Shown here in pieces: positions 1 through 64,000 of a stretch of DNA of 64,000 bases. Location of the stretch: positions 304,812 to 368,811 of the forward strand of contig CBDAUA010000001.1 in the NCBI GenBank assembly GCA_965200425.1, read 5' to 3'. The notes beneath the pieces were generated by a model. The model was not told where the DNA came from and searched no databases. It saw only the letters and a list, made by a program, of their open reading frames with translations. The DNA comes from Arenicellales bacterium (lineage in GTDB: Bacteria > Pseudomonadota > Gammaproteobacteria > Arenicellales > JAJDZL01). Numbering within the stretch: position 1 is the first letter of the stretch; every line of letters begins with the position of its first letter. The position numbers and the translations under genes were made by a program.

Positions 1-465
1 ATTTATCGATTGCGCTAGTCGAACGAAATTACAGTAGTCTTCAAATGTGCCAGCGCGACGGCCACTGACGATATCGCTCGCGTTTGGAGGGCCTGCAACC
101 GTCGAAAAGGTAAGCCACCGTCCTCCAATTCTTAAGTTGTGGGCGGGATTTCGGGCATGGATCGTAAATTCATTTGGTGCTGTCTTCAAGGACTCCAAAA
201 TTAGTCCTCGATCAAATCGAACACGGTTTCCATCAATCTCGACATCAGCACCCGCTTTGCGGAGTATCTCTTTCGCTTCGGGGAGCAAAAAATTGACTCC
301 AATCTCCTCAAGTACTGTTAATGAAGCTTCATGAATTGTCTGAACTTGTTCTTCGGACAAAAGTTCAACAGGTGGATATGGGTTTTCGACCTGTCGAAAT
401 GGCAGCTGTTCAATGGCTGGCTGAATTGATGAAGTTCGCCGTCGTTGGTGTCTTGAAGGGGCCAT
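1..465 (-). CDS. MttB-family (trimethylamine / glycine-betaine type) methyltransferase, 5' part only; the gene runs off the left edge
   Basis: This gene is absent from the ORF track because it has no stop codon inside the window. Reverse-complement translation from the ATG at 465..463 gives MAPSRHQRRRTSSIQPAIEQLPFRQVENPYPPVELLSEEQVQTIHEASLTVLEEIGVNFLLPEAKEILRKAGADVEIDGNRVRFDRG... This is colinear with the N-terminus of the complete MttB-family ORF at 61335..62885 (NPYPPFNILSDDQVEEVHRASLTVLRDFGIKFL..AGAEVDHDSEMVRFD). The listed + ORF at 47..334 is its antisense shadow. Confidence 0.8.
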   Translation of the reverse strand, partial: MAPSRHQRRRTSSIQPAIEQLPFRQVENPYPPVELLSEEQVQTIHEASLTVLEEIGVNFLLPEAKEILRKAGADVEIDGNRVRFDRGLILESLKTAPNEFTIHARNPAHNLRIGGRWLTFSTVAGPPNASDIVSGRRAGTFEDYCNFVRLAQSIN

Positions 466-829
466 TTTAAATGAGGATATGTTTGCGCTTTCGAAATGCG
501 ATAACTTTTATCAATTGATGCATCAGAGGATCGAATCTGTATCTACAAACCAAACTAATTTTCTATGTTCAAAATTCGCAACCGATGCGACATTCTAAAT
601 TGTCTTTCAAAAAATTTAATTGTACCTTCAATCAACCCTCGAGTGACTCTCAGAAATCATCAAACTCAGCATCGATTACAATCAATCATTCTGAAACAAT
701 GAGTACTCGTGAAGACCAACCATTTTGAATTTTTTCATTCATCACACTAGTTAGGGCAGTGAACTTCCCGCCTAAATTGAAGTGATAGAATATTTAGCCT
801 AAATTTGTTCAACGCATACTTCAGCATCC

Positions 830-2872
830 ATGATTAAATCGAAAGACCCGTTACTCCAACCATTTCAATTGAAGCATCTCGAGCTCAAAAATAGAATTAT
901 GAGTACGAGCCACGAACCTGCATATTCTGAAGATAAGCTACCCAAGTTGCGTTACCAACTTTATCACGAGGAAAAAGCGAAAGGAGGGCTTGCCATTACG
1001 ATGTTTGGTGGCTCCACTTTGGTGGATCGAGACTCGCCACCCGCATTCGGTAATCTTTATGCTGGGTCAGATGAAATTGTCCCGTATTTCAAACAATTAT
1101 CTGCACGAGTGCATCGTCATGGTGCCGCAATAATGTGTCAAATTACTCACTTGGGTCGACGAACTTCACCTTACACCGAAGACTGGCTACCAACGATTGC
1201 TGCATCTTGCGTGCGTGAGCCTGCCCATCGGTCCTTTCCAAAGGAAATGGAACGTGAAGACATGATTCGTGTTGCCAAAGCCTACGGGGCCGCGGCAAGA
1301 CGTTGTGTTGATGGAAATCTAGATGGAATAGAAATTGAGGGATATGGTCACTTACTTGACGGATTTTGGTCGACTCTCACGAATCGTCGCAAAGACAACT
1401 ACGGTGGAACATTAGAAAATCGGCTGCGATTTACTCATGAAGTGATCAATGAAGTCCGTAATCAAGTGGGGAAGGATTTCATTGTTGGCATTCGAATGGT
1501 TATCGATGAAGATTTAGAGGGTGGTATACATTTCGAAGAAGGGATGAAAATCGCGGACATTCTCACAAATACCGGACAGCTAGACTTTATCAACATAATC
1601 AAGGGCCATGTAGATACGGATGAGGGACTGTCGCACGTGATCCCAAATATGGGTTCGCCAGCTGGGCCACATCTTGAATTTTCAGCTGCAGTACGCTCAG
1701 AACTTCGATTACCAGTTTTTCATGCTGCTCGCATCGCGGATGTAGCAACTGCGCGTCATGCAATTGTAAGTGGATGCGTCGATATGGTGGGGATGACTCG
1801 AGCACATATGGCAGACCCCCACATTGTCAATAAAATCGAACAAGGGATTGAAGATCAAATTCGACCATGCGTCGGTGCCGGCTATTGTATTGATAGAATT
1901 TATGAAGGTGGCGAAGCGTTGTGTATCCACAATCCTTCAACCGGACGCGAAGAGACGATTCCTCATAATTCCAAAACAACAAAACAAAAAAAGCGAATTG
2001 TCGTCATAGGCGCAGGACCCGCTGGTCTTGAAGCTGCAAGAGTCTGCGCAGAACGAGAACATGATGTCGTTCTGATGGAAGCTACTGATCAGCCGGGTGG
2101 TCAGGTTCGCATTGCATCGCAAGTTAAACGAAGGCGGGAGCTGATGGGTGTAGTCGATTGGCGCTATGCCCAACTGCAAAGACTAGCGGTTGATATGAGA
2201 TTCAATTGCTTCGCGGATGAAAGCGTCGTGCTTGACGAAGCACCGGATGTCATACTCGTCGCGACCGGAGGAACTCCCAACGTTTCATTTCTTCGCTCTG
2301 GTGAGGAACTGGTTACCACGACTTGGGATGTGTTAACCGGAATGAGCCGAGCTCATAACAACGTACTGATTTATGACGATAACGGCCAACATCAAGGAAT
2401 TTCCTGTGCCGAATACATCATTTCGAAGGGTTCATCTGTCACGCTAGTAACTCCCGATCGCATGGTCGCCCAAGAAGTCGGTGGCACCAACTATCCAGTC
2501 TACTTGAAGATTTTCGAAGAGAACAATGCTGAAATGATTGTTACGCAACGACTGATGTCTGTTCGTAGCGAAAACGGCCAGTTGATTGGTACGTTTTTCA
2601 ATGAATTCAGTCATGCAACGACTGAAATTGCCGCTTCTCAAATCATAGTTGAACATGGCACCCTTCCGAACGACGAAATCTATTTTGATTTGAAACCAAA
2701 TTCAAGCAATCTAGGTCAAGTAGACATTGACTCATTGGTATCTACTAAGCCCCAAAATTTAGTTTTAAACGAAGAAGGTAATTATCAATTGTTTCGTTTG
2801 GGTGACGCAGTGTGTAGCAGAAACATACATGCCGCGGTTTACGAGGCCATTCGACTTTGCCAACATATCTAA
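830..2872 (+). CDS. Old-Yellow-Enzyme-like FMN oxidoreductase fused to an FAD/NAD(P)-binding domain (DgcA / N-methylproline demethylase StcD / 2,4-dienoyl-CoA reductase-like architecture)
   Basis: The ORF is 680 aa. The N-terminal half looks like an OYE TIM barrel (GGLAITMFGGS, MCQITHLGRR). The C-terminal half has a Rossmann motif (RIVVIGAGPAGLEAA). Size and architecture match DgcA/StcD-type demethylases. A role in methylated-amine catabolism is inferred only from the MttB and DAO-family neighbours. Confidence 0.7.
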   Translation: MIKSKDPLLQPFQLKHLELKNRIMSTSHEPAYSEDKLPKLRYQLYHEEKAKGGLAITMFGGSTLVDRDSPPAFGNLYAGSDEIVPYFKQLSARVHRHGAAIMCQITHLGRRTSPYTEDWLPTIAASCVREPAHRSFPKEMEREDMIRVAKAYGAAARRCVDGNLDGIEIEGYGHLLDGFWSTLTNRRKDNYGGTLENRLRFTHEVINEVRNQVGKDFIVGIRMVIDEDLEGGIHFEEGMKIADILTNTGQLDFINIIKGHVDTDEGLSHVIPNMGSPAGPHLEFSAAVRSELRLPVFHAARIADVATARHAIVSGCVDMVGMTRAHMADPHIVNKIEQGIEDQIRPCVGAGYCIDRIYEGGEALCIHNPSTGREETIPHNSKTTKQKKRIVVIGAGPAGLEAARVCAEREHDVVLMEATDQPGGQVRIASQVKRRRELMGVVDWRYAQLQRLAVDMRFNCFADESVVLDEAPDVILVATGGTPNVSFLRSGEELVTTTWDVLTGMSRAHNNVLIYDDNGQHQGISCAEYIISKGSSVTLVTPDRMVAQEVGGTNYPVYLKIFEENNAEMIVTQRLMSVRSENGQLIGTFFNEFSHATTEIAASQIIVEHGTLPNDEIYFDLKPNSSNLGQVDIDSLVSTKPQNLVLNEEGNYQLFRLGDAVCSRNIHAAVYEAIRLCQHI

Positions 2873-4009
2873 ATGACTCGAGAAAGCTTTGATATAGCCA
2901 TCATTGGCGGAGGTATTGCAGGAGCTTCGGTTGCAGCGTTTCTAGCATGCGAGGGTGCCAAGGCAGCACTTTTCGAAATGGAGAGCTCACTCGCCTATCA
3001 CACAACGGGGCGAAGTGCTGCCTTATTGACTCCCAATTATGGTCCCAATTCCATGCGAGCTTTTGCCTCGATTGCTGTTGAATTTTTTCTGAATCCACCG
3101 CTTGATACAGATGACCCGCTCATCACGCCGAAAAGGGTTGTGTCTGTGGTTGCAGAACAAGATTTGTTAGAAATCGAACGCCCTCCCGGTAGTATGTGGT
3201 GGAATGAGGAACAAGTTTTGGAAAAAGTGCCTTTTCTGAGGAAAGGAAAGTATATCGGTGCAGTCGTTGATGAGAGTGTATGTAGTATTGATGTACACGG
3301 ATTACACTCCTTGTACATAAAAATGTTCAGAAAAGAGGGTGGAAAAGTTTTTCGTTCATCGCCCGTTACTAGCTTGGAACGTTCGCTAAGTGGATGGGAA
3401 TTGACAGCCGGTAATAACACATATTCTAACGAAGTTGTCATTAACGCGGCGGGAGCTTGGGGAGACCAGATCGCTAGCTTGGCTCAAATTCCTCCTGTTG
3501 GACTCTTGCCAAAACGTAGAACCGTCGTCGTAGTAAACGATGAACAGTTTAAGAATGTTGACTTCGACTGCTTACCATTTGTAGTGGTTGAACCTGATTT
3601 TTTGTACTTTCAGAACTTTGGGCGTGGTCAACTGATGATGTCACCTGCTGATCAAACGCCGAGCCAAGCCTGTGATGCGCAGCCGGATGAAATTGATATT
3701 GCAGTGACGATCGCACGATTTGAACAATGCACAGATTTGAAGGTCAGGCGCATTGATCACAGTTGGGCCGGCTTGCGTACTTTTTCACCAGATTTGGATC
3801 CCGTGATCGGTTGGGAACCGAATGAAGACGGGTTTTTCTGGTTAACGGGACAGGGTGGTTACGGTGTCTTCACTTCACCCGGCATCGGTCAGTATGCAGC
3901 CGCAATCATAACCAATTCTTCACTCTCGGAATTGTTCAAATTGTCTCCTTACAACTTTGATCTACTCTCTCCGAGAAGATTTAGGTTGAACGATTCGAGC
4001 ACAGGCTAA
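2873..4009 (+). CDS. FAD-dependent oxidoreductase, DAO family (glycine / D-amino-acid / sarcosine oxidase-like)
   Basis: The ATG directly abuts the TAA of the upstream ORF. There is an N-terminal dinucleotide-binding motif (DIAIIGGGIAGASVAAFLA). The 378-aa length is typical of the family. Confidence 0.7.
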   Translation: MTRESFDIAIIGGGIAGASVAAFLACEGAKAALFEMESSLAYHTTGRSAALLTPNYGPNSMRAFASIAVEFFLNPPLDTDDPLITPKRVVSVVAEQDLLEIERPPGSMWWNEEQVLEKVPFLRKGKYIGAVVDESVCSIDVHGLHSLYIKMFRKEGGKVFRSSPVTSLERSLSGWELTAGNNTYSNEVVINAAGAWGDQIASLAQIPPVGLLPKRRTVVVVNDEQFKNVDFDCLPFVVVEPDFLYFQNFGRGQLMMSPADQTPSQACDAQPDEIDIAVTIARFEQCTDLKVRRIDHSWAGLRTFSPDLDPVIGWEPNEDGFFWLTGQGGYGVFTSPGIGQYAAAIITNSSLSELFKLSPYNFDLLSPRRFRLNDSSTG

Positions 4010-4010
4010 A

Positions 4011-4040
4011 CAAAAAATTCACAAGCACAGAAGTGCTTGT
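4011..4040 (-). terminator. Candidate rho-independent terminator for the minus-strand operon ending at 4019
   Basis: A perfect 8-bp inverted repeat, ACAAGCAC (4021..4028) and GTGCTTGT (4033..4040), flanks a 4-nt loop. On the minus strand it is followed by GAATTTTTTG. The hairpin overlaps the last codons of the minus-strand CDS. Confidence 0.5.
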
Positions 4041-5152
4041 TGAAGATCCTGAATAAGATCATCGACGTTCTCGATTCCAACCGAGAGTCGAATTAAATTG
4101 ACTGGAACTTTGCTGTTTGGGCCTTCGACAGTTCTACGGTGCTCGATGAGACTTTCGACACCACCGAGCGATGTCGCACGCACAAAGAGTTTCGTTGAGG
4201 ACACAAACTTCCGCGCAGCTTGTGCACCATCTTTCATTTGAATCGACATCATACCGCCAAATCCATTGGTCATTTGTCGTTTGGCAATTTCATATGAATG
4301 ATGGCTAGGCAAGCCAGGGTACAAAACCCGTTCAATCGCATCTTGAGTCTCAAGAAATTCCGCAATTTGTAAGGCACTGGCGGAAGAACACTCGTAGCGT
4401 AAAGCGAGAGTGCGCATTCCTCTCAAAAGCAACCAAGCTTCAAATGATCCGAGCAATCCACCTGTCAATCTTCGCACTTTAATGATATCTTCCCAGCGTT
4501 CATCCAACTCCTTTGTAACCAAAACCCCAGCATTTAGATCACTGTGTCCATTCAAATACTTCGTTGCGGAATGAAAAACAATATCCGCGCCAAGTTCAAG
4601 GGCACGTGTAGTGATTGGCGGTGCTACGGTACAGTCGACTGCCAATGCAGCACCCACCTTGTGAGCCGATTCGGCGGCTGCCGCTATGTCGATTACATCC
4701 CATGATGGATTGATTGGTGACTCGATCCAAACCAAAGATGTGACTCCCGCTTGCAAAGCTCGAGCCAAATTGTCTGGGTCAGAAGGGTCAAATAGGGTTA
4801 ATCCGATGTTTCTTTTTTTCGAAATTCGCCGCAGCCAATCTACGGTTCCGTGATACATCACTTTCGGTGCCACAATATGCTCACCAGAATTGATGGTTTC
4901 AAACACAGCGGCGATGCCGGCTAACCCGGACGCAAAAAATAAAGCTTGTTTGCCACCCTCCAACTCTGTTATGACTTGCTCAAGCTGGTTATAGCTAGGA
5001 TTATTGAATCGACCATAAACGTACTCTCCAATAAGCTCCAACTGTTGGTCTCTAGCGAAGGTAACAGAAGCATCGATTGGTGGTACGATTCCACCGTTTT
5101 GTGAATTGATATAGTGCCCCGCCTGGGCCAATAAGGTTTTGTAGTCGTTCAT
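4019..5152 (-). CDS. Cys/Met-metabolism PLP-dependent enzyme (cystathionine beta-lyase / gamma-synthase family)
   Basis: The ORF is 377 aa. It has the PLP-lysine region FHSATKYLNGHSD characteristic of the MetB/MetC family and is colinear with the family overall. Confidence 0.75.
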   Translation of the reverse strand: MNDYKTLLAQAGHYINSQNGGIVPPIDASVTFARDQQLELIGEYVYGRFNNPSYNQLEQVITELEGGKQALFFASGLAGIAAVFETINSGEHIVAPKVMYHGTVDWLRRISKKRNIGLTLFDPSDPDNLARALQAGVTSLVWIESPINPSWDVIDIAAAAESAHKVGAALAVDCTVAPPITTRALELGADIVFHSATKYLNGHSDLNAGVLVTKELDERWEDIIKVRRLTGGLLGSFEAWLLLRGMRTLALRYECSSASALQIAEFLETQDAIERVLYPGLPSHHSYEIAKRQMTNGFGGMMSIQMKDGAQAARKFVSSTKLFVRATSLGGVESLIEHRRTVEGPNSKVPVNLIRLSVGIENVDDLIQDLQQALLCL

Positions 5153-5180
5153 CTAAGTTCAGATATTCTTTGTTGTTGCT

Positions 5181-5837
5181 TTATGACTCACTCAATTGTT
5201 TAACGAGCTGAATTAAGTCTGTAGGGCGATGTACTTCAAAGTCTGGACAAGCAGTACGCAACCAATCCATCCGATGCCATCCCCAACTGACTGCAATGGA
5301 AATTACCTGTGCAAGTTTACTTTGCTGAATATCACTGACAGTATCGCCAATCATACATGTTCGAGCCGCACTTCCTTCATATTTGTCAATCAATGAACGG
5401 ATTTTGGAGGATTTTGATCCCTCCGTATCCCCGCCTACAATTTCGCACATGTATTGTAGAACGCTGTGTTTCTCCAAAACTTCGGAGACCACTCGTTCGG
5501 ATGTCGCAGATACGACTGCCATATTTCCGAAGCTTCTCAATTGCTGAATGACTTCCACCATGCCAGGAAATACTGGAATTTCCAAAGCCCTTCGATACAG
5601 CTCTTTTTCGATCCCGAGAATAAAATCCCGGGTTAAACATTCTTCTACGCCGGCAACTTCGGTGATTTCAGGGATGGACATGGTTTTTATGTTTCGCAAA
5701 TCCTCTGGTCCAAAAGTAACGGGTTGATTCAATTGTCTGCCAGCAAAAGTGACTGCTTCAGCAAAAAGATCGATACTGTCGACGATGACCCCATCGTAAT
5801 CAAACAAAATAGTAAAGCTCAAAACGAAAACACCCAC
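5181..5837 (-). CDS. HAD-superfamily hydrolase (phosphoglycolate phosphatase-like)
   Basis: It carries HAD motif I (LFDYDGVIVDS) close to the N-terminus and motif IV (MIGDTVSD). The listed start is a GTG. The true start is probably a few codons downstream (TTG giving MSFTILFDYDG). Confidence 0.7.
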   Translation of the reverse strand: MGVFVLSFTILFDYDGVIVDSIDLFAEAVTFAGRQLNQPVTFGPEDLRNIKTMSIPEITEVAGVEECLTRDFILGIEKELYRRALEIPVFPGMVEVIQQLRSFGNMAVVSATSERVVSEVLEKHSVLQYMCEIVGGDTEGSKSSKIRSLIDKYEGSAARTCMIGDTVSDIQQSKLAQVISIAVSWGWHRMDWLRTACPDFEVHRPTDLIQLVKQLSES

Positions 5838-5887
5838 TCTTTGCGAATGAAGATATAGGTGATGTTCTTCAAACCTAGGTTCCGGGT

Positions 5888-7270
5888 TTAGTGAATTTCA
5901 CGTCGATATACACGTTTACCTAGGCTCCAAGTTTCTCGAACATTGAATGTGTCGCCGAGAATCACAAGAGCAAACAAAGTTTCTTCTACTGATTTAGACG
6001 CTTCGAGTTTACGCTGAATTAGAGGATTATTCCCCGCGTCCAGTACTAGGAAATCTGCTTCTTTGTTTTTTTCAAAACTACCGATATGACGATCTTGATG
6101 TAAGACACGAGCACCACCAAGAGTGACCAAATAAAATAGATCATAGACGCTGATGCTCTCACCTCTCAGTTGTGCGACCTTGAAGAGTTCATGCATCGTT
6201 CGTAGCATGGAAAAACTTGTTCCACCTCCGACGTCCGAGCCGAGAGACAACTTAATTCCGTAGTCTCGCAACCGATTGTGTTGAACCAAACCACTTCCCA
6301 GGAATAAGTTTGAGGTAGGACAAAGTGCAGCCCGGGCGCCAGCGTCGCTCAAGCGCTTACTTTCAGAATCACTTAAATGAATGCAGTGCGCAAAAACAGA
6401 GTGATCCATTACCAAACCATAAGACTCATAGACTTCAAGGTAGTCGGAACAGCTTGGAAACAAATCGAGTGTCCACTCAATCTCTTCCAAAGTTTCCGAT
6501 AAATGAGTATGAAAAAGCATATCTGGGTATTTTCGCACGAGTCCACCACAAGCCTGCATCTGTTGTTCTGTGGAAGTTCCAGCAAATCGAAGCGTCACAG
6601 AATAAGACAAACGACCTGTTCCATGCCACTTCTCGATCAGTGCTTCGGTTTGAACAATCCCTTTTTGTTCTCCATCCAGTAATCCAGACGGTGCATTTCG
6701 ATCCATCAAAACTTTCCCACCGATCATTCGTAACCCGCGACGGTGTGCTTCGTGGAAAAATTGATTGGCTGATTCGATGTGTACCGTTGGATAAACTTGT
6801 GCGCAAGTTGTTCCATTGCGCAGCAGCTCATCAAAAAATTCTGTGGCCACTATAGCTGCATAATGCTCGTCTTCGAAGCGCAATTCTTCAGGAAAAGTAT
6901 GTCGATTAAGCCATTCGATTAAGCCCGAAGCGGGTGACCCAATGATCCTGGTTTGCGAATAATGTACGTGGCAGTCAACGAATCCAGGGCAAATTAAACT
7001 ATCTGAATAATGGTGAACCGGGATACTTGCTTCAATCTGTTGAAGTAATTCAGCAGCAGACCCAAGTTGTTGAATATTTCCGTCTTTGATTAGCAATAAA
7101 CCATCTTCTAAATACTGCCAAGCATTGGTTTCATAAGCTGGATCACCTGTGGTGTGAAAAATTGAACCGCGAACTGCAAATTCACTCATATCAGTGTTTT
7201 TTTGAATTTGTGAGATTTGTACGTAGTTCGAGGGCATTTGTAACCAAATGCCCTCGACAAATTCGATCAA
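5888..7270 (-). CDS. guaD: Guanine deaminase (amidohydrolase superfamily)
   Basis: Metal-binding motifs PGFVDCHVHYSQT and HTHLSETLEE match guanine deaminase, and the gene sits in a purine-catabolism context. The true start is probably the internal Met (MSEFAVRGSIFH, near 7189), which gives a typical length. Confidence 0.8.
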   Translation of the reverse strand: MIEFVEGIWLQMPSNYVQISQIQKNTDMSEFAVRGSIFHTTGDPAYETNAWQYLEDGLLLIKDGNIQQLGSAAELLQQIEASIPVHHYSDSLICPGFVDCHVHYSQTRIIGSPASGLIEWLNRHTFPEELRFEDEHYAAIVATEFFDELLRNGTTCAQVYPTVHIESANQFFHEAHRRGLRMIGGKVLMDRNAPSGLLDGEQKGIVQTEALIEKWHGTGRLSYSVTLRFAGTSTEQQMQACGGLVRKYPDMLFHTHLSETLEEIEWTLDLFPSCSDYLEVYESYGLVMDHSVFAHCIHLSDSESKRLSDAGARAALCPTSNLFLGSGLVQHNRLRDYGIKLSLGSDVGGGTSFSMLRTMHELFKVAQLRGESISVYDLFYLVTLGGARVLHQDRHIGSFEKNKEADFLVLDAGNNPLIQRKLEASKSVEETLFALVILGDTFNVRETWSLGKRVYRREIH

Positions 7271-7279
7271 TTCGATGAA

Positions 7280-8368
7280 CTATTTCGGAACAGAACCGTC
7301 AACGCCCATGATGTAGTAAGCCATGGTAAGTAATTCGCCATCACTCATGACCTCGCCTGCTGCGACAACCTCATTGCCCTCTTGGTCCAGAATTGGTCCT
7401 GTAAATGGGTGAAGTTCGCCTGCAGTGATCGCTGCAGCCGTAGCCTTTGCATCGGCAATGACATCGGCGGGTAAGGATACTTCGTTGTAGTCAGACATTT
7501 CGACCATACCCTCGGTCATACCGTCCCAAACATCGACTGATTCCCAAGTTCCATCCAAAGCTGCTTTTGCGCGAGCGACGTAATAGGGCGCCCAATTGTC
7601 AATAATTGCAGTTAGATGGGCTGTGGGTGCAAACGCATGCATATCGGAGGCTTGCCCAAAAGCGAGAATACCACGTTCTTCGGCAACCTGTAGTGGGGCC
7701 GGAGAATCTGTATGTTGAGTCAAGATATCCGCGCCTTGATCAATCAAAGTTTTCGCAGCGTCGCCCTCTTTGCCGGGATCGAACCAAGTACTCACCCAGA
7801 CTACTTTCACTTTCGCGTCAGGATTTACACTGTGTAAACCTAAAGTGAACGCGTTAATACCTCGAATAACTTCTGGAATTGGAAAAGAAGCGATATACCC
7901 AACAGTATTCGACTTTGTCATCGCGCCAGCGATGCGACCAATTACATATCTGCCTTCGTAAAAACGTGCGGAATAGGTTGAAACATTATCGGCTCGCTTG
8001 TATCCGGTTGCGTGCTCGAAGTGTACATCAGGGAACAACTTAGCGATCTTGACTGTTGGATTCATGTAGCCGAACGAAGTTGTGAATATCAGTTTATTGC
8101 CATCGGCAGCTAGTTGCCTGATAACTCGCTCTGCATCCTGACCTTCAGGAACAAATTCAACATAAGTGGTTTTGACTTTATCGCCCAATTCCTCTTCGAT
8201 TGCTAGTCTTCCTTCGTTGTGTTGGTAAGTCCAACCGTGGTCTCCGACTGGCCCAACATAAACAAAGCCGACCTTTAGTGGTTCTTCTGCAACAGAAGTC
8301 AATGGTGTCATCATTGCAAATACCAAAGAAATGGCAATGATTAGTAGACGTCGCATAATTTTCTCCAT
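7280..8368 (-). CDS. BMP-family ABC transporter substrate-binding protein (nucleoside/purine-type), secreted
   Basis: It has an N-terminal signal peptide (MRRLLIIAISLVFAMMTPLTSVA). The mature protein starts EEPLKVGFVYVGPVGDHGWTYQHNEG, typical of the Bmp/PnrA/Med family. The cognate permeases and ATPase are at 12051..15596. Confidence 0.8.
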   Translation of the reverse strand: MEKIMRRLLIIAISLVFAMMTPLTSVAEEPLKVGFVYVGPVGDHGWTYQHNEGRLAIEEELGDKVKTTYVEFVPEGQDAERVIRQLAADGNKLIFTTSFGYMNPTVKIAKLFPDVHFEHATGYKRADNVSTYSARFYEGRYVIGRIAGAMTKSNTVGYIASFPIPEVIRGINAFTLGLHSVNPDAKVKVVWVSTWFDPGKEGDAAKTLIDQGADILTQHTDSPAPLQVAEERGILAFGQASDMHAFAPTAHLTAIIDNWAPYYVARAKAALDGTWESVDVWDGMTEGMVEMSDYNEVSLPADVIADAKATAAAITAGELHPFTGPILDQEGNEVVAAGEVMSDGELLTMAYYIMGVDGSVPK

Positions 8369-8574
8369 TTGATAGCTAAGTATTTGTTTTTTAATGAAAA
8401 AGTTTCAAGAAATTCAGCAAATCGTTCGTTCTCGTACAAAATTTACTGATTACTAGGTGTGTATCGTGTGCAATCAATATTTGCAAAAATGATTTTATAG
8501 CAGAATCAATACAGTAAAGATTTTTTGTTTCTTAACACTGAAATTTACGTTGACAAAAGCCTTCAAATTTCTGG

Positions 8575-9513
8575 TCATGAACGATCTGAAGTGAAATTTG
8601 GTTGATACTCTAAGGAATCCAAAATCTCATCGATTCGGTCAAGCGATTCACTCGTCGCCAAACCCTTCTCCCGTGAAATTAGAACTGTCGCTTTTGCTAA
8701 CTGCCGATACAGTTCTAATTTTCCTGGAAAATTATCCTTGATCGAGTCTAAATGCCCTTCAATCACGTTGGCATCCCCACGCGAAATCGGCCCTGTTAAA
8801 GATTTAGTCGTTCCTTCTTCAAACAAACTATCAACTATAGATCTAATGCTTGGTTGAAGAATCGTTAGCAAAGAATTGTGATCCATTCCGACTCGAGTAA
8901 AAAGTTCCAAACCCGTATGAATTACAGTCGTAACGTAATTTGAAACAAACACGGCAGCGGCATGGTACTCTGATTTCGAAACATCACCCAAGTCAAAGGG
9001 GTTTGACCCGATTTTCTCAAATGCTCGATGCAAAAAGATTCGAGCGTCTGGGTGTCCCTCCATCGAACAGTACGAACCCGGTACTGCCCGAATGGCAAGT
9101 TTAGGATCTGAAAAAGTTACCATCGGATGTGTACTAGCTATCAGCGCACCTTGCCGTGCTACTGAATTCAATACGAGGTACGACAACGACCCACTTGCAT
9201 GAAACACAATTTTGGACTTGAAATTTCCAACGCATGCTAGATTATCCGCAATTGATTCGATACTCGCATCGGCGGCGGAAATAAATGTGACATCGACTTC
9301 TCGCAAATCATGCATATTGCCAACAGGACGACCTGCCCCGATAAATTCCACGGCTTGTTCTGAACTCGCAAGGGAACGATTCAAAACATCAACCACGCGG
9401 AAGACTTCGTGTTCATGGAACAATCGCGTGATCGCCTTGCCAAGACGACCGCAACCGATTACGGATAAGGTAGGTATCGAATTTTTACCGAACTCCATAT
9501 TGAATATTATCAA
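8575..9513 (-). CDS. Rossmann-fold NAD(P)-binding protein, ProC/prephenate-dehydrogenase-like with a DUF2520-like C-terminal half
   Basis: It has an N-terminal GxGxxG motif (LSVIGCGRLGKAITRLF) and is 312 aa. The family assignment is by recall only. Confidence 0.45.
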   Translation of the reverse strand: MIIFNMEFGKNSIPTLSVIGCGRLGKAITRLFHEHEVFRVVDVLNRSLASSEQAVEFIGAGRPVGNMHDLREVDVTFISAADASIESIADNLACVGNFKSKIVFHASGSLSYLVLNSVARQGALIASTHPMVTFSDPKLAIRAVPGSYCSMEGHPDARIFLHRAFEKIGSNPFDLGDVSKSEYHAAAVFVSNYVTTVIHTGLELFTRVGMDHNSLLTILQPSIRSIVDSLFEEGTTKSLTGPISRGDANVIEGHLDSIKDNFPGKLELYRQLAKATVLISREKGLATSESLDRIDEILDSLEYQPNFTSDRS

Positions 9514-9517
9514 TCAC

Positions 9518-10531
9518 TTAGCTTGCCAGTAACTCGTCAGCGGCAACTCGCAAAAATCGAGTTACATCTGATAGTAAACCTGGATTTGCTGCACAGTGTC
9601 CGAAATCTGATTCAATGACTCTCAATTCAGCGTTAGGCATATGTGAAGCTTCAAATGCGTTGTCTTCTGGTGGAAAGTAGAGATCCGTTGCGCACGGCGC
9701 GACAATAGCCCGAGCAGTAATTGATTTCAAGGCTTGAATAAAATCACATTTGTATAAGTGGTTTGCACTGACATCACCATGCTGCCAGGTCACTAGCATC
9801 GCCATCAAGTCATTTGCATCCCAAAGAAGATGATCTTTTTCCCAATAATGAAATACATCATCAATCGATTTGAAACCAAAATTCTTGTACAGTTTGTCGC
9901 GAAAGAACGCTTGCGAATACGCCCAACCCGCATATACACGCGCAAAAGCTTTTACGCCCTTCACAGGCTGACGCTCGTAATTGCCTCCGTTCCACTCACT
10001 GTCCGCAGTCAAAGCAGCCTTTACACCTTCCAAAAACACCTGATTGTGAGCTGAGGTCTTAGCTGAGCCACAGTAGGGAAGAATCGCTCCAACTCGATCA
10101 GGATACTGTGCGGCCCATTGAAAAGTTTGCATCGCTCCCATTGACCAACCGATTACTAGTCGAATTTGTTCGATTCCCCAAAGTTCTTCTAGCATCAGTT
10201 GCTGAAGATGAACGTTGTCAAACAGCGTAACGACAGGAAAGTTTGCCCCGTTCAGAGGTTCAGAAGTGTTACTTGGGGATGACGAGATACCGTTACCAAG
10301 CATGTTGGGGACAACAATGAAATAACGTTCAGGATCTAAAACACGGTCACTACGAATCACACGAGAGTTACTTCTGTGGGTGCCCGTGTAGTAAGTCGGC
10401 ATGACGATGACATTGTCCTTCGCCGAATTCAATCGCCCGTGTGTTTGAAATGCAAGTCGAACCTTCGAAAATGACGCTCCAGATTGAAGTTCAAACTGTC
10501 TGCGCTCGTATGTTTTGTAGTCTTTTGGCAT
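9518..10531 (-). CDS. Alpha/beta-hydrolase-fold acyltransferase, homoserine O-acetyltransferase (MetX)-like
   Basis: It has a nucleophile elbow (GWSMGAMQTFQWA) and a C-terminal His region (ESDFGHCA). The N-terminal region (FELQSGASFSKVRLAFQTHGRLN) is typical of the MetX family. Confidence 0.6.
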   Translation of the reverse strand: MPKDYKTYERRQFELQSGASFSKVRLAFQTHGRLNSAKDNVIVMPTYYTGTHRSNSRVIRSDRVLDPERYFIVVPNMLGNGISSSPSNTSEPLNGANFPVVTLFDNVHLQQLMLEELWGIEQIRLVIGWSMGAMQTFQWAAQYPDRVGAILPYCGSAKTSAHNQVFLEGVKAALTADSEWNGGNYERQPVKGVKAFARVYAGWAYSQAFFRDKLYKNFGFKSIDDVFHYWEKDHLLWDANDLMAMLVTWQHGDVSANHLYKCDFIQALKSITARAIVAPCATDLYFPPEDNAFEASHMPNAELRVIESDFGHCAANPGLLSDVTRFLRVAADELLAS

Positions 10532-10538
10532 TTAAAAG

Positions 10539-11903
10539 TTAGAAAAATTTCAAATACCGATCAACTTCCCAATCTGAAACATGATTGTGATATTCCTCCC
10601 ATTCACTACGTTTGAACTCGACGTAAGTTTTGAACATCAAATCTCCCATAACTTGTTTACTTAATGGGTCTTTTTCGAAACAATTAATTGCTTGTTCAAG
10701 CGTACGTGGCAGGTATGAAACTCCGAGCTCAGCAAGCTCTTGATCTGACTTTAGGTACATATTGTCGGTATGCGGTGAACCTGGATCCAGCCTCTCCCGT
10801 ATACCTTCGAGTCCAGCTGCAAGAACCATCGCCCCACCCAAGTACGGATTGTTGGAAATGTCTGCTGCTCGTAGTTCGACGCGACCACCTCCCAATGGAA
10901 CCCGTACAGCATTGGTTCTATTGTTGTTACCGAAACAAGCAAAAACCGGCGCCCAGGTAAAGCCAGACATACTCCCTTCTTTAATGAGACGCTTGTAGCT
11001 ATTCACGGTTGGAGATATCACCGCGCAAAGAGCCGGCAAATGCTTCAAGATACCACCAATAAAGTAATAACCAAGTTGGGATAACCCACAACCTCGTTCA
11101 TCGTCACAGGACTCAAAAAGATTTTTGCCACTATCAATATCTGCCAGTGACATGTTGTAGTGAGCCCCACTACCAGCACGGTCTGGAAAAGGTTTCGGCA
11201 TAAATGATGCGAAATACCCGTGTTGATGTGCAATTTCCTGCACGAGTAAACGAAAGAAAACGAATCGGTCCGCCATGGTCAATCCGTCGAAATAACGAAA
11301 ATCAATCTCGAACTGTCCATTCCCATCTTCATGATCAAAGGAGTAAACATCGTAGCCCAAACCATTCAGCTCCGCCACGATCTTTTCCAGTAGTTCAAAA
11401 CTGTCGAGAGTCGAACGGACATCATAGGCTGGCTTGGCTAGATCATCGCGTGGGCCAATCGGACCAAAGCTTGAGCTATTGATTTGTTTTAGCAAAAAGA
11501 ATTCTGGTTCTATCCCAAAATTGAACTGAAATCCTAAATCACTTGCTTGCTTCAACACATTTTTAAATCTGGTGCGCGAACAGGCTTCAAACGGAACTCC
11601 TTCACAAAAAAGATCACTTGCGTACCAAGCTACCTCCGGCTGCCAAGGCAAAATTAGACATGACTTAGGTTCTGGGTGAGGTGAAACTTCTTCATCGCTT
11701 ACTTCCTGAGGAACACCATCGAGTGCTGCACCCGTGCAAAGCTCCGAGCCCTGCATCATTCGGCTCAAATGTGAAATGGGTACAAACTTTGATTTTGAAA
11801 TTCCGTGAATATCTACATAGCTCGCAAGAACATACTTTACGCCTTGAGCTTTCAAGCGATTTGATTCGTCTTCGTATACCGATTGATTCATGTCAAAAAC
11901 CAA
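10539..11903 (-). CDS. Glutamine synthetase family protein (GlnA / PuuA / gamma-glutamyl-amine synthetase-like)
   Basis: The ORF is 454 aa. Its catalytic-domain layout is GS-like (GIEPEFFLL, GSGAHYNMSL, NAVRVP, RVELRAADISNNPYL). The substrate cannot be assigned from sequence. Confidence 0.7.
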   Translation of the reverse strand: MVFDMNQSVYEDESNRLKAQGVKYVLASYVDIHGISKSKFVPISHLSRMMQGSELCTGAALDGVPQEVSDEEVSPHPEPKSCLILPWQPEVAWYASDLFCEGVPFEACSRTRFKNVLKQASDLGFQFNFGIEPEFFLLKQINSSSFGPIGPRDDLAKPAYDVRSTLDSFELLEKIVAELNGLGYDVYSFDHEDGNGQFEIDFRYFDGLTMADRFVFFRLLVQEIAHQHGYFASFMPKPFPDRAGSGAHYNMSLADIDSGKNLFESCDDERGCGLSQLGYYFIGGILKHLPALCAVISPTVNSYKRLIKEGSMSGFTWAPVFACFGNNNRTNAVRVPLGGGRVELRAADISNNPYLGGAMVLAAGLEGIRERLDPGSPHTDNMYLKSDQELAELGVSYLPRTLEQAINCFEKDPLSKQVMGDLMFKTYVEFKRSEWEEYHNHVSDWEVDRYLKFF

Positions 11904-12050
11904 TAATTTGTAATGATCGCTCTTTCAGACGATCTTTAATCTGAAAGTAGATAGTGTAAAGGCCAAGATGTCCTTCAGTAATCTCGACTACACTACGAAC
12001 GATCGGACGTAAATTGAGATGAATTGACTCGCGAATGAAACGAAGTCGTT

Positions 12051-12974
12051 TCAAGTATTTGGATGAAAAATCTTCCCAATACATGCGGGGGCATTCAGTT
12101 TTACGCGTGTTGCATTTCGAGAAATCAAGACAAGTACCAAAATCGTAATTAGATAAGGCAACATTGAAAGGATTTGGGCCGGTAGACGTACACCAATCCC
12201 TTGTAAATGGAGTTGAAAGATTGTGATTGCACCAAATAAATAAGCACCAATCAGAAGACGACCTGGTTTCCAAGTGGCGAACACAACAAGTGCAAGTGCA
12301 ATCCAACCGCGACCTGCAGTCATCTGCTCCACCCACATCGGAGTATATGAGATCGACAAAAATGCACCTCCTAAGCCGGCCATCGCGCCGCCAAACATCA
12401 CAGCCAGAAAACGAATTGTGATTACCGGGTAACCGATTGAGTGTGCGGCATCATGAGATTCACCAACAGCCCGAAGAACCAATCCAGGTTTGGAATGATT
12501 CAGAAACCAATGAACGGCGATCACCATAATCACCGAAAAATAAATGAGTATGTCTTGCGAGAATAACAAAGGTCCTATGAGTGGGATATCTCCTAAGACA
12601 GGAATATCGAGAGCAGGTAGTTTGTCAATCGGTAAGCCAATGAAAGGAATTCCAATTAATGAACTCAGACCAACTCCAAACAATGTTAGTGCCAGCCCAG
12701 ATGCAACCTGATTGGCCAAGAACAGAAGTGTTAAAACACCAAATAATAATGACATTGTGATGCCTGCCATTGCTCCGGCCAAGATTCCAAGTGCCCAACT
12801 CCCGGTCGTCAAGGTAACAATAAAGGCACATACAGCACCTACCAACATCATTCCTTCCACACCTAGATTTAACACGCCGGATTTTTCAACAATCAGTTCG
12901 CCTGTGGCTGCTAGCAACAATGGAGTTGCTGCGCTCACTACGGTCAATAAAATTAATTCAGTGGTTGTAATCAA
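12051..12974 (-). CDS. ABC transporter permease (BMP/nucleoside system, YufQ/RbsC-like)
   Basis: It is a 307-aa polytopic hydrophobic protein. It sits in an operon with a second permease and a double-ABC ATPase. Confidence 0.8.
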   Translation of the reverse strand: MITTTELILLTVVSAATPLLLAATGELIVEKSGVLNLGVEGMMLVGAVCAFIVTLTTGSWALGILAGAMAGITMSLLFGVLTLLFLANQVASGLALTLFGVGLSSLIGIPFIGLPIDKLPALDIPVLGDIPLIGPLLFSQDILIYFSVIMVIAVHWFLNHSKPGLVLRAVGESHDAAHSIGYPVITIRFLAVMFGGAMAGLGGAFLSISYTPMWVEQMTAGRGWIALALVVFATWKPGRLLIGAYLFGAITIFQLHLQGIGVRLPAQILSMLPYLITILVLVLISRNATRVKLNAPACIGKIFHPNT

Positions 12975-12994
12975 AACTTTAAATCCAACTTTGT

Positions 12995-14092
12995 CTAGTT
13001 TGTTGCTCTGGCAAATTTGATCTCTAGCCGATAATTGACGAATAAGTCACATGCCAATAAGAAAAACAAGAGCATTCCCTGGAAGACACCGGCAATTGCC
13101 AGCGGTAAACCAAGCTTAATTTGTACAGATTCGCCACCCAAATAGGAAAGGGCAAGTACTAAACTAGCAAACAGAATCCCCGCCGGATGAAGCCTGCCCA
13201 AAAAGGCAACGATAATTGCTGCAAATCCGTAACCAGGTGAAATATTTGGTTGCAGCTGATTGATTAGACCAGATACTTCAATCGTTCCCGCGAGTCCTGC
13301 CAAACCACCTGCTCCTAGTAGCACATACCAAACTGTACGACTGGATTGAACTCCCGAATATCGAGCAGCATCCGGTGCTAACCCCGCCACTTTTAGCTGA
13401 AACCCGGTAATTGTCCTCGACAAAATAATCCACCCTGTGGCGATTACCAAAACTGAAAAGAAAACCCCCGCGTGTAATCTAGTCCCACTCAACAAGTTCG
13501 GAAGTATCGCTGCGTCCTGAAAAAATACGCTTTCTGGGAAATTAAATCCTGCTGGATCTCGCCAAGGACCATGAACCAATGTGCTCAACAGCAAAGTGGC
13601 TACGTATACCAACAATAAACTAGTGAGAATTTCGTTTGTATTGAATCGAGTCTTCAAAAATGCTGGAATCGCCGCCCAAGCCATACCGCCGAGTATCCCC
13701 ATGATCAAAATCGCGGGTAACATCAAAAAGTTGTCCCACTGCGGAAAATAGATGACGAGAGCACCACCGGTGAGTGCACCAAAGGTTAACTGTCCTTCTG
13801 CACCGATATTCCAAACATTGGCCCGAAATCCCATGGACAATCCGACCGCGATGATCGCGAGCGGACTCGCTTTAATGATAAGTTCACAAACTCCATACAA
13901 ATCGCTTATCGGGCTGATAAAAAATGTGTACAGAGCTTCCAATGCTGGATACCCCAAAAAATAGAAGAGAATGCAACCAGACACCAAACTTAAAAAAAGT
14001 GCTAGCAGAGGTGTCAACCAAATCATTTTCTGGGAATGAGATTGTCTTTTTACCAGTTTAAACATGGCTCGAAATCCGTTCTGGTGTTTCAA
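12995..14092 (-). CDS. ABC transporter permease (BMP/nucleoside system, YufP-like)
   Basis: It is a 365-aa polytopic hydrophobic protein. Its start overlaps the end of the upstream ATPase gene. The real start may be the internal Met (MFKLVKRQ). Confidence 0.8.
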   Translation of the reverse strand: MKHQNGFRAMFKLVKRQSHSQKMIWLTPLLALFLSLVSGCILFYFLGYPALEALYTFFISPISDLYGVCELIIKASPLAIIAVGLSMGFRANVWNIGAEGQLTFGALTGGALVIYFPQWDNFLMLPAILIMGILGGMAWAAIPAFLKTRFNTNEILTSLLLVYVATLLLSTLVHGPWRDPAGFNFPESVFFQDAAILPNLLSGTRLHAGVFFSVLVIATGWIILSRTITGFQLKVAGLAPDAARYSGVQSSRTVWYVLLGAGGLAGLAGTIEVSGLINQLQPNISPGYGFAAIIVAFLGRLHPAGILFASLVLALSYLGGESVQIKLGLPLAIAGVFQGMLLFFLLACDLFVNYRLEIKFARATN

Positions 14093-15596
14093 TATTTACA
14101 CCACCCATCAACAAACCGATTTTTTCTGCGTTTAGAGTTTTGACGGAATGGGAATTCGAAAGTTGTCCTGCAAACATAACCGCGATGCGGTTGCACAATT
14201 GCATGAGTTCTTCTAAATCTTGAGAGATTACGAGAACAGCTGTTCCATTCGCTGCCAAATCCAATAAAGCTCTGTGAATTGCGACTTGTGATCCGGCATC
14301 TACACCCCAAGTCGGCTGAGCGGCGATCATTACCTTTGGATATTGCAAAATTTCACGTCCGAGCAGGAATTTTTGCAAATTTCCCCCAGATAAACTGCCA
14401 GCATCTGAACCAACTCCAGAGTGGCGCACATCGAACTCATCACAAATCTTCTGAGCAAATTCACGGGCGTTCGAGTAATGCATCCATAATCGGCTCGTTA
14501 AATCGTATTTCTTATGTCCCCCTAAAAACACGTTTTCAATCAAAGACATATTGGCTACCGCACCATGCCCAAGACGTTCTTCTGGAACGATGGCTACTCC
14601 GAGATCTCGTCGCTTACGGATTCCTAGTCTTCCACATGGTATTCCGACAACTTGAACAACAGATTCTGAATCCGCTAAGACTTCTCCAGAAAGAATTCGC
14701 ATTAATTCTTCCTGACCGTTACCTGCTACGCCGGCGATACCGAATATCTCACCGGCTCGCACATCAAATTCAATGTTCTTTAGAGAAACACTTCGTTCAG
14801 TTTCTGCAATCTGAGACAATCCGCGAACGCTAAAAATAGATTCTCCGGTTTCTTTGGTGTCGTATTCAGGTGGATTTAAAGACCTACCAATCATCATCTC
14901 AGCGAGGCTTCGTGTATCTTCCTGAGTTGGATCGCACTCTGCGACAACGCGACCACGACGCAAAATGGTAGCATGGTGGCACATAGTTCGAATTTCTTCC
15001 AGCTTGTGACTGATATACAAGACTGAACAGCCTTGGCTAGCTAGTTTTTTTAGTACTTCGAATAAAGAATCTGCTTCTTGAGGTGTGAGTACAGAAGTCG
15101 GTTCGTCCATTATGAGCAGCTTCGGCGATTGAAGCAAACATCGAACAATTTCGACTCGTTGTCGTTCGCCAACAGATAGAGAAAATACATTGCGATCGGG
15201 ATCGAGTCCAAGTCCATACTGATCTGAAACTCGTCGAATTTCATCGGCGAGAGCATCTTTCTTTAAGTCTAAGTCGACGGCAAGCTCGATGTTTTCCCGA
15301 ACAGTCATGGCTTCAAACAAAGAAAAGTGTTGAAAAACCATGCCTATGCCAATCTTGCGGGCTTGATTTGGACTAGTTACTTTGACAGGCATACCATTCC
15401 ACTTCATAGAACCAACATCTGCTGCGTAATACCCATAAATTATTTTTACAAGGGTACTCTTGCCTGCACCATTCTCACCTAGCAATGCATGAATCTGCCT
15501 CTTCTCAATCAAAAGATCGACAGAGTCGTTGGCAATAACTCCCGGAAAAGCTTTGGTGATTCCCTTCAATTCAAGCAGCGGTACTTCGTCAGTCAC
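14058..15596 (-). CDS. ABC transporter ATP-binding protein with two fused ABC domains (sugar/nucleoside type)
   Basis: It has two Walker A motifs (GENGAGKST, GVAGNGQEE) and two signature motifs (LSVGERQ, LSGGNLQ) in 512 aa. Confidence 0.9.
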   Translation of the reverse strand: MTDEVPLLELKGITKAFPGVIANDSVDLLIEKRQIHALLGENGAGKSTLVKIIYGYYAADVGSMKWNGMPVKVTSPNQARKIGIGMVFQHFSLFEAMTVRENIELAVDLDLKKDALADEIRRVSDQYGLGLDPDRNVFSLSVGERQRVEIVRCLLQSPKLLIMDEPTSVLTPQEADSLFEVLKKLASQGCSVLYISHKLEEIRTMCHHATILRRGRVVAECDPTQEDTRSLAEMMIGRSLNPPEYDTKETGESIFSVRGLSQIAETERSVSLKNIEFDVRAGEIFGIAGVAGNGQEELMRILSGEVLADSESVVQVVGIPCGRLGIRKRRDLGVAIVPEERLGHGAVANMSLIENVFLGGHKKYDLTSRLWMHYSNAREFAQKICDEFDVRHSGVGSDAGSLSGGNLQKFLLGREILQYPKVMIAAQPTWGVDAGSQVAIHRALLDLAANGTAVLVISQDLEELMQLCNRIAVMFAGQLSNSHSVKTLNAEKIGLLMGGVNIETPERISSHV

Positions 15597-15634
15597 AAGT
15601 CATTCCTAATGTGCAATATAAGATTCCGTACATG

Positions 15635-16696
15635 TCATCCGGTTGTAGAATGAACACGTCCGACGACTCCTGTTGAGGGTTTGCGATCACTCAATCGATT
15701 TTGACGCTCCTGCAGTAGTTGCGCAGCTGTAGACAGCGCGATCACAGCTGGGAACTTTCCTCGTACACCCTCGATTCCTATCGGGCAGTTCAGTCGGTTG
15801 AGTGTAAAAGCATCAATTCCATCGTCAATCATTCTATTCTTGAAGCGCTGGGCTTTTGTATTTGAACCAATCAAACCCAACCATCCAAAATCTCGTTCTC
15901 GCAGAATTTTTGAGCATATCTCGTAATCCAAACCATGGCTATGAGTCATGACTACATAAAACGTACGAGATGCTTGATCGCTAACAAAAGAAAGAGGATC
16001 ACTCAAGCTATGCACAACGGTATTGAGCGGTATTTCAGTCGGAAACATATCTTTTCTCGAATCAACCCAATCAATCTGAAAAGGAAGATCTTCTAGCAAC
16101 TTGATCAAAGCCTTACCAACATGACCAGCACCAAACAACACCACTTTGGTTGGTCGGTCATCAATTCGTGTCAAAAACCATTCTCCGGATTCGTCTGAAA
16201 AGAGAGTACTACTTGGCTCTGATGACTCTAAGAGTCGCAAAGTTTGTGCTTCTACTGCTGCTGGCACAGTTTCCCAATCATGTTTAGTGCTCAATACAAC
16301 TGTCGTTCCGTCTTCTGCTAAAGAGCTGACTAGAAATTCAATTCGTTTTCTGCCGACGTGGTATAGACGATTGTAAAGTGCTTTCGAATTTTCGGGGGTA
16401 ACCATTTCGAACAGCAATCGCACGGCGCCACCGCAACATTGATTCATCATCACACCCAACCCAAAAAATTCGAGTCGTCTGTTGGGTGTAATTTGACCCG
16501 TCAACATTTTTCGAGCTTGACTCATTGCCTCATGTTCGAGATTCCCTCCACCAATAGTATCCGTGAGTGAGTTGGCGGTTACGAGCATCCGCGCTCCCAC
16601 CTCTCGAGGTGCCGAACCTATCACTTCGACAACGGTCACCAGCACGAATGATTCCTGGTGCTCGCAATGTGTGAGCATTTCGCGTAGCCAGCTCAT
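15635..16696 (-). CDS. xdhC: Xanthine dehydrogenase accessory / MoCo-insertion protein XdhC
   Basis: It lies immediately downstream of xdhB. It has the XdhC/CoxI layout with a Rossmann-like segment (VVLFGAGHVGKALIKLL). I place the start at the ATG at 16696..16694, 2 nt after the xdhB stop. The listed ORF start at 16777 would overlap xdhB by 79 nt. Confidence 0.8.
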   Translation of the reverse strand: MSWLREMLTHCEHQESFVLVTVVEVIGSAPREVGARMLVTANSLTDTIGGGNLEHEAMSQARKMLTGQITPNRRLEFFGLGVMMNQCCGGAVRLLFEMVTPENSKALYNRLYHVGRKRIEFLVSSLAEDGTTVVLSTKHDWETVPAAVEAQTLRLLESSEPSSTLFSDESGEWFLTRIDDRPTKVVLFGAGHVGKALIKLLEDLPFQIDWVDSRKDMFPTEIPLNTVVHSLSDPLSFVSDQASRTFYVVMTHSHGLDYEICSKILRERDFGWLGLIGSNTKAQRFKNRMIDDGIDAFTLNRLNCPIGIEGVRGKFPAVIALSTAAQLLQERQNRLSDRKPSTGVVGRVHSTTG

Positions 16697-16698
16697 AA

Positions 16699-19035
16699 TT
16701 AATTTCTTTTGCGCTTCAATTCTTGGATCATCATTAACACGCGCTCGGGTGTTGCTGGTGCATCCAAATTTGGACATTCCTCATAGTTGGAAACACTAGC
16801 AACAGCATCCGTTATTGCATTAAACACGGAAATCGCTAACATTAGGGGCGGTTCTCCAACTGCTTTCGAGCGATAAATTGTGTCTTCTCGATTTTTCCCA
16901 TGAGCCCAAATATTCACGTAAAACTCATCTGGTACATCGCCACTGCAAGGAATTTTGTAGGTCGAAGGTGCATGCGTTTTTAGACGCCCTGCAGAATCCC
17001 ACCAAAGCTCTTCACTGGTGAGCCAACCTGCGCCTTGTACAAATCCGCCTTCAATTTGTCCAATGTCGATAGCGGGATTCAGAGACTGTCCTGTATCGTG
17101 TAGGATATCAACTCGTCGAATTTGATGCTCTCCTGTCAAGGTGTCGACCGCAACTTCACTAACTGCCGCACCATATCCAAAATAATAAAATGGGCGTCCT
17201 TTCATTTTCGTAGAATCCCAATGGATCTTGGGCGTCTTATAGTAGCCAGTAGCGGAGAGCGATACGCGTGCTCGATGAGCTTGTTTCACGAGTTCCTTGA
17301 AGGTCATTGAATGTCGACTCGCGACAACGTAGCCGTCGACAAATACAATCTCTTCGACTTTGGCTTTGAACAATTGAGCTGCAACCGACGATAGACGACG
17401 TTTAATTTTTCGAGCCGCATCTTGAGCGGCTTTGCCATTTAAGTCAGACCCTGAAGAGGCAGCTGTTGCCGAAGTATTGGGTACTCGAGATGTATTGGTT
17501 TCGGCAATCTTGATTGAATCAAGAGGTAGGGAGAATTCTTCTGCTACAACCTGAGCGACCTTAATGAACAAACCTTGCCCCATTTCGGTTCCACCATGGT
17601 TCAAGTGTACACTGCCATCCGTATACACGTGAATAAGCGCAGCTGCTTGATTGTAATGAGTCATCGTGAAGGAAATTCCAAACTTGACCGGGGTCAAAGC
17701 AATCCCCCTACGAATAATGGGATTGGTTTCATTGAATCGACGAATGTCTTTTCTTCGTGCAAAATATTCGGAATTCTGTAACAACTCTTCGGTCATTTCG
17801 GGCAGTACAAAATCTTTGATTTTCATACCGTACGGTGTTATGTTCCGATCTTCAATTCCATAGTAGTTAAGTTGACGGATATGTACTGGATCTTTTTCGA
17901 GTGCATAGGCAATTTCATCAATAATACGCTCCATACACAACATACCTTGCGGCGCTCCAAAGCCGCGGAACGCCGTATTAGAAACGGTATTGGTACGACA
18001 AGGATGAGTAGTCGCAGTCGCATTTTCCAAGTAATATGCGTTGTCAATATGAAGTAGTGTGCGACCGTTTATAGGTCCCGACAAATCTGCAGAATACCCA
18101 CAACGAGATGACATTTTGACCTGCAATCCTTGAATCGTGCCATTGTCGTCGAATCCGACTTCGTAATTAAAATTGAAGTCATGACGTTTGCCTGTCGATA
18201 GCATGTCAATGTCTCGATCAAGTCGCAATTTTGCTGGTCGACCCGTTTTGTTAGCAACAATGGCTGCGATACAGGCAGATTGAGCGGCTTGAGATTCTTT
18301 GCCTCCGAAAGCACCACCCATACGACGAACTTCTACGATTATGGAGTGCAAAGGCTTAGCCAATGCGTGGGCAATCAGGTGCTGAATTTCCGAAGGATGT
18401 TGAGTAGAAGAGTAGATTACAAGGTCGCCACCTTCTTTCGGAACTGCCATTGCAGCCTGGCCTTCCAAGTAGAAGTGATCCTGACCTCCGCAGCTCAAAC
18501 GACCCGAAATTGTATGAGTGGCACTTTTTAGCGCGGTTTCGCTATCACCGATGCTGACTGTCGAAGGAGGAAGCACAAATTGTTTTAGGTCAAGAGCTTT
18601 GTCTATCGAAAGAATAGGATCTGTTTTTTCATAACGAATTTTCGCAAGACTGCAGGCTGCTCGAGCTGCCAATTCGGATTCGGCGGCGACCGCGAAAACA
18701 AACTGGCCTGCAAATTCCACTTGATCTTGTGCAAATATCGGGTCATCACCAATTGTCGGACTACAATCATTTTTTGCTGGAACCGACTTTGCTGAAAAAA
18801 CACCGACAACACCAGGAGCCTTTTCAACGTCACCAAAGCTCATCGAAATGATGCGAGCCGAAGCGTGTGGGCTCAATGCTGGCCAGATATGTAGCAGATT
18901 ACGTGGCTCGGGGATATCGTCCACATAGATCGCTTCTCCAGCTACATGCTGAGTTGCACTATCGTGTTCCTTTGCCTGTCCTACGGTAGTATGTTCGGAC
19001 CAAACATGCTCAAGCATACATTGAACTCCAAACAC
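16699..19035 (-). CDS. xdhB: Xanthine dehydrogenase molybdopterin-binding subunit
   Basis: The ORF is 778 aa. It carries XDH-type motifs (MGGAFGGKESQ, AFRGFGAPQGM) and sits between xdhA and xdhC. Confidence 0.9.
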   Translation of the reverse strand: MFGVQCMLEHVWSEHTTVGQAKEHDSATQHVAGEAIYVDDIPEPRNLLHIWPALSPHASARIISMSFGDVEKAPGVVGVFSAKSVPAKNDCSPTIGDDPIFAQDQVEFAGQFVFAVAAESELAARAACSLAKIRYEKTDPILSIDKALDLKQFVLPPSTVSIGDSETALKSATHTISGRLSCGGQDHFYLEGQAAMAVPKEGGDLVIYSSTQHPSEIQHLIAHALAKPLHSIIVEVRRMGGAFGGKESQAAQSACIAAIVANKTGRPAKLRLDRDIDMLSTGKRHDFNFNYEVGFDDNGTIQGLQVKMSSRCGYSADLSGPINGRTLLHIDNAYYLENATATTHPCRTNTVSNTAFRGFGAPQGMLCMERIIDEIAYALEKDPVHIRQLNYYGIEDRNITPYGMKIKDFVLPEMTEELLQNSEYFARRKDIRRFNETNPIIRRGIALTPVKFGISFTMTHYNQAAALIHVYTDGSVHLNHGGTEMGQGLFIKVAQVVAEEFSLPLDSIKIAETNTSRVPNTSATAASSGSDLNGKAAQDAARKIKRRLSSVAAQLFKAKVEEIVFVDGYVVASRHSMTFKELVKQAHRARVSLSATGYYKTPKIHWDSTKMKGRPFYYFGYGAAVSEVAVDTLTGEHQIRRVDILHDTGQSLNPAIDIGQIEGGFVQGAGWLTSEELWWDSAGRLKTHAPSTYKIPCSGDVPDEFYVNIWAHGKNREDTIYRSKAVGEPPLMLAISVFNAITDAVASVSNYEECPNLDAPATPERVLMMIQELKRKRN

Positions 19036-20467
19036 TGAAATCGTTTGATGTCATCACATCGTTCGCTAACCGATCCAAAAGGTTTTGTGCTACTGTAATT
19101 CGATAATCCGCGGTCGCTCTAAAGTCGGTAATGGGATCAAAGTCCTGTTCCAAAGCTTTTTTCGCTTGATCTAGATTGGTTTTTTCCAATCGAACTCCGC
19201 GCAGTACTTCTTCACAGTGCTTGGCTCTCAATGGAGTCCCGGCCATTCCTCCAAAGCAGATACGTATGGACTGAATCACATCTTCCTTTATTTTTAAAGA
19301 AAAAGCACCACATACTGCTGAAATGTCTTGATGAAAACGTTTTGAGAGCTTATAGATTCTAAACTTCTGATCTGATTTTGGTAAAGGAACATCAATACGT
19401 TCCAGAAATTCATTGGATGCGATGTCCTGTTTTCCATATTCCAAAAAAAACTCTTCGATGGGCAGTGTTCTAGAACCATTAACGCTCGTCAATACCAGTT
19501 GTGCCTTAAGTGCAACAAATGCCGGTAGGCTATCACCAATCGGAGAGCCATTGGCAACGTTACCACCAATCGTAGCTAGATTACGTATTTGAACCGAGCC
19601 GTACCTTCTAAATAGTTCATCCAAGTAGGGGTAGTGTTTGGCAAGTTCAAAATGCGCTTCACTGACGCTTAGCGCTGCACCGATTTGCAGTTTACCATCA
19701 ACTTCATTTATTTTTTTCATGGAATCTATATTGCCAACATAGATCACAGTTTTTAGATGAAGTCTTTGTTTGGTAACCCACAGACCCACGTCGGTGGCAC
19801 CGGCAACGATGCTGTGTTGGGGATGTCGTTCTAGGATTTCCGCAAGTTCCTTTGTAGTGCGAGGTGCGTAGTAATTCTGACCGTGACTCTGTGCAGAAAT
19901 CGACAGAGAATGAATTTCCGACAATTGGTCTAAGGTCTTGGACTCGGCTTGGTCAAACTGATCTTCTTGAGAATTGGATAAAACGGAACGAGCTGCTCGA
20001 ACGATTGGAACGTAACCAGTGCATCGACATAGATTACCCGCCAGTGCATCGTCAATTGACATTTTGCTGGTATCACATCGATTGTGTACCATCGCAAACA
20101 TGGACATAACAAAGCCAGGGGTACAAAAACCACACTGAGAGCCATGTTCGTCTACCAAAGCTTGCTGCACTGGATGTAGGGAACCGTCTAACTTTTTTAA
20201 GTGTTCGACTGTAATTAACTGTTTTCCATGTAAAAAAGGAAGAAACATTATGCATGAATTGGCTGCTTTGTAATTCAGCTTTCCGTCAATTTGTTCACCT
20301 AAAACAATCGTACAAGCTCCACAATCGCCCTCAGCGCACCCTTCTTTCGTGCCCGTCATCCGTTCAATTTGACGAATGTACTCAAGTACTGTCATCGTGG
20401 GCTCAGCATTCTTCAGCTGCCGGGAATCGAAGCCCAATAGAAACTGAATGCTATCGCTTGATTCCAC
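19010..20467 (-). CDS. xdhA: Xanthine dehydrogenase small subunit (2x [2Fe-2S] + FAD-binding domains)
   Basis: It has the Cys clusters CAEGDCGACTIV and CGFCTPGF..CRCTGY, followed by an FAD-binding domain. The GTG start shares one nucleotide with the uraH TAG stop (TAGTG). Confidence 0.9.
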   Translation of the reverse strand: MESSDSIQFLLGFDSRQLKNAEPTMTVLEYIRQIERMTGTKEGCAEGDCGACTIVLGEQIDGKLNYKAANSCIMFLPFLHGKQLITVEHLKKLDGSLHPVQQALVDEHGSQCGFCTPGFVMSMFAMVHNRCDTSKMSIDDALAGNLCRCTGYVPIVRAARSVLSNSQEDQFDQAESKTLDQLSEIHSLSISAQSHGQNYYAPRTTKELAEILERHPQHSIVAGATDVGLWVTKQRLHLKTVIYVGNIDSMKKINEVDGKLQIGAALSVSEAHFELAKHYPYLDELFRRYGSVQIRNLATIGGNVANGSPIGDSLPAFVALKAQLVLTSVNGSRTLPIEEFFLEYGKQDIASNEFLERIDVPLPKSDQKFRIYKLSKRFHQDISAVCGAFSLKIKEDVIQSIRICFGGMAGTPLRAKHCEEVLRGVRLEKTNLDQAKKALEQDFDPITDFRATADYRITVAQNLLDRLANDVMTSNDFSVWSSMYA

Positions 20468-20814
20468 TAGCTACCTCGATAGGTTGAATAACCGTAGGTC
20501 GACAAGAGTAGTGGGACATGATAGTGTTCGTCTTCTGCTGCGATGCCAAACTGAATTACAACCTCATTTAAGAACTCTGGTTTAGGTTGCTCGAGGTTGA
20601 AGAAACTGAAGTACTTCGCTACGTGGAATTTCAACTGATAGATACCAGGATTAAGCGAATATGCTGAAAATTCAGTGATGCGACCATCTTCATTTGTAGT
20701 AGAGCTGCGGATAAAGATCAGACTGCCTGAATCAAGTTTATATAGATCTACCCGGATATTCTCGCCTGGACATCCGTTCACAAGGTCCAACACATGGCTT
20801 GTCAATTTAGCCAT
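20467..20814 (-). CDS. uraH: 5-hydroxyisourate hydrolase (transthyretin-like)
   Basis: The ORF is 115 aa and ends in the family-signature C-terminal tetrapeptide YRGS. It sits next to xdh and puuD. Confidence 0.9.
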   Translation of the reverse strand: MAKLTSHVLDLVNGCPGENIRVDLYKLDSGSLIFIRSSTTNEDGRITEFSAYSLNPGIYQLKFHVAKYFSFFNLEQPKPEFLNEVVIQFGIAAEDEHYHVPLLLSTYGYSTYRGS

Positions 20815-20831
20815 CGATCAAGTCATCCTAG

Positions 20832-22043
20832 TTAATTGTTGCCAGCTGGTTCATTTTTGCTGAAAACAGTATACCAAGCAGCGACCAATGATCGTTCTTC
20901 CTCCGTCATTTGCGACAGATTTCCGATCGGCATTGATCTAGTGGCTACGGTTGCTGTAAAAATTCGAGAAGCCAAGGCCTCAATCTGTTCATCACTGTCC
21001 ATTATGATACCGCCTGGTGCTACTGGGAACCCTGCTTGAACGGGTGCTGCTGAATGGCACACTGTACATCGCTTGTGAAGAACGTCGCGAACGGAGTCTA
21101 AGCTTACTTGTTGTCCCGAGTCCAAAGTAAAGATGGGTTTTGGAGCAGAAATAATCGCGATAGCAAATAATCCGACTACTGAAACTATCAATAATGGCCA
21201 CTTAGTCCCTGGCAAATGACGAACGTTGAAATAATGTCGAACTAAAATTCCAACAACTGAGAGACCGATTAGAATCAGCCAATTCCAAGGACCGCTGAAG
21301 GTCGATGGATAATGACTACTAATCATCATGAACAAAACAGGTAAGGTAAAGTAGTTGTTGTGCCGAGAACGAATCAGAGCTGCCTTAGCTAGTTTGCTAT
21401 CCGGCTTCCCACCACTTTCAACCGCAGCAACCAGCGACTTTTGTGACGGAATTATGACCGCCATCACATTAAGGACCATGACTGTTCCAATTGACGCGCC
21501 CACATGAATAAAAGCACCGCGCCCACTAAAAATTTGGCACAGGAAAAAAGTTAAGACACAGAAGTAGGCAAAAATCACCAAACCAAGAATTTTTGTGTGT
21601 CGACTTAAGGGCGAACGACACAAAAGATCGTAAAAGATCCATGAAACGATTAGTGAAGCTACGCCAATTCCTGTCCCTTGCAGAGGCGTTAGATTGTTTA
21701 AAGTCGCGTCTAATAGATAGACTCGCGCATTGAAATAGAAGATCAGAGCGAGTAAAGCAAGACCCGTGAACCAGGTTGCATAGGCTTCCCATTTAAACCA
21801 GTGCAAATGAGGGGGTAGGTGCGCTGGGGCAACGGCAAACTTTTTGACGTGGTAAAAGCCACCAGCATGGATGGCCCACAAATCTCCCGCGATCACTTCA
21901 GGTTTGTTGTCTCTTTCAAGACGATTTTCCAGCCAATTAAAGTAAAACGAGGCACCTATCCACGCTATTCCAACGATGAAGTGACTCCAGCGAAGAATGA
22001 GTTCTAGCCATTCTTGTACGTTGATTCCAAACACGGGATTCAC
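20832..22043 (-). CDS. puuD: Membrane-bound urate hydroxylase PuuD (cytochrome c-containing)
   Basis: It has a multi-pass membrane N-terminal region and a C-terminal haem c site (CTVCHS). The purine-catabolism context supports the call. Confidence 0.8.
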   Translation of the reverse strand: MNPVFGINVQEWLELILRWSHFIVGIAWIGASFYFNWLENRLERDNKPEVIAGDLWAIHAGGFYHVKKFAVAPAHLPPHLHWFKWEAYATWFTGLALLALIFYFNARVYLLDATLNNLTPLQGTGIGVASLIVSWIFYDLLCRSPLSRHTKILGLVIFAYFCVLTFFLCQIFSGRGAFIHVGASIGTVMVLNVMAVIIPSQKSLVAAVESGGKPDSKLAKAALIRSRHNNYFTLPVLFMMISSHYPSTFSGPWNWLILIGLSVVGILVRHYFNVRHLPGTKWPLLIVSVVGLFAIAIISAPKPIFTLDSGQQVSLDSVRDVLHKRCTVCHSAAPVQAGFPVAPGGIIMDSDEQIEALASRIFTATVATRSMPIGNLSQMTEEERSLVAAWYTVFSKNEPAGNN

Positions 22044-22222
22044 TTATCAGTCTTCAGTTTTATCGGTCGATTCTAACTTAATTGTAATGAATCTGTTGAC
22101 TCGCAAGAATGAATATAAATTGCAGTTTATAGTTGTCGCTCGAAAACAAAAGCGTTGCTCTATTGGGTGGCGTGCTGTCGATAGCTATTCCGCCTATACA
22201 TTCATCGGCATTGTAAAAGACC

Positions 22223-22252
22223 ATGAATTGACCCATAATGAATTGACCCATA
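22223..22252. repeat. Two tandem copies of a 15-bp unit, ATGAATTGACCCATA
   Basis: The unit was read directly at 22223..22237 and 22238..22252, in the spacer between puuD and the first GmrSD-like gene. Confidence 0.9.
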
Positions 22253-22324
22253 GTTACTTAAAAATTTAACGAATTTAAGACATATATCTGTGTTTGATTG
22301 CAACTTTTTCCGAAGCCTCCTCGG

Positions 22325-22343
22325 ATTGACTAAGCGAGTCAAT
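22325..22343. promoter_or_regulatory. 19-bp palindrome ATTGACT-N5-AGTCAAT upstream of GmrSD-like copy 1 (candidate operator/promoter element)
   Basis: The arms are perfect 7-bp inverted repeats with spacer AAGCG, ending 85 nt upstream of the ATG. The left arm contains the -35-like hexamer TTGACT. Confidence 0.45.
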
Positions 22344-22428
22344 TTCTCAATTCCGTAAATTGTTGGTTCAATAGCATTAAATTAGAGTCAAACTGACGTA
22401 TGAACAATTAAAAACTACAGATCATGCC

Positions 22429-24519
22429 ATGAAAGTAAATTTAACTAGTTTCCTTAATCTCCTGAAGCAATCTCCTCAGTTCGTGGTTCCAATCTATCAA
22501 CGTAACTATAGCTGGACGAATCGAGAATGCGAACAGTTGTGGGACGATATCCTACGCACCGGCAAAGACGATGACATCAAAGCTCACTTCACTGGCTCAA
22601 TTGTCTACAGCCAAGACGGGATCTGTCATTTAACAAGTTTGGCATCATTGCTCGTCATCGACGGCCAACAACGCATCACGACGATTATGCTCATCATTGA
22701 AGCTTTGGCAAGACACATGGAAGTTGAGGAGCCTAGGAAAGCGCTTAAGCTGCGCCACAATTACCTCTTTAACCATTTGGAAAAAGGAGAGAATCGATTC
22801 AAACTGCTGCTGACAGAAACAGACAAAGAGAGCCTGTTTGCACTGTTGGAGCAAAAATCTCTGCCGGATAATCATTCCCACCGAATTAAAGAGAATTTCA
22901 AACTATTCAAGATGTGGGTAAGCCAACTCGATTCTACAAAAATCTCGTCACTTCACAAAGGCCTAGAGAAACTTACGATCGTTGACATCTCGCTGGACCG
23001 AAGTCACGACAACCCACAGCTCATCTTCGAAAGCATCAATTCGACTGGCCATGATTTAAGCCAAGCTGACTTGATACGCAACTTCGTTCTAATGAGGCTG
23101 GAGCCAGAAAAACAAAGGAATCTCTACGAAGAACACTGGCGCCCGATGGAAAATGCCTTCGGGCAGAAAGCCACAAATACTGGTTTCGACAGTTACATGA
23201 GGTACTATTTGACATTCAGAACAGGTGTTCTTCCAAACGCTGAGAAAGTATATGAGGCGTTTAAGGCCTACGCTAACTCTACTGGGAAGCTGAAAAACGA
23301 TGTGGATGCCCTCGTCAAAGACATCCACACTTACGCGAACTACTACTGCGCGATGGCTCTCGACCAGGAACATGACGACCAGCTAGCTTTAGTGTTTCAG
23401 GATCTCAGAGGACTGAAGGTGAACGCAAGCTTTCCCTTCCTGCTAAAGTTATACGGAGACTACAAGAATGAGTATCTCTCGAAAGAAGACTTTATTAAAG
23501 CTGTAAGATTGGTAGAAGCCTACGTTTTCCGACGAGCAGTGTGCAAAATCTCCACGCAATTGCTACCCGAAGTCTTCGAAAACATCGCAGGCATACTCAA
23601 AGAAAATTACGACATTCAAAGCATAGAAGCGCATTTTCTTGGACTAAGAACTTATAGACGCTTTCCCAGAAACCAGGAATTCAAGATCGCGCTCCGTATG
23701 CGCGATCTTTACAGTAACCGACAACGCTGTAAATACTTGTTTCGTCGTCTGGAGAATTACGAGCGTAAAGAACCAGTACCAGTACATGAGTACGCTATCG
23801 AACACATCATGCCCCAAAACGAGAACCTGTCATCGCAGTGGCGTAAAGCACTTGGCAAAGAGTGGAAAATGATTCAGAAGGATAATCTACATACTCTAGG
23901 CAACCTCACACTAGCCGGCTACAATTCAGAGTACAGTGATCATTTCTTCTTGAAGAAGCGCGACATGGAAGGTGGATTCAAAGAGAGTCCATTACGGTTG
24001 AATAAAGGGCTCAGCAAACTTGACACTTGGAATGAAAAAATAATTGAGCAACGCGCTGAAGAACTTGCGAATAAAGCTGTGCAAGTCTGGAGACTACCGG
24101 CGGGGAACGTACTGGATGACAATGGCACAAATGACACCAAAGGCGATTATCCCCTTGAAGATCACCCGAATTTGGCTACCGGCAGTCCGACACGACTGTT
24201 ATTCGATGAAATTCAAAAAGCTGTATTGGCACTTTACCCGGGTATTGACATGAAGTTTCAAAAGCACTATATCTCATTTGATGCTGAGACTAGAATTGTA
24301 GACTTAGTTCCGCAAAAGAAATCCCTACAGTTGTGTATTAACTTGCCGTTCCATGAACTAAATGACCCTAGAGGAATAGCTACTGATGTGTCAAATCTTG
24401 GTCACTTGGGTGTCGGAGATGTGCGCGTCAACCTCGATGATTTAGACGATGTTCGCTACGTTATGAGTTTGGTGAGCCAAGCGTTTGAAAATCAAATAAG
24501 CGATGAGATTATTGAATAA
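22429..24519 (+). CDS. GmrSD-like type IV (modification-dependent) restriction nuclease paralog 1: DUF262 (ParB/NTPase-like) + DUF1524 (His-Me finger) + conserved C-terminal domain
   Basis: The ORF is 696 aa. DUF262 motifs are VVPIYQRNYSW and VIDGQQRIT. DUF1524 motifs are AIEHIMPQN and LHTLGNLTLAGYNSEYS. The ~110-aa C-terminal domain (LFDEIQKAVLAL...GVGDVRVNLDDLDDVRYVMSLVSQAFENQ) resembles, from memory, the small domain annotated DUF5655 on restriction-related proteins. This is the most divergent of the five copies. Confidence 0.85.
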   Translation: MKVNLTSFLNLLKQSPQFVVPIYQRNYSWTNRECEQLWDDILRTGKDDDIKAHFTGSIVYSQDGICHLTSLASLLVIDGQQRITTIMLIIEALARHMEVEEPRKALKLRHNYLFNHLEKGENRFKLLLTETDKESLFALLEQKSLPDNHSHRIKENFKLFKMWVSQLDSTKISSLHKGLEKLTIVDISLDRSHDNPQLIFESINSTGHDLSQADLIRNFVLMRLEPEKQRNLYEEHWRPMENAFGQKATNTGFDSYMRYYLTFRTGVLPNAEKVYEAFKAYANSTGKLKNDVDALVKDIHTYANYYCAMALDQEHDDQLALVFQDLRGLKVNASFPFLLKLYGDYKNEYLSKEDFIKAVRLVEAYVFRRAVCKISTQLLPEVFENIAGILKENYDIQSIEAHFLGLRTYRRFPRNQEFKIALRMRDLYSNRQRCKYLFRRLENYERKEPVPVHEYAIEHIMPQNENLSSQWRKALGKEWKMIQKDNLHTLGNLTLAGYNSEYSDHFFLKKRDMEGGFKESPLRLNKGLSKLDTWNEKIIEQRAEELANKAVQVWRLPAGNVLDDNGTNDTKGDYPLEDHPNLATGSPTRLLFDEIQKAVLALYPGIDMKFQKHYISFDAETRIVDLVPQKKSLQLCINLPFHELNDPRGIATDVSNLGHLGVGDVRVNLDDLDDVRYVMSLVSQAFENQISDEIIE

Positions 24520-24545
24520 TAAACTTTGACGAAAGAGCAAGGTTA

Positions 24546-24554
24546 CCCCCCCCC
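24546..24554. repeat. C9 homopolymer tract in the copy 1 / copy 2 spacer
   Basis: The sequence reads GGTTACCCCCCCCCGACAAG here. The equivalent position in the other spacers reads GGTTAAAACCCTCGACAAG. Confidence 0.9.
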
Positions 24555-24613
24555 GACAAGAAAACGTAAGTTTTTTTTGGCGTATGCAGCTCGAAAACCC
24601 ACAATTTCTACGG

Positions 24614-24632
24614 ATTGACTAATAGAGTCAAT
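24614..24632. promoter_or_regulatory. Palindrome ATTGACT-N5-AGTCAAT upstream of copy 2
   Basis: The arms are identical to those upstream of copy 1, with spacer AATAG. TAAATT follows 15 nt after TTGACT. Confidence 0.45.
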
Positions 24633-24716
24633 TTCTAAATTCTTTAAATTGTTGTCTCAATAGCATTTAATTAGAGCCAAACTTATGAATGAATAATTAG
24701 AACTCCAGAGCATGCT

Positions 24717-26807
24717 ATGAAAGCTAATGAAACTAGTTTCCTTAATCTCCTGAAGCAGTCTCCTCAGTTCGTGGTTCCAATCTATCAGCGTACCTATAGT
24801 TGGATGAAGCGAGAATGCGAGCAATTGTGGAACGATATCCTACGCACCGGCAAAGACGATGACATCAAAGTTCACTTCACTGGCTCTATCGTCTACATCC
24901 AAGACGGGCTGTATAACGTAACCAATATGTCACAACTGCTCGTCATTGACGGTCAACAACGCCTAACGACGATTATGCTCATCATTGAAGCATTGGCAAG
25001 ACACTATGACGGTGATGAACCTAGGAAAGCGAACAAGCTGCGTCACTATTACCTCCTTAACCATTTGGAAGACGGAGAGAGTCGATTCAAACTGCTGCTG
25101 ACAGAAACAGACAAGGAGAGCCTGCTTGCACTGTTGGAGCAAAAATCTCTGCCGGATTATCATTCCTATCGGATTAAAGAGAATTTCAGTCTGTTCAAGA
25201 ATTGGATAGGCCAACTCGATCCCATAGAAACCTCGTCACTTCATAAAGGCCTAGAGAAACTTACGATCGTTGACATCTCGCTGGACCGAAGTCACGACAA
25301 TCCACAGCTCATCTTCGAAAGCATGAATTCCACTGGCCGTGATTTAAGCCAAGCTGACTTGATCCGTAATTTCGTTCTAATGGGACTGGAGCCAGCAAAA
25401 CAAAAGTACCTCTACAAAGAACACTGGCGTCCGATGGAAAACACCTTCGGACAGAAAGCAATAAATACTGAATTCGACAGTTACATGAGGTACTATTTGA
25501 CATTCAGAACAGGTATTCTTCCAAACGTTAAGAAAGTATATGAGTCGTTTAAGGCCTACGCGAACTCTTCTGAGAAGCCGAATAACGATGTGGATGCCCT
25601 CGTCAAAGACATCCACACTTACGCGAACTACTACTGCGCGATGGCCCTCGACCAGGAACATGACGACCAACTAGCCTTAGTGTTTCAGGATCTCAGAGGA
25701 CTGAAGGTGAACGCAAGCTTTCCCTTCCTGCTAAAGCTATACGGAGACTACAAGAACGAACACCTCTCGAAAGAAGACTTTATCAGAGCTGTGAGATTAG
25801 TAGAAGCCTACGTTTTCCGACGAGCAGTGTGTGAAATCCCCACGAAAATGCTGCCAAAAATCTTCGAAAACATCGTGCGTACACTCAAAGAGATTTGCGA
25901 CATTCAAACCATAGAAGCACATTTTTTTGGTCTAAGAACTTATAGACGCTTTCCCAGAGACGACGAATTCAAGAACGCACTTCGTACGCGCGATCTTTAC
26001 AATAATCCGAAACGCTGCAAATACTTGTTTCGTCGTCTAGAGAATTACGAGCGTAAAGAAGCAGTACCAGTACATGAGTACACTATCGAACACATCATAC
26101 CCCAAAACGAGAATCTGTCATCGCAGTGGCGAAAAGCACTTGGCGAGGAGTGGGAAACGATTCAGAAGGAATATCTACATACTCTAGGTAACCTCACACT
26201 GACTGGCTACAATTCAGAGTACAGTGATCATTCCTTCTCGAAAAAGCGCGACATGGTCGGCGGATTCAAAGAGAGCCCATTACGTTTGAATAAAGGGCTC
26301 GGTAAACTTGACACTTGGAATGAAGAAATAATTAAGCAACGCGCTGAAGAACTTGCGAATAAGGCTGTGCAAGTCTGGAGGCTACCGGCGGGGAACGTAC
26401 TGGATGACAATGGCACCAATGGCACCTATGACTATCGTTCCGTTGAAGATTACCGGTTTTTGGCTGCCGGCAGTCAAACACGACGGTTATTCGATGAAAT
26501 TCGAAAAGCCATATTGGCACTTGACCCGGGCATTAACATGAAGTTTCTAAAGAGTTACATCTCATTTAGAGCTGAAACTAGTATTGTAAACGTAGTTCCA
26601 CAAATGAATCGCCTACAGTTGTATATTAACTTGCCGTTCCACGAACTAAATGACCCTAGAGGAATAGCTATTGATGTAACAAATCTTGGTCACTGGGGTG
26701 TCGGAGATGTGCGCGTATACCTCGATGATTTAGACGATGTTCGCTACGTTATGAGTTTGGTGAGCCAAGCGTTTGAAAATCAAATAAGCGATGGGATTAT
26801 TGAATAA
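24717..26807 (+). CDS. GmrSD-like type IV restriction nuclease paralog 2
   Basis: The ORF is 696 aa. All motifs are retained (VVPIYQRTYSW, VIDGQQRLT, TIEHIIPQN, LGNLTLTGYNSEYS). Confidence 0.85.
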   Translation: MKANETSFLNLLKQSPQFVVPIYQRTYSWMKRECEQLWNDILRTGKDDDIKVHFTGSIVYIQDGLYNVTNMSQLLVIDGQQRLTTIMLIIEALARHYDGDEPRKANKLRHYYLLNHLEDGESRFKLLLTETDKESLLALLEQKSLPDYHSYRIKENFSLFKNWIGQLDPIETSSLHKGLEKLTIVDISLDRSHDNPQLIFESMNSTGRDLSQADLIRNFVLMGLEPAKQKYLYKEHWRPMENTFGQKAINTEFDSYMRYYLTFRTGILPNVKKVYESFKAYANSSEKPNNDVDALVKDIHTYANYYCAMALDQEHDDQLALVFQDLRGLKVNASFPFLLKLYGDYKNEHLSKEDFIRAVRLVEAYVFRRAVCEIPTKMLPKIFENIVRTLKEICDIQTIEAHFFGLRTYRRFPRDDEFKNALRTRDLYNNPKRCKYLFRRLENYERKEAVPVHEYTIEHIIPQNENLSSQWRKALGEEWETIQKEYLHTLGNLTLTGYNSEYSDHSFSKKRDMVGGFKESPLRLNKGLGKLDTWNEEIIKQRAEELANKAVQVWRLPAGNVLDDNGTNGTYDYRSVEDYRFLAAGSQTRRLFDEIRKAILALDPGINMKFLKSYISFRAETSIVNVVPQMNRLQLYINLPFHELNDPRGIAIDVTNLGHWGVGDVRVYLDDLDDVRYVMSLVSQAFENQISDGIIE

Positions 26808-26900
26808 TAAACTTTGACGAAAGAGCAAGGTTAAAACCCTCGACAAGAAAACGTAGGTTCTTTTTGGCGTATGCAGCTCGAAAACCCACAATTTCTACGG

Positions 26901-26919
26901 ATTGACTAATCGAGTCAAT
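26901..26919. promoter_or_regulatory. Palindrome ATTGACT-N5-AGTCAAT upstream of copy 3
   Basis: The arms are identical to the other copies, with spacer AATCG. Confidence 0.45.
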
Positions 26920-27003
26920 TTCTAAATTCTGTAAATTGTTGGTTCAATAGCATTAAATAAGAGCCAAACTTACGAATGAATAATTAGAACTCCAGAGCAT
27001 GCC

Positions 27004-29088
27004 ATGAAAGCTAATGAAACTAGTTTCCTTAATCTCCTGAAGCAGTCTCCTCAGTTCGTGGTTCCAATCTATCAGCGTACCTATAGTTGGACGAAGCGAG
27101 AATGCGAGCAGTTATGGAACGATATCCTACGCACCGGCAAAGACGATGACATCAAAGCTCACTTCACGGGCTCTATCGTCTACATCCAAGACGGGCTCTA
27201 TAACGTAACGAATATGTCTCAATTGCTCGTCATCGACGGCCAACAACGCCTCACGACAGTTATGCTTATCCTTGAAGCTTTGGCAAGACACTTTGAAGGT
27301 GATGAGTCCAAGAAAGCGGTTAAGCTTCGCCACTATTACCTCCTTAACAATTTGGAAGAGGGAGAGAGTCGATTCAAACTGCTGCTGACAGAAACAGACA
27401 AGGAGAGCCTGCTTGCACTGTTGGAGCAAAATTCTCTTCCGGATAACCACTCCCACCGAATTAAAGAGAATTTCAGACTAATCAAGAAGTGGGTAAGCCA
27501 ACTCGATTCCACAAAAATCTCGTCACTTCACAAAGGCCTGGAGAAACTTACGATCGTTGACATCTCGCTGGACCGAAGTCACGACAACCCACAGCTCATC
27601 TTCGAAAGCATGAATTCGACTGGCCGTGATTTAAGCCAAGCTGACTTGATCCGTAATTTCGTTCTAATGGGACTGGAGCCAGAAAAACAAAAGTACCTCT
27701 ACAAAGAACACTGGCGTCCGATGGAAAACACCTTCGGACAGAAAGCCATAAATACTGATTTCGACAGTTACATGAGGCACTATTTGACATTCAGAACAGG
27801 TGTTCTTCCAAGCGTTAAGAAAGTATATGAGGCGTTTAAGGCCTACGCGAACTCTTTTGAGAAGCAAAAAAACGACGTAGATGCTCTCGTCAAAGACATC
27901 CACACCTACGCGAACTACTACTGCGCGATGGCTCTCGACCAGGAACATGACGACCAGCTAGCTTTAGTGTTTCGGGATCTCAGAGAACTGAAGGTGAACG
28001 CAAGCTTTCCCTTCCTGCTAAAGTTATACGGAGACTACAAGAATGAGTATCTCTCGAAAGAAGACTTTATCAAAGCTGTAAGATTGGTAGAAGCTTATGT
28101 TTTCCGACGAGCAGTGTGTGAAATGCCTACGACAACGCTGCCCAAACTCTTCGAAAACATCGTGCGTACACTCAAAGAAAATTGCGACATTCAAAGCATA
28201 GAGTCACTATTTTTTGGACTACGAACTTATAGACGCTTTCCCAGAGACGACGAATTCAAGAACGCGCTTCGAACGCGCGATCTTTACAATAACCCAAAAC
28301 GCTGTAAATACATTTTTCGTCGTCTGGAGAATTACGAGCGTAAAGAACCGGTACCAGTACATGAGTACACTATCGAACATATCATGCCCCAAAACGAGAA
28401 CCTGTCATCGCAGTGGCGTAAAGCACTTGGTCAAGATTGGGAAATGATTCAGAAGGATTATCTACATACTCTAGGTAACCTCACACTGGCCGGCTACCCT
28501 TCAGATTACAGTGATCGTTCCTTCTTGGAAAAACGCGACAAGGAAGGTGGATTCAGAAAGAGCCAGCTACGGTTGAATAAAGGGCTCAGTAATCTTGACA
28601 CTTGGAATGAAGAATCAATTTTGCAACGCGCTGAAGAACTTGCGAATAAAGCTGCGCAAGTCTGGACATTACCAGCAGGGAGCGTACTGGATGAAATTGA
28701 CACCTATCGCACCTATGACTATCGTTCCGGTTACCGGTTTTTGGATACCGCCAGTCCAACACGACGATTGTTCGATGAAATTCGAAAAGCCGTATTGGCA
28801 CTTGACCCGGGCATTGACATGAAGTTACAAGCACGCTACATCTCATTTGATGCTGAGACTAGAATTGTAGACTTGGTTCCACTACAGAAATGCTTACGGT
28901 TGTATATTAACTTGCCGTTCCACGAACTAAATGACCCTAGAGGAATAGCTATTGATGTAACAAATCTTGGTCGCTGGTGTATCGGAGAAGTGCGCGTCAA
29001 CCTCGATGATTTAGACGATGTTCGCTACGTTATGAGTTTGGTGAGCCAAGCGTTTGAAAATCAAATAAGCGATGGGATTATTGAATAG
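27004..29088 (+). CDS. GmrSD-like type IV restriction nuclease paralog 3
   Basis: The ORF is 694 aa. The motifs are retained (VVPIYQRTYSW, VIDGQQRLT, TIEHIMPQN, LGNLTLAGYPSDYS). Confidence 0.85.
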   Translation: MKANETSFLNLLKQSPQFVVPIYQRTYSWTKRECEQLWNDILRTGKDDDIKAHFTGSIVYIQDGLYNVTNMSQLLVIDGQQRLTTVMLILEALARHFEGDESKKAVKLRHYYLLNNLEEGESRFKLLLTETDKESLLALLEQNSLPDNHSHRIKENFRLIKKWVSQLDSTKISSLHKGLEKLTIVDISLDRSHDNPQLIFESMNSTGRDLSQADLIRNFVLMGLEPEKQKYLYKEHWRPMENTFGQKAINTDFDSYMRHYLTFRTGVLPSVKKVYEAFKAYANSFEKQKNDVDALVKDIHTYANYYCAMALDQEHDDQLALVFRDLRELKVNASFPFLLKLYGDYKNEYLSKEDFIKAVRLVEAYVFRRAVCEMPTTTLPKLFENIVRTLKENCDIQSIESLFFGLRTYRRFPRDDEFKNALRTRDLYNNPKRCKYIFRRLENYERKEPVPVHEYTIEHIMPQNENLSSQWRKALGQDWEMIQKDYLHTLGNLTLAGYPSDYSDRSFLEKRDKEGGFRKSQLRLNKGLSNLDTWNEESILQRAEELANKAAQVWTLPAGSVLDEIDTYRTYDYRSGYRFLDTASPTRRLFDEIRKAVLALDPGIDMKLQARYISFDAETRIVDLVPLQKCLRLYINLPFHELNDPRGIAIDVTNLGRWCIGEVRVNLDDLDDVRYVMSLVSQAFENQISDGIIE

Positions 29089-29181
29089 TAAACTTTGACG
29101 AAAGAGCAAGGTAAAACCCTCGACAAGAAAACGTAGGTTTCTTTTTGGCGTATGCAGCTCGAAAACCCACAATTTCTACGG

Positions 29182-29200
29182 ATTGACTAATCGAGTCAAT
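29182..29200. promoter_or_regulatory. Palindrome ATTGACT-N5-AGTCAAT upstream of copy 4
   Basis: The arms are identical to the other copies, with spacer AATCG. Confidence 0.45.
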
Positions 29201-29284
29201 TTCTAAATTCTGTAAATTGTTGGTTCAATAGCATTAAATTAGAGTCAAACTTACGAATGAACAATTAGAACTCCAGAGCATGCA

Positions 29285-31384
29285 ATGAAAGCAAATGAAA
29301 CTAGTTTCCTTAATCTCCTAAAGCAGTCTCCTCAGTTCGTGGTTCCAATCTATCAACGAACCTATAGTTGGACGAAGCGAGAATGCGAGCAGTTATGGAA
29401 CGATATCCTACGCACCGGCAAAGACGATGACATCAAAGCTCACTTCACTGGCTCTATCGTCTACATCCAAGACGGGCTCTATAACGTAACGAATATGTCT
29501 CAATTGCTCGTCATCGACGGCCAACAACGCCTCACGACGATCATGCTCATCCTTGAAGCTTTGGCAAGACACATTGAAGGTAATGAGCCTAAGAAAGCGG
29601 TTAAGTTGCGCCGCTATTACCTCCTTAACGACTTGGAAGATGGAGAGAGTCGATTCAAACTGCTGTTGACAGAAACAGATAAGGAGAGCCTGCTTGCACT
29701 GTTGGAGCAAAAATCTCTGCCGGATAACCATTCCTACCGGATTAAAGAGAATTTCAGACTATTCAAGAATTGGGTAGGAAAACTCGATTCCACAAAAATT
29801 TCATCACTTCACAAAGGCCTAGAGAAACTTACGATCGTTGACATCTCGCTGGACCGAAGTCACGACAACCCACAGCTCATCTTCGAAAGCATGAATTCGA
29901 CTGGCCGTGATTTAAGCCAAGCTGACTTGATCCGCAATTTCGTTCTAATGGGACTGGAGCCAGAAAAACAAAAGAACCTCTACAAAGAACACTGGCGTCC
30001 AATGGAAAACACCTTCGGGCAGAAAGCCATAAACACTAATTTCGACAGTTACATGAGGTACTATTTGACATTCAGAACAGGTGTCCTTCCAAGAGTTAAG
30101 AAAGTATATGAGGCGTTTAAGGACTACGCTAACTCCTTTGAGAAGCTGAAAAACGATGTGGATGCCCTCGTCAAAGACATCCACACTTACGCGAACTACT
30201 ACTGCGCGATGGCTCTCGACCAGGAACATGACGACAAACTAGCTATAGTGTTTCGGGATCTCAGAGGACTGAAGGTGAACGCAAGCTTTCCCTTCCTGCT
30301 AAAGCTATACGGAGACTACAAGAACGAGCATCTCTCGAAAGAAGACTTTATCAAAGCTGTCAGATTGGTAGAAGCGTATGTTTTCCGACGAGCAGTGTGT
30401 GAAATCCCCACGACTACGATGCCCAAACTCTTCGAGAACATCGTGCGTACACTTAAAGAAAATTGCGACATTCAAAGCATAGAGTCACTATTTTTTGGAC
30501 TACGAACTTATAGACGCTTTCCCAGAGACGACGAATTCAAGAACGCGCTTCGTACGCGCGATCTTTACAATAACCCAAAACGCTGCAAATACTTGTTACA
30601 TCGTCTGGAGAATTACGAGCGTAAAGAACCAGTACCAGTACATGAGTACACTATCGAACACATCATGCCCCAAAACGAGAATCTGTCATCGCAGTGGCGT
30701 AAAGCCCTTGGCGAAGAGTGGGAAATGATTCAGAAGGATTATCTACATACTCTAGGTAACCTCACACTGACTGGCTACAATTCAGAGTACAGTGATCATT
30801 CCTTCTTGGAAAAGCGCGACATGGAAGGTGGATTCAAAGAGAGCCCATTGCGGTTGAATAAAGGGATCGGTAAACTTGACACTTGGAATGAAGAAACAAT
30901 TAAGCAACGCGCTGAAGAACTTGCGAATAAGGCTATGCAAGTCTGGAGACTACCGGCGGGGAACGTACTGGATGACAATGGCACCGAAGGCTCCAATGCC
31001 ATCTATGAAAATCGTTCCGTTGAAGACTACCGGTTTTTGGCTACCGGCAGTCCAACACGACTGTTGTTCGATGAGATTCAAAAAGCCGTATTGGCACTTG
31101 ACCCGGGCATTGACATGGTGTTACTAAAGACCCACGTTTCATTTAGAGCTGAGAGTAGTATTGTCGACGTAGTTGCACAAATGAATCGCCTACAGTTGTA
31201 TATTAACTTGCCGTTCCATGAACTAAATGACCCTCGAGGAATAACTTATGATGTAACAAATGTTGGTCACTGGGGTGTCGGAGATGTGCGCGTCAACCTC
31301 GATGATTTAGACGATATTCGCTACGTTATGAGTTTGGTGAGCCAAGCGTTTGAAAATCAAATAAGCGATGGGATTATTGAATAA
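29285..31384 (+). CDS. GmrSD-like type IV restriction nuclease paralog 4
   Basis: The ORF is 699 aa. The motifs are retained (VVPIYQRTYSW, VIDGQQRLT, TIEHIMPQN, LGNLTLTGYNSEYS). Confidence 0.85.
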   Translation: MKANETSFLNLLKQSPQFVVPIYQRTYSWTKRECEQLWNDILRTGKDDDIKAHFTGSIVYIQDGLYNVTNMSQLLVIDGQQRLTTIMLILEALARHIEGNEPKKAVKLRRYYLLNDLEDGESRFKLLLTETDKESLLALLEQKSLPDNHSYRIKENFRLFKNWVGKLDSTKISSLHKGLEKLTIVDISLDRSHDNPQLIFESMNSTGRDLSQADLIRNFVLMGLEPEKQKNLYKEHWRPMENTFGQKAINTNFDSYMRYYLTFRTGVLPRVKKVYEAFKDYANSFEKLKNDVDALVKDIHTYANYYCAMALDQEHDDKLAIVFRDLRGLKVNASFPFLLKLYGDYKNEHLSKEDFIKAVRLVEAYVFRRAVCEIPTTTMPKLFENIVRTLKENCDIQSIESLFFGLRTYRRFPRDDEFKNALRTRDLYNNPKRCKYLLHRLENYERKEPVPVHEYTIEHIMPQNENLSSQWRKALGEEWEMIQKDYLHTLGNLTLTGYNSEYSDHSFLEKRDMEGGFKESPLRLNKGIGKLDTWNEETIKQRAEELANKAMQVWRLPAGNVLDDNGTEGSNAIYENRSVEDYRFLATGSPTRLLFDEIQKAVLALDPGIDMVLLKTHVSFRAESSIVDVVAQMNRLQLYINLPFHELNDPRGITYDVTNVGHWGVGDVRVNLDDLDDIRYVMSLVSQAFENQISDGIIE

Positions 31385-31753
31385 TAAACTTTGACGAAAG
31401 AGCAAGGTTAAAACCCTCGACAAGAAAACGTAGGCTTTTCTGGCGTACGCAGCTCGAAAATTATTTCACATTGACACATCGATCAATTCGTCGAAGGCAG
31501 GTTTCCACTCCATTTCAACTCACACATAGATCGGGTCATTCGTACATTGCCTGATTTCGTAGGACCACTATCTTATGTCGGTGTGAAGTTAATAGAGCGG
31601 ATACGATTTAGAAATGTCCACTCGTACTCATGTGGCAACTTTATAGTCTCGTAACTAGCCCACCAATTTGCCATAAATCGCACGTTGTAAAGTAATTTAC
31701 TCCCTAAATTGAATTTGCCTCTGACTGCTATCGGGTGCAAAAATAGATTAATT
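31385..31753. repeat. ~370-bp conserved 3' tail, copy A (paralogous to 34053..34413)
   Basis: It can be aligned by eye to 34053..34413 with scattered substitutions and small indels. Only its first ~80 nt are present after copies 1-3. Confidence 0.9.
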
Positions 31754-31910
31754 TTTTGTTGAGACTTTGCAAGTGATATAAGTTCCAATAAAAATACGAT
31801 AGATAATAAATGAATCCAACTTACTTGAATATTTCGTGTGAGTTAGTCCTACCCTTAATATCCCGTTGTGTGAATCCCAAACGTTTCTCTAAGACTCAAA
31901 AATACATTGG
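31754..31910. repeat. Copy of the island's right-flank sequence (paralogous to 37298..37453)
   Basis: TTTTTGTTGAGACTTTGCAAGTGA...ACGATAGATAATAAATGAATCCAACTTACTTGAATATTTCGTGTGAGTTAGTC...CCCAAACGTTTCT aligns with TTTTTGGGACATTGCAAGTGA...ACGATAGAGAATAAATGAATCCAACTTACTTGGATATTTCGTGTGATTTAGTC...CCCAAACGTTTCT. Confidence 0.85.
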
Positions 31911-31952
31911 ATTCAAAATTACGAATGAACAATTAGAATTCCAGAGTAGGCC

Positions 31953-34052
31953 ATGAAAGCAAATGACGCTAGTTTCCTTAGTCTCCTGAAGCAATCTCTT
32001 CAGTTCGTGGTTCCAATCTATCAACGTGCCTATAGTTGGACGGAGCGGGAATGCGGGCAGTTGTGGGACGATATCCTACGCACCGGCAAAGACGATGACA
32101 TGAAATCTCACTTTATTGGCTCTATCGTCTACATCCAAGACGGGATCTATCGTGCAACAAAAATGTCACAATTGCTTGTAATTGACGGCCAACAACGCCT
32201 CACGACAATCATGCTCATCCTTGAAGCTTTGGCAAAACACATTGAAGGTAATGAGCCTAAGAAAGGGATTGAGCTGCGCCACGATTACCTACTTAACCAT
32301 TTGGAAGTTGGAGAGAGTCGATTCAAACTGCTGCTGACAGAAACAGACAAGGATAGCCTGCTTGCAATATTGGAGCAAAAATCTCTACCGGATAACCATT
32401 CCCACCGGATTAAAGAGAATTTCAAACTATTCAAGAAGTGGGTAGGCAAACTCGATTCCACAAAAATTTCATCACTTCACAATGGCCTAGAGAAACTTAC
32501 GATCGTTGACATCTCGCTGGACCGAAGTCACGACAACCCACAGCTCATCTTCGAAAGCATGAATTCGACTGGCCGTGATTTAAGCCAAGCTGACTTGATC
32601 CGCAATTTCGTTCTAATGGGACTGGAGCCAGAAAAACAAAAGAACCTCTACAAAGAACACTGGCGTCCGATGGAAAATGCCTTCGGGCAGAAGGCCATAA
32701 ATACTGATTTCGACAGTTACATGAGGTACTATTTGACGTTCAGAACAGGTGTTCTTCCAAGAGTTAAGAAAGTATACGAGGCATTTAAGGCCTACGCGAA
32801 TTTTTCTGGGAAGCTGAAAAATGATGTGGATGCCCTCGTCAAAGACATCCACACTTACGCGAACTACTACTGCGCGATGGCTCTCGACCAGGAACATGAC
32901 GACAAACTAGCTTTAGTGTTTCGGGATCTCAGAGGACTGAAGGTGAATGCAAGCTTTCCCTTCCTGCTAAAGCTATACGGAGACTACAAGAATGAGCATC
33001 TCTCGAAAGAAGACTTTATCAAAGCTGTGAGATTGGTAGAAGCATATGTTTTCCGACGAGCAGTGTGTGAATTCCCCACGAAATCGCTACCCAAAGTCTT
33101 CGAAAACATCGGGTATACACTCAAAGAAAATTGTGACATTCAAAGCATAGAAGAACTTTTTTTTGGACTAAGAACTTATAGACGATTTCCTAGAGACGAC
33201 GAATTCAAGAACGCGCTTCGTACGCGCGAGCTTTACAATAACCCAAAACGCTGTAAATACTTGTTACGTCGTCTAGAGAATTACGGGCGTAAAGAACCAG
33301 TACCAGTACACGAGTACACTATCGAACACATCATGCCTCAAAATGAGAATCTGTCATCGCAGTGGCGAAAAGCACTTGGCAAAGAGTGGGAAAAGATTCA
33401 GAAGGATTATCTACATACTCTAGGTAACCTCACACTGACCGGCTACAATTCAGAGTACAGTGATCATTTCTTCTTGGAAAAGCGCGACATGGAAGGTGGA
33501 TTCAAAGAGAGCCCATTACGGTTGAATAAAGGGCTCGGTAAACTTGACACTTGGAATGAAGAAACAATTAAGCAACGCGCTGAAGAACTTGCGAATAAGG
33601 CTGTGCAAGTCTGGAGACTACCGGCGGGGAACGTACTGGATGACAATGGTACCGAAGGCTCCAATGCCATCTATGAATATCGTGCCGTTGAAGATTACAA
33701 GTTTTTGGCTACCGGCAGTCCAACACGACTGTTATTCGATGAAATTCAAAAAGCCGTATTGGCACTTGACCCGGGAATTGACAGGAAGTTCCATACGCGC
33801 TACGTCTCATTTGATGCTGAAACTAGAATTGTAGACTTAGTTCCACTAAAGAAATGCCTACGATTGTATATTAACGTACCGTTCCATGAACTAAATGATC
33901 CTAGAGGAATAGGTATTGATGTGACAAATCGTCATACCTATGGTGTCGGAGATGTGCGCGTCAACCTCGATGATTTAGACGATGTTCGCTACGTTATGAG
34001 TTTGGTAAACCAAGCGTTTGAAAATCAAATTAGCGATGGAATTATTGAATAA
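31953..34052 (+). CDS. GmrSD-like type IV restriction nuclease paralog 5
   Basis: The ORF is 699 aa. The motifs are retained (VVPIYQRAYSW, VIDGQQRLT, TIEHIMPQN, LGNLTLTGYNSEYS). This copy lacks the upstream palindrome. Confidence 0.85.
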   Translation: MKANDASFLSLLKQSLQFVVPIYQRAYSWTERECGQLWDDILRTGKDDDMKSHFIGSIVYIQDGIYRATKMSQLLVIDGQQRLTTIMLILEALAKHIEGNEPKKGIELRHDYLLNHLEVGESRFKLLLTETDKDSLLAILEQKSLPDNHSHRIKENFKLFKKWVGKLDSTKISSLHNGLEKLTIVDISLDRSHDNPQLIFESMNSTGRDLSQADLIRNFVLMGLEPEKQKNLYKEHWRPMENAFGQKAINTDFDSYMRYYLTFRTGVLPRVKKVYEAFKAYANFSGKLKNDVDALVKDIHTYANYYCAMALDQEHDDKLALVFRDLRGLKVNASFPFLLKLYGDYKNEHLSKEDFIKAVRLVEAYVFRRAVCEFPTKSLPKVFENIGYTLKENCDIQSIEELFFGLRTYRRFPRDDEFKNALRTRELYNNPKRCKYLLRRLENYGRKEPVPVHEYTIEHIMPQNENLSSQWRKALGKEWEKIQKDYLHTLGNLTLTGYNSEYSDHFFLEKRDMEGGFKESPLRLNKGLGKLDTWNEETIKQRAEELANKAVQVWRLPAGNVLDDNGTEGSNAIYEYRAVEDYKFLATGSPTRLLFDEIQKAVLALDPGIDRKFHTRYVSFDAETRIVDLVPLKKCLRLYINVPFHELNDPRGIGIDVTNRHTYGVGDVRVNLDDLDDVRYVMSLVNQAFENQISDGIIE

Positions 34053-34413
34053 TAATCTTTGACGAAAGAGCAAGGTTAAAACTCTCGACAAGAAAACGTA
34101 GGCTTCTCTGGCGTACGCAGCTCGAAAATTATTTCACATCGATCAATTCGTGGAAGGTAGGCTTCAACTCCATTCGAATTTACAGATAGATCAGGTCATT
34201 CGTACATTGCCTGATCTCGTAGGACCACAAGCTTAAGTTGGAGCGGAGTAAATAGAGCGGATACGATTTAGGGATATCTACTCGAACTCATGTGGCAACT
34301 ATATAGTCTCGTACCTAGCCCACCAATTTGCCATAAATCGCATGTTGTAAAGTAATTTACTCCCTAAGTTCAATTTGCCTCTGACTGCTGTCCGGTGCAA
34401 AAATAAATTAATT
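34053..34413. repeat. ~360-bp conserved 3' tail, copy B
   Basis: It is paralogous to 31385..31753. The homology breaks at about 34414..34420, where the R-M/IS segment begins. Confidence 0.9.
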
Positions 34414-34787
34414 CTGGGGATGCGTCTATCTTAACAGGGTCGTTATTTTTCAATTCTTTTGGAGGCTTAGGTTTCATTAGTTCATCACCTTCACAAAAGT
34501 TAAGTTTTGAACTATCGTGCATTCTATTCAAAATTACCTGATGGCTAGTGAAGCAGCAGGTTGTTTCGTTGATTCTCTCGAATAACCCGATTCAATCGAC
34601 TCTGTTCAACTCTTGTTGGTGTTTGTTCACTAGGACTAATAGAAGAAGTTAGTTTAAGCATTGCTCTTGCCTTATATGGCATTCCCTCGTAATAAATTTA
34701 ATGGCAATTGGAAAAGAGTATCAATTTTAATAGAGCATCCTTAATATTTGAAAGAGTCGGTAAATTCGCCTTCTTGGTGTCTTTTGC

Positions 34788-35492
34788 TTATATTAGGGCA
34801 GCTTCACTTGAATCAACATTTAATTCAATCTCATCAGCAGTAAGATGATAATACCCACTTTGGAAATTCTGAATCGAAATTTTTCCTTTCTCTCCTGAAA
34901 TAGATTCGCTAGTTTGAACAAACGAACTCTCCCTACACTGAGCTTTTCTTGCAAATTCACTAGAAATTTTTTTGAAATCTTCAGGAGTATTAAATTTTAT
35001 TTCTATTAACCTAATTGCCGACATATGCGAGGACATTTCAACTCCGAGTTTACTTTCTAAATGAGCATAAGATTCAATCGCTTTGAATGCCAGTGATTTC
35101 CCCGTAATCTGCTCATAATTCCAATGTAATGCACTAGATCTGAATGAGATCAAACGGCTTAATTGATTAGAGAGATGATTCAAATCGAAAACTTGATTTG
35201 TAATCTTGCCTTCTCTGGAACTTACAGATGCATAATCATAGTAAGAAAGTATTACATACACTTCAAGAAGACTGATAAAGGAAACTGTATCCCACTGTAG
35301 CCAATCTCGGTCACCATTTTTACCTTCATCTTTTACGATTGGAATGATGGTAACTTTTCTAATACTTGAGTTTAGCGAATCGTAAACTCTGGCAAATGGG
35401 AACGACCTTGTTCTTTTTGGAGAAACCCACTTGCTTGCTGAAAACATTTGACTTTCTCCATCAGTAAATATGAAATTTGATTTGCCTTGCAT
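34788..35492 (-). CDS. Putative type II restriction endonuclease (assigned by position only)
   Basis: This 234-aa ORF lies 96 bp downstream of, and is co-oriented with, the DNA methyltransferase gene. I could not recognise a catalytic motif with confidence. Confidence 0.4.
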   Translation of the reverse strand: MQGKSNFIFTDGESQMFSASKWVSPKRTRSFPFARVYDSLNSSIRKVTIIPIVKDEGKNGDRDWLQWDTVSFISLLEVYVILSYYDYASVSSREGKITNQVFDLNHLSNQLSRLISFRSSALHWNYEQITGKSLAFKAIESYAHLESKLGVEMSSHMSAIRLIEIKFNTPEDFKKISSEFARKAQCRESSFVQTSESISGEKGKISIQNFQSGYYHLTADEIELNVDSSEAALI

Positions 35493-35588
35493 GTCTTGAA
35501 GATTTCTTATATCTACTTTCGGGGATATTTGAACGGCAAAGTGTAGGCGAATAGACTACTTTTTGTATTGACCCAAGAAGTTTTATTG

Positions 35589-36440
35589 TCATTTTTTGCT
35601 TACCTGCCTTTCAATCAATTCCAGTTGAACATCATCTTCAAGTAAATCAATATTCCTATTCAGTTTACCGAGCCCAAGTTCATTTACAATCGTCTCTTGC
35701 AACTCATACTTAATCTCTATTCCTATGCTGTTTCTGCCTAACTTACTTGCAACTTTCATAGTGGTACCACTTCCAGCAAAAGGATCTAAAACGGTTTCAC
35801 CCTTATATGAAAATAACGAAATTATTCGATAAGGTAATTCCTCTGGAAATGCAGCTATGCCTTTCTCAAATTTCGAATTGGGGATTACATTGGTCATTTC
35901 CCAGAGTGTCTTGTACCATCCATTTGCCTGAAATTCTTTCAATTCCACTTTGGAAGAATTTTTTTCATCAACGCTCTTGGATTTGTAGTTGAATCGGTTT
36001 TTTTGAAAAATTAATATGCTTTCTAGCAAGTTATCTGGATAAAAATACATCGGGTATGGATGCTGTAGCATTACTCCACTTCGACCCCTAATGCGCAAGT
36101 ACCCATCTGGTTTTTTCCAGATGATTCGATCTCTATACCTAAACCCAGCACCTTGAAATATCTTAGTAGCATCTGCTACGATCGGATATTTTTCTCCTTT
36201 CACCAGCATGTCATCTATATTTACAACAGCGACTCGTCCATCCTGTAAAACTCTGAATGTTTCTTTCGCAAAACTTTCTATCAACTCAAGATAAGATTCG
36301 TAACTTGAAAATAGCTCCTCGTAATCATACGGAGCATTGAAGTACGGTGGTGAAGTAAGCATGAGATGAACTGATTCATCTTCAATCTCAACCATAGAAG
36401 CACAATCACCAATTATTAGCTTGTGATGGGTAGATTTCAT
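35589..36440 (-). CDS. DNA methyltransferase, beta-class N4-cytosine / N6-adenine (N-4/N-6 DNA methylase family)
   Basis: Catalytic motif IV SPPY (LMLTSPPYFNAPYD) lies near the N-terminus. The AdoMet motif I (LDPFAGSGTTMKVA) lies near the C-terminus. This is the circular permutation typical of beta-class amino-methyltransferases. Confidence 0.85.
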   Translation of the reverse strand: MKSTHHKLIIGDCASMVEIEDESVHLMLTSPPYFNAPYDYEELFSSYESYLELIESFAKETFRVLQDGRVAVVNIDDMLVKGEKYPIVADATKIFQGAGFRYRDRIIWKKPDGYLRIRGRSGVMLQHPYPMYFYPDNLLESILIFQKNRFNYKSKSVDEKNSSKVELKEFQANGWYKTLWEMTNVIPNSKFEKGIAAFPEELPYRIISLFSYKGETVLDPFAGSGTTMKVASKLGRNSIGIEIKYELQETIVNELGLGKLNRNIDLLEDDVQLELIERQVSKK

Positions 36441-36575
36441 CTCAACAAAAGTATTTCATTATCGAATCTAGGTTCAGTGACAGTATTTGCTTGTTCTATT
36501 TGATCACGTGTGTCTTTCAGGGAAATCACAAAAAATCTTGTGTCGTATTTCTTTCGTGTTTGAGACAGAATACCT

Positions 36576-37192
36576 TCACTCTATAACTAATGTTTCATGC
36601 TTCGGTTGCTTTCCAACCGTGCTGGAAAAAACAGTTTTAATCTGCTCGATCGTTTCTATATGACGGAGATTGTGACTGCTCGCAAATTCGTTGATATAAC
36701 GATTGAGATGCTTGACACTCATTTTGTGATAAGTGCCTCTATAAGCTCTTTTGAGCATTGTCTTTGACGGATTCACCAACGGAGTGTTTGACCTAACTGG
36801 TGGTCATAGCCAGACAGTTTCTCGTAGGATTTGAATTCATCTGAGTTGGCAACAGAACATTCTGCTACGTAGTCTTGTATGAAACTATGCAGGGGATTAC
36901 GCTTGGTCTCCCTTTCTTTAGCACCAATAGCAGTAGTCTTACCAACACCGCCTCGACCAGCATTGAGTTTCTTATCCCAATGCTTGTTATTTTCAGTCCT
37001 ACTCATATAAGTTTCGTCAACTTCAACAGTTCCACTGAATTTACCATCGCTGTCATTCCAACGACTCTCATTGAACCACTGTTCAGTGAGTTCGTCATTG
37101 GGAAATCGCTGTAATAGTTCGATAAGACTGATGCTTTCTCGGTAGTATATTCCAGGTGCTTTGTTCGCGATTTGATATGTTCCAATCCTCAA
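36576..37192 (-). pseudogene. Decayed IS1595-family (ISXO2-like) transposase, split into two overlapping frames and internally deleted
   Basis: The 139-aa piece contains GTVEVDETYMS...GRGGVGKTTAIGAKERE and SDEFKSYEKLSGYDHQ. The 67-aa piece contains MLKRAYRGTYHKMSVKHLNRYINEFASSHN. These correspond to conserved IS1595 DDE-domain blocks (VEVDETY.GG, TD....Y, KR...GTYH.VS.KHL.RY..EF.FR.N). The Zn-ribbon and central parts are missing, and the combined length is far below the ~300 aa expected. Confidence 0.7.
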
Positions 37193-37297
37193 CTGATTGC
37201 ATGGGTAATTGTAACAGATTATCTATAATAAATCAATAAGTTAGTCGACTTATATTCCAATTTTAAGAAACAGGTATATAACTTACAATTCCTCTGA

Positions 37298-37453
37298 TAT
37301 TTTTTGGGACATTGCAAGTGAATTAACTCTCGATAAACATACGATAGAGAATAAATGAATCCAACTTACTTGGATATTTCGTGTGATTTAGTCATACCTT
37401 TAAAATCCCATTCTGTGAAACCCAAACGTTTCTTTACGACTTAGAAATTCAAT
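37298..37453. repeat. Right-flank sequence of the island (paralogous to 31754..31910)
   Basis: See the feature at 31754..31910. Confidence 0.85.
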
Positions 37454-37462
37454 AGTGCGATT

Positions 37463-38986
37463 ATGAATTTAAGTTCCAATTTTTTTGCGGAGCTTCAAAC
37501 CGTAATGCAACAAACACCCAATAGTGTGTTTCTTGAATTACAAGACGGAACAGCTCTAACTTACCAGGACGCAAATGTACTGTCTGCACGACTTGCCAAT
37601 CGTCTAGAGTCAATCGGATTGTTGGCAGGTGATCGAGTAACCTGCCAATGCGAAAAATCATATAGAGTAGTCATTCTCTATCTTGCATGTTTGCGTGCGG
37701 GTCTAGTGTTCCACCCTCTCAATTCAGCATATACGCTAAGTGAACTTGAATATTTTTTGATCGATGCAGAACCGTCTTTAATCGTTTGTGAATCTGATCA
37801 ATTTTCAGCAACAAAAGAATTAGCAAATAGAGTCGGAATTAGTCAAATTATGACACTAGATTTGGAAAGTGAAGACTCAGTTTGGGTTGGACTCGAGCGA
37901 TTCGCTGATGAATTTGATCCAGTGTTTCGAAAAAAAGATGACTTAGCGTTATTGATTTATACCTCGGGAACAACTGGTAAACCAAAGGGAGCAATGATCA
38001 CCCAAGAAAATATTTCATCAAACACAGCTAGCTTGGTTGACATCTGGCACTGGCGTTCGGATGATGTCTTGTTGCATGTTCTTCCATTGTTTCATGTACA
38101 TGGACTTTGCGTTGGCTTACATTGTCCTATGTTGCGTGGATCCTGCATCCTATTTCACGATAAATTTTCAGTACAAAACTCATTGAGTCAAATTTCAAAC
38201 GCCACAATAATGATGGCAGTACCAACGATTTACACTCGCTTGCTGTCCCAGCCAGAGCTAACGCGTTCACTTTGTCAATCTATTCGGCTGTTTATTTCGG
38301 GTTCTGCGCCACTGCTCCCTGAAACTTTTGCGGAGTTTGAACAAAGAACTGGTCTTCGCATACTAGAACGATATGGTATGACCGAAGCTCAGATGATCAC
38401 TTCCAATCCAGTCGATGGAGCGCGAGTCCCAGGAACTGTAGGGTATTCCCTTCCAGATATTCGGCTACGAGTTGTCGAAGAAAATGGAAAACTTATTGCT
38501 TCAGGACAAACGGGGATTCTAGAGATCAAAGGTCCCAATGTGTTTGCGGGTTATTGGAGAAATCCAGAAGCGAGTAAAGAAGCATTTCGTAGAGACGGCT
38601 ACTTCATTACCGGAGATTTCGCCACGATTGATAACTCCAATCGAGTAACCATTGTTGGAAGACATAGTGATTTAATCATTTCAGCTGGCCTGAATGTGTA
38701 CCCGAGAGAAGTGGAAATTGCACTCAATAATCTACCATGGATAGTTGATTCAGCTGTGTTTGGCGTACCACATTCTGATTTGGGTGAAGCAGTGGTCGCC
38801 GCAGTCATCCAGCGAGATGAAGAAAAATCGATTTGCGAGATTAAAGCTGAACTCAAGTCCCAAATCTCGGAATTTAAAATTCCGAAAAAGGTAATTTTTA
38901 TGCAAGATTTCCCTCGAAACGCGATGGGAAAAATACAAAAGAATCGATTACGAGAAATCTACAAATCAATCTTTATAAATGAGTAA
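37463..38986 (+). CDS. matB: Malonyl-CoA synthetase-like AMP-dependent acyl-CoA ligase
   Basis: It carries the AMP-binding motif (LLIYTSGTTGKPKGAM). Its N-terminal region (ILYLACLRAGLVFHPLNSAYTLSELEYFLIDAEPSLIVC) closely parallels rhizobial MatB as I recall it. The ORF is 507 aa. Confidence 0.7.
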   Translation: MNLSSNFFAELQTVMQQTPNSVFLELQDGTALTYQDANVLSARLANRLESIGLLAGDRVTCQCEKSYRVVILYLACLRAGLVFHPLNSAYTLSELEYFLIDAEPSLIVCESDQFSATKELANRVGISQIMTLDLESEDSVWVGLERFADEFDPVFRKKDDLALLIYTSGTTGKPKGAMITQENISSNTASLVDIWHWRSDDVLLHVLPLFHVHGLCVGLHCPMLRGSCILFHDKFSVQNSLSQISNATIMMAVPTIYTRLLSQPELTRSLCQSIRLFISGSAPLLPETFAEFEQRTGLRILERYGMTEAQMITSNPVDGARVPGTVGYSLPDIRLRVVEENGKLIASGQTGILEIKGPNVFAGYWRNPEASKEAFRRDGYFITGDFATIDNSNRVTIVGRHSDLIISAGLNVYPREVEIALNNLPWIVDSAVFGVPHSDLGEAVVAAVIQRDEEKSICEIKAELKSQISEFKIPKKVIFMQDFPRNAMGKIQKNRLREIYKSIFINE

Positions 38987-39004
38987 GGAAATGACGTTGA
39001 TAAG

Positions 39005-39817
39005 TCATTCAGCTTCCATCTGACGGGCTAAATCTTCCATTAAGCCTGATACTCCACTAAGCGACCATCCACCATCAACTGGAATAACTGCTCCTGTAAT
39101 GTAATCAGCTAACTGCGAAGCTAAAAACATCGCTGTTTCACCGATATCAGAGGTCGTTCCTAGGCGACCTAGAGGAACAGATGCCGCCACTTTGTCTAGT
39201 AGTTCAGGAGTTGGGGCCAATCTTTTCATGCCCTCGGTTTCTTGAATCGGACCCGGAACGATAGAGTTCACACGAATTCCATCGCGTCCCCACTCCATCG
39301 CCAGTGTTCGAGTAATCATGTCTACACCTGCTTTCGCCGCACAAACATGTGATTGCATGATCATTGGCGCAAAAGCTTGCGGAGCTGAAATATTAATAAC
39401 AGAGCTTCCCGGCTTTCTTAAGTGCGGATAACTTGCTCGCAGCGCGTGATAGGTTCCCATTAAATCGATGTTTACAACTGCTGCAAATCCATTTGGTGAC
39501 ATCTCCACTGCACGAGCGGGAAAGTTTCCCGCGGCACCTGATACTAAAACATCAATTGTCCCTAGTTGCTTTGCAATATTGTTTATCGCATCGTCCAAAC
39601 CTTTGTAATCTCTAACATCTGCGCTAGCTCCTACGGCCTTGGCACCAAGCTGCTGAAGATGTTCGACCGCATAATTCACCTTATCGGATGAACGGCTTAT
39701 CACACCTACATTGGCATTTGCTCGGGCAAAATCGCAAGCAGCACCAAAATTGATGCCACTGGTTCCACCTACAACGACAACCGTCCTTTCTGAAAAATTC
39801 CAGCTGAATTGGCTCAT
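39005..39817 (-). CDS. Short-chain dehydrogenase/reductase, 2,4-dienoyl-CoA reductase-like subgroup
   Basis: It has an N-terminal cofactor motif (VVVVGGTSGINFG) and an active-site region (HVCAAKAGVDMITRTLAMEW). The ORF is 270 aa. Confidence 0.75.
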   Translation of the reverse strand: MSQFSWNFSERTVVVVGGTSGINFGAACDFARANANVGVISRSSDKVNYAVEHLQQLGAKAVGASADVRDYKGLDDAINNIAKQLGTIDVLVSGAAGNFPARAVEMSPNGFAAVVNIDLMGTYHALRASYPHLRKPGSSVINISAPQAFAPMIMQSHVCAAKAGVDMITRTLAMEWGRDGIRVNSIVPGPIQETEGMKRLAPTPELLDKVAASVPLGRLGTTSDIGETAMFLASQLADYITGAVIPVDGGWSLSGVSGLMEDLARQMEAE

Positions 39818-39881
39818 TACAATTTGTCGTTAATTTATAAAACTAAAGTTTCAGTCAACTTGAATTCGCCAAAAGAAAAAT

Positions 39882-40109
39882 TCAAGATTTTTGCCTTTGG
39901 CGGTTAGAAATTACCATGTAGATAATAGTAATCACAACGCCCCACAGAGCTACGTTGTTTATTGGATTATCTAAAAATGCATTGAAGGTTGACATTACGA
40001 GGCAACTAACAACTGCAGCTATTCCTAGTAAATGTTTCATGATTTGTTTCATTTTTCGCACTGATTCTTGATGATATTGATGAACTACAGACAAAATTGT
40101 ACTAGACAA
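39882..40109 (-). CDS. Small predicted membrane protein (two hydrophobic segments), duplication unit 1
   Basis: The ORF is 75 aa, possibly starting at the internal MKQIMKHLL. Its hydrophobic stretches are LLGIAAVVSCLVMSTF and ALWGVVITIIYMVI. An intact, near-identical paralog is at 42060..42287. Confidence 0.45.
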   Translation of the reverse strand: MSSTILSVVHQYHQESVRKMKQIMKHLLGIAAVVSCLVMSTFNAFLDNPINNVALWGVVITIIYMVISNRQRQKS

Positions 40110-40482
40110 GTCTCAGCAAATTGAAATTCCACCTATGTAGATTACTCAGAGCTGACGTTCTTTTTGGCATAGTTTTAAAGAAAAAAAGCGATAGTGTCGA
40201 TAAACGTCAACCTTAGCACTAATCGTTATAATTGATGAATTGCGTCATTTGCAAAGACGCCAATCTCTTTGAAGCTAAACTCAAATAAACTAAATCTAGG
40301 TAAAATCAACGCCAAACACAATGAACATACTTGATCTTTCACATGAACGAAGTTCTACCCGACTTGATCATTGGGTGAACAATTCTTATGCATGGACTCA
40401 AGAAGAAATTCACTCCGAGTCGTGCATTTTGCAAATTAGCAAAGAAGTGGAAGTTGAACTGTTGCGGTGAATGGGGAAGACG

Positions 40483-41262
40483 AGGCTAAGGCGCTTGCGG
40501 TGGAACCGACGGTCTCCAATCGGCAATGGTGCCTGTTCCTCGGACTTCGGGAGTTTACAATCGGCGATTTGCGAGCTCTGGAGTCCTCTCTACATGAACT
40601 CAGGAAGAAATTACGTTGAGCAATCAAACGAAGAAGAATCGTCAGTGGAACGGTCCTAAGGCAAATTGGAACATTAAGGGTCTACTACTTGTACTCCCTT
40701 ACTTGATTCGATTTGCTGAGGATTTAAGGAATGATAAGCGAAGTGATACTTATGAGATTGACGGTATTTCTTCTATACCGTTGATTATCGGAGCTTTGGC
40801 AGCCGAACTCTCTTTGAAGACGATCATTGATCAGGAAGGAGAGAGCTTGGACGGTTCGCGGACTCATGATCTGAAAAAATTGTATTGTAAAATTAGTTGT
40901 GAGACGAGGAAGCAGATCGAACGTCTGTGGTCCTCTCCATCGAGTGATCCACAAATTTTGAGAAAATTTCCTATTGAAATGTTTGGTTTTGGTACGATTG
41001 ACGTGAACCGGGTTGGGATTGATCGTGTTTTAGAGAAGCACAGTAAAACGTTCATTGAGTGGAGGTATCTTCCAGAGTGCCGCGGCGCTAGGGGTTTATC
41101 TGGCAATCCCTATGAGTTGGCTTATGCGGCTTGGACGCTGTATAAATTTCATGTAGATAAGACTGACCTTCCTTTTGGCAACACCAGTGGTGTGGCTCGC
41201 GTCTGACTTTTCTTTTCTTGTAGGAGACCGCTGTTCTCTGCGAACCCCCTGGTCTTTAGCCT
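40483..41262. mobile_element. 0.78-kb cassette bounded by ~35-40-bp imperfect inverted repeats, carrying one HEPN-like ORF and no transposase
   Basis: The left end is AGGCTAAGGCGCTTGCGGTGGAACCGACGGTCTCC (40483..40517). The reverse complement of the right end (41223..41262) is AGGCTAAAGACCAGGGGGTTCGCAGAGAACAGCGGTCTCC. The outer AGGCTAA and inner CGGTCTCC blocks are identical. The ends are visibly more G+C-rich than the flanks. Confidence 0.55.
40616..41206 (+). CDS. Hypothetical protein with HEPN-domain-like motifs
   Basis: The ORF is 196 aa with a TTG start preceded by AGGAAG about 10 nt upstream. The segment IIGALAAELSLKTIIDQEGESLDGSRTHDLKKLY and a later FIEWRYLPE resemble the classical HEPN pattern (helix ..aaEkalKa.., tHdL..L, then ..RYp). 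This is a recall-based call. Confidence 0.4.
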   Translation: MSNQTKKNRQWNGPKANWNIKGLLLVLPYLIRFAEDLRNDKRSDTYEIDGISSIPLIIGALAAELSLKTIIDQEGESLDGSRTHDLKKLYCKISCETRKQIERLWSSPSSDPQILRKFPIEMFGFGTIDVNRVGIDRVLEKHSKTFIEWRYLPECRGARGLSGNPYELAYAAWTLYKFHVDKTDLPFGNTSGVARV

Positions 41263-41339
41263 TGGCATCGGCGGCACGGTCACGCCACCTATGATGGCTA
41301 AATTCATTTAATTTAAATTCACGCTCAACATATAGATCA

Positions 41340-42040
41340 ATGACAGTACTTAGCATAAATCTGAACAAAATTGCACTGTTGAGAAACGCAAGAGGTACAA
41401 ATTTTCCAAAAGTTCTAGACTTCGCGGGAATTTGCATCGCAAATGGAGCTGAAGGTGTAACAGTGCATCCTCGACCAGATCAGCGCCATGCAACCTATCA
41501 GGATGTTCGAGACTTAGCTGCATTCCAAAGTCAAAATCCTTCCATCGAGCTCAATATCGAAGGTTTTCCAACTACTGATTTTCTAGAAGTTGTTAAAGCA
41601 GCCAAGGCCCATCAGTGCACTTTGGTACCCGACGCTCCCGATCAAATTACATCCGATCATGGTTGGGATACAAAATCCTAAATTCACTTTCTCCAGCCCA
41701 TCATCGCTGGACTAAAGAAAAACGGAATAAGAACTAGTCTTTTGCTGGATCCAGACATCAGCATGATGCCTTCGGCTGCGGATACAGGAACTGATCGGAT
41801 TGAACTGTATACAGAAGAGTACGCGAAAACTTATGACGCCGATACCAACGCTGATGTCTTGGAACAATATCGACTTACAACGCTCGCAGCCCAAGAACAA
41901 GGCGTTGGTGTCAACGCTGACTACGATTTGAATCAAAAATAATTTAGCGAACTTTCTAACAATTCCAGAAATTTTGGAAGTGTCAATTGGGCACGTAGTT
42001 ACGGTCGAAGCATTACATGATGGATTTGGGAAAACGGTAC
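41340..42040 (+). pseudogene. pdxJ: pdxJ pseudogene (duplication unit 1)
   Basis: It aligns with the intact pdxJ at 43537..44271. It has a nonsense change at 41679..41681 (TAA where unit 2 has GAA), further stops or frameshifts near 41938..41945, and a 3' truncation at the duplication junction. Confidence 0.85.
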
Positions 42041-42059
42041 TATTCGCCAAAAGCAAAAT

Positions 42060-42287
42060 TCAAGATTTTTGCTGTTGGCGACTAGAAATTACCATGTAGA
42101 TAATAGTAATCACAACACCCCACAGAGCCACGTTATTTATTGGGTTATCTAAAAATGCATTGAAGGTTGACATTATGAGGCAACTAACAATTGCAGCTAT
42201 TCCTAGCAACTGTTTCATGATATGTTTCACTTTTCGCACTGATTTTTGATGATATTGATGAACTGCAGACAAAATTGTACTAGACAA
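42060..42287 (-). CDS. Small predicted membrane protein, duplication unit 2
   Basis: It is a 75-aa paralog of 39882..40109 with only a handful of substitutions. Confidence 0.45.
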   Translation of the reverse strand: MSSTILSAVHQYHQKSVRKVKHIMKQLLGIAAIVSCLIMSTFNAFLDNPINNVALWGVVITIIYMVISSRQQQKS

Positions 42288-42499
42288 GTCTCAGAAAATT
42301 GAAATTCCACCTCTGCAGATTACCTAGAGTTGTCGTTCTCGGTGGTATTGTTTTAAAGTGGAAATGGCGTTAGTGTCGATAAACGTCAACCTTAGCACTA
42401 ATCGTTATAATTGATTAATTGCGTCATTTGCAAAGACGCCAATCTCTTTTAAGCTAAACTTATATACATTAAATCTTGGCAAAATCAACGCCAAACCCA

Positions 42500-43498
42500 A
42501 TGGACATACTTGACCTTTCACATGAACAAAGTTCTGCTCGACTTGATCATTGGGTGAGCAATTCTTATGCATGGACTCAAGAAGAGATTCACTCCGAGTC
42601 GTGCATTTTGCAAATTAGCAAAGAAGTGGAAGTTGAACTGTCGCGGATGGCTGAAGAGATTGAAGCCAATCCGCTTCCAACGGTACTACGTTCATTGAAG
42701 CAGTTCGATATTCCCAAGACGATTGAATTGATGAAAGAGGTTCGAAGACGACTCGATCAATCACCTGGAGTTGTTGTCATTGACAGCATGCCTCTCGAAA
42801 AAATTTCAAAAGAACAAGCCATCGACATATTCTGGACAATTGGTCAGGTAATCGGCCAACAAGTCGCACAAAAATGGGATGGAACAATCATTTACCACGT
42901 GAAAGACACAGGTGCAAAATACGAATATGGAGTTCGTGGTTCTTACACCAAAGTCGAACTATTGTTCCATAACGATAACGCCTTCGGAAAAGTACTGCCC
43001 AACTACGTCGGGCTCATGTGTATTCGACCATCAGTCGAAGGTGGGATAAGTCGATTCTGTAGTCTTTATTCGGTTCACAATCAAATGTTGAACCGTTACC
43101 CGCGTCAGTTGGAGCGCTTGTATGAACCAGTTTTTTGGGACCGGCAGGCAGAACATGCAGATGGTGAACCTACTGTCGCGTTTGCTCCAGTATTTCGGTA
43201 TGAAAACAGTCGACTTTTTACGAGAGCCAATCCTAGTTTAGTGATGAAAGGCTACGAAGTAGCAGAAACCGAGATAGACGCAGAAACCTTTGACGCAATT
43301 TCAGCCCTTAAGGAAGTTTCTGAGAATCCAAACTTGTGGTTCGAATTGCCCATCGAACGAGGGCATCTACAGTATTTGAATAACCTTGATATCGCACATT
43401 ACAGAAGTGAGATTATCGATCATCCTGATCCTCTCAAAAAGCGACATTTAGTTCGCTCTTGGCATCGCCAGCACGGTCACGCCACCTATGATGGCTAA
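42500..43498 (+). CDS. TauD/TfdA-family Fe(II)/2-oxoglutarate-dependent dioxygenase (intact copy)
   Basis: It has an HxD iron-binding motif (LLFHNDNAF) and is about 330 aa. I place the start at the ATG at 42500 (MDILDLSHEQ), matching the ATG of the unit 1 remnant, rather than at the listed TTG at 42476. Confidence 0.6.
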   Translation: MDILDLSHEQSSARLDHWVSNSYAWTQEEIHSESCILQISKEVEVELSRMAEEIEANPLPTVLRSLKQFDIPKTIELMKEVRRRLDQSPGVVVIDSMPLEKISKEQAIDIFWTIGQVIGQQVAQKWDGTIIYHVKDTGAKYEYGVRGSYTKVELLFHNDNAFGKVLPNYVGLMCIRPSVEGGISRFCSLYSVHNQMLNRYPRQLERLYEPVFWDRQAEHADGEPTVAFAPVFRYENSRLFTRANPSLVMKGYEVAETEIDAETFDAISALKEVSENPNLWFELPIERGHLQYLNNLDIAHYRSEIIDHPDPLKKRHLVRSWHRQHGHATYDG

Positions 43499-43536
43499 AT
43501 TCATTAAGTTTAAATTCACGCTCAACAAATAGATCA

Positions 43537-44271
43537 ATGACAGTACTTAGCATAAATCTGAACAAAATTGCTCTGTTAAGAAACGCAAGAGGCGCAAATT
43601 TTCCAAAAGTATTAGACTTCGCGGAAATTTGCATCGCAAATGGAGCTGAAGGTGTAACAGTGCATCCTCGACCAGATCAGCGCCATGCAACCTATCAGGA
43701 TGTTCGAGACTTGGCTGCATTCAGAAGTCAAAATCCTTCCATCGAGCTCAATATCGAAGGTTTTCCAACTACTGATTTTCTGGAATCCGTTAAAGCAGCA
43801 AAAGCTGATCAGTGTACTTTGGTACCGGACGCTCCCGATCAAGTGACATCCGATCATGGTTGGGATACAAAATCCGAAATTCACTTTCTACGGCCCATCA
43901 TCGCTGAACTAAAGGAAAACGGAATAAGAACTAGTCTTTTTCTGGATCCAGACATCAGCATGGTGCCTTCGGCTGCGGATACAGGAACTGATCGGATTGA
44001 ACTCTATACAGAAGATTACGCGAAAACTTATGGCACCGATACCAATGCTAATGTCTTGGAACAATATCGACTTACAACGCAGGCAGCACAAGAACAAGGC
44101 CTAGGTGTCAACGCCGGCCACGATTTGAATCAAAAAAATCTAGCGAAATTTCTGACAATTCCAGAAATTTTGGAAGTATCTATTGGGCACGCCGTTACGG
44201 TCGAAGCATTACATGATGGATTTGGGAAAACGGTACGCTCGTACGCTGCAATCGTTCGTTCTAGCCTTTAG
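43537..44271 (+). CDS. pdxJ: Pyridoxine 5'-phosphate synthase
   Basis: The ORF is 244 aa. Its N-terminus (LSINLNKIALLRNARG...VTVHPRPDQRH) and the later GHDLN and EVSIGHA blocks are characteristic of PdxJ. Confidence 0.85.
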   Translation: MTVLSINLNKIALLRNARGANFPKVLDFAEICIANGAEGVTVHPRPDQRHATYQDVRDLAAFRSQNPSIELNIEGFPTTDFLESVKAAKADQCTLVPDAPDQVTSDHGWDTKSEIHFLRPIIAELKENGIRTSLFLDPDISMVPSAADTGTDRIELYTEDYAKTYGTDTNANVLEQYRLTTQAAQEQGLGVNAGHDLNQKNLAKFLTIPEILEVSIGHAVTVEALHDGFGKTVRSYAAIVRSSL

Positions 44272-44291
44272 AACTAAAGGGCGACCGCCCG

Positions 44292-45140
44292 TTATCCTGG
44301 ATACGCAATGACGTTTTGAGTTTGTACACCCAATCCCTCGATTCCAAGTTTCATCTGATTCCCAGGTTCCAAAAAAATTGGTGGCTTAAGGCCAAAACCA
44401 ACACCAGAAGGAGTACCCGTAAGAATCATATCACCTGGCATCAGTGTCATAAACTGACTAACATAACTAATGAGATGCTTGATTCCAAAAATCATGTCGT
44501 CAGTCGAACCGTCCTGATATCTTTTTCCGTCAACATCAAGCCAAAGATGTAGAGCTTGTGGGTCCGCAATTTCGTCTTTTGTCGCCACAAATGGACCCAA
44601 TGGACAGAACGTATCAGCACTCTTGCCTTTTACCCATTGCCCAGTGCCTTCTGTCTGAAACGCTCGCTCCGATACATCGTTTGCGATACAGTACCCAGCC
44701 ACATAGTCAAGAGCATTCTCTTCATCGACGTAAGTGGCTTGGCTACCCATCACGATTGTTAGTTCGACTTCCCAATCTGTCTTCTTACTGTTTCGAGGAA
44801 TCATCACATCATCATTGGGACCAACTATAGAAGTTGTCGCTTTCATGAAAATTATTGGTTCCGCAGGAATCGCTAACCCAGCTTCTTGAGCATGAAGGCG
44901 GTAATTCAAACCAATGCATACCAATTTACCTACATTGGCAACAGGCGGGCCTAATCGAGGTTGACCTGAAACCACAGGTAAACTTTCAATATCTAACTCT
45001 CGCAATTTTTTCTGCCCGGAAGGCGACAACGCTCGAGCGTCAATGTCCGAAACCTTACCGGACAAATCACGAATTTGCCCATTATCATCCAACAAACCAG
45101 GGCTTTCTTCACCCCGACTTCCGTATCGAACCAACTTCAT
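44292..45140 (-). CDS. Fumarylacetoacetate hydrolase (FAH) family protein
   Basis: The ORF is 282 aa. Its C-terminal FAH domain pattern (KLVCIGLNYRLHAQE, DWEVELTIVMG, GDMILTGTPSGVG) supports the call. Confidence 0.8.
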   Translation of the reverse strand: MKLVRYGSRGEESPGLLDDNGQIRDLSGKVSDIDARALSPSGQKKLRELDIESLPVVSGQPRLGPPVANVGKLVCIGLNYRLHAQEAGLAIPAEPIIFMKATTSIVGPNDDVMIPRNSKKTDWEVELTIVMGSQATYVDEENALDYVAGYCIANDVSERAFQTEGTGQWVKGKSADTFCPLGPFVATKDEIADPQALHLWLDVDGKRYQDGSTDDMIFGIKHLISYVSQFMTLMPGDMILTGTPSGVGFGLKPPIFLEPGNQMKLGIEGLGVQTQNVIAYPG

Positions 45141-45654
45141 CTGCTACAAATTCTCCTTCTAGCTAATACTCGAACTACTCAAAACAATCTCTATTGCGAT
45201 GTCACTATACGATTGATCGTCTTCAAATTGAAAAGCATTCATTGTATTAAGATTCAAGAATTATTTCGATTCTCTTCACTCGAGTTTACATGGATTCGCA
45301 TTATGAAACTTGGAACGATTACCGCGGTACTTCGGCCCTAATTATTAAAGAAATTGCCTGTAGGATTGACGTGTCAATGACAAATCATAGCTCATCTAAT
45401 TCACTCTTTGTCTAGTCAAAACAGACTGGTCATTGACCATAAAAAAATTTGAAAGTAGAAAATGGAGCGCTAGAAACTTAAACGCTTTAGTTAATTGATT
45501 AAGAGTTGACCGCTTTGCGTACTGAACTGATAATCCGGTTCCAATCATCCGGCTGATTGGCTCGTATACCTTTTTCGATTGAATCGAAAAAAGACTAAAC
45601 GAGTTTCACTGAACCCGAGTTTTGCGATTTTGCAATCAGGCGATTGAAAGGAAC

Positions 45655-47964
45655 TTATTTCGTTTTCTGAATCAATGACCAAATTTGTTCTGATGTAGCT
45701 GGCATCTGAACCTCGGTAATGCCGAGTGGCTCTAGAGCGTCTACAACCGCGTTCATTACAGCGGCCGGCGCTCCCATGGTTCCAATTTCACCAACACCTT
45801 TTACACTCAAAGGATTTTCGTCCGTTTTAACTGGATTCCAGTCTAGTTCGAACGCCGGAACATCGTCTGCACGAGGAATCGCATAATCCATAAAGCTACC
45901 GGTAACAAGCTGTCCTGACGTCGGATCATAGAACGTATTTTCCAAAACAGCGTGACCGATACCATGGGTAAGCCCACCATGAAGTTGACCTGCCACAATC
46001 AGTGAATTGACAATGGTACCCGGATCACTAACAGCAATTAGTTGTTCGATCGAAATACTGCCTGTTTCTGGATCTATTTCGACTTCACATGCTTGGCAAC
46101 CACTCACAAACATCGAATGCTGAACAATATGCTTGTGAGAATCAATCAACGGCTGACCTTGATCGTAAGCAAATTCCGCTACTTTAAACAGACTGATTTT
46201 GTGATCGGTACCGGGAATACAAAAATGACCTGATGTGTATTCAACATCTTCGACCGCTACTTCAAAATAATTTGCGGCTTGTGAACGCGCTTTTTCTAAA
46301 ACCTTTTCAGCACTGTAGAACAATGCAGATCCTCCAATTCTCATCGAACGAGATGCATGTGATCCCTGACCAGATTGTACGAAATCGGTATCTCCTTCGA
46401 TAATTCGGACTTGTTCAATCGGAATTTGAAACTGGCTTGCAATGACTTGACCAAATGCCGTTTCATGCCCAGTGCCTATCGCTTGTGTACCTACTCGTGC
46501 TTCGACGATGTCGTCTCTGACTAGTACTTCCGCAAATTCGTTTGGAGTGCCCCCAACACTGTCGATGAAGGCCGAATAGCCAATTCCTCTGAATCGATGA
46601 TTTTCTGCTGAAACTTGACGACGAAGTTCAAATTCATCGTAATTTATGCGATCGATTAATTTTTGTAGGTTGCCCTCAAAATCTCCTGCAGAATAAAAAG
46701 CACCCGTTGGTGTCGTCCAGGGCTGATCTGACCTAGTAATCATGTTTTTCTTTCGCAGGCTAATGCGGTCAATGTTGAGTTGACGTGCAGCTTCGTCCAC
46801 AATTCGCTCAATGGCATATGAAACCTCGGCCCGAGCGACACCTCGGAAAGGGCCAACTTGAGCGGTATTAGAAAAAAAACCAATCAACGAGTAGTGAGCT
46901 ACCGGAATTCGATACACTCCACAGAGCATTAACCCCATATAGTACGAATATAACCAAATACTACGTGGATTTAGATAGGCTCCCAATCGCCACTTACTTG
47001 ATATTCGAATCACCGTCATCAGCTCATTGCCATCAAAGCTAAGCTGAACAAGCATCCGATGATCTCTAGATTGTGAATCGGTCAAAAAGCTCTCACTACG
47101 ATCAGGCACCCATTTCACGGGAGAATCTGTAAACTGAGCAAGCCAGGCTGTTACCGCAACTTCAGGCGAGGGTGCAGTCCTAGCCCCAAAACCACCGCCG
47201 GTGTCATTTGAAACAACTCTCACTCGATCGATCTCTACATCCAACACTGCAGCAATATCTTTTTGAAACCAGTGTGAGGCTTGACTACCTGTAAAAACCT
47301 CAAATCGTTCTTGTCCAACATCATAGCGAGCCAGTACCGTTCGTGGTTCCAAAAACGCGACAATGTGTCTTGGAAAATCCACGCTTAACTCTACGATTTG
47401 GTGAGCGCATCCAAACTCACGATCTACTTCTTCTCGGTTGCCTTTTTCCGCCTCTACACAGATGTTGTTGCCGATCTCTTCCCAAATTAGAGCAGCGTCG
47501 GAGTGAACAGCATCTTCAAATTCGATGACAGCTGGCAGTTCCTCGTACTCGACGTCAACGGCTTCTGCCGCGATCAGAGCTCGATGAAAACTATCTGCTA
47601 CGACTACCGCAACCGGTTCACCCGCGAATCGAACTTTATCAGTCGCCAGCAGGCATCTTCTGACATCAGGTAAGTCACTACCATCGGCATTCTTGATTGG
47701 ATAATCTGGACTTCTAGTTAGAGCATTAATCGGTTTTAGTCCAACTTTTTCTAACGCTCTGCCGTGGATACAAGCCCTTATTCCTGGCATTCTCGCAGCA
47801 ACAGACATATCGACCCGACAAATACGAGCATGTGCATGAGGACTACGAACAAATACCGCGTGGAGCTGACCTTCAAACGCAAAGTCATCCGCAAACTTGC
47901 CTTCTCCTTTCAGCAATCGTTCGTCTTCTACACGTATGATTGGCTTACCGATTAAATCTTTCAT
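45655..47964 (-). CDS. Xanthine dehydrogenase / CO dehydrogenase family molybdopterin-binding large subunit, with no adjacent small or medium subunit genes
   Basis: The ORF is 769 aa. It has an N-terminal a/b-hammerhead region (IGKPIIRVEDERLLKGEGKFADD) followed by MoCo-binding domains. No [2Fe-2S] or FAD subunit gene flanks it. Confidence 0.8.
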   Translation of the reverse strand: MKDLIGKPIIRVEDERLLKGEGKFADDFAFEGQLHAVFVRSPHAHARICRVDMSVAARMPGIRACIHGRALEKVGLKPINALTRSPDYPIKNADGSDLPDVRRCLLATDKVRFAGEPVAVVVADSFHRALIAAEAVDVEYEELPAVIEFEDAVHSDAALIWEEIGNNICVEAEKGNREEVDREFGCAHQIVELSVDFPRHIVAFLEPRTVLARYDVGQERFEVFTGSQASHWFQKDIAAVLDVEIDRVRVVSNDTGGGFGARTAPSPEVAVTAWLAQFTDSPVKWVPDRSESFLTDSQSRDHRMLVQLSFDGNELMTVIRISSKWRLGAYLNPRSIWLYSYYMGLMLCGVYRIPVAHYSLIGFFSNTAQVGPFRGVARAEVSYAIERIVDEAARQLNIDRISLRKKNMITRSDQPWTTPTGAFYSAGDFEGNLQKLIDRINYDEFELRRQVSAENHRFRGIGYSAFIDSVGGTPNEFAEVLVRDDIVEARVGTQAIGTGHETAFGQVIASQFQIPIEQVRIIEGDTDFVQSGQGSHASRSMRIGGSALFYSAEKVLEKARSQAANYFEVAVEDVEYTSGHFCIPGTDHKISLFKVAEFAYDQGQPLIDSHKHIVQHSMFVSGCQACEVEIDPETGSISIEQLIAVSDPGTIVNSLIVAGQLHGGLTHGIGHAVLENTFYDPTSGQLVTGSFMDYAIPRADDVPAFELDWNPVKTDENPLSVKGVGEIGTMGAPAAVMNAVVDALEPLGITEVQMPATSEQIWSLIQKTK

Positions 47965-48130
47965 TAGCTTTTATCATCCGCTTCTAGTTGGCCTACGATT
48001 ATCATGATTTGATCCAATCAGCGTACCTCAGCTTTCAGTCTTGGATTTTCAAATCGAACAGGCCTATTCAATTGTATCGCGGCAAGTGAAATTCGAACAA
48101 ATTCAAATAATTAGTGACATGAACAATAAT

Positions 48131-49684
48131 TCAATGAGCAAAATTGCGAGTCTTTTGTTTGTAATGTCCCTGAACGATTCGGTCGATTACCATCGCACAG
48201 AACAAAATAGCCAAACCTGCCAACACACCTTGGCCCTTTGCAGCATACTGCAAAGCCACGAGTACATCTTGTCCAAGCCCCTTAGCACCAATAAGAGAGG
48301 CGATTACTACCATCGATAAACACATTAATATGGTTTGATTGACACCGGTCATAATTGAGGGCATCGCTAGCGGCAGTTCGATATCCTTGAGCAAGGTGAA
48401 CTTCGTACATCCAAAGGCCAATGCTGCTTCCTTGATATGTTCCGGAACACCTCGAATTCCAAGTGCTGTCAGTCGTATTACGGGCGGCATTCCGAATACC
48501 AAAGTAGCGAGAACACCGGGTGGCTTACCCGTGCCAAAAAATGCAATAATGGGAATCAAATAGACAAATGCCGGCATGGTTTGCATAAAATCCAAAACCG
48601 GTGTAGCGGCGTTATACGCTCGTTGATTTTTGCCAAACCAGATTCCAAGCGGTATCCCGATGATCAGACACAAAAATGCGGCCGCACCCAACAATGAAAC
48701 TGTAATCATGCTAGTTTCCCAGAGCCCCAAAAATCCGAGGTAGGCTAAGGCAGCAATTGTAAATATTGCCACTCTAGGGCCCGCCACTCGCCATGCGACT
48801 ACAACGATAACTGTCATGACGACAGGCCAGGGCGTGGTTACGAATATTGTTTCGAGGCCGTCCAACACTGTTCGAATCACTCCAACTACACTATCGAATG
48901 CGCCTGCACCACGATTGGAGAGCCAGTCGAAACCTACTTCCAACCCATTTGCGATTGGAGAAAAGTACTGACCTTTTTCAATGGGAAAACCTTCCGTATA
49001 CATTTGAAATTGTGGTGCAATTTTTGAAACTGTGAATTTGTACAAAGTCAGAGGCGCAATAGCTAACCACATAATTACACTAAAAACGATACGATGTAAT
49101 TTTCGATCTGTATCAATCCTTTCTGGATCAGTTCGCCACTTCAGATATTGGCGTGAATATTTCAAATTCGCATAATATCCTTGGATGATTCGCAACGCCA
49201 ACATCACAAATATGCCCACAGCAAGATAGAAAATAGCAGCTTCGGCAGCGATAACCGCTTGTTCAGAAAGACTATCGACTAATTTTTGTAGGTTTTCTGC
49301 TCTAGTTAAAAAATTTGCAGCTTCCTCGCTGTTACTCGCTAAGGCTGCTTCGTATTTGGCCATAAATGATTCGATCTTGGGTTGAATCTTTTCAATGCGC
49401 GCCAACTGCTTTGCACCTAGCTCTCCCCAAAAACCCTTACCGATCTGAACGACAGCAAGAATCTCAAGAACGGTAAATGTCCAGAAGAATCCCCACAAAC
49501 CACGAGCAGCACCCCAAAATGGCCCGATTAGAGCAGCGGCCCAGTTCCACGAAAAAGGAAACTTGGAAGCAGATTGTATTTTTTCGAATTCTTTCTCGTA
49601 ATAGGACGAATTCTGTCCGACGAAGTTAGCGATTGAACTACTTATTTTTCTAGGCTGATCGGCTGTTGTTGAATCATCAATCAT
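48131..49684 (-). CDS. proW: Glycine betaine/proline-type ABC permease (ProW/OpuAB-like) with a long N-terminal membrane extension
   Basis: The C-terminal ~270 aa are a ProW-type permease (PAFVYLIPIIAFFGTGKPPGVLATLVFGMPPVIRLT). The N-terminal ~240 aa are extra and include a DUF2628-like segment (FPFSWNWAAALIGPFWGAARGLW). Confidence 0.8.
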   Translation of the reverse strand: MIDDSTTADQPRKISSSIANFVGQNSSYYEKEFEKIQSASKFPFSWNWAAALIGPFWGAARGLWGFFWTFTVLEILAVVQIGKGFWGELGAKQLARIEKIQPKIESFMAKYEAALASNSEEAANFLTRAENLQKLVDSLSEQAVIAAEAAIFYLAVGIFVMLALRIIQGYYANLKYSRQYLKWRTDPERIDTDRKLHRIVFSVIMWLAIAPLTLYKFTVSKIAPQFQMYTEGFPIEKGQYFSPIANGLEVGFDWLSNRGAGAFDSVVGVIRTVLDGLETIFVTTPWPVVMTVIVVVAWRVAGPRVAIFTIAALAYLGFLGLWETSMITVSLLGAAAFLCLIIGIPLGIWFGKNQRAYNAATPVLDFMQTMPAFVYLIPIIAFFGTGKPPGVLATLVFGMPPVIRLTALGIRGVPEHIKEAALAFGCTKFTLLKDIELPLAMPSIMTGVNQTILMCLSMVVIASLIGAKGLGQDVLVALQYAAKGQGVLAGLAILFCAMVIDRIVQGHYKQKTRNFAH

Positions 49685-50729
49685 GTTTTCCCCCTTTTAT
49701 GCCTTGCAACAAGGTTGACCTGTCGATTACTCCCACATCTTTGGCGTCGTGAGTAACTACGATTGGAAGATTAGTATTCGCTGCGATTTCAATCAGACTG
49801 CCTAGATCCGCATCATGAGGTGCTTTGGGTGCGTCGGCGGCAAGCATTTCTGGGAACTTCGCTCTATACTCCTCCAATCCCACCATAATTGTGTGTGCGA
49901 GTTTAAATTTTAAAGTTGAGATGCCCTCTACAAAATCAGCTACATACTTGTCGATTGGGTTGGTTACAATCTCGGACGGAGTTCCGACCTGTACGATTTG
50001 TCCGTCTTTCATAATGGCGATTCGATTACCAATTCGAATCGCTTCATCCAAGTCATGAGTGATGAACACGGTCGTCTTGTTCAATTCCATCGACAAATCC
50101 AAAAATTGGTCTTGTAGTTGACGACGAATCAACGGATCGAGTGCTGAGAATGGTTCATCCATCAACAACACTTCAGGATCGGAAGCCAATGCTCGAGCCA
50201 ACCCCACTCGTTGCTGCATTCCTCCTGACAGCTCACTTGGAAAACGATCCTCATACCCATCTAGATTAACCAAATTCAAACAACGTTGTGAGACTTCCCA
50301 TCTTTGCGACTGCGGTTGACCTTGAACTTGGAGTGGAAATGCCACGTTGTCTCGCACAGTGAGGTGTGGAAATAAAGCCATATGCTGAAAAACCATGCCA
50401 ATATGAGCGGCACGAAGTTTTCGGAGTTCTTCGTTCTTTAAAGATCTTACGTCATATCCCAACACGTTGATTGAACCAGCAGTCGGTTCGATCAAACCAT
50501 TGATATGTCGAACCATTGTTGATTTACCAGAACCCGAGAGGCCCATGACGCAGAATATTTCTCCGCGCTGAACTTGAATCGAGCAGTCGGAGATTCCGAC
50601 TACACAGTCAAACATGTTTAGAACTTGGGATTTGCTGAGCCCTTCTTTTTTTATAGCTTCGATAGCCTCTTCAGCTCGGCTACCGAAAATTTTCCAAACA
50701 TTGTCTAGTTGAATTACTATTTCTGACAA
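49677..50729 (-). CDS. proV: Glycine betaine/proline-type ABC transporter ATP-binding protein with a C-terminal CBS-like region
   Basis: It has a Walker A motif (GLSGSGKST), a signature motif (LSGGMQQRV) and a Walker B motif (LLMDEPFSALD). Its stop overlaps the proW start by 8 nt. Confidence 0.9.
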   Translation of the reverse strand: MSEIVIQLDNVWKIFGSRAEEAIEAIKKEGLSKSQVLNMFDCVVGISDCSIQVQRGEIFCVMGLSGSGKSTMVRHINGLIEPTAGSINVLGYDVRSLKNEELRKLRAAHIGMVFQHMALFPHLTVRDNVAFPLQVQGQPQSQRWEVSQRCLNLVNLDGYEDRFPSELSGGMQQRVGLARALASDPEVLLMDEPFSALDPLIRRQLQDQFLDLSMELNKTTVFITHDLDEAIRIGNRIAIMKDGQIVQVGTPSEIVTNPIDKYVADFVEGISTLKFKLAHTIMVGLEEYRAKFPEMLAADAPKAPHDADLGSLIEIAANTNLPIVVTHDAKDVGVIDRSTLLQGIKGGKHD

Positions 50730-50776
50730 TGGATTACCTTAAATCCTTGATAATAAATAATTTATTTATCCAGTAA

Positions 50777-52462
50777 TTAAGTTCGATGAGAAAATGAGTC
50801 TCGTCGAAAACTATATAGAGCATTCGGATCAACCATTACGTCGACGACAACTGGCTTGTCGCATTGAAGCGCTGCATTGACAGCTTCACCGATTTCCGAA
50901 GCTTTCTCAACACGATAACCAATCCCTCCGTACAGCTCAGCGACCTGATCAAAGGGAGGACTACTAACATCAGCACCAATATAACGACAATCAAAAAAGT
51001 CGCGCTGATACGCTTTTTCGGCACCCCAACATCGATTGTTCAGTACGATCGTTACTGTGGCAATATTGTTATCAACCGCCGTGCTGAGTTCTGAAAGCGT
51101 CATTCCAAATCCACCATCACCCATCATACTCACTACAGGTCGTTCAGGCTGAGCCAACTTAACCCCAAGTCCACAGGCATACGAAAATCCCACCAAACCG
51201 AAATCCAAAGGTGTAAACAAAGATCTTGGTGTCCAATAATTTAAAGCATCTGTTGCTTGTAGACATAAAGTGCCTGCGTCCAAAGTGACAGCAACATTCT
51301 TTGGTAAAACTTTCCGTAATTCCTTATACAACTGTGCAGGTTGAATCGGAATGTCAGAAACTGGCACTTCCTTTTCGCGTTTTTCGAGGTACGAAACTCG
51401 TTTTCTTCTAAATGCTTCCAACCAAGCATTCACTGTTTCGCGAATTTCCGCGCATCCCAATTTTTCACGAATTTGTTTGGCAACCGTTGTTGCATCAGCC
51501 AATATTCCTAGTTCGACTGGAAAATACCGGCCGATTGCGGTTGGATCTAACTCCACTTGAATGATTTTCGCTCGTTCATTGAGATAGTCGTAGGTATAGA
51601 ATGTGGCATTGAATCCAAGTCTCGTGCCTAAAGCTAGAATTACATCTGCCCGTTTTACCAAGTCGGTAGCAACCGGATTCCCTCGTGGCCCCATTTGCCC
51701 TGCATTCAGAAAATGTCCATACGGCACAGCATCACCATGACCAGGAGAAGTCACAACCGGTGCATTTAGATCTTCTGCAAGTGACAATACCGTTTCATGT
51801 CCGTGACTGTTTTTGATTCCGCCACCTGCAATAATCACAGGTCGGTCAGCTCCTTTCAGCAATGTACTGGCTCGAATGACTTCATCTTCGTTTCCAGCGG
51901 GATAACTTTGAACTCGATAGTCCAATGGAGACTGAAAAGGCGGAAATTCTGCCGTTTCAGATAAAACGTCACGTGGTAAATTCAAATGAACCGGACCTTG
52001 CCGGGGTGTCGTTGCCACTCGAAACGCTTCACGAAACATTTCCGGCACTCGTGCAGTTTGAGTGACTGTCCAGGTTTTTTTGGTTATCGGAGAAAACAGC
52101 GCTTGTTGATCAACCTCTTGAAATGCATCACGATAGACGTGCTCTGTCGAAAGTGCTCCTGCAATTGAAACAACAGGTGAAAAAGCCGCTTTAGCCTGCG
52201 CTAACCCAGTTACCAAATTCGTCGCACCAGGCCCGTTTTGACCTGCAACTATTATCCCCGGTCGATTCGATGCCCGAGCGTAACCATCAGCCATGTGCGT
52301 GCCGGTACGCTCATCATGGACTCCAATAAATCGAATGTCTTGGGCATCATACAAGGCATCAAAGAGCTCCATTGTGGCAGAACCAATTAAGCCAAAAATA
52401 ATCTCAACGTTCTCAGCTTGTAGAGACTTTATGACGGCTTGGCCACCCGTCAAAGTATGCAT
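50777..52462 (-). CDS. Thiamine-diphosphate-dependent enzyme (acetolactate synthase large subunit / sulfoacetaldehyde acetyltransferase-like family)
   Basis: The ORF is 561 aa. It has an N-terminal Pyr domain (GLIGSATMELFDAL...GQNGPGATNLVTGL) and a C-terminal TPP motif (GDGGFGMTLSELSTAV..NN). The specific activity cannot be determined from sequence. Confidence 0.75.
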   Translation of the reverse strand: MHTLTGGQAVIKSLQAENVEIIFGLIGSATMELFDALYDAQDIRFIGVHDERTGTHMADGYARASNRPGIIVAGQNGPGATNLVTGLAQAKAAFSPVVSIAGALSTEHVYRDAFQEVDQQALFSPITKKTWTVTQTARVPEMFREAFRVATTPRQGPVHLNLPRDVLSETAEFPPFQSPLDYRVQSYPAGNEDEVIRASTLLKGADRPVIIAGGGIKNSHGHETVLSLAEDLNAPVVTSPGHGDAVPYGHFLNAGQMGPRGNPVATDLVKRADVILALGTRLGFNATFYTYDYLNERAKIIQVELDPTAIGRYFPVELGILADATTVAKQIREKLGCAEIRETVNAWLEAFRRKRVSYLEKREKEVPVSDIPIQPAQLYKELRKVLPKNVAVTLDAGTLCLQATDALNYWTPRSLFTPLDFGLVGFSYACGLGVKLAQPERPVVSMMGDGGFGMTLSELSTAVDNNIATVTIVLNNRCWGAEKAYQRDFFDCRYIGADVSSPPFDQVAELYGGIGYRVEKASEIGEAVNAALQCDKPVVVDVMVDPNALYSFRRDSFSHRT

Positions 52463-52486
52463 CAGTTACTATCCTCGAATCGGGAG

Positions 52487-53302
52487 TTATGGAGAAATTA
52501 CTAGCTTATGTTCCAGTACTTTTACTAGAAACTTGCGTATAGCTTGAAGAAATAAATCAGGTTCCTCCATCAAACCCAAATGTTGTAATCGTTCCACAAT
52601 TACGCATTTTGAATTTTCAATTTCCGCTGCAATCGCTTTTGACATCGCAGGAGTACTACCACTGTCGTTTTCGCAAGTCATTACCAAGGTAGGAATACAA
52701 ATTGGAGGTTTAGGATTGATTAACTCTTTAACACCTATAGCCAAAACTTTTCTGCATAGAGCATAGATGGTAGGATCGTTACTAGTGATCCAACCACTTA
52801 CTTTTTTCACAACTTCTAACTCGGTTGATAAATACCTATGCGTAAACCAACGTTCGAGTGAAGTTTGTAAAGTTGCTTGAGGACCACCTACTGAAGTATC
52901 TGCCACGCGTTGCTCAATAATTTGCTGTTCTTTTTCATCCCTTTTGTGTGGTGAGTTAAGAATTACTAGAGCATCTGTGCATTGTGGATAATCAATGGCG
53001 AACCGGCGATTGATCATACCCCCAAGAGAAAAACCAACAACTGAACAGGTATTTATGTTTAAGTCGGCTAGTAGGTGGCGTAGTTGCTTTGAAAAAAGAC
53101 TTAAAGATGGATTTTCCGAAGGAGGACTACTTTCGCCATGACCCGATAAATCGTACGTGAGAACGCGAAACTGATCCGACAACACACTCGTATACTCACT
53201 CCACATATGTCGATTTACTCCTAAACCATGGATAAGCGCCACAACTGGAGCATCTCGCACTCCTTCTATATTGTAAAAAGTGCCTCGACGAGTGCTAGGC
53301 AT
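52487..53302 (-). CDS. Alpha/beta hydrolase (3-oxoadipate enol-lactonase-like)
   Basis: It has an HG oxyanion motif (LIHGLGVN) and a nucleophile elbow (GFSLGGM). The ORF is 271 aa. Confidence 0.75.
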   Translation of the reverse strand: MPSTRRGTFYNIEGVRDAPVVALIHGLGVNRHMWSEYTSVLSDQFRVLTYDLSGHGESSPPSENPSLSLFSKQLRHLLADLNINTCSVVGFSLGGMINRRFAIDYPQCTDALVILNSPHKRDEKEQQIIEQRVADTSVGGPQATLQTSLERWFTHRYLSTELEVVKKVSGWITSNDPTIYALCRKVLAIGVKELINPKPPICIPTLVMTCENDSGSTPAMSKAIAAEIENSKCVIVERLQHLGLMEEPDLFLQAIRKFLVKVLEHKLVISP

Positions 53303-53448
53303 GCGGGAGAGAATCCTTCAGAATTGGCATCAATTGCAAACAAGGAATTGCAACTGCAGTGAATTCTGATGAAAGGAAGAAATATTTTGACAAGACTTCA
53401 AGATTTTTCAAACTTGTGCAAACACTATAAATTCTGCATTACAAAGAA

Positions 53449-54486
53449 TTATTGAAATGCAGGGATCACTTCGTTGCAGAATAGTTCCAAAGATCTTTTT
53501 TGCTCTTTACGACCAAGCCCCATACTAGCTAAATATACAAACTCGTCTACACCGAGTTTTTCATATAACTTTAATTTCTTTATCACTTCTTCAGGGCTTC
53601 CCAACATGAGATTGCGTTCCATCATGTGAGCATCATATTGCTCTCGCTCTGTTAATTCTTCTAGGGGAATTTGTTTCGGGAATCCATTGACAACATCCCC
53701 CAAGTTTCTAAACAGATTTTCAAACATTCCCATACTAGTTTGAATCGCCACCACTGCTGTATCCCGGCCAGCAGTATTTTCATAAAGCGCGGTATGTCGC
53801 ATGATGGCAAATTTAGGCCTTTGGTCGCTAGGATACTTGGCTATTGATTCTTCTAACCGAGATTTGTACAACTCAATCTCGGAAGCTGGTCGAGTCAAGG
53901 GCCAAGAAATGATATTGCAACCATTCTCTACGGCATAGTCAAAGGTAATTGGTGCTCGGGCTGCCACCCAGATAGGTGGGTATGGTTTTTGTAAGGGTTT
54001 AGGTACAGATGTAGCAGTAGGAAATGACCAATATTCGCCGTTATGCTCATAATCACCCTGCCACAGTGCTTTGAGAACTGGCAGCATCTCGTGGACGTAT
54101 TTATAAGCGTTAAACTGTTTCAAGCCGGGTGTCATTCGATCAAATTCTCTTTGATAAGCACCGGAACCAATTCCGAATTCGAGGCGACCGCCACTGATTA
54201 AGTCAACAAACGCAGCTTCACTGGCTAAGTTGATAGGGTGCCAGTACGCCGCGACAACAACCGCAGTCCCAAGACGTATGTCATTGGTATGCGATGCTAA
54301 CCACGCCAGTTTCACAAACGGGTTTGGAGCAATGGTTAATTCCAAGGCATGATGTTCTGCTGCCCAGACAATATTAAACCCTCCTCGATCAGCAATTTGC
54401 ACCATTTCTAGCGTATGGCGCGCGATTTCACCCATGTCGTCACTAGCACTGAAACGCTCTAGGTTAATTGCCAATTGAAATTTCAT
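53449..54486 (-). CDS. Luciferase-like (LLM class) flavin-dependent monooxygenase/oxidoreductase
   Basis: The ORF is 345 aa. Its N-terminus (MKFQLAINLERF...GFNIVWAAEHH) is typical of the LLM family. Confidence 0.75.
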   Translation of the reverse strand: MKFQLAINLERFSASDDMGEIARHTLEMVQIADRGGFNIVWAAEHHALELTIAPNPFVKLAWLASHTNDIRLGTAVVVAAYWHPINLASEAAFVDLISGGRLEFGIGSGAYQREFDRMTPGLKQFNAYKYVHEMLPVLKALWQGDYEHNGEYWSFPTATSVPKPLQKPYPPIWVAARAPITFDYAVENGCNIISWPLTRPASEIELYKSRLEESIAKYPSDQRPKFAIMRHTALYENTAGRDTAVVAIQTSMGMFENLFRNLGDVVNGFPKQIPLEELTEREQYDAHMMERNLMLGSPEEVIKKLKLYEKLGVDEFVYLASMGLGRKEQKRSLELFCNEVIPAFQ

Positions 54487-54519
54487 TGTTCATTCCTCAA
54501 TAAAAGCTAACTAGCGGTT

Positions 54520-56001
54520 TTAACGATTAATAAACTGACTCTCTAACGGTGCACTGGAAGTATTCATCCAAACAGTCTTTGTACGTGTGTAGTCGTAAAT
54601 GGACTGAAATCCTGCTTCTCGACCATAGCCTGAGTCTTTGAATCCACCGCACTCCGCAATGGGAGAAATCGCCCGATATGTATTCACCCATACAATCCCC
54701 GCTCGTATTTTACTGGTCATACGCAGAGCACGAGCACTGTCTCGAGTGAATATTCCCGCCGCTAGACCGTGTTTTGAATCGTTCGCGAGTCGAACCACTT
54801 CAGCTTCGTCTTTGAAACGCAAGGCACTCAATACAGGTCCAAATAATTCTGTATCTACAATGTTTAGATCTTGTCGAGGACAATCAATAATCGTCGGTTC
54901 ATAGTAAAAACCATCTAAGTGATCAGGACGCTTACCACCACACAGTAATTTTCCACCTTCAATCAGTGCAGTTTCCACTTCTCGTTCAATTTTCTCCACT
55001 TGAGCGATAGTGCATAGGGGGCCCATTTGCGTTGCCTCGGCCATAGGATCACCCACTAATATTTCCCCTGCTTGTTCAATCATTCGAGCTAAGAATTTAT
55101 CTGCAATACCCTCTTGCACATAGAGCCGAGAACCCGCCACACAGCTCTGTCCAGACGCTCCGAAAATCGCTCCTAAGGAACCGTTTACTGCACTGTCAAC
55201 ATCGACATCATCGAAAACAATGAAGGGAGACTTGCCTCCTAATTCTAGAGTCAAATCGGCGAAGTTATTTGCTGAATTCTGAACGATGTGTTTGGCTGCA
55301 GCAGAGCCACCTGTAAAGGCAATTCTTGACACTAGAGGATGCGAAGTCAGTGTTTTTCCACAAACGTCGCCGTGACCGGATAGGATATTTATGACACCAG
55401 GTGGAATCCCAGCTCGTTCAACTAAGCGACCGAATTCCAGCAAGGTCACAGGTGCACACTCGGAGGTCTTCAGTACAACTGTATTGCCGGCGGCGAGCGC
55501 AGGTCCTATCTTTACCGCACTTAGAAAAACCTGTGAATTCCACGGTACGACAGCAGCAACGACTCCAATCGGTTCACGACGAGTAAATACAAACATGTCC
55601 GGTTTATCGATCGGTAAGGTATCCCCATTAACCTTGTCCGCACAACCAGCAAAGAAGTGATAATATTCAGCAATGTATTTCGCTTGCCATCGAGTCTCCT
55701 TGAACATCTTACCCGTATCTAAACACTCGGTCATTCCAAGTTCCTCGGAATGCTCGATCAACAAATCAGCGAGTCTTCTTAGGCAATGCCCTCGTTGAGA
55801 AGGCGACATCGTAGACCAAGGACCTGCGCTAAAAGCTTTGTGAGCACTGAGTACTGCGTCATTCACATCTTGAGCGGATGCTTCGGGAACCCGGGCCCAT
55901 ACCAAACCCGTCGCTGGATTGACGCTATCAAATGTCTCTCCCGTCGACGCACTGACCCAGCTTCCGTTGATCAGCATCTTATAGTCCTTTACTCCACTCA
56001 T
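54520..56001 (-). CDS. NAD(P)+-dependent aldehyde dehydrogenase
   Basis: The ORF is 493 aa. It has the catalytic regions LELGGKSP and GQSCVAGSR. Confidence 0.9.
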   Translation of the reverse strand: MSGVKDYKMLINGSWVSASTGETFDSVNPATGLVWARVPEASAQDVNDAVLSAHKAFSAGPWSTMSPSQRGHCLRRLADLLIEHSEELGMTECLDTGKMFKETRWQAKYIAEYYHFFAGCADKVNGDTLPIDKPDMFVFTRREPIGVVAAVVPWNSQVFLSAVKIGPALAAGNTVVLKTSECAPVTLLEFGRLVERAGIPPGVINILSGHGDVCGKTLTSHPLVSRIAFTGGSAAAKHIVQNSANNFADLTLELGGKSPFIVFDDVDVDSAVNGSLGAIFGASGQSCVAGSRLYVQEGIADKFLARMIEQAGEILVGDPMAEATQMGPLCTIAQVEKIEREVETALIEGGKLLCGGKRPDHLDGFYYEPTIIDCPRQDLNIVDTELFGPVLSALRFKDEAEVVRLANDSKHGLAAGIFTRDSARALRMTSKIRAGIVWVNTYRAISPIAECGGFKDSGYGREAGFQSIYDYTRTKTVWMNTSSAPLESQFINR

Positions 56002-56561
56002 TCGAGTTCCTCATGAATTTTTAAGAAATAGAATCTGAGTAGATTGTAAGATGTTGCGCAGAAATTCGCTAATTTAACTTAGATGTAGCCCAAGCCACCG
56101 GAACCCTTTTGACGTGCAGCTTCATTTCGAATTCAGTAACCACTTCCGTATGATAGGCTCCAAAACAATGAGCTCGGTCCTAGATTCGGTGATAAACGCA
56201 CATATTTTTAGCACAATTTGCAACATCGTAAAGCAGCCAACGAGTCTAACCGGCTGTGGAGCCTGAGAAACCGAAAGAGCTCTCAAAGTCAGTTGTTGGG
56301 TAAACGTTAAAGCGAAGCTCATCAAAAATCCACAAACAATTAATTTAACGAGAACTCGCACCAAAACAGGGAATTCAAACCTCTATAGATGAGAGCAGGA
56401 TTAGGCAAACGATATTTGGTTATATGATTACACCAAATACTGTTCAATAAGTCTAAATGACTTGAATTTTTGCTACAAAAGAGAATTTAAAACACATTAC
56501 ATTAAGTTGCTATATAGTTTATTTACTGATCGTTCTTCACAAATTTTAAGAGGAAAAAAGT

Positions 56562-57509
56562 ATGAAGAAAATTAGTATTGTTGCGTTGTTTGCTATGAGT
56601 CTCAGCATGTCAAATTTCGTCGCTGCAGCGGACGTTGTTATCGGTGTACCAAATTGGCCTTCAGTAAAAGCAACTGCTGACATATTGAAATATGTAATTG
56701 AAGAAAATTTAGGTTTGGAAGCAGAACTTCAAACAGCTACAAACCCAATTGTGTTTGAAGCTATGGATCAAGATAAGATGCATATCCATCCCGAAGTGTG
56801 GCTACCAAACCAGCAAAACTTGCACGATACCTATGTAACACAAAAGAAATCGGTGAAGATGAATCCACATGGAGTACCTTCCTTCACTGGGATTTGCGTA
56901 ACCAAAGATACAGCCGCTCGGACTGGCATAACTTCTTTGCATGAACTAGCAGATCCAGACATGGCAGAAAATTTTGACACCGATGGTGATGGCAGGGGCA
57001 ATATTTGGATCGGTGCACCGGGCTGGGCTTCGACAAATATTGAAATGATTCGAGCCAAGAGCTATGGTTTTGATGAAACAATGAACTTGGATGTGATTGA
57101 TGAATCAGTTGCTTTGGCGCAAGTGGACGCGGCAGTGGCGAAGAACGAGAATGTCGTTTTCATGTGCTATACCCCACATTCCATGTTTACATTATTTGAC
57201 TTAGTTCCTCTAGAAGAACCTGCCCATGATCCAGCAAAATGGGTGATCGTGCATCCAACTGACGACCCGGATTGGTTAGAAAAGTCGATGGCCCCCGTAG
57301 CCTGGAGTGTTCCTACGATTCACATCATGTTCAGCACTACACTTGAAGAGAGACATCCTGAAGTGACATCAATGCTGTTAAAAATCCAATTCACCGTGGA
57401 AGATCTATCCGACATGACTTATGCTGTGCTCGTCGATAAAAAGGATACCGCTGACTATGCCAAAGAGTGGGTGACTGCAAATTCTAGCATCGTAGATTCC
57501 TGGTTGTAG
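56562..57509 (+). CDS. proX: Glycine betaine-type ABC transporter substrate-binding protein (ProX/OpuAC-like), secreted
   Basis: It has a signal peptide (MKKISIVALFAMSLSMSNFVAAA). The GVPNWPSVKATA start of the mature domain is typical of the OpuAC family. It is divergent from the proVW-containing operon. Confidence 0.75.
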   Translation: MKKISIVALFAMSLSMSNFVAAADVVIGVPNWPSVKATADILKYVIEENLGLEAELQTATNPIVFEAMDQDKMHIHPEVWLPNQQNLHDTYVTQKKSVKMNPHGVPSFTGICVTKDTAARTGITSLHELADPDMAENFDTDGDGRGNIWIGAPGWASTNIEMIRAKSYGFDETMNLDVIDESVALAQVDAAVAKNENVVFMCYTPHSMFTLFDLVPLEEPAHDPAKWVIVHPTDDPDWLEKSMAPVAWSVPTIHIMFSTTLEERHPEVTSMLLKIQFTVEDLSDMTYAVLVDKKDTADYAKEWVTANSSIVDSWL

Positions 57510-57542
57510 GAACCACTTAACATATTCTGAAAACCATTGAAA

Positions 57543-57576
57543 ATAGGAGTGTATTAATACGCTCCTATTTGATTTG
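57543..57576 (+). terminator. Rho-independent terminator after proX
   Basis: The stem pairs ATAGGAGTG (57543..57551) with CGCTCCTAT (57560..57568), 9 bp including one G-U pair. The loop is TATTAATA, followed by TTGATTTG. Confidence 0.6.
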
Positions 57577-57685
57577 TAAAGCGGCAATTTTGTCTCACAA
57601 GTCAATGGATACTAGTGAATTTACGCACTTTTGTAAAATTCGCATGATCTAGAATAAATTTCTTTTGAGATTTATTCGAAATTAG

Positions 57686-57714
57686 CTTGAAACCTTGAAG
57701 ATAAATCTTATTAT
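57686..57714 (+). promoter_or_regulatory. Weak candidate sigma-32 (heat-shock) promoter for htpG
   Basis: CTTGAAA (57686..57692) matches the sigma-32 -35 consensus. The region 14 nt downstream (CTTATTAT) matches the -10 consensus only loosely. Confidence 0.25.
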
Positions 57715-57766
57715 TGATTACCAATCAAACTAATGCCTATTGGAATAATAAATCTGGAGCTACTCA

Positions 57767-59671
57767 ATGTCAGAAAAAGAGCTTAACGAGAAAGTCTCTT
57801 TCAAAGCTGAGATACAACAGTTACTGAATCTTGTCATTCATTCTCTGTACTCAGAGAGAGAAATCTTTTTGAGGGAACTAATTTCCAACGCGTCTGATGC
57901 ATGCGGAAGACTGCGATTTGAATCAATTCTTAACCCCGATATGAGGGAAGGTGAATTTAGCCCATCCATCGATATCGAAGTCAATGAAGCAGCTAAAATC
58001 ATAAAGATAAGTGATAACGGTATCGGTATGACTCGCGAAGAGGTTGTAGAAAACATCGGTACTATCGCTCGATCAGGCACAAAAGAATTTGTCGAATCAC
58101 TGTCCGGAGACGAGTCAGTTGACTCGCGCTTGATTGGTCAATTCGGAGTTGGTTTTTATTCCGCATTTATGGTTGCTGAACAGGTGAAAATTTTGACTAG
58201 AGCCGCTGGCCAAGCACCTGACAGTGGAATTCTTTGGGTATCCGATGGCGTGAGTGGATACAACTTATCAGGAGCCACCGTAGACCAGCACGGTACTACA
58301 ATTACTCTCAAGTTGAGAGAGGATGCAGAGGATTTCCTGAATGTAGATACCGTGAAACAAGTGATAAAAAAGTATTCCAATCACATTTCGATTCCAATTC
58401 GTTTGCAAGTTGAATCGGAAGAAGAATCGGGCATTGAATGGGAAACGCTCAATTCTGCTTCAGCGTTGTGGATGCGTAACAAAAACGAGATTACCGATGA
58501 AGAATACAACGATTTCTACCAATCTCTCTCCTTTGACTCAGATGAGCCCCTATTGCGGTTGCACAATCGAGTTGAGGGAAATCTTGAGTACGTAACACTG
58601 TTGTACATTCCATCCAAAGCACCATTTGACCTTTGGGATGTCCGTCGACGAAAGGGGATCAAACTCTATGTGCGGCGCATCTTCATCATGGATGACTCCG
58701 AAAACCTAATGCCAGGTTATCTGCGCTTCGTAAAGGGCGTCATTGATTCTGATGACTTGCCTCTAAATGTTTCTCGTGAATTTTTACAGAAGAACAATCA
58801 AGTCAATAGAATTCGCTCCGGTTCCGCACGAAAATTGCTAGGTGAACTAAGCAAACTCGCTAAAAATGATGCGGACAAGTATCAAACCTTTTGGGATGAA
58901 TTTGGAAAAACATTCAAAGAAGGTATGACAGAAGATCACGACAATAGTAAAAAAATTGCTGAATTACTCCGGTTTTCTACATCACAGAGCGAAGGATCGC
59001 AACAGACCGTCTCGCTTCAACAATATGTGGATGGTATGCAAGAGAAGCAAGAATCCATCTACTATATTACAGCGGATACTTATAAATCAGCGAAAGGCTC
59101 ACCTCATCTTGAGGTTTTCGACAAACATGGTATTGAAGTTCTGCTCCTAAGTGATCCTATTGATGAGTGGGTCCTCATGCATCTTCATGAGTTCGGTGGG
59201 AAACACCTTAAATCAATTGCAAAAGGAGATCTAAATCTTGATTGGTTGGAAGGGGACCAAACGGAAGAACTAACTGACTCGACGGTTGATTCATTGTTGG
59301 ACAAGCTGAAATCCTCATTGGTGGATCGAGCGAACGATGTTCGAACAACCAATCGATTGACTGACTCCCCGGCGTGTTTGGTAGTCAATGAATTTGGTAT
59401 GAGCCGAAATATGTCTAGAATTTTAGAATCGACCGGGCAAAAAGGACCTGCCGATATGAAACCTATATTAGAGGTTAACCCGGATCATCCCCTGATTCAG
59501 CACATGGTCAAAACCGATGACAATTTAGATGACTGGGCACATGTTTTGTTTGACCAAGCAATTCTGAGTGAGGGTGCACCTTTGGAGAAACCGGCGGATT
59601 ATGTTCGACGAATTAATTTGCTACTCACCGATACCTTTAGCGAACAAAGCCCCATCATTATTGCACCTTAA
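57767..59671 (+). CDS. htpG: Molecular chaperone HtpG (Hsp90)
   Basis: The ORF is 634 aa. It has the N-terminal GHKL ATPase signature (LIHSLYSEREIFLRELISNASDA, GQFGVGFYSAF). Confidence 0.95.
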   Translation: MSEKELNEKVSFKAEIQQLLNLVIHSLYSEREIFLRELISNASDACGRLRFESILNPDMREGEFSPSIDIEVNEAAKIIKISDNGIGMTREEVVENIGTIARSGTKEFVESLSGDESVDSRLIGQFGVGFYSAFMVAEQVKILTRAAGQAPDSGILWVSDGVSGYNLSGATVDQHGTTITLKLREDAEDFLNVDTVKQVIKKYSNHISIPIRLQVESEEESGIEWETLNSASALWMRNKNEITDEEYNDFYQSLSFDSDEPLLRLHNRVEGNLEYVTLLYIPSKAPFDLWDVRRRKGIKLYVRRIFIMDDSENLMPGYLRFVKGVIDSDDLPLNVSREFLQKNNQVNRIRSGSARKLLGELSKLAKNDADKYQTFWDEFGKTFKEGMTEDHDNSKKIAELLRFSTSQSEGSQQTVSLQQYVDGMQEKQESIYYITADTYKSAKGSPHLEVFDKHGIEVLLLSDPIDEWVLMHLHEFGGKHLKSIAKGDLNLDWLEGDQTEELTDSTVDSLLDKLKSSLVDRANDVRTTNRLTDSPACLVVNEFGMSRNMSRILESTGQKGPADMKPILEVNPDHPLIQHMVKTDDNLDDWAHVLFDQAILSEGAPLEKPADYVRRINLLLTDTFSEQSPIIIAP

Positions 59672-59769
59672 TCTGTTTGAACATTCTGACTTGTACATTG
59701 ATCAACTATAGTCTTTATAATTTTGTGACACTGTCGGGACTGTCAGATATGCACCCCTGACAAGTTAAT

Positions 59770-59846
<77 letters not shown>

Positions 59847-59859
59847 TTAAATTAAATAT

Positions 59860-60170
59860 GCGCCTGTAGCTCAATTGGATAGAGCAACGGCCTTCAAATA
59901 GGAGCCTTTACAGGGAAGTAGGGAACTTGTAAAGTGAAGGGCACTGTATCGGTGAAACCTTAACTCGTAGCGGAGATGGCAATACCGAGGAAACCAAGTG
60001 AATTATTCATTTGGGATCCGTAGAGGCTATACGTGTCCCACCTGAGATGGTGAAGATATAGTCCAGACTACAAACTGGCAGAGCATACAAAACCAGTTTC
60101 TCGACCAGGCAATGAAAATTGTAGTAGTAAGCTAAGCCGTAGGTTACAGGTTCGAGTCCTGTCAGGCGTG
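59860..60170 (+). tRNA. tRNA-Arg (anticodon UCU) interrupted in the anticodon by a 237-nt group I intron
   Basis: Exon 1 (59860..59894, GCGCCTGTAGCTCAATTGGATAGAGCAACGGCCTT) plus exon 2 (60132..60170, CTAAGCCGTAGGTTACAGGTTCGAGTCCTGTCAGGCGTG) fold into a 74-nt cloverleaf. The anticodon stem is ACGGC/GCCGT, the loop CTTCTAA and the T-arm ACAGG-TTCGAGT-CCTGT. The result is colinear with E. coli argU. Confidence 0.85.
59895..60131 (+). ncRNA. Group I intron (IC3-like, tRNA-type), no internal ORF
   Basis: It follows a U and ends in G. It carries core-like blocks: AAATAGGAGCCTTTAC near the 5' end, GGTGAAACCTTAA, ATGGCAATACCGAGGAAACCAAG and GAAGATATAGTCCAGACTAC. From memory, these parallel the Azoarcus tRNA-Ile, cyanobacterial tRNA-Leu and Tetrahymena intron cores. 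Confidence 0.8.
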
Positions 60171-60224
60171 CTCAATTGAATTCAGCTCAATTGGTATAGT
60201 AATATATAAACGCAAACGAGTCAT

Positions 60225-60301
60225 GGTGGGCGTAGCTCAACTGGTAGAGCCCTGGATTGTGGTTCCAGTGGTTGTGGGTTCAAGACCCATCGTCCACCCC
60301 A
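60225..60301 (+). tRNA. tRNA-His (anticodon GUG) with the extra 5' G(-1), CCA encoded
   Basis: GGTGGGCGTAGCTCAACTGGTAGAGCCCTGGATTGTGGTTCCAGTGGTTGTGGGTTCAAGACCCATCGTCCACCCCA. The anticodon stem is CTGGA/TCCAG and the loop TTGTGGT. G(-1) pairs with C73. Confidence 0.9.
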
Positions 60302-60339
60302 TTGCTTTCTTCATATCTATAGCTCGCTTCAGCTAAACG

Positions 60340-61302
60340 ATGCGACTACCAACACTCAAAGAAATTCAATCGGCTGCCACGATCATCAGTGAACATATGC
60401 AACCGAGTCCACAATACAGGTGGCCTTTGCTTTGTGAGCGTTGTGAAACTGACGTTTGGGTTAAACATGAAAACATGACTCCGATCGGCTCGTTCAAAGT
60501 GCGAGGTGGAATTTACTACCTGTCTCAAATTCCTGCCTCTGATGTAATAACGGCAACACGAGGAAATCACGGCCAATCCGTGGCCTTTGCAACTCGAATT
60601 CGTGGGAAAAAGACCACAGTAGTCGTGCCTCACAACAATAGCAAGTCAAAAAATGCATCGATGCGTGCGCTGGGTGCGGAAATTATTGAACATGGTCAAG
60701 ATTTTTCCGAAGCTCACGAGTATGCGCACCAAAGAGCCAAAGAGCAGGGCTTGCATTTTGTTCCTTCTTTCGACAGAAAGCTCGTGGTCGGCGTCGCAAC
60801 TATGGGATTGGAATTATTTCAAGCGGTGTCACAATTGGACGCAGTCTACATTCCGATCGGTTTAGGCTCCGAAATTTGTGCTGTGATTGCAGTTCGTGAA
60901 GCATTGGGCTTAAAGACAGAAATAATTGGTGTCGTTGCTGAAAATGCGCCCGCTTATTTTTTGTCGTTTAATTTGCGTCGAGTCGTAACAACATCGTCTG
61001 CGAATACACTCGCTGATGGTATTGCCGTTCGAATTCCAAATGCCGAATCTCTTGACATTATTCTTCAACATGTTTCTCGTGTCGTTAAAGTCTCCGACTC
61101 GGAGATTACAGGCGCAGTTCATGGTTATTTTGACGACACACATCAATTAATTGAAGGCGCAGGTGCTGCGAGCTTGGCTGCATTACTAAAAGAGAAGGAA
61201 CGCATGAAAGGTAAACGAGTCGCGGTAATCGCTTCCGGCGGTAACATCGACAAGGAATTATTTCGACGGATTATGGCCTCTGACGACAAACTTTCCGCGT
61301 GA
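60340..61302 (+). CDS. PLP-dependent serine/threonine dehydratase (threonine ammonia-lyase, short form without a regulatory domain)
   Basis: It has the PLP-lysine motif (PIGSFKVRGG) and a glycine-rich loop (ASGGNI). The ORF is 320 aa. Confidence 0.8.
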   Translation: MRLPTLKEIQSAATIISEHMQPSPQYRWPLLCERCETDVWVKHENMTPIGSFKVRGGIYYLSQIPASDVITATRGNHGQSVAFATRIRGKKTTVVVPHNNSKSKNASMRALGAEIIEHGQDFSEAHEYAHQRAKEQGLHFVPSFDRKLVVGVATMGLELFQAVSQLDAVYIPIGLGSEICAVIAVREALGLKTEIIGVVAENAPAYFLSFNLRRVVTTSSANTLADGIAVRIPNAESLDIILQHVSRVVKVSDSEITGAVHGYFDDTHQLIEGAGAASLAALLKEKERMKGKRVAVIASGGNIDKELFRRIMASDDKLSA

Positions 61303-61334
61303 GCTGTTCACTGTCTTGTCAGTAGTCATTTTCG

Positions 61335-62885
61335 ATGGCTTATCCTTCTCGCCGAAAACGTCGCAAACGCCAAGCTAATTCCATTGAAACCCTTAAATGG
61401 CGTAAGGTCGTCAATCCTTACCCACCGTTTAACATTCTTTCTGACGACCAAGTCGAAGAAGTCCATCGAGCTTCTTTAACTGTTCTGCGCGATTTCGGGA
61501 TTAAATTTCTGAGTCCAATCGCCCGTAATGTCTTTATCGATGCAGGTGCAGAAGTCGACCATGATTCCGAAATGGTACGGTTCGATCCTGCTCAAATCGA
61601 GGAATTAATCGCTTTACCACCATCAAAATTCAAGCTGGCGGCGAGGAATCCACTCCGGTCAACCGAGTTCGGCGGAAACACTTTAAACTTTGCGACTGTA
61701 GGAGGCCCTGCATTTGTTTCGGATCTCGATAAAGGGCGAAGAGCGGGAACGATGCAAGATCTGGAGAATTTTTTTAAGGTTACCAGTCAACTTGAAATCT
61801 TTCACCTATGCGGCGCCTCGCCCTTCGAACCTCAAGACCTGCCGGCAGAATCTCGTCATCTCGACAAATACTTTGCTGCGATTACCCACCATGATCGCAT
61901 TTGGATGACAAGTATGCTAGGGGCGTACCGGGCTAGAGACGGAATCGAAATGCTCAAGATCGTACATCGGCTAAGTGACGATGAAATCAATTCTCGACCG
62001 TTGACTATCGGTAATATCAATGTCAATTCACCACGCCAGGTTGATCAAGCCATGTCAGATGCAGCCATCGAATTTGCTCGATTTAGTCAACCGGTTTTGG
62101 TAACACCCTTTACATTGCTAGGTGCGATGGCGCCAACAACAATGGCGGGGTCATTGGTTCAACAGAATGCCGAGGCATTGGCTTGTATTGCCTTAACGCA
62201 GATTGTACGACCCGGTACACCTGTAATGTACGGTAGTTTTTCAAGCAACGTCGATATGAAACTAGGCGCACCTGCATTTGGGACTCCTGAATATGTCCGT
62301 ACGACCTTGGCCAGTGGGCAGCTAGCACGCCGATATCGACTTCCGTATCGCTCTAGTAATACGAATGCTTCGAACGCACCGGATGGGCAGTCTACTTACG
62401 AAAGCTGTATGTCAGTTTGGGCAGCGACTTTAGCACACACAAATCTGTTGCTACATGGAGGTGGATGGTTGGAAGGTGGTCTCGTCGCATCGTTCGAAAA
62501 GCTGATCATCGATGCAGAAATTTTACAGATCATGACCAAATCGCTAGAACCGATTCCTGTCAACAAAGACACTCTTGCAGTTGATGCAATCGCAGACATT
62601 CCGCCTGGTGGACATTTTTTCGGCTCGCCTCATACGATGGAGCGGTATAAAGATGTGTTTTATAAACCTCTACTTTCAGATTGGCGAAATTTTGAAACCT
62701 GGTTCGCAGATGGCGCCGAACATTCCTTTCAAAGAGCAAATCGAATCTGGAAGACTCTACTGCGTCGATATTCGAAACCAGAAATCGATCTGGATACTCT
62801 AGAAGAACTAAGAGCATTCATTGTTCGACGGAAACATGAAATCGAAAACGGTCATGAATGTGCGGTTCTTGATGGAACAAATTGA
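61335..62885 (+). CDS. MttB-family methyltransferase (non-pyrrolysine type; glycine betaine / quaternary amine : corrinoid methyltransferase-like)
   Basis: The 516-aa ORF is uninterrupted, with no in-frame TAG. It matches the MttB superfamily over its full length by recall and is paralogous to the partial gene at 1..465. Confidence 0.8.
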   Translation: MAYPSRRKRRKRQANSIETLKWRKVVNPYPPFNILSDDQVEEVHRASLTVLRDFGIKFLSPIARNVFIDAGAEVDHDSEMVRFDPAQIEELIALPPSKFKLAARNPLRSTEFGGNTLNFATVGGPAFVSDLDKGRRAGTMQDLENFFKVTSQLEIFHLCGASPFEPQDLPAESRHLDKYFAAITHHDRIWMTSMLGAYRARDGIEMLKIVHRLSDDEINSRPLTIGNINVNSPRQVDQAMSDAAIEFARFSQPVLVTPFTLLGAMAPTTMAGSLVQQNAEALACIALTQIVRPGTPVMYGSFSSNVDMKLGAPAFGTPEYVRTTLASGQLARRYRLPYRSSNTNASNAPDGQSTYESCMSVWAATLAHTNLLLHGGGWLEGGLVASFEKLIIDAEILQIMTKSLEPIPVNKDTLAVDAIADIPPGGHFFGSPHTMERYKDVFYKPLLSDWRNFETWFADGAEHSFQRANRIWKTLLRRYSKPEIDLDTLEELRAFIVRRKHEIENGHECAVLDGTN

Positions 62886-62913
62886 GCAGATCTCTTGTTT
62901 GAGTAGCCTACAG

Positions 62914-63933
62914 CTAACCGCGGTTTCCTGAGCCTTGAGCAATTAAATCAATCCAATTCCTAAACAAAATCTTTCCAGCATTACCCCAAGTATTTTCAAT
63001 ATAGGGAAGCACTTCCTTTTCCGGAAATGTTGGTAATGTTTCACCTTGCTTTACGGCGTTTAGTAGAGCAATACGATAGCGATTCAAAATACCTTTCGCA
63101 ATATCAGAAAGGTAATATTTCGGGTACTCTGGATATTCGTTGCGCGTGCCTGCAATGAATCTTCGAATTTCTCGATTGTATTCTTTCAACAAACTAAAGC
63201 TATCGTACTCTGGGTGACCTTGTAAATAAATCCACTTAAATCCATTTGAGCTGACTGCGATGTGAAAATCTGCTTCTCGACTACTCGCGAGTACTTTCGC
63301 TCCACAATGTTCGAGTTGTTCGGTAGTCACTTCGAATACATGTGAACGAGGCGCATCAAACTGCGTATCAATTCCTGCAACCAAAGGATGCTCAAACTGA
63401 GTAATGTCGTGCACATATACACCCCATCGTTTACTCGGATTACATCGCGTGCGTCGAATGCCATGTAAAACATCTAGGATCGCGTGAGAAGCAAGGCAGG
63501 AACACATCACCGATGGTACATCTGACTGTGCCCAGTGGATGACTTGCTCGAAGTAAGGCCAAAAACTTTCATCTTGTAGATCCGACTTTCCAGGATTTGC
63601 ACCTGTTAACAACAAGCCATCCAAATGCCTAACTCTAGCTTTTTCGAAAGAATCATAAAACTCTTCAACGTAAGCCAATGCAGGATCTTCACGTTGAAGC
63701 CCATTCACGGTAAATGGATGGATGTAGATCAGGTACTCATCTGAGGCGGCGGCGATTAGTCTTAAGAACTGCCTTTCCGTTGCTAGAAGAGCCCGGTCTG
63801 GCATCATGTTCAAAAAACCTATGTGAATTTCTCGACCTTGTGGATTTTCAACACAGTTTGCATCGACAACTTCTATACCTTCATTGGCCAACCGATCCCA
63901 AGAGTGAAGTTCTCTATGTCGCACAAATGGCAT
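62914..63933 (-). CDS. metA: Homoserine O-acyltransferase, MetA family
   Basis: The ORF is 339 aa. The region IHIGFLNMMPDRALLATERQFLRLI parallels the MetA LNLMP...TE.QF.RLL block. The catalytic Cys region is SVMCSCLASHA. Confidence 0.8.
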   Translation of the reverse strand: MPFVRHRELHSWDRLANEGIEVVDANCVENPQGREIHIGFLNMMPDRALLATERQFLRLIAAASDEYLIYIHPFTVNGLQREDPALAYVEEFYDSFEKARVRHLDGLLLTGANPGKSDLQDESFWPYFEQVIHWAQSDVPSVMCSCLASHAILDVLHGIRRTRCNPSKRWGVYVHDITQFEHPLVAGIDTQFDAPRSHVFEVTTEQLEHCGAKVLASSREADFHIAVSSNGFKWIYLQGHPEYDSFSLLKEYNREIRRFIAGTRNEYPEYPKYYLSDIAKGILNRYRIALLNAVKQGETLPTFPEKEVLPYIENTWGNAGKILFRNWIDLIAQGSGNRG

Positions 63934-64000
63934 TGACTTGTACTAGGCCTTAGATCAACGGTTTGATAGTCCCGAACAGATCAGCTCAACAACATCCTTT

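What the first reader, a model, noticed from the sequence alone, without database searches (positions are those of the whole stretch)
22429..34052. Patchwork relationships between copies along the gene, a signature of gene conversion or shuffling
Which copies resemble each other changes along the gene. Near residues 60-75, copies 2, 3 and 4 share YIQDGLYNVTNMSQLL. Copy 5 has YIQDGIYRATKMSQLL and copy 1 has YSQDGICHLTSLASLL. Around residue 400, copies 3 and 4 share SIESLFFGLRTY, while copies 1 and 2 have IEAHF[LF]GLRTY. In the C-terminal domain the grouping alternates along the array. Copies 1, 3 and 5 share SFDAETRIVDLVP, copies 2 and 4 share SFRAE[TS]SIV[ND]VV[PA]QMNRLQLYIN, and copies 3 and 5 share KCLRLYIN. 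At the DNA level, long perfectly identical stretches alternate with dense clusters of substitutions. One such cluster covers the codons for residues ~96-106, H[MYFI][EDI][VG][EDN]E[PS][RK]KA... This pattern fits repeated segmental exchange between array members rather than simple stepwise duplication and drift. The array may therefore act as a self-shuffling diversity generator.
Basis: seen in the sequence. Interest (0 to 1): 0.6.

Follow-up and report, generated by a model that had tools for sequence, protein, structure and literature searches.

The report
Five shuffled restriction-enzyme gene copies
A bacterial chromosome carries five intact, about 10% diverged, head-to-tail copies of one anti-phage restriction enzyme gene, and these copies have swapped short segments with each other by ordinary recombination; this arrangement was not seen at 271 other places holding the family, and nothing points to a dedicated shuffling machine.

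Summary
Window 22429-34052 has five intact tandem genes of 694-699 aa, 89-92% identical in DNA. Each has the GmrSD/DndI-type architecture of a type IV restriction enzyme (DUF262, DUF1524/HNH, C-terminal DUF5655).

No single tree fits: the best 5-taxon topology conflicts with 63 of 92 informative sites. Conflicting sites cluster in space (PHI p<=0.0002; breakpoint segmentation p~0.003; four triplets at p<=0.0008 in a 3SEQ-like test on informative sites only). Simulations without recombination did not reproduce this.

Spacer anatomy gives an independent two-phase duplication history: a 2668-nt unit first, then a 2288-nt unit. The gene mosaics cut across that history.

The "dense substitution clusters" are mostly patches of amino-acid change (dN/dS 0.72 against 0.23 elsewhere, with similar dS). 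They reflect uneven selection, not imported DNA. All copies keep their catalytic motifs and open reading frames.

Exchange looks old and sporadic. dS is about 0.2 for every pair and the longest identical pairwise run is 185 nt. The copies are direct repeats, and the 64-kb window holds no recombinase, reverse transcriptase or silent cassettes. "Self-shuffling diversity generator" is therefore not supported as a mechanism.

None of 160 related genomic or metagenomic loci, nor any of 111 plasmid records, holds a tandem array of this family.

The parts
22429..24519 (+). Copy 1 (696 aa), the most divergent copy. It has 87 unique nucleotide states, 60 nonsynonymous and 27 synonymous.
   Evidence: ORF; Pfam GmrSD_N 1.7e-35, GmrSD_C 2.8e-25, DUF5655 2.2e-13; singleton counts
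24717..26807 (+). Copy 2 (696 aa). Its C-terminal sheet is 'type B', shared with copy 4.
27004..29088 (+). Copy 3 (694 aa), a mosaic. The 5' two thirds group with copies 2 and 4; the 3' third groups with copies 1 and 5. Window 28489-28743 is a copy-specific divergent stretch (19 nonsynonymous, 6 synonymous singletons).
29285..31384 (+). Copy 4 (699 aa), alternately closest to its two physical neighbours. It is copy-3-like at 29297-29538 and 30414-30552, and copy-5-like at 29816-30000 (185 nt identical) and 30770-30981.
31953..34052 (+). Copy 5 (699 aa), the only copy with the long upstream spacer. Its C-terminal sheet is 'type A', shared with copies 1 and 3.
24520..24716 (+). Short spacer 1-2 (197 nt): the first 76 nt of the gene's 3' flank plus a ~120-nt leader. 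It carries a C9 run at 24546-24554.
26808..27003 (+). Short spacer 2-3, 97.9% identical to spacer 3-4.
29089..29284 (+). Short spacer 3-4.
31385..31952 (+). Long spacer 4-5 (568 nt), in three parts. D369 (31385-31753) is 90% identical to 34053-34413. R152 (31755-31906) is 84% identical to 37300-37451. The last ~45 nt are the leader shared with the other copies. It is the junction of the first duplication, whose unit was 2668 nt.
22322..22428 (+). Leader upstream of copy 1, homologous to the 3' 107 nt of the short spacers (84-92% identity).
34053..34413 (+). 3' flank of copy 5; second copy of D369.
37300..37451 (+). Second copy of R152, just upstream of the AMP-ligase gene. It marks the original right edge of the duplicated unit.
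34414..37299 (-). Later insertion that splits D369 from R152. It holds a type II restriction enzyme (34788-35492), a methyltransferase (35589-36440) and an IS1595 transposase fragment (36773-37192). GC is 36-38%.
31125..31187 (+). In copy 4 coordinates (alignment nt 1841-1903): a cluster of 10 sites splitting copies 1, 3, 5 from copies 2, 4. It includes a whole-codon difference (AGA against GAT). It lies in strands 1-4 of the DUF5655 domain.
31247..31291 (+). In copy 4 coordinates (residues 655-669): the most strongly nonsynonymous patch (pN 0.19, pS 0.05). It covers a loop motif that reads GRWGN across the wider family.

Best explanation
The locus is a lineage-specific five-fold tandem amplification of one defence gene. 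The gene encodes a single-chain GmrSD/DndI-type, type IV (modification-sensing) restriction endonuclease with an extra C-terminal DUF5655 (YjbR-like) domain.

Shown:
- The array grew in two phases. A 2668-nt unit was duplicated first and left the long 4-5 spacer. A shorter 2288-nt unit was then amplified and gave copies 1-4.
- A type II restriction-modification module with an IS fragment was inserted later, behind copy 5.
- The copies have since exchanged segments of roughly 50-300 nt, so which copies are nearest relatives changes along the gene.

Inferred:
- The exchange is ordinary RecA-type homologous recombination between misaligned direct repeats, that is, unequal crossing-over that creates hybrid copies plus short-tract gene conversion. 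It is sporadic and not programmed.
- Selection keeps all five copies functional. It tolerates or favours amino-acid change in a few patches, above all the linker and the DUF5655 domain.
- The cell therefore expresses five enzyme variants that may differ in which modified phage DNA they recognise or which phage inhibitor proteins they escape.
For: Identity of the gene:
- Pfam GmrSD_N, GmrSD_C and DUF5655 match all five copies.
- PADLOC Orf5 8.5e-192 and HEC-06.
- PDB DndI 9jfl by sequence at 7.7e-11 and by fold at 4.6e-11; BrxU 7p9m by fold; the C-terminal domain resembles YjbR 2fki.
- The DGQQR, EHIxPQN and HTLGNLTL motifs are invariant in all copies.

Recombination:
- PHI p<=0.0002.
- 63 of 92 informative sites conflict with the best tree, and segmentation gives p~0.003.
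- Maximal-segment tests for copies 3-4 and 4-5 give global p 0.0003.
- The informative-only triplet test gives p 0.0004-0.0008.

Duplication history: spacer dissection.

Selection:
- Whole-gene dN/dS is 0.27-0.48.
- Variable patches have dN/dS 0.72 against 0.23 elsewhere, with equal pS.
- Under neutrality each copy would be expected to carry 5-10 nonsense substitutions; none has any.
- The paralogues vary at 20% of columns that are nearly invariant in 50 homologues, for example residues 374-382 and 661-665.

Lineage specificity:
- Nothing more than 63% identical exists outside this array among 5.8 billion proteins.
- 160 related loci and 111 plasmid records hold a single copy each.
- The same site in relatives has no such gene.

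Arms-race rationale: phage proteins IPI and TifA inhibit GmrSD-family enzymes by direct binding, and one residue change alters the pairing (PMC11322646).
Against: - Positive selection is not demonstrated. Only small patches exceed dN/dS 1, on few sites. Copy 1 (60 nonsynonymous to 27 synonymous unique changes) and the 3' part of copy 3 look close to neutral, which also fits relaxed constraint.
- Synonymous-only evidence for recombination is weak (27 sites, p 0.02-0.7 depending on window).
- Even with 8 breakpoints, 32 sites remain incompatible, so homoplasy contributes substantially. Simulations show homoplasy alone can yield about 60 informative sites.
- No strain with a diverged version of the array was found, so the rate and direction of exchange are unknown.
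- Expression and activity of the copies are untested.
- The structure model is mediocre (pLDDT 65.7) and no coordinates were available, so patches could be placed on secondary-structure elements only.
Confidence: 0.65

Rival explanations
1. Neutral aftermath of a dosage amplification. The gene was amplified for higher enzyme dose, and the copies are now drifting apart under relaxed constraint with occasional recombination. There is no functional diversification.
For: - Copy 1 has 60 nonsynonymous to 27 synonymous unique changes, and copy 3 has 19 to 6 in alignment nt 1486-1755.
- The paralogues change residues that are invariant across the family.
- dN/dS in the patches is about 0.7-1, not clearly above 1.
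Against: - All five reading frames are intact although 5-10 nonsense substitutions per copy are expected under neutrality.
- Catalytic motifs are invariant.
- dN/dS outside the patches is 0.23.
- Direct repeats 90% identical would be expected to collapse by deletion if they were redundant, yet dS has reached about 0.2.
Confidence: 0.2
2. No recombination. The patchwork reflects parallel or convergent substitutions at fast or selected sites on a star-like tree.
For: - The phylogeny is star-like: 314 of 423 variable sites are singletons.
- Simulations without recombination give about 61 informative sites.
- 65 of the 92 informative sites lie in codons that change the amino acid.
Against: - Sites with the same split are clustered in space (PHI p<=0.0002, also with one site per codon).
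- Ten sites in 63 nt share the 1,3,5|2,4 split, including a three-base codon difference.
- In simulated no-recombination data the PHI false-positive rate was 0.7% at p<0.01.
- Rate patchiness biases PHI against detection, not towards it.
Confidence: 0.07
3. Programmed self-shuffling diversity generator. The array is built to reassort segments at high frequency, like hsdS shufflons or antigenic-variation cassettes.
For: - Mosaic structure.
- Variable patches concentrate in a putative recognition domain.
- One low-coverage contig shows a copy-number variant.
Against: - All copies are direct repeats and complete genes.
- There are no inverted repeats, and no recombinase, invertase or reverse transcriptase in 64 kb.
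- Every pair of copies is 8-10% diverged and no tract is longer than 185 nt.
- The independent contig matches copies 1, 2 and the 5' part of copy 5, with differences consistent with read errors.
- The variant junction uses a 4-nt microhomology out of register, not repeat homology.
Confidence: 0.04
4. Assembly artefact. Alleles of one gene from several co-occurring strains were strung together, or were chimerised, during metagenome assembly.
For: - The source appears to be a metagenome-assembled contig. Relatives are only MAGs and metagenome contigs.
- Short-read contigs of the same species end just before the array, at window 22010-22172.
Against: - Units are joined by regular spacers with an internally consistent duplication anatomy, including a unique long spacer.
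- A separate contig of at least two reads reproduces copy 1, spacer, copy 2, spacer, and part of copy 5 with differences consistent with read errors.
- Ten per cent divergence is easy for assemblers to resolve.
Confidence: 0.04
5. Obligate hetero-oligomer. The paralogues work together as mixed dimers or oligomers, as proposed for the two-gene TgvAB system. The alternating C-terminal types (copies 1, 3, 5 against 2, 4) would be complementary interfaces.
For: - DndI is a homodimer in the crystal, and homodimerisation is linked to nuclease activity in a GmrSD-family enzyme discussed in the TifA paper.
- TgvA and TgvB are both required for defence (PMC11014532).
- There are two alternating sequence types in the DUF5655 sheet.
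Against: - Homologues are single-copy at 160 loci and on 111 plasmid records, so the ancestor worked alone.
- All copies keep both catalytic domains, unlike TgvA.
- The genes are separated by 197-568 nt rather than overlapping.
Confidence: 0.08

Closest known systems
GmrSD-family type IV restriction enzymes (Eco94GmrSD, BrxU) and the related DndI and SspE nucleases
   Same: - Same DUF262 (DGQQR NTPase) plus DUF1524 (His-Me/HNH) single-chain architecture.
- Sequence and fold matches to DndI 9jfl and BrxU 7p9m.
- Located in a defence island next to a restriction-modification system.
   Different: - Known members and all 271 homologous places examined are single genes; here there are five diverged tandem copies.
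- This subfamily carries an extra C-terminal DUF5655 domain.
- No dnd or ssp phosphorothioation genes lie in the window, so the DndI or SspE mode of self-recognition is not indicated.
Phase-variable type I restriction 'shufflons' (multiple hsdS cassettes recombined by a site-specific recombinase; own knowledge of the Streptococcus pneumoniae SpnD39III and Mycoplasma pulmonis hsd loci)
   Same: A restriction system whose specificity-related sequences exist in several copies that exchange segments.
   Different: - Shufflons use inverted repeats, partial silent cassettes and a dedicated recombinase, and they switch at high frequency.
- Here the copies are complete genes in direct orientation, 8-10% diverged, with no recombinase.
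Tandem immune-receptor clusters of eukaryotes, such as plant NLR clusters like RPP8 with intergenic exchange (bioRxiv 10.1101/694240, listed)
   Same: - Tandem paralogues of an immune gene.
- Mosaic relationships from unequal crossing-over and gene conversion.
- Amino-acid variability concentrated in patches, with a conserved catalytic or signalling core.
   Different: This is a prokaryotic nuclease rather than a receptor. It is a single array in one genome, with no population data, and positive selection is not demonstrated.
TgvAB of Vibrio cholerae (two adjacent DUF262-type genes, both required; PMC11014532)
   Same: Adjacent GmrSD-like genes acting in type IV restriction.
   Different: - TgvA lacks the nuclease domain, and the two genes overlap by 8 bp and are distantly related.
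- Here there are five recent paralogues, each with all domains and its own leader.

Membership tests
GmrSD family (type IV restriction endonuclease) | N-terminal DUF262/GmrSD_N (ParB-like NTPase) domain with the DGQQR motif | tested here: met
   PF03235 E 1e-34 to 1e-37 in all five copies. D78-G-Q-Q-R82 is invariant.
GmrSD family (type IV restriction endonuclease) | C-terminal DUF1524/GmrSD_C His-Me finger (HNH) nuclease domain | tested here: met
   PF07510 E 1e-25 to 1e-30. E458-H459-I-x-P-Q-N464 and H488-T-L-G-N492 are invariant in the five copies and in 50 homologues.
GmrSD family (type IV restriction endonuclease) | Similarity to solved members | tested here: met
   phmmer to DndI 9jfl at 7.7e-11 over residues 5-554. 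Foldseek to 9jfl at 4.6e-11 and to BrxU 7p9m at 1.2e-3, from a model of only moderate confidence.
GmrSD family (type IV restriction endonuclease) | NTP-stimulated cleavage of modified DNA only | not testable with these tools
   Needs biochemistry or phage challenge.
DndI/SspE-type phosphorothioate-sensing effectors | Adjacent dndBCDE or sspABCD modification genes | tested here: not met
   Most ORFs of 90 aa or more that do not lie inside a larger ORF were scanned against Pfam: 45 in all. No dnd or ssp genes were found in the 64-kb window. They could lie elsewhere in the genome.
Recombinase-driven restriction shufflon / phase-variable R-M | Inverted copies or inverted repeats that allow inversion | tested here: not met
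   All five copies are on the + strand. No long inverted repeats were found in the upstream flank, the 4-5 spacer or the downstream flank.
Recombinase-driven restriction shufflon / phase-variable R-M | Dedicated site-specific recombinase next to the cassettes | tested here: not met
   Neighbours are puuD, a type II REase, an MTase and a 139-aa IS1595 transposase fragment.
Recombinase-driven restriction shufflon / phase-variable R-M | Silent partial cassettes feeding one expressed gene | tested here: not met
   Every copy is full length with an ATG and a homologous leader.
Diversity-generating retroelement | Reverse transcriptase plus template repeat near the variable region | tested here: not met
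   No reverse transcriptase among the scanned ORFs of the window.
Concerted-evolution (homogenised) tandem array | Copies kept near-identical by frequent conversion | tested here: not met
   Pairwise DNA identity is 89.4-92.3% and dS is 0.17-0.22. Only the junction regions are more alike, at 3% against 13% differences.
TgvAB-type two-gene type IV system | Overlapping genes, one of which lacks the nuclease domain | tested here: not met
   Spacers are 196-568 nt and every copy has all three domains.

The most novel reading that the evidence does not exclude
The array is a bacterial counterpart of eukaryotic immune-gene clusters. It would be a maintained repertoire of five type IV restriction enzymes whose recognition or inhibitor-binding surfaces (the DUF5655 sheet and loop, residues 96-106 and 374-382) are diversified by selection. 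New combinations of these surfaces would be created by exchange between neighbouring paralogues, broadening the range of hypermodified phage DNAs restricted or defeating phage inhibitors of the IPI or TifA kind.
Probability: 0.3. Interest if true: 0.7.

Novelty: new variant of a known kind. Interest (0 to 1): 0.45.

Why it matters
Phage-defence genes are usually thought to diversify by horizontal replacement of whole systems. This locus would be a case of in-place diversification: tandem amplification of one modification-dependent nuclease, retention of all copies, patchy amino-acid divergence and exchange between copies. That is the route known from plant and animal immune-gene clusters.

It also gives a natural panel of five closely related enzymes, together with their natural chimeras. 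Such a panel could be used to map which residues of the GmrSD family and of the uncharacterised DUF5655 domain set substrate or inhibitor specificity.

Tried and rejected
- Exact-protein look-ups of copies 1 and 4 found nothing on record. The first look-up of the neighbour gene used the wrong end of a minus-strand ORF and was repeated correctly.
- The search for diverged versions of the array in related strains failed. Genome and metagenome scans gave nothing above 62% identity. The protein database holds only the window's own copies above that level. The only same-species contigs are essentially identical or stop before the array.
- The apparent variation in copy 5 of contig L081 at the residue 96-106 patch turned out to be two single-base insertions in a 2x contig, not a conversion tract.
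- My first GENECONV-like and 3SEQ-like runs can be inflated by lineage-specific acceleration: unique changes in one copy make the others look alike. I therefore repeated the triplet test on parsimony-informative sites only and added null simulations.
- The idea that a two-gene unit was duplicated, which would explain the 1,3,5|2,4 alternation, is not backed by the spacers, which show no alternation.
- The AlphaFold model was only moderate (pLDDT 65.7; the N-terminal domain below 50 in places) and gives no coordinates, so three-dimensional clustering of the variable residues could not be tested.
- Rfam and the promoter/terminator scans of the spacers gave nothing decisive.
- Literature searches found no described tandem array of GmrSD paralogues, and only one paper mentions DUF5655.

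Full report
**What is there.**
Window 22429-34052 holds five ORFs on the + strand: 22429-24519, 24717-26807, 27004-29088, 29285-31384 and 31953-34052. They encode proteins of 696, 696, 694, 699 and 699 aa.
- Copy 1 is 82-83% identical in protein to each of the others. Copy 4 is 82-89% identical to the others. DNA identity is 89.4-92.3%.
- Each copy matches Pfam GmrSD_N (DUF262), GmrSD_C (DUF1524) and DUF5655.
- Each copy also matches the PADLOC models Orf5 (8.5e-192) and HEC-06. The last 100 residues match PDC-S18.
- The closest solved structure is DndI (9jfl), at 7.7e-11 by sequence and 4.6e-11 by fold. BrxU (7p9m) follows by fold.
- The C-terminal domain resembles YjbR (2fki) and DUF1801 (2oc6). 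These fold matches come from a model of only moderate confidence, pLDDT 65.7.
- The DGQQR NTPase motif and the EHIxPQN and HTLGNLTL nuclease motifs are invariant in all five copies.

These are therefore five complete type IV (modification-sensing) restriction endonuclease genes.

**Context.**
The array lies in a 15.4-kb insert between the urate oxidase gene puuD (20832-22043) and an AMP-dependent ligase gene (37463-38986).
- Behind the array come a type II restriction enzyme (34788-35492), its methyltransferase (35589-36440) and an IS1595 transposase fragment (36773-37192), all at 36-38% GC.
- The rest of the window is ordinary chromosomal metabolism. Most ORFs of 90 aa or more that do not lie inside a larger ORF were scanned against Pfam (45 in all). 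None is a recombinase, a reverse transcriptase or a dnd/ssp gene.
- The host is an uncultured gammaproteobacterium. Its XdhB is 79-81% identical to unnamed MAG proteins and 61-68% identical to the few named hits: Acidiferrobacterales and Woeseiaceae, plus a contig that labels Arenicellales.
- In relatives with 78-79% identical XdhB, the gap next to puuD carries unrelated small ORFs and no GmrSD gene. In L092 the ligase gene bounds that gap on the far side.

**How unusual the array is.**
Outside the window's own copies, the best match among 5.8 billion proteins is 62-63% identical. The family itself is very large and spans bacteria and archaea.
- None of the 80 genome loci and 80 metagenome loci fetched with up to 10 kb of flank has a second close copy. 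One has a 26%-identical gene on the other strand.
- All 111 plasmid records with a match have one place each.
- The literature searches found no description of a GmrSD tandem array.

**Checking the observation.**
- At the DNA level there are 423 variable sites. Of these, 314 are unique to one copy and 92 are parsimony-informative, and all ten possible 2|3 splits occur.
- The best of the 15 possible five-taxon trees is incompatible with 63 of the 92 informative sites.
- That count alone proves little. Simulations without recombination but with strong rate heterogeneity also produce about 60 informative, largely homoplastic sites.

The decisive point is that sites supporting the same split lie next to each other.
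- PHI permutation test: p<=0.0002 at 50- and 100-nt scales and 0.002 at 200 nt.
- PHI stays at 0.0002 with one site per codon. It is 0.02 with the 27 purely synonymous sites at the 100-nt scale.
- Optimal segmentation beats permuted site orders at every number of breakpoints from 2 to 8, with p 0.003-0.007.
- A triplet (3SEQ-like) test restricted to informative sites gives four triplets at p 0.0004-0.0008. Copy 3 follows copies 2 and 4 in its 5' two thirds and copies 1 and 5 in its 3' third.
- Null simulations with patchy rates and lineage-specific regional acceleration gave PHI p<0.01 in 0.7% of runs. They gave at most two triplets per run at the p floor of 1/301.

The sliding-window map shows the blocks.
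- Copies 3 and 4 are 96-100% identical over alignment nt 1-270 and 1126-1305.
- Copies 4 and 5 are 94-100% identical over nt 450-720 and 97-98% over nt 1441-1710.
- Copies 1, 3 and 5 group against copies 2 and 4 over nt 1841-1903. That block has ten sites, including one codon that differs at all three bases.
- Copy 4 is thus alternately closest to its two physical neighbours.

**An independent history from the spacers.**
- Spacers 1-2, 2-3 and 3-4 are 196-197 nt. Each consists of the first 76 nt of the gene's 3' flank joined to a ~120-nt leader. That leader also precedes copy 1, at 22322-22428.
- Spacer 4-5 is 568 nt, in three parts. The first is 369 nt of 3' flank, 90% identical to 34053-34413. 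The second is 152 nt, 84% identical to 37300-37451, the sequence directly upstream of the ligase gene. The third is the last ~45 nt of the leader.

This fits a specific order of events. A first duplication used a 2668-nt unit running from -45 to the end of the 152-nt element. Later, a 2288-nt unit was amplified into copies 1-4. The restriction-modification and IS segment (34414-37299) was inserted into the last unit afterwards. On that history, copy 5 should be the outgroup of copies 1-4 along the whole gene. It is not, which again requires exchange. The noncoding duplicates (84-90% identity) date the first duplication to about the same depth as dS (0.17-0.22).

**What the 'dense clusters' are.**
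- Amino-acid-variable positions are overdispersed along the gene (variance/mean 1.48). Synonymous changes are not (0.85).
- In the variable patches pN is 0.151 against 0.043 elsewhere, while pS is 0.20 against 0.17.

The clusters are therefore places where selection allows or favours amino-acid change, not stretches of imported divergent DNA.
- The patches are residues 62-74, 94-112, 159-172, 372-383, 562-592, 607-640 and 655-669.
- Small patches in the linker and DUF5655 domain have pN/pS of 1.6-3.6, on few sites.
- The paralogues even vary at 20% of the columns that are nearly invariant in 50 homologues. Examples are the IPTNSLNKT motif at 374-382 and GRWGN at 661-665.
- Copy 1 overall (60 nonsynonymous to 27 synonymous unique changes) and copy 3 at alignment nt 1486-1755 (19 to 6) evolve close to neutrally.
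- Even so, all five frames are open, although 5-10 nonsense substitutions per copy would be expected under neutrality at this depth. Outside the patches dN/dS is 0.23.

**How recent and how frequent the exchange is.**
- No pair of copies is closer than 92.3%. The longest pairwise identical run is 185 nt and the longest five-way run is 47 nt.
- Junction regions are more alike than gene interiors. These regions comprise the last ~190 nt of one gene, the spacer, and the first ~255 nt of the next. They show 3% against 13% differences between the 2-3 and 3-4 junctions. That fits unequal crossing-over or more recent conversion there, but also constraint on regulatory sequence.
- A separate 29.8-kb metagenome contig of the same strain (ERZ25068762, 2x coverage) reproduces copy 1, copy 2 and the first 1.5 kb of copy 5. 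The differences are almost all single-base indels (5 base substitutions in all), consistent with read errors. This argues against assembly chimeras for those copies and shows no fresh conversion.
- That contig joins 26987 to 31843 through a 4-nt microhomology and so skips copies 3 and 4. This is either a rare deletion variant or a chimeric read.

**Mechanism.**
The shown steps are tandem duplication in two phases, later exchange of segments between copies, purifying selection on the catalytic core, and patchy amino-acid divergence. Two steps are inferred.
- First, the exchange is ordinary homologous recombination between misaligned direct repeats. That means unequal crossing-over that makes hybrid copies, together with short-tract gene conversion. 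Nothing in the locus suggests a dedicated device.
- Second, the five variants are kept because they differ in the modified DNA they recognise or in sensitivity to phage inhibitors. This is plausible because IPI and TifA inhibit GmrSD-family enzymes by direct binding, and a single residue change alters the pairing (PMC11322646). It is untested here.

**Verdict.**
The locus is a new arrangement of a known enzyme family, of moderate interest.

Noticed in passing
L081/L091 (ENA ERZ25068762 ctg139845_2x), junction between window 26987 and 31843: A 2x-coverage contig of the same strain goes from spacer 2-3 straight into the 4-5 spacer through a TTAG microhomology. It therefore lacks copies 3 and 4. 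This is either a copy-number variant in the population or a chimeric read.
   Followed up: partly
window 24546-24554: A C9 homopolymer in spacer 1-2, where the other spacers read AAAACCCT. The 2x contig has seven more C at this spot. It could be a slippage-prone tract upstream of copy 2 or a read error.
   Followed up: partly
window 34414-37299: A low-GC (36-38%) type II restriction-modification pair plus a 139-aa IS1595 transposase fragment. The segment sits exactly between two sequences that are contiguous in the 4-5 spacer, so it was inserted after the first duplication.
   Followed up: yes
window 22223-22252: An exact 15-nt tandem duplication, ATGAATTGACCCATA x2, in the unique sequence between puuD and the array.
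   Followed up: no
window 24485-24512, 26773-26800, 29054-29081, 31350-31377, 34018-34045: A promoter-like TTGAAA-16 nt-GATTAT site with an upstream TG is conserved inside the last 35 nt of every copy (AATTAT in copy 5), pointing towards the next copy. This is a consensus match only.
   Followed up: no
window 41340-41681 and 43537-44271: A 113-aa ORF matches only the first half of PdxJ (profile positions 2-106 of 234). It lies 1.9 kb upstream of a full-length pdxJ, so it is a partial duplicate or remnant.
   Followed up: no
L092-L095 (relatives with 78-79% identical XdhB): The gap next to puuD (bounded by the AMP-ligase gene in L092) holds different small unannotated ORFs in relatives, so this site looks like a recurrent integration or variable spot in the lineage.
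   Followed up: partly
L098 9171-10850: The only related locus with a second GmrSD-like gene. That gene is just 26% identical and on the opposite strand, so it is a different subfamily rather than a tandem duplicate.
   Followed up: no
window 20000-22172 (contigs L082-L090): Nine short-read contigs of the same species from runs SRR33991070-98 all end between window 22010 and 22172. That is 150-300 nt before the repeat homology starts, which hints at strain variation at the island edge.
   Followed up: no

What the first reader, a model, noticed from the sequence alone, without database searches (positions are those of the whole stretch)
34401..37311. Built-in empty-site versus filled-site comparison shows the R-M/IS segment is a later insertion into the array tail
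In the paralogous copy the sequence runs uninterrupted: ...GGTGCAAAAATAGATTAATTTTTTGTTGAGACTTTGCAAGTGA... (31733..31777). After copy 5 the same sequence is split. GGTGCAAAAATAAATTAATTCTGGGGA ends at 34420, and ...TTTTTGGGACATTGCAAGTGA resumes at about 37301. The ~2.9 kb in between carries the methyltransferase, the putative endonuclease and the IS1595-type remnant. A similar short motif, TGGG(G)A, sits at both junctions and could be a target-site duplication. The transposase remnant lies at the right end of the insert. This fits IS-mediated delivery of the R-M pair after the duplication that produced copy 5.
Basis: seen in the sequence. Interest (0 to 1): 0.55.

Follow-up and report, generated by a model that had tools for sequence, protein, structure and literature searches.

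The report
Decayed IS-borne methylase cassette insertion
A 2.9-kb foreign segment (a dead IS1595-type transposase gene, an intact DNA methyltransferase gene and a broken restriction-enzyme gene) was inserted behind the last gene of a five-copy array of type IV restriction genes after that copy arose by duplication. This is a tidy but ordinary example of how restriction-modification genes move and decay.

Summary
The 568-bp spacer after array copy 4 (31385-31952) matches 34053-34413 at 88% (E 2e-136) and 37300-37451 at 84% (E 2e-43). The two matches abut within 1 nt in the uninterrupted copy, so 34414-37299 (2,886 bp, unique in the window, GC 34-37% against 43-47%) is an insert.

All genes in the insert are on the minus strand:
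- an IS1595-family transposase remnant, about 198 of about 320 aa, with the Zn-ribbon/HTH deleted and a frameshift;
- an intact 283-aa beta-class SPPY methyltransferase;
- a restriction-endonuclease pseudogene, not a putative endonuclease. It has a frameshift, a TAA at the catalytic Glu and a second stop.

The proposed TGGG(G)A target duplication is not supported. The right-hand copy is simply flank sequence.

IS-mediated delivery does gain comparative support. A relative of this transposase (44% identity) sits at three places as a 4,054-bp transporter IS with 24-bp inverted repeats (GGGAATTATAACC...), 8-bp A/T-rich duplications and methylase plus nuclease cargo downstream of the transposase gene. 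The window has GAGGAATTGTAA 5-7 nt inside the right junction. No second inverted repeat and no clean 8-bp duplication survive.

No close strain exists in any collection, so the direction of the event rests on the internal comparison alone. Verdict: a new member of a known kind, of low interest.

The parts
29285..31384 (+). GmrSD-DUF5655 paralog 4 (699 aa), followed by the uninterrupted long spacer
   Evidence: ORF list. Paralogs carry Pfam GmrSD_N + GmrSD_C + DUF5655. 92.0% nt and 88.4% aa identity to copy 5, dS 0.18.
31385..31952 (.). Uninterrupted ('empty-site') long spacer after copy 4. The point that corresponds to the insertion is 31753/31755. Nt 1-76 equal the 3' tail found in all short spacers. 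Nt 519-562 equal the sequence just upstream of every paralog start.
31953..34052 (+). GmrSD-DUF5655 paralog 5 (699 aa), the last copy of the array
34053..34413 (.). Left flank of the insertion, homologous to 31385-31753 (88.3%)
34414..37299 (.). Inserted foreign segment, 2,886 bp (2,879 bp, 34416-37294, if bounded by IS-type termini). Unique in the window. The R-M part has GC 0.34-0.37.
34545..35592 (-). Type II restriction endonuclease pseudogene (family of about 353 aa, PADLOC REase_II PDLC03572). ATG at 35592 overlaps the methylase stop (ATGA). Frameshift near 35520-35530. TAA at 34788-34790 replaces the catalytic Glu (LI*AKD against LIEGKH). Second stop at 34698-34700. Original stop at 34545-34547.
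35589..36440 (-). Intact beta-class N6_N4 DNA methyltransferase, 283 aa, with motif IV SPPY and motif I FAGSGTT. 72% identical to the methylase paired with an endonuclease homologue in L163.
36576..37192 (-). IS1595-family transposase remnant in two frames (36773-37192 and 36576-36779). About 198 of about 320 residues remain. The Zn-ribbon/HTH (about 100 aa) and parts of the DDE core are deleted and the start codon is lost.
37283..37294 (-). Probable remnant of the IS left inverted repeat: GAGGAATTGTAA on the minus strand, against GGGAATTATAA in relatives. It lies about 120 nt upstream of the transposase N-terminus and 5-7 nt inside the junction.
37300..37451 (.). Right flank, homologous to 31755-31906 (84.2%). 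It ends 12 nt before the ATG of the acyl-CoA synthetase gene (37463).

Best explanation
Shown: the last GmrSD paralog and its about 570-bp 3' flank were duplicated in tandem. The unit ran from about 50 bp upstream of the paralog ATG to 12 bp upstream of the acyl-CoA synthetase ATG, and the junction falls at 31903-31906. Later, a 2.9-kb foreign segment landed in an A/T-rich stretch (GATTAATT|TTTTG) of the distal flank copy only.

Inferred as most likely: the segment was one transposable unit, a transporter IS of the IS1595 family (ISNwi1-like ends) organised as IRL, leader, transposase, methyltransferase, endonuclease. Its own DDE transposase inserted it, as happens with relatives that carry methylase/nuclease cargo between 24-bp inverted repeats and make 8-bp duplications in A/T-rich targets.

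Shown: the element has since died in place. The transposase lost about 120 codons and its reading frame. The endonuclease acquired a frameshift and two stops, one at the catalytic Glu. The methyltransferase is still intact.

Inferred: the locus now works only as a solitary, probably N4-cytosine (SPPY), methyltransferase. The distal inverted repeat and the 8-bp duplication have eroded beyond recognition.

My sub-probabilities are 0.9 for insertion after the duplication, 0.55 for delivery as a single IS1595-type unit, and 0.6 for the methylase being retained by selection.
For: Junction: flank homologies at E 2e-136 and 2e-43 abut within 1 nt in the uninterrupted copy. The insert is unique and of low GC.

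Transposase remnant: its N-terminus aligns from residue about 3 of intact 315-327-aa IS1595 transposases, so the IS 5' end faces the right junction.

Relatives: P0172 (44% identity) lies at three different sites inside an identical 4,054-bp unit. That unit has perfect 24-bp TIRs (GGGAATTATAACCTTGACTAAACC), 8-bp TSDs (AAAAATAT, ATTTTTTA, CTTTTTAA) and the order tnp, EcoRI-like methylase, GmrSD_N-HNH nuclease. P0134 is followed by an N6_N4 methylase-T5orf172 gene. The closest intact relative, P0123 (51%), has GGGAATTATATAC 94 nt upstream of its ATG.

Window terminus: GAGGAATTGTAA lies in the right orientation about 120 nt upstream of the tnp N-terminus. About 0.04 such matches (2 mismatches or fewer) are expected in a region of that size.

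Architecture and target: the window has the same co-oriented tnp, M, R order, with an ATGA overlap of M and R as in homologous R-M pairs. The target is A/T-rich like the relatives' targets.

Decay. Intact methylase.

Literature: R-M and solitary M genes linked to IS elements, including IS1595-family elements, are on record (PMC2853133, its refs 31-34). Transporter ISs are described in PMC3129680, citing Siguier 2009.
Against: No inverted repeat can be shown between the two ends of the insert, nor between the right end and the tnp-M gap; alignment scores are at shuffle level. The left end offers only GGGGAT.

There is no exact 8-bp duplication. The best candidate (TTAATTCT at 34408-34415 and TGATATTT at 37295-37302, against TTAATTTT in the uninterrupted copy) needs a mismatch in one copy and a mismatch plus an indel in the other, in low-complexity sequence.

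The IRL match is short and was chosen after seeing the relatives.

The transposase remnant has GC 0.42 and the R-M genes 0.34-0.37, which could indicate separate origins.

The tnp-M gap is 135 nt, whereas cargo follows tnp within 0-15 nt in the relatives.

The same R-M family in two other contexts has no IS1595 neighbour.

No genome lacking or sharing the insert is available.
Confidence: 0.55

Rival explanations
1. The 2.9-kb segment is a random fragment of donor DNA, an R-M cassette that happened to lie beside an already dead IS. It was integrated by illegitimate, microhomology-level end joining, and the IS played no part.
For: The junction is flush with at most 1-2 nt of shared sequence (TT) and no demonstrable duplication. 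There are no terminal inverted repeats. GC differs between the IS remnant and the R-M genes. Five nucleotides (TGATA) lie between the IRL-like terminus and the flank.
Against: The segment ends within 5-7 nt of an IS-type terminus and 131 nt after the last cargo gene, which is what a transposable unit would look like. Relatives of this transposase demonstrably move methylase/nuclease cargo. The target is A/T-rich like theirs.
Confidence: 0.27
2. There were two separate events at the same spot. An IS1595 element and an R-M cassette arrived independently, in either order, and later deletions removed the intervening target sequence and the IS end facing the cassette.
For: The GC contrast of 0.42 against 0.34-0.37. 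The 135-nt gap between tnp and M. A TTGAGAC look-alike of the target at 36558-36566, right after the transposase stop.
Against: That look-alike is not significant: 27% of random 160-nt tiles score as well. No IRR is found in 36441-36600. Two insertions plus exact loss of all intervening target sequence is less parsimonious than one event.
Confidence: 0.1
3. The R-M/IS segment was already present when the flank was duplicated and was later deleted precisely from the proximal copy (31.7 kb).
For: It cannot be excluded by outgroup comparison, because no related genome carries the array.
Against: A scarless deletion would be needed whose ends coincide within 1 nt with the ends of the foreign gene cassette. 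No direct repeat of 6 nt or more is available to mediate it.
Confidence: 0.05
4. Assembly artefact: the contig, a 606.8-kb metagenome-type assembly, is chimeric or mis-joined inside a repetitive array.
For: The locus is a tandem array of 2.3-2.7-kb units at about 90% identity, and the source proteins are singletons from one contig.
Against: Both junctions lie in unique, diverged sequence (88% and 84% to the other copy). Each flank continues colinearly into copy 5 and into the syntenic acyl-CoA synthetase gene.
Confidence: 0.03

Closest known systems
Transporter ISs (tIS) of the IS1595 family, ISNwi1-like subgroup (Siguier, Gagnevin and Chandler 2009, cited in PMC3129680 and PMC2853133). A concrete comparator was found here: the 4,054-bp unit in L173/L174/L175.
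   Same: IS1595-type DDE transposase (PF12762). Cargo genes (methyltransferase, then nuclease) lie downstream of and co-oriented with tnp. There is a GG(G)AATT(A/G)TAA terminus upstream of tnp, insertion into an A/T-rich target, and a reconstructed size of about 3.2 kb, within the range I recall for passenger-carrying members.
   Different: Here only one end is recognisable and no clean 8-bp TSD survives. The transposase is a wreck without its Zn-ribbon. The cargo is a classical type II M-R operon rather than an EcoRI-like methylase plus GmrSD_N-HNH. Transposase identity to the comparator is only 44%.
IS-linked or transposon-like mobile forms of restriction-modification systems (Furuta, Abe and Kobayashi 2010, PMC2853133; Takahashi et al. 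2011, PMC3031569)
   Same: R-M genes linked to a transposase homologue. The insertion is revealed by comparing a filled site with an empty site. GC is deviant.
   Different: The empty site here is a paralogous copy within the same genome rather than another strain. The 8-bp duplication and long flanking inverted repeats of their Xanthomonas and Neisseria examples are not seen, and neither is their 'long target duplication' class.
Solitary (orphan) methyltransferases derived from decayed type II R-M systems (my own knowledge of the literature, e.g. Seshasayee et al. 2012)
   Same: The methylase is intact beside a disabled cognate endonuclease gene. The M-R overlap (ATGA) is still visible.
   Different: Activity, specificity and any regulatory role are untested. 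The endonuclease remnant is still almost full length, so the decay is fairly recent.

Membership tests
IS1595-family insertion sequence / transporter IS | DDE transposase with the ISXO2-like/IS1595 catalytic domain (PF12762, NF033547) | tested here: met
   PF12762 at E 3.7e-8 and 6e-7 on the two ORF fragments. NF033547 matches, below its cutoff because the gene is fragmented. 48-51% identity to intact 315-327-aa transposases.
IS1595-family insertion sequence / transporter IS | N-terminal Zn-ribbon (PF12760) and an intact reading frame, i.e. a potentially active element | tested here: not met
   About 100 residues spanning the Zn-ribbon/HTH are deleted. There are further deletions in the DDE core, a frameshift at 36773-36779 and no start codon. 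This is a remnant, not a live IS.
IS1595-family insertion sequence / transporter IS | Terminal inverted repeats at both ends | tested here: inconclusive
   One end is probable: GAGGAATTGTAA (minus strand, 37283-37294) against GGGAATTATAA in L173-L175 and L082; chance expectation is about 0.04. No partner was found at the left junction or in 36441-36600.
IS1595-family insertion sequence / transporter IS | 8-bp target-site duplication | tested here: inconclusive
No exact duplication exists and no shared direct repeat of 6 nt or more. A degenerate candidate, TTAATTCT / TGATATTT against the empty-site TTAATTTT, is compatible but lies in low-complexity sequence.
IS1595-family insertion sequence / transporter IS | Passenger genes inside the element, downstream of tnp | tested here: inconclusive
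   The architecture matches: tnp, M and R are co-oriented, and relatives demonstrably carry such cargo within their TIRs. Without the second end, inclusion of M-R inside the element is inferred, not shown.
Type II restriction-modification system | DNA methyltransferase with intact catalytic and AdoMet motifs | tested here: met
   PF01555 at E 3e-47 covering 1-219 of 221. PADLOC MTase_II PDLC03353 at E 6e-73. SPPY and FAGSGTT are present. 72% and 67% identity to methylases paired with endonuclease homologues.
Type II restriction-modification system | Intact cognate restriction endonuclease | tested here: not met
   Homologues are about 353 aa (3,617 hits; PADLOC REase_II at E 2.5e-104 for P0002). 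The window copy has a frameshift near codon 22, a TAA at the Glu of the E-x-K motif and a second stop.
Type II restriction-modification system | Methylation and cleavage activity, and recognition sequence | not testable with these tools
   No match to a solved structure. Specificity cannot be inferred from sequence here.
R-M insertion with long target duplication (Kobayashi group class) | Direct duplication of more than 30 bp of target flanking the R-M unit, with no mobility gene | tested here: not met
   The flanks abut within 1 nt in the uninterrupted copy, and a transposase remnant is present.

The most novel reading that the evidence does not exclude
This clade of IS1595 transposases (GGGAATTAT ends, A/T-rich 8-bp targets) is a dedicated shuttle for methylase-plus-nuclease defence cargo. 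It seeds defence islands such as this GmrSD array tail. The surviving SPPY methyltransferase has been co-opted by the host, for instance as immunity against re-invasion by the same R-M or as an epigenetic mark tolerated by the neighbouring type IV enzymes, rather than simply not yet having decayed.
Probability: 0.15. Interest if true: 0.4.

Novelty: new member of a known kind. Interest (0 to 1): 0.25.

Why it matters
The finding adds little new principle. R-M genes are known to ride on or beside IS elements and to decay into solitary methylases.

The locus is a clean worked example for three reasons. A within-genome paralogous copy serves as the empty site. The event can be ordered relative to a dated duplication (dS about 0.18). 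The three genes of the insert show three different stages of decay.

The by-product may be more useful: a well-delimited 4,054-bp IS1595-type transporter IS carrying a methylase and a GmrSD_N-HNH nuclease at three sites. It shows that this transposase clade moves defence cargo.

Tried and rejected
1. Strains lacking the insert. All window proteins tested are singletons, or absent, in the 15-billion-protein collection (exact look-ups failed). A 23-mer conserved in both spacer copies is absent from metagenome contigs. The best genome relatives (Arenicellales MAGs, 58-70% aa) have no GmrSD array at the syntenic site. The best GmrSD relatives in metagenomes are 60% identical or less and sit in other contexts. 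The outgroup test is therefore impossible with these data.

2. Inverted repeats between the insert ends, or between the right end and the tnp-M gap. Scores are at shuffle level.

3. TIRs of the two closest intact relatives (L081, L082) by up/down alignment. Nothing rose above shuffles. Only the multi-copy element of P0172 gave clean ends.

4. TGGG(G)A as a TSD. Rejected, because the right copy is flank.

5. A 'TTGAGAC' target look-alike next to the transposase stop (36558-36566), as evidence for an independent IS insertion. Not significant: 27% of random tiles score as well.

6. Endonuclease homologues on plasmids: no match. Solved structures: no match. Transposase on plasmids: only about 30% identity.

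7. Rfam and tRNA scans found nothing in or near the insert. Promoter and terminator scans were at chance level.

8. The two contexts of homologous R-M pairs examined have no IS1595 neighbour.
Full report
**Observation.**
- Window 22429-34052 holds five tandem paralogs (696-699 aa, + strand) with GmrSD_N, GmrSD_C and DUF5655 domains.
- Copies 1-3 are followed by spacers of about 197 bp. Copy 4 is followed by a 568-bp spacer (31385-31952).
- blastn of that spacer against the window gives nt 1-369 = 34053-34413 (88.3%, E 2.4e-136) and nt 371-522 = 37300-37451 (84.2%, E 1.6e-43) (alignments).
- The sequence after copy 5 is therefore the same spacer, split by 34414-37299 (2,886 bp). The two halves abut within one nucleotide in the uninterrupted copy.
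- The insert has no other copy in the window. Its R-M part has GC 0.34-0.37, against 0.43-0.47 in the array genes.
The break is at 34413/34414, not 34420.

**Anatomy of the insert.** All genes are on the minus strand; they are listed here from right to left.

1. *IS1595-family transposase remnant (36576-37192).*
   - Pfam PF12762 and NCBIfam NF033547 match two ORF fragments.
   - Aligned with intact relatives of 315-327 aa (48-51% identity at best), its N-terminus starts at about their residue 3.
   - About 100 residues covering the Zn-ribbon/HTH are gone, further pieces of the DDE core are missing, there is a frameshift, and no start codon remains.

2. *Intact 283-aa methyltransferase (35589-36440).*
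   - PF01555 matches at E 3e-47.
   - Motif IV is SPPY and motif I is FAGSGTT. From general knowledge of beta-class enzymes, SPPY suggests N4-cytosine specificity.
   - It is 72% and 67% identical to the methylases that sit directly upstream of endonuclease homologues in L163 and L168.

3. *Endonuclease pseudogene.*
   - In the window the gene starts at ATG 35592, overlapping the methylase stop (ATGA, as in the homologous pairs).
   - It changes frame near 35520-35530.
   - It has TAA where homologues have the Glu of LIEGKH (34788-34790), and a second stop at 34698-34700.
   - It remains recognisable down to its original stop at 34545-34547.
   - It is a pseudogene, so the module is now a solitary methylase.

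A rough calculation of my own bears on this. At least eight disabling lesions lie in about 1.75 kb of tnp plus R. About four would therefore be expected in the 852-nt methylase gene if it were neutral, and it has none. This suggests, but does not prove, selection for the methylase.

**Context and order of events.**
- The genome is an Arenicellales-like gammaproteobacterium. The flanking acyl-CoA synthetase (37463-38986) is 70, 59 and 58% identical to those of three Arenicellales MAGs, with conserved synteny on both sides.
- In those genomes the urate-oxidase-like gene (window 20832-22043) and the synthetase are about 195 bp (L003), 1.4 kb (L002) or 4.2 kb (L001) apart, with unrelated genes between them.
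- The whole 15.4-kb GmrSD array plus insert is therefore lineage-specific content of a variable intergenic spot.
- The long spacer consists of three parts: the 76-nt 3' tail common to all copies, about 440 nt of unique sequence whose last 152 nt are the region immediately upstream of the synthetase gene, and the about 45 nt that precede every paralog start.
- Copy 5 therefore arose by tandem duplication of a 2.67-kb unit, running from about 50 bp upstream of a paralog ATG to 12 bp upstream of the synthetase ATG. The junction is at 31903-31906.
- Copies 4 and 5 differ by 8% in nt (dS 0.18). The flank halves differ by 12% and 16%. The duplication is old, and the insertion is younger than it.

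**Insertion or deletion?**
- The alternative is an ancestral insert that was precisely deleted from the proximal copy.
- That would need a scarless deletion whose ends coincide, within 1 nt, with the ends of a foreign gene cassette. No direct repeat of 6 nt or more exists at those ends.
- I put it at about 5%.
- No outgroup can settle the matter. The proteins are singletons, a conserved spacer 23-mer is absent from metagenomes, and neither genome nor metagenome relatives carry the array.

**Mechanism.**
The right-hand TTGGGAC is the counterpart of TTGAGAC in the uninterrupted copy, whereas the left-hand CTGGGGA is insert.
- There is no significant inverted repeat between the two ends, or between the right end and the tnp-M gap.
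- Taken alone, these results would argue against transposition. Relatives of the transposase change the picture:
  - P0172 (44% identity) occurs at three sites with different neighbours (L173, L174, L175), inside an identical 4,054-bp unit. The unit is bounded by perfect 24-bp inverted repeats (GGGAATTATAACCTTGACTAAACC) and by 8-bp duplications (AAAAATAT, ATTTTTTA, CTTTTTAA). It carries, downstream of and co-oriented with tnp, an EcoRI-like methylase, a GmrSD_N-HNH nuclease and small ORFs.
  - P0134 is followed by an N6_N4 methylase-T5orf172 gene.
  - P0122 is followed by a SocA_Panacea gene.
  - The closest intact relative, P0123, has GGGAATTATATAC 94 nt upstream of its ATG.
- This clade therefore consists of transporter ISs of the kind described for the IS1595 family (Siguier et al. 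2009, as cited in PMC3129680). Furuta et al. (PMC2853133) cite the same work for R-M and solitary M genes linked to ISs.
- In the window, the minus strand reads GAGGAATTGTAA at 37283-37294. That is the right orientation, about 120 nt upstream of the transposase N-terminus and 5-7 nt inside the junction. About 0.04 matches of this quality are expected in a region of that size.
- The gene order tnp, M, R and the A/T-rich target (GATTAATT|TTTTG) also fit.
- Four things are missing or awkward:
  - There is no second inverted repeat; the left end offers only GGGGAT.
  - There is no clean 8-bp duplication. TTAATTCT / TGATATTT against TTAATTTT is compatible but unconvincing.
  - The tnp-M gap is 135 nt.
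  - The IS remnant has a higher GC than the cargo.
- My estimates are about 0.55 for delivery as one IS1595-type unit, about 0.27 for illegitimate integration of a donor fragment, and about 0.1 for two separate events.

**Comparison with what is known, and novelty.**
- The closest known things are passenger-carrying IS1595-family elements, the IS-linked or transposon-like mobile forms of R-M systems catalogued by Furuta et al. (PMC2853133; in vivo IS-linked movement in PMC3031569), and solitary methylases left by decayed R-M systems.
- The locus passes the transposase-domain and methylase tests.
- It fails the 'live IS' and 'intact endonuclease' tests.
- It is inconclusive on TIR and TSD (see the membership table).
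- It is a new, decayed member of a known kind.
- Its only unusual aspect is methodological: the empty site is supplied by a paralogous copy in the same genome.
- Interest is low (0.25).

**Dead ends.** These are listed under 'tried and rejected'. In particular, no comparative genome could be found, TIR searches in L081 and L082 failed, and a target look-alike beside the transposase stop proved to be at chance level.

Noticed in passing
window 22429-34052: Five tandem GmrSD_N+GmrSD_C+DUF5655 paralogs are 89-92% identical in nt but only 82-89% in aa (dS 0.17-0.22, dN/dS 0.27-0.48; the DUF5655 tail is fastest at 0.73). None of the 80 metagenome loci holding the best relatives (52-60% aa) carries a second close copy; the only second hit, in L085, is 26% identical and on the opposite strand. 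A five-copy diversifying array of this type IV-like enzyme looks unusual and may be more interesting than the insert.
   Followed up: partly
window 22044-37462; L003 9805-10001; L002 8599-10001; L001 5825-10001: The whole array plus insert (15.4 kb) fills the gap between a urate-oxidase-N-like gene and an acyl-CoA synthetase gene. These two genes are about 195 bp apart in one Arenicellales MAG and are separated by unrelated genes (fatty-acid hydroxylase; TauE, DUF4189) in two others. The gap is a variable spot, not a conserved defence island.
   Followed up: partly
window 31755-31952 and 37300-37462: The duplication that made copy 5 carried along the 152 bp lying immediately upstream of the acyl-CoA synthetase gene. 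Copy 5 therefore sits behind a second copy of that gene's upstream region and lacks most of the upstream block of about 106 bp shared by copies 1-4. The duplication junction (31903-31906) shows about 4 nt of overlap.
   Followed up: partly
window 24546-24554: A C9 homopolymer in the spacer after copy 1 replaces the sequence AAAACCCTC found in the other spacers. It is a possible slippage-prone tract in the 3' tail of copy 1.
   Followed up: no
L173 6924-10977; L174 6924-10977; L175 1387-5440: A 4,054-bp IS1595-family transporter IS lies at three different sites. It has perfect 24-bp TIRs (GGGAATTATAACCTTGACTAAACC) and 8-bp TSDs (AAAAATAT, ATTTTTTA, CTTTTTAA). Its cargo is an EcoRI-like methylase, a GmrSD_N-HNH nuclease, two small ORFs and a 109-aa ORF. 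Its neighbours include AbiEii, DpnII-MboI and NACHT genes, so it lands in defence-rich regions.
   Followed up: yes
L172 182-2487; L081 3001-4457: Other relatives of the transposase are followed within 11-15 nt by an N6_N4 methylase-T5orf172 fusion gene (L172) or by a SocA_Panacea gene (L081). This suggests that cargo-carrying is common in the clade. The element ends were not determined.
   Followed up: no
window 34370-34531 (minus strand): A 53-aa ORF spans the left junction, so it is part flank and part insert. It has no family match and is most likely meaningless.
   Followed up: partly

Follow-up and report, generated by a model that had tools for sequence, protein, structure and literature searches.

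An IC3-like, endonuclease-less group I intron of the Arg(UCU) 34/35 family in a tRNA gene of an Arenicellales-related bacterium

A chromosomal tRNA-Arg(UCU) gene of an Arenicellales-related host, located within a stretch of 64,000 nucleotides that was analysed as a whole (the window), is interrupted between U34 and C35 by 237 nt that we assign, at a probability of roughly 0.93, to an endonuclease-less, IC3-like group I intron of the Arg(UCU) 34/35 family. That a group I intron splits this anticodon was proposed in an initial inspection that used no database searches (the sequence-only reading), and support for the proposal now comes from homologs, covariation and published work. The finding adds an Arenicellales-like gammaproteobacterial lineage, probably marine or sponge-associated, to the hosts of Arg(UCU) 34/35 introns, while knowledge of group I introns as such is unchanged by it. 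The gene consists of the following parts:

59860..59894, + strand: 5′ exon of tRNA-Arg(UCU), positions 1-34 with C32 U33 U34 as last bases; from ARAGORN on the joined exons, and kept in at least 37 homologous loci
59895..60131, + strand: group I (IC3-like) intron, 237 nt, ORF-free; Rfam Intron_gpI match of 30.4 bits and a covariation-backed P1-P10 fold
60132..60170, + strand: 3′ exon of tRNA-Arg(UCU), from C35 to discriminator G73; from ARAGORN on the joined exons

Joining 59860-59894 to 60132-60170 yields a 74-nt sequence that ARAGORN calls as tRNA-Arg(tct), the cloverleaf being normal and the anticodon lying at position 35, in agreement with the earlier recognition of a canonical tRNA-Arg(UCU) in two segments 237 nt apart. 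The joined sequence has a G1-U72 pair, a discriminator G and no encoded CCA. The anticodon placement by ARAGORN sets the junction after U34, which makes the insertion site 34/35 of a UCU-anticodon tRNA-Arg; the insert thus follows the first anticodon nucleotide, is preceded by U and ends in G (60131), each as first described. A C occupies both 59895 and 60132, creating one alternative splice register, one base rightward. This alternative was rejected as non-canonical, with a C before the intron and a C as its last base, and the U/G register was therefore taken as canonical.

Homologs were sought by scanning a single genome from each species for the core pattern GAAACCTWA-N(6-36)-ATGGCAAYRCCGAG, which occurs once in the window and in none of 100 shuffles, and the scan returned at least 120 loci. 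A brute-force ARAGORN test of all splice-site pairs was swamped by spurious tRNAs, and split genes were instead recognized by a rule requiring CTT immediately 5′ of the intron, an intron-terminal G with CTAA directly after it, and an anticodon stem that pairs. Among the at least 120 matches listed, at least 37 other loci carry a tRNA-Arg(UCU) split at 34/35, each with a U preceding the intron, a G as its last base and a joined product that ARAGORN names tRNA-Arg(tct), their introns ranging from 211 to 627 nt. The omega-G at 60131 has its counterpart, again a G, in every one of the 38 family members (the window copy and the at least 37 loci). Over all 311 nt of the gene, blastn aligns Arenicellales and other gammaproteobacterial MAGs at 78-88% identity among the matches listed, and partial alignments among these matches reach Bacillota, Bacteroidota, Acidobacteriota, Chloroflexota and Desulfobacterota. 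One copy (L144) is carried by a phage. The copy of Desulfonema magnum (CP061800; locus L116) is 70% identical to the window copy from end to end, over 346 aligned nt. A 627-nt intron from a member of the Chitinophagaceae (locus L008) encodes a PD-(D/E)XK endonuclease (PF11645, E = 5.6e-30), and the + strand of 59895-60131 lacks any ORF of at least 20 aa, as the sequence-only reading had stated in concluding that no homing endonuclease is encoded. The window copy is therefore the endonuclease-less version of a sometimes-mobile family.

To the window intron we fitted a P1-P10 model of 62 pairs, written by hand and scored on an alignment of 35 of the split-gene sequences, each taken with 10 nt of either exon. 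Its elements are:

59899..59904, + strand: internal guide sequence UAGGAG, one strand of P1 and of P10; from the pair list, conservation, RNAalifold and a Williams seed row
59906..59934, + strand: P2 hairpin, 59906-59914 with 59926-59934, and an 11-nt loop GAAGUAGGGAA; compensatory changes at 8 of 9 pairs
59939..59944, + strand: P3 5′ strand, partner 60033-60038; compensatory changes at 5 of 6 pairs, 100% of cells paired
59949..59988, + strand: P4-P5-P5a domain, with P4 59949-59954 paired to 59983-59988, P5 59958-59959 to 59978-59979, and P5a 59964-59966 to 59973-59975
59989..60019, + strand: P6/P6a hairpin, its base 59989-59991 paired to 60017-60019, and P6a 59994-60002 to 60006-60014 (the P6a pairing being read off the sequence); two pairs covary
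60025..60031, + strand: P7 5′ strand, partner 60057-60063, in a pseudoknot with P3; 96.7% of cells paired
60033..60038, + strand: P3 3′ strand, partner 59939-59944, in the hand-built model
60039..60052, + strand: P8 hairpin, CACC and GGUG around the loop UGAGAU; A-U to G-C covariation in 8 sequences
60053..60063, + strand: J8/7 and P7 3′ strand (AAGAUAUAGUC), matching the Rfam consensus AAGAUAUAGUC and almost invariant in the family
60067..60128, + strand: P9 domain, with P9.0 60067-60071 paired to 60124-60128, P9a 60075-60078 to 60105-60108, and P9b 60109-60113 to 60118-60122

The model pairs 97.2% of alignment cells, as against 87.0% in shuffled alignments and 33-41% when partners are slid by 1-3 columns. 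Compensatory changes occur at 29 of the 62 modelled pairs (P2 8, P3 5, P5a 2, P6 2, P7 1, P8 1, P9.0 2, P9a 4, P9b 4), and none of 500 shuffles reached any one of the observed measures. In the window copy, all 62 modelled pairs are standard. The sequence-only reading had looked to a secondary-structure model with a P3-P7 core as a check on its claim, and the outcome is a consistent P1-P10 fold; the core-like blocks that it had picked out are all present in the window sequence. P1, P4 and P5 are invariant across the 35 sequences, so that covariation speaks neither for nor against these helices, and P1 together with most of P4, P5 and P7 rests on conservation and analogy to known introns rather than on covariation. 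The single compensatory change in P7, from U-A to C-G, is found in L116 and in one further locus (L100). Covariation is lacking for the two innermost P7 pairs (60030-60031 with 60057-60058), one of them being unpaired in 8 of the 35 sequences, and the equivalent bases are unpaired in Azoarcus-type introns. The P7 region agrees with the Rfam consensus AGACUA...AAGAUAUAGUC, and J6/7-P7 GUAGAGGCUA and J8/7 AAGAUAUAGUC, which would make up the catalytic core with its guanosine-binding site, align to the Rfam consensus and to an Azoarcus-type intron (L020). P5 sits within a tetraloop-receptor-like CCUUAAC/GAUGG motif, P9b is capped by a GAAA tetraloop (60114-60117), and the distal part of P6, which differs in length among homologs, is the site of the endonuclease ORF in L008. 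Run without the hand-built model, RNAalifold recovers P1, P2, P3, P4, P5, P5a, P6, P8, P9a, P9b and the anticodon stem, along with 3 of the 5 pairs of P9.0; the P7 pseudoknot lies outside what this program can predict. In the RNAalifold result for the 35 sequences, the two halves of the anticodon stem covary across the intron (alignment columns 3-7 with 457-461), which is direct evidence that both exons work as one tRNA.

Recognition of the splice sites is predicted to depend on the guide UAGGAG, which pairs without a break along the anticodon loop CUU|CUA. Its GGAG (59901-59904) forms P1 with C32 U33 U34 and the intron C+1, the wobble at the 5′ splice site being U34-G59902, while its UAG (59899-59901) forms P10 with the CUA of exon 2 (60132-60134; C35, U36, A37). 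P1 is unvaried in 35 of 35 sequences, and its 4-bp form, CUUC/GGAG, is also the one predicted by RNAalifold; the U-A pair of P10 is found in only 17 of 27 sequences. A 6-bp P1 pairing GGCCUU with AGGAGCC was dropped, GAGCC being constant while exon positions 29-31 vary (GGCC, GCCC, GGAC, UGUC). The 4-bp P1 with P10 was preferred because it fits all sequences.

The split gene is the middle member of a tRNA cluster with the following surroundings:

57767-59671: htpG, beside tRNA-Pro on one flank of tRNA-Arg
59692..59721, + strand: candidate sigma-70-like promoter upstream of the tRNA cluster (TGTACA, 18-nt spacer, TATAAT; 10 of 12 consensus positions, a consensus match only)
59770..59846, + strand: tRNA-Pro(UGG), upstream neighbour in the same cluster; ARAGORN, and Rfam tRNA 69.6 bits
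60226..60301, + strand: tRNA-His(GUG), downstream neighbour in the same cluster; ARAGORN, and Rfam 60.2 bits
60340-61302: threonine dehydratase, beside tRNA-His on the other flank of tRNA-Arg

A repeated D-arm-like motif in the spacer between tRNA-Arg and tRNA-His was considered and dropped, as it is not conserved in relatives.

Following established group I chemistry, the cluster would be transcribed as a single precursor, and the intron would leave it in two steps. P7 in group I introns is the guanosine-binding site. First, a free guanosine bound there would attack the bond 3′ of U34. Then, the terminal G60131 would occupy the same pocket, and the 3′-OH of U34 would attack the bond after G60131, with exon 2 held in place by P10. 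Ligation of U34 to C35 would restore the anticodon UCU within the loop CUUCUAA, C35 being a major identity element for ArgRS. Finally, the tRNA would be completed by RNase P, 3′ trimming and CCA addition. An unlikely variant of this scheme is that the group I intron does not self-splice in the cell and instead needs a host protein, either a chaperone or a synthetase-like cofactor. Many members of the group I class depend on proteins in vivo, and the peripheral elements of the window intron (the P2 loop and an insert in P9a) are unlike those of Azoarcus; the parts of the literature covered here hold no splicing experiment on the Arg(UCU) 34/35 family, and in the portion of Nakagawa et al. covered, splicing was tested on Asn and Asp 35/36 introns only (Nakagawa et al., 2026; PMC13011429). 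What weighs against protein dependence is the compact IC3-like architecture, in which the GAAA hairpin and the receptor-like P5 are placed as in Azoarcus-type introns. The latter are a class that self-splices efficiently. Moreover, no candidate gene for a splicing cofactor adjoins the intron-bearing gene at this locus.

Standard annotation passes over the gene. In the 64-kb window, default ARAGORN and the Rfam tRNA model call only tRNA-Pro and tRNA-His and do not report tRNA-Arg(UCU), and ARAGORN with introns allowed finds the correct outer boundaries of the gene but misplaces the intron, calling tRNA-SeC(tca) or tRNA-Ser. The expectation that routine finders would miss or mislabel the gene is thereby borne out. 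A covariance search with Rfam Intron_gpI (RF00028), named as a check by the sequence-only reading, came out partly in its favor: the match spans 59885-60081 at full model length with an E-value of 6.6e-6 in a 571-nt search and 7.4e-4 across the whole window on both strands, but its 30.4 bits fall below the gathering threshold of 50, at which Rfam reports nothing. This gathering score is a curated annotation criterion rather than a structural feature. On the same model, Azoarcus-type tRNA-Ile(CAU) introns score 54.8 and 47.7, and the nearest homolog of the window intron 36.4. According to the portion of Williams (2020) covered, the Rfam seed is without any bacterial sequence, and cut-offs of 18-20 bits were used there (Williams, 2020; bioRxiv 10.1101/2020.01.27.920355). 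The cut-off of 50 is ill suited to bacterial tRNA introns, and for this reason the structural features were tested directly. Because default tools and Rfam at its gathering threshold overlook the gene, genomes of this lineage seem to be without tRNA-Arg(UCU), an apparent absence that skews estimates of completeness and of codon capacity.

Comparison of the locus among relatives bears on whether the gene is alive. The order htpG, tRNA-Pro, tRNA-Arg, tRNA-His is common to Arenicellales MAGs (L076, L114 and others) that have the same intron. Relative to the nearest Arenicellales copies, the intron is ~85% identical and the flanking coding DNA 70-75%; an intron better conserved than its coding neighbours is consistent with purifying selection acting on the RNA. 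Marine metagenomes abound in intronless genes that share the 48-nt exon junction, and some of these genes, in more distant relatives, keep the htpG, Pro, Arg, His arrangement, from which it is concluded that the intron was inserted into a locus already present in the ancestor. Of the 863 arginine codons in the window's 31 long ORFs, 147 (17%) are AGA, 6 of them within htpG, and a working tRNA-Arg(UCU) is therefore needed. We consider it very improbable that this gene is a dead pseudogene, in which the insert, be it a former group I intron or something unrelated, has ceased to splice and an intact tRNA-Arg(UCU) elsewhere decodes AGA. The view of the genome is restricted to 64 kb, leaving room for a second gene, and decay could be suspected from the sub-threshold Rfam score, the G1-U72 pair and the missing CCA. 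However, the last two features are common to 13 of the 14 Arenicellales-type copies aligned at full length (the exception, L057, encodes CCA) and are thus lineage traits. In addition, the modelled pairs are intact in the window copy, the conservation of the intron exceeds that of neighbouring coding DNA, and the halves of the anticodon stem covary across it. In Beggiatoa and Thiomargarita, furthermore, the interrupted gene is the only tRNA-Arg-TCT found (PMC4853749). The rival reading of a chance likeness to a group I intron, with the tRNA halves being unrelated fragments, draws on the same sub-threshold score and is already refuted by the at least 37 homologous split genes and the strong covariation on 35 sequences, to which the window-wide E-value of 7.4e-4 and the entries of identical type in the covered parts of the literature (Williams, 2020; Nakagawa et al., 2026) can be added.

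With a functional, intron-bearing gene as the preferred reading, a further and doubtful suggestion is that the split gene may be the only tRNA-Arg(UCU) of its lineage, long inherited vertically, in which case all decoding of AGA, and probably of AGG, would depend on a ribozyme. AGA and AGG together make up about 21% of arginine codons here. If the gene were indeed the sole one, splicing dependent on guanosine and Mg2+ could gate translation.

This kind of intron has already been described, and on the published material covered here the novelty is limited to the host lineage. According to Flood et al. (2016; PMC4853749), annotations of Ca. Thiomargarita nelsonii and of Beggiatoa BOGUAY lack tRNA-Arg-TCT because a putative group I intron splits the gene, the Beggiatoa case being taken from MacGregor (2013, as cited there). 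As the type was thus published for Gammaproteobacteria, the claim of the sequence-only reading that a UCU host is unusual in such genomes fails. Its supposed rarity is also at odds with the parts of two surveys covered here and with the at least 37 loci among the matches listed. The first survey includes a seed row, Rba190.Arg.3Ug, with a P1 of CUUC...GGAG (Williams, 2020; bioRxiv 10.1101/2020.01.27.920355), and the second lists "Arg (TCT) 34/35" introns in Bacillota, Bacteroidota and Desulfobacterota (Nakagawa et al., 2026, Table S5; mSystems, PMC13011429), including a row for Desulfonema magnum GCF_017377395.1 that corresponds to our L116. The covered portions of the second survey also describe an endonuclease-bearing tRNA-Arg(UCU) intron in Campylobacterota (Nakagawa et al., 2026, Fig. 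6 legend; PMC13011429) and a PD-(D/E)XK gene in some Bacteroidota Arg(UCU) introns, which agrees with L008 (Nakagawa et al., 2026; PMC13011429). An Arenicellales-like host is absent from the parts of the Williams and Nakagawa tables covered, which for Table S5 are rows outside Pseudomonadota. As far as these published entries go, the Arg(UCU) 34/35 introns resemble the window copy in host tRNA, in the site U34|C35 and in the P1 CUUC/GGAG, and share with it the blocks UAGGAGCC, UCGGUGAAACCUUAAC, GAUGGCAAUACCGAGGAAAC, GUAGAGACUA and GGUGAAGAUAUAGUCCAGAC as well as the 3′ end GUAAG|CUAAG. In contrast to them, the window copy is short (237 nt) and endonuclease-less, with a minimal P6 and a lineage-specific P9a insert. 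The Nakagawa classifier places most Arg(TCT) 34/35 entries in the portion covered in IC3 and two in IB3 (PMC13011429); by its sequence, the window intron resembles subgroup IC3.

Outside its own family, the window intron invites comparison with two classical tRNA introns. The IC3 intron of Azoarcus tRNA-Ile(CAU) has a core colinear with that of the window intron from J3/4 to P7, the overall identity to the Azoarcus-type copy L020 being 53%, and the Azoarcus-type UCGGCGAAACCUAAG...UAUGGCAACGCCGA is colinear with the window P4-P5-P5a domain. The Azoarcus blocks that the sequence-only reading had quoted are indeed found, both in L020 and in the Azoarcus-type seed row within the part of Williams (2020) covered. 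In both introns the guide abuts P2, a GAAA-capped hairpin is formed in P9, and P5 is receptor-like. They differ in host tRNA, in insertion site (36/37 for Azoarcus rather than 34/35), in guide sequence, in P6 (GGAAAC in the window intron, GCCAAG in Azoarcus), in the P9 domain, which is longer in the window intron, and in Rfam score (54.8 and 47.7 bits for the Azoarcus type versus 30.4). The cyanobacterial and plastid tRNA-Leu(UAA) intron occupies the same 34/35 site, also after a loop CUU (CUU/a...g/AAAA in the portion of Williams (2020) covered), and the equivalence of site that had been drawn with the cyanobacterial introns therefore holds. It is classed IC3 and usually ORF-less, paralleling the IC3-like, ORF-free state of the window intron, while residing in another tRNA; the core blocks of the two introns also differ, in the sources as covered (GGGAAACCUA...AAGGCAAUCCUGAGCCAAG rather than GGUGAAACCUUAA...AUGGCAAUACCGAGGAAAC).

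Natural empty sites for the Arg(UCU) 34/35 group I intron are provided by intronless tRNA-Arg(UCU) genes, which carry an identical 48-nt junction and are very common in marine metagenomes (at least 120 contigs, L203-L322, among them L250, L283 and L254). Some of these genes also share the order htpG, tRNA-Pro, tRNA-Arg, tRNA-His. A copy of the intron is found on an 83-kb viral contig (L144, IMGVR_UViG_3300037502_002960), where a split tRNA-Arg(UCU) gene occupies positions 89-398 of the minus strand. Its intron belongs to the same family, lies at the same 34/35 site with splice junctions CTT|CAGTTATAGGAGC...GGTAAG|CTAAAGCG, and is 73% identical to the window copy. This phage copy could be a vehicle for horizontal spread of the intron.

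The family also includes three long introns, at the following loci:
L008 (Chitinophagaceae), 3252-3898, minus strand: long intron, 627 nt
L037, 981-1603, plus strand: long intron, 603 nt
L078, 987-1530, plus strand: long intron, 524 nt
The L008 intron encodes a PD-(D/E)XK endonuclease of 154 aa (PF11645, E = 5.6e-30), placed after P5. The inserts of L037 and L078 lack any ATG-started ORF as long as 50 aa and are possibly decayed endonuclease genes. In some gammaproteobacterial MAG copies (L002, L035, L062, L068, L071, L073, L080 and L082), the P1 loop is enlarged by an insertion of 30-70 nt, which occupies columns 11-73 of the alignment of 35 split tRNA-Arg(UCU) sequences. The first intron nucleotide is U instead of C in all but L035 and L062 (6 of 8 copies), and the aligned sequences suggest a subfamily with an extended P1 hairpin.

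The window also contains the following two protein-coding genes:
56562-57509, plus strand: ProX-like or choline-binding ABC substrate-binding protein, close to the MttB-family gene
61335-62885, plus strand: MttB-family (trimethylamine methyltransferase-like) protein
The MttB-family protein scores 326.7 against an NCBIfam cut-off of 525, and is therefore probably a non-pyrrolysine homolog. Together, the two genes hint at quaternary-amine metabolism. Separately, the Sterolibacterium locus that is the source of a tRNA-Ile intron (L018) contains a Polynucleobacter-1 sRNA (RF01718; 523-666, plus strand; 94.3 bits), which has no bearing on the tRNA-Arg(UCU) intron.

Within the spacer between tRNA-Arg and tRNA-His (60170-60194), the exon 1 D-arm motif GCTCAATTG is repeated twice, as GCTCAATTGAATTCAGCTCAATTGG. 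Because this repeat is not kept in the closest relatives, it is probably the product of chance or local duplication. At the acceptor end of the window tRNA-Arg (59860; 60169-60173), the top of the stem is a G1-U72 wobble and the CCA is not encoded, features common to the Arenicellales-type copies with the sole exception of L057. In contrast, other gammaproteobacterial copies have a G1-C72 pair and an encoded CCA.
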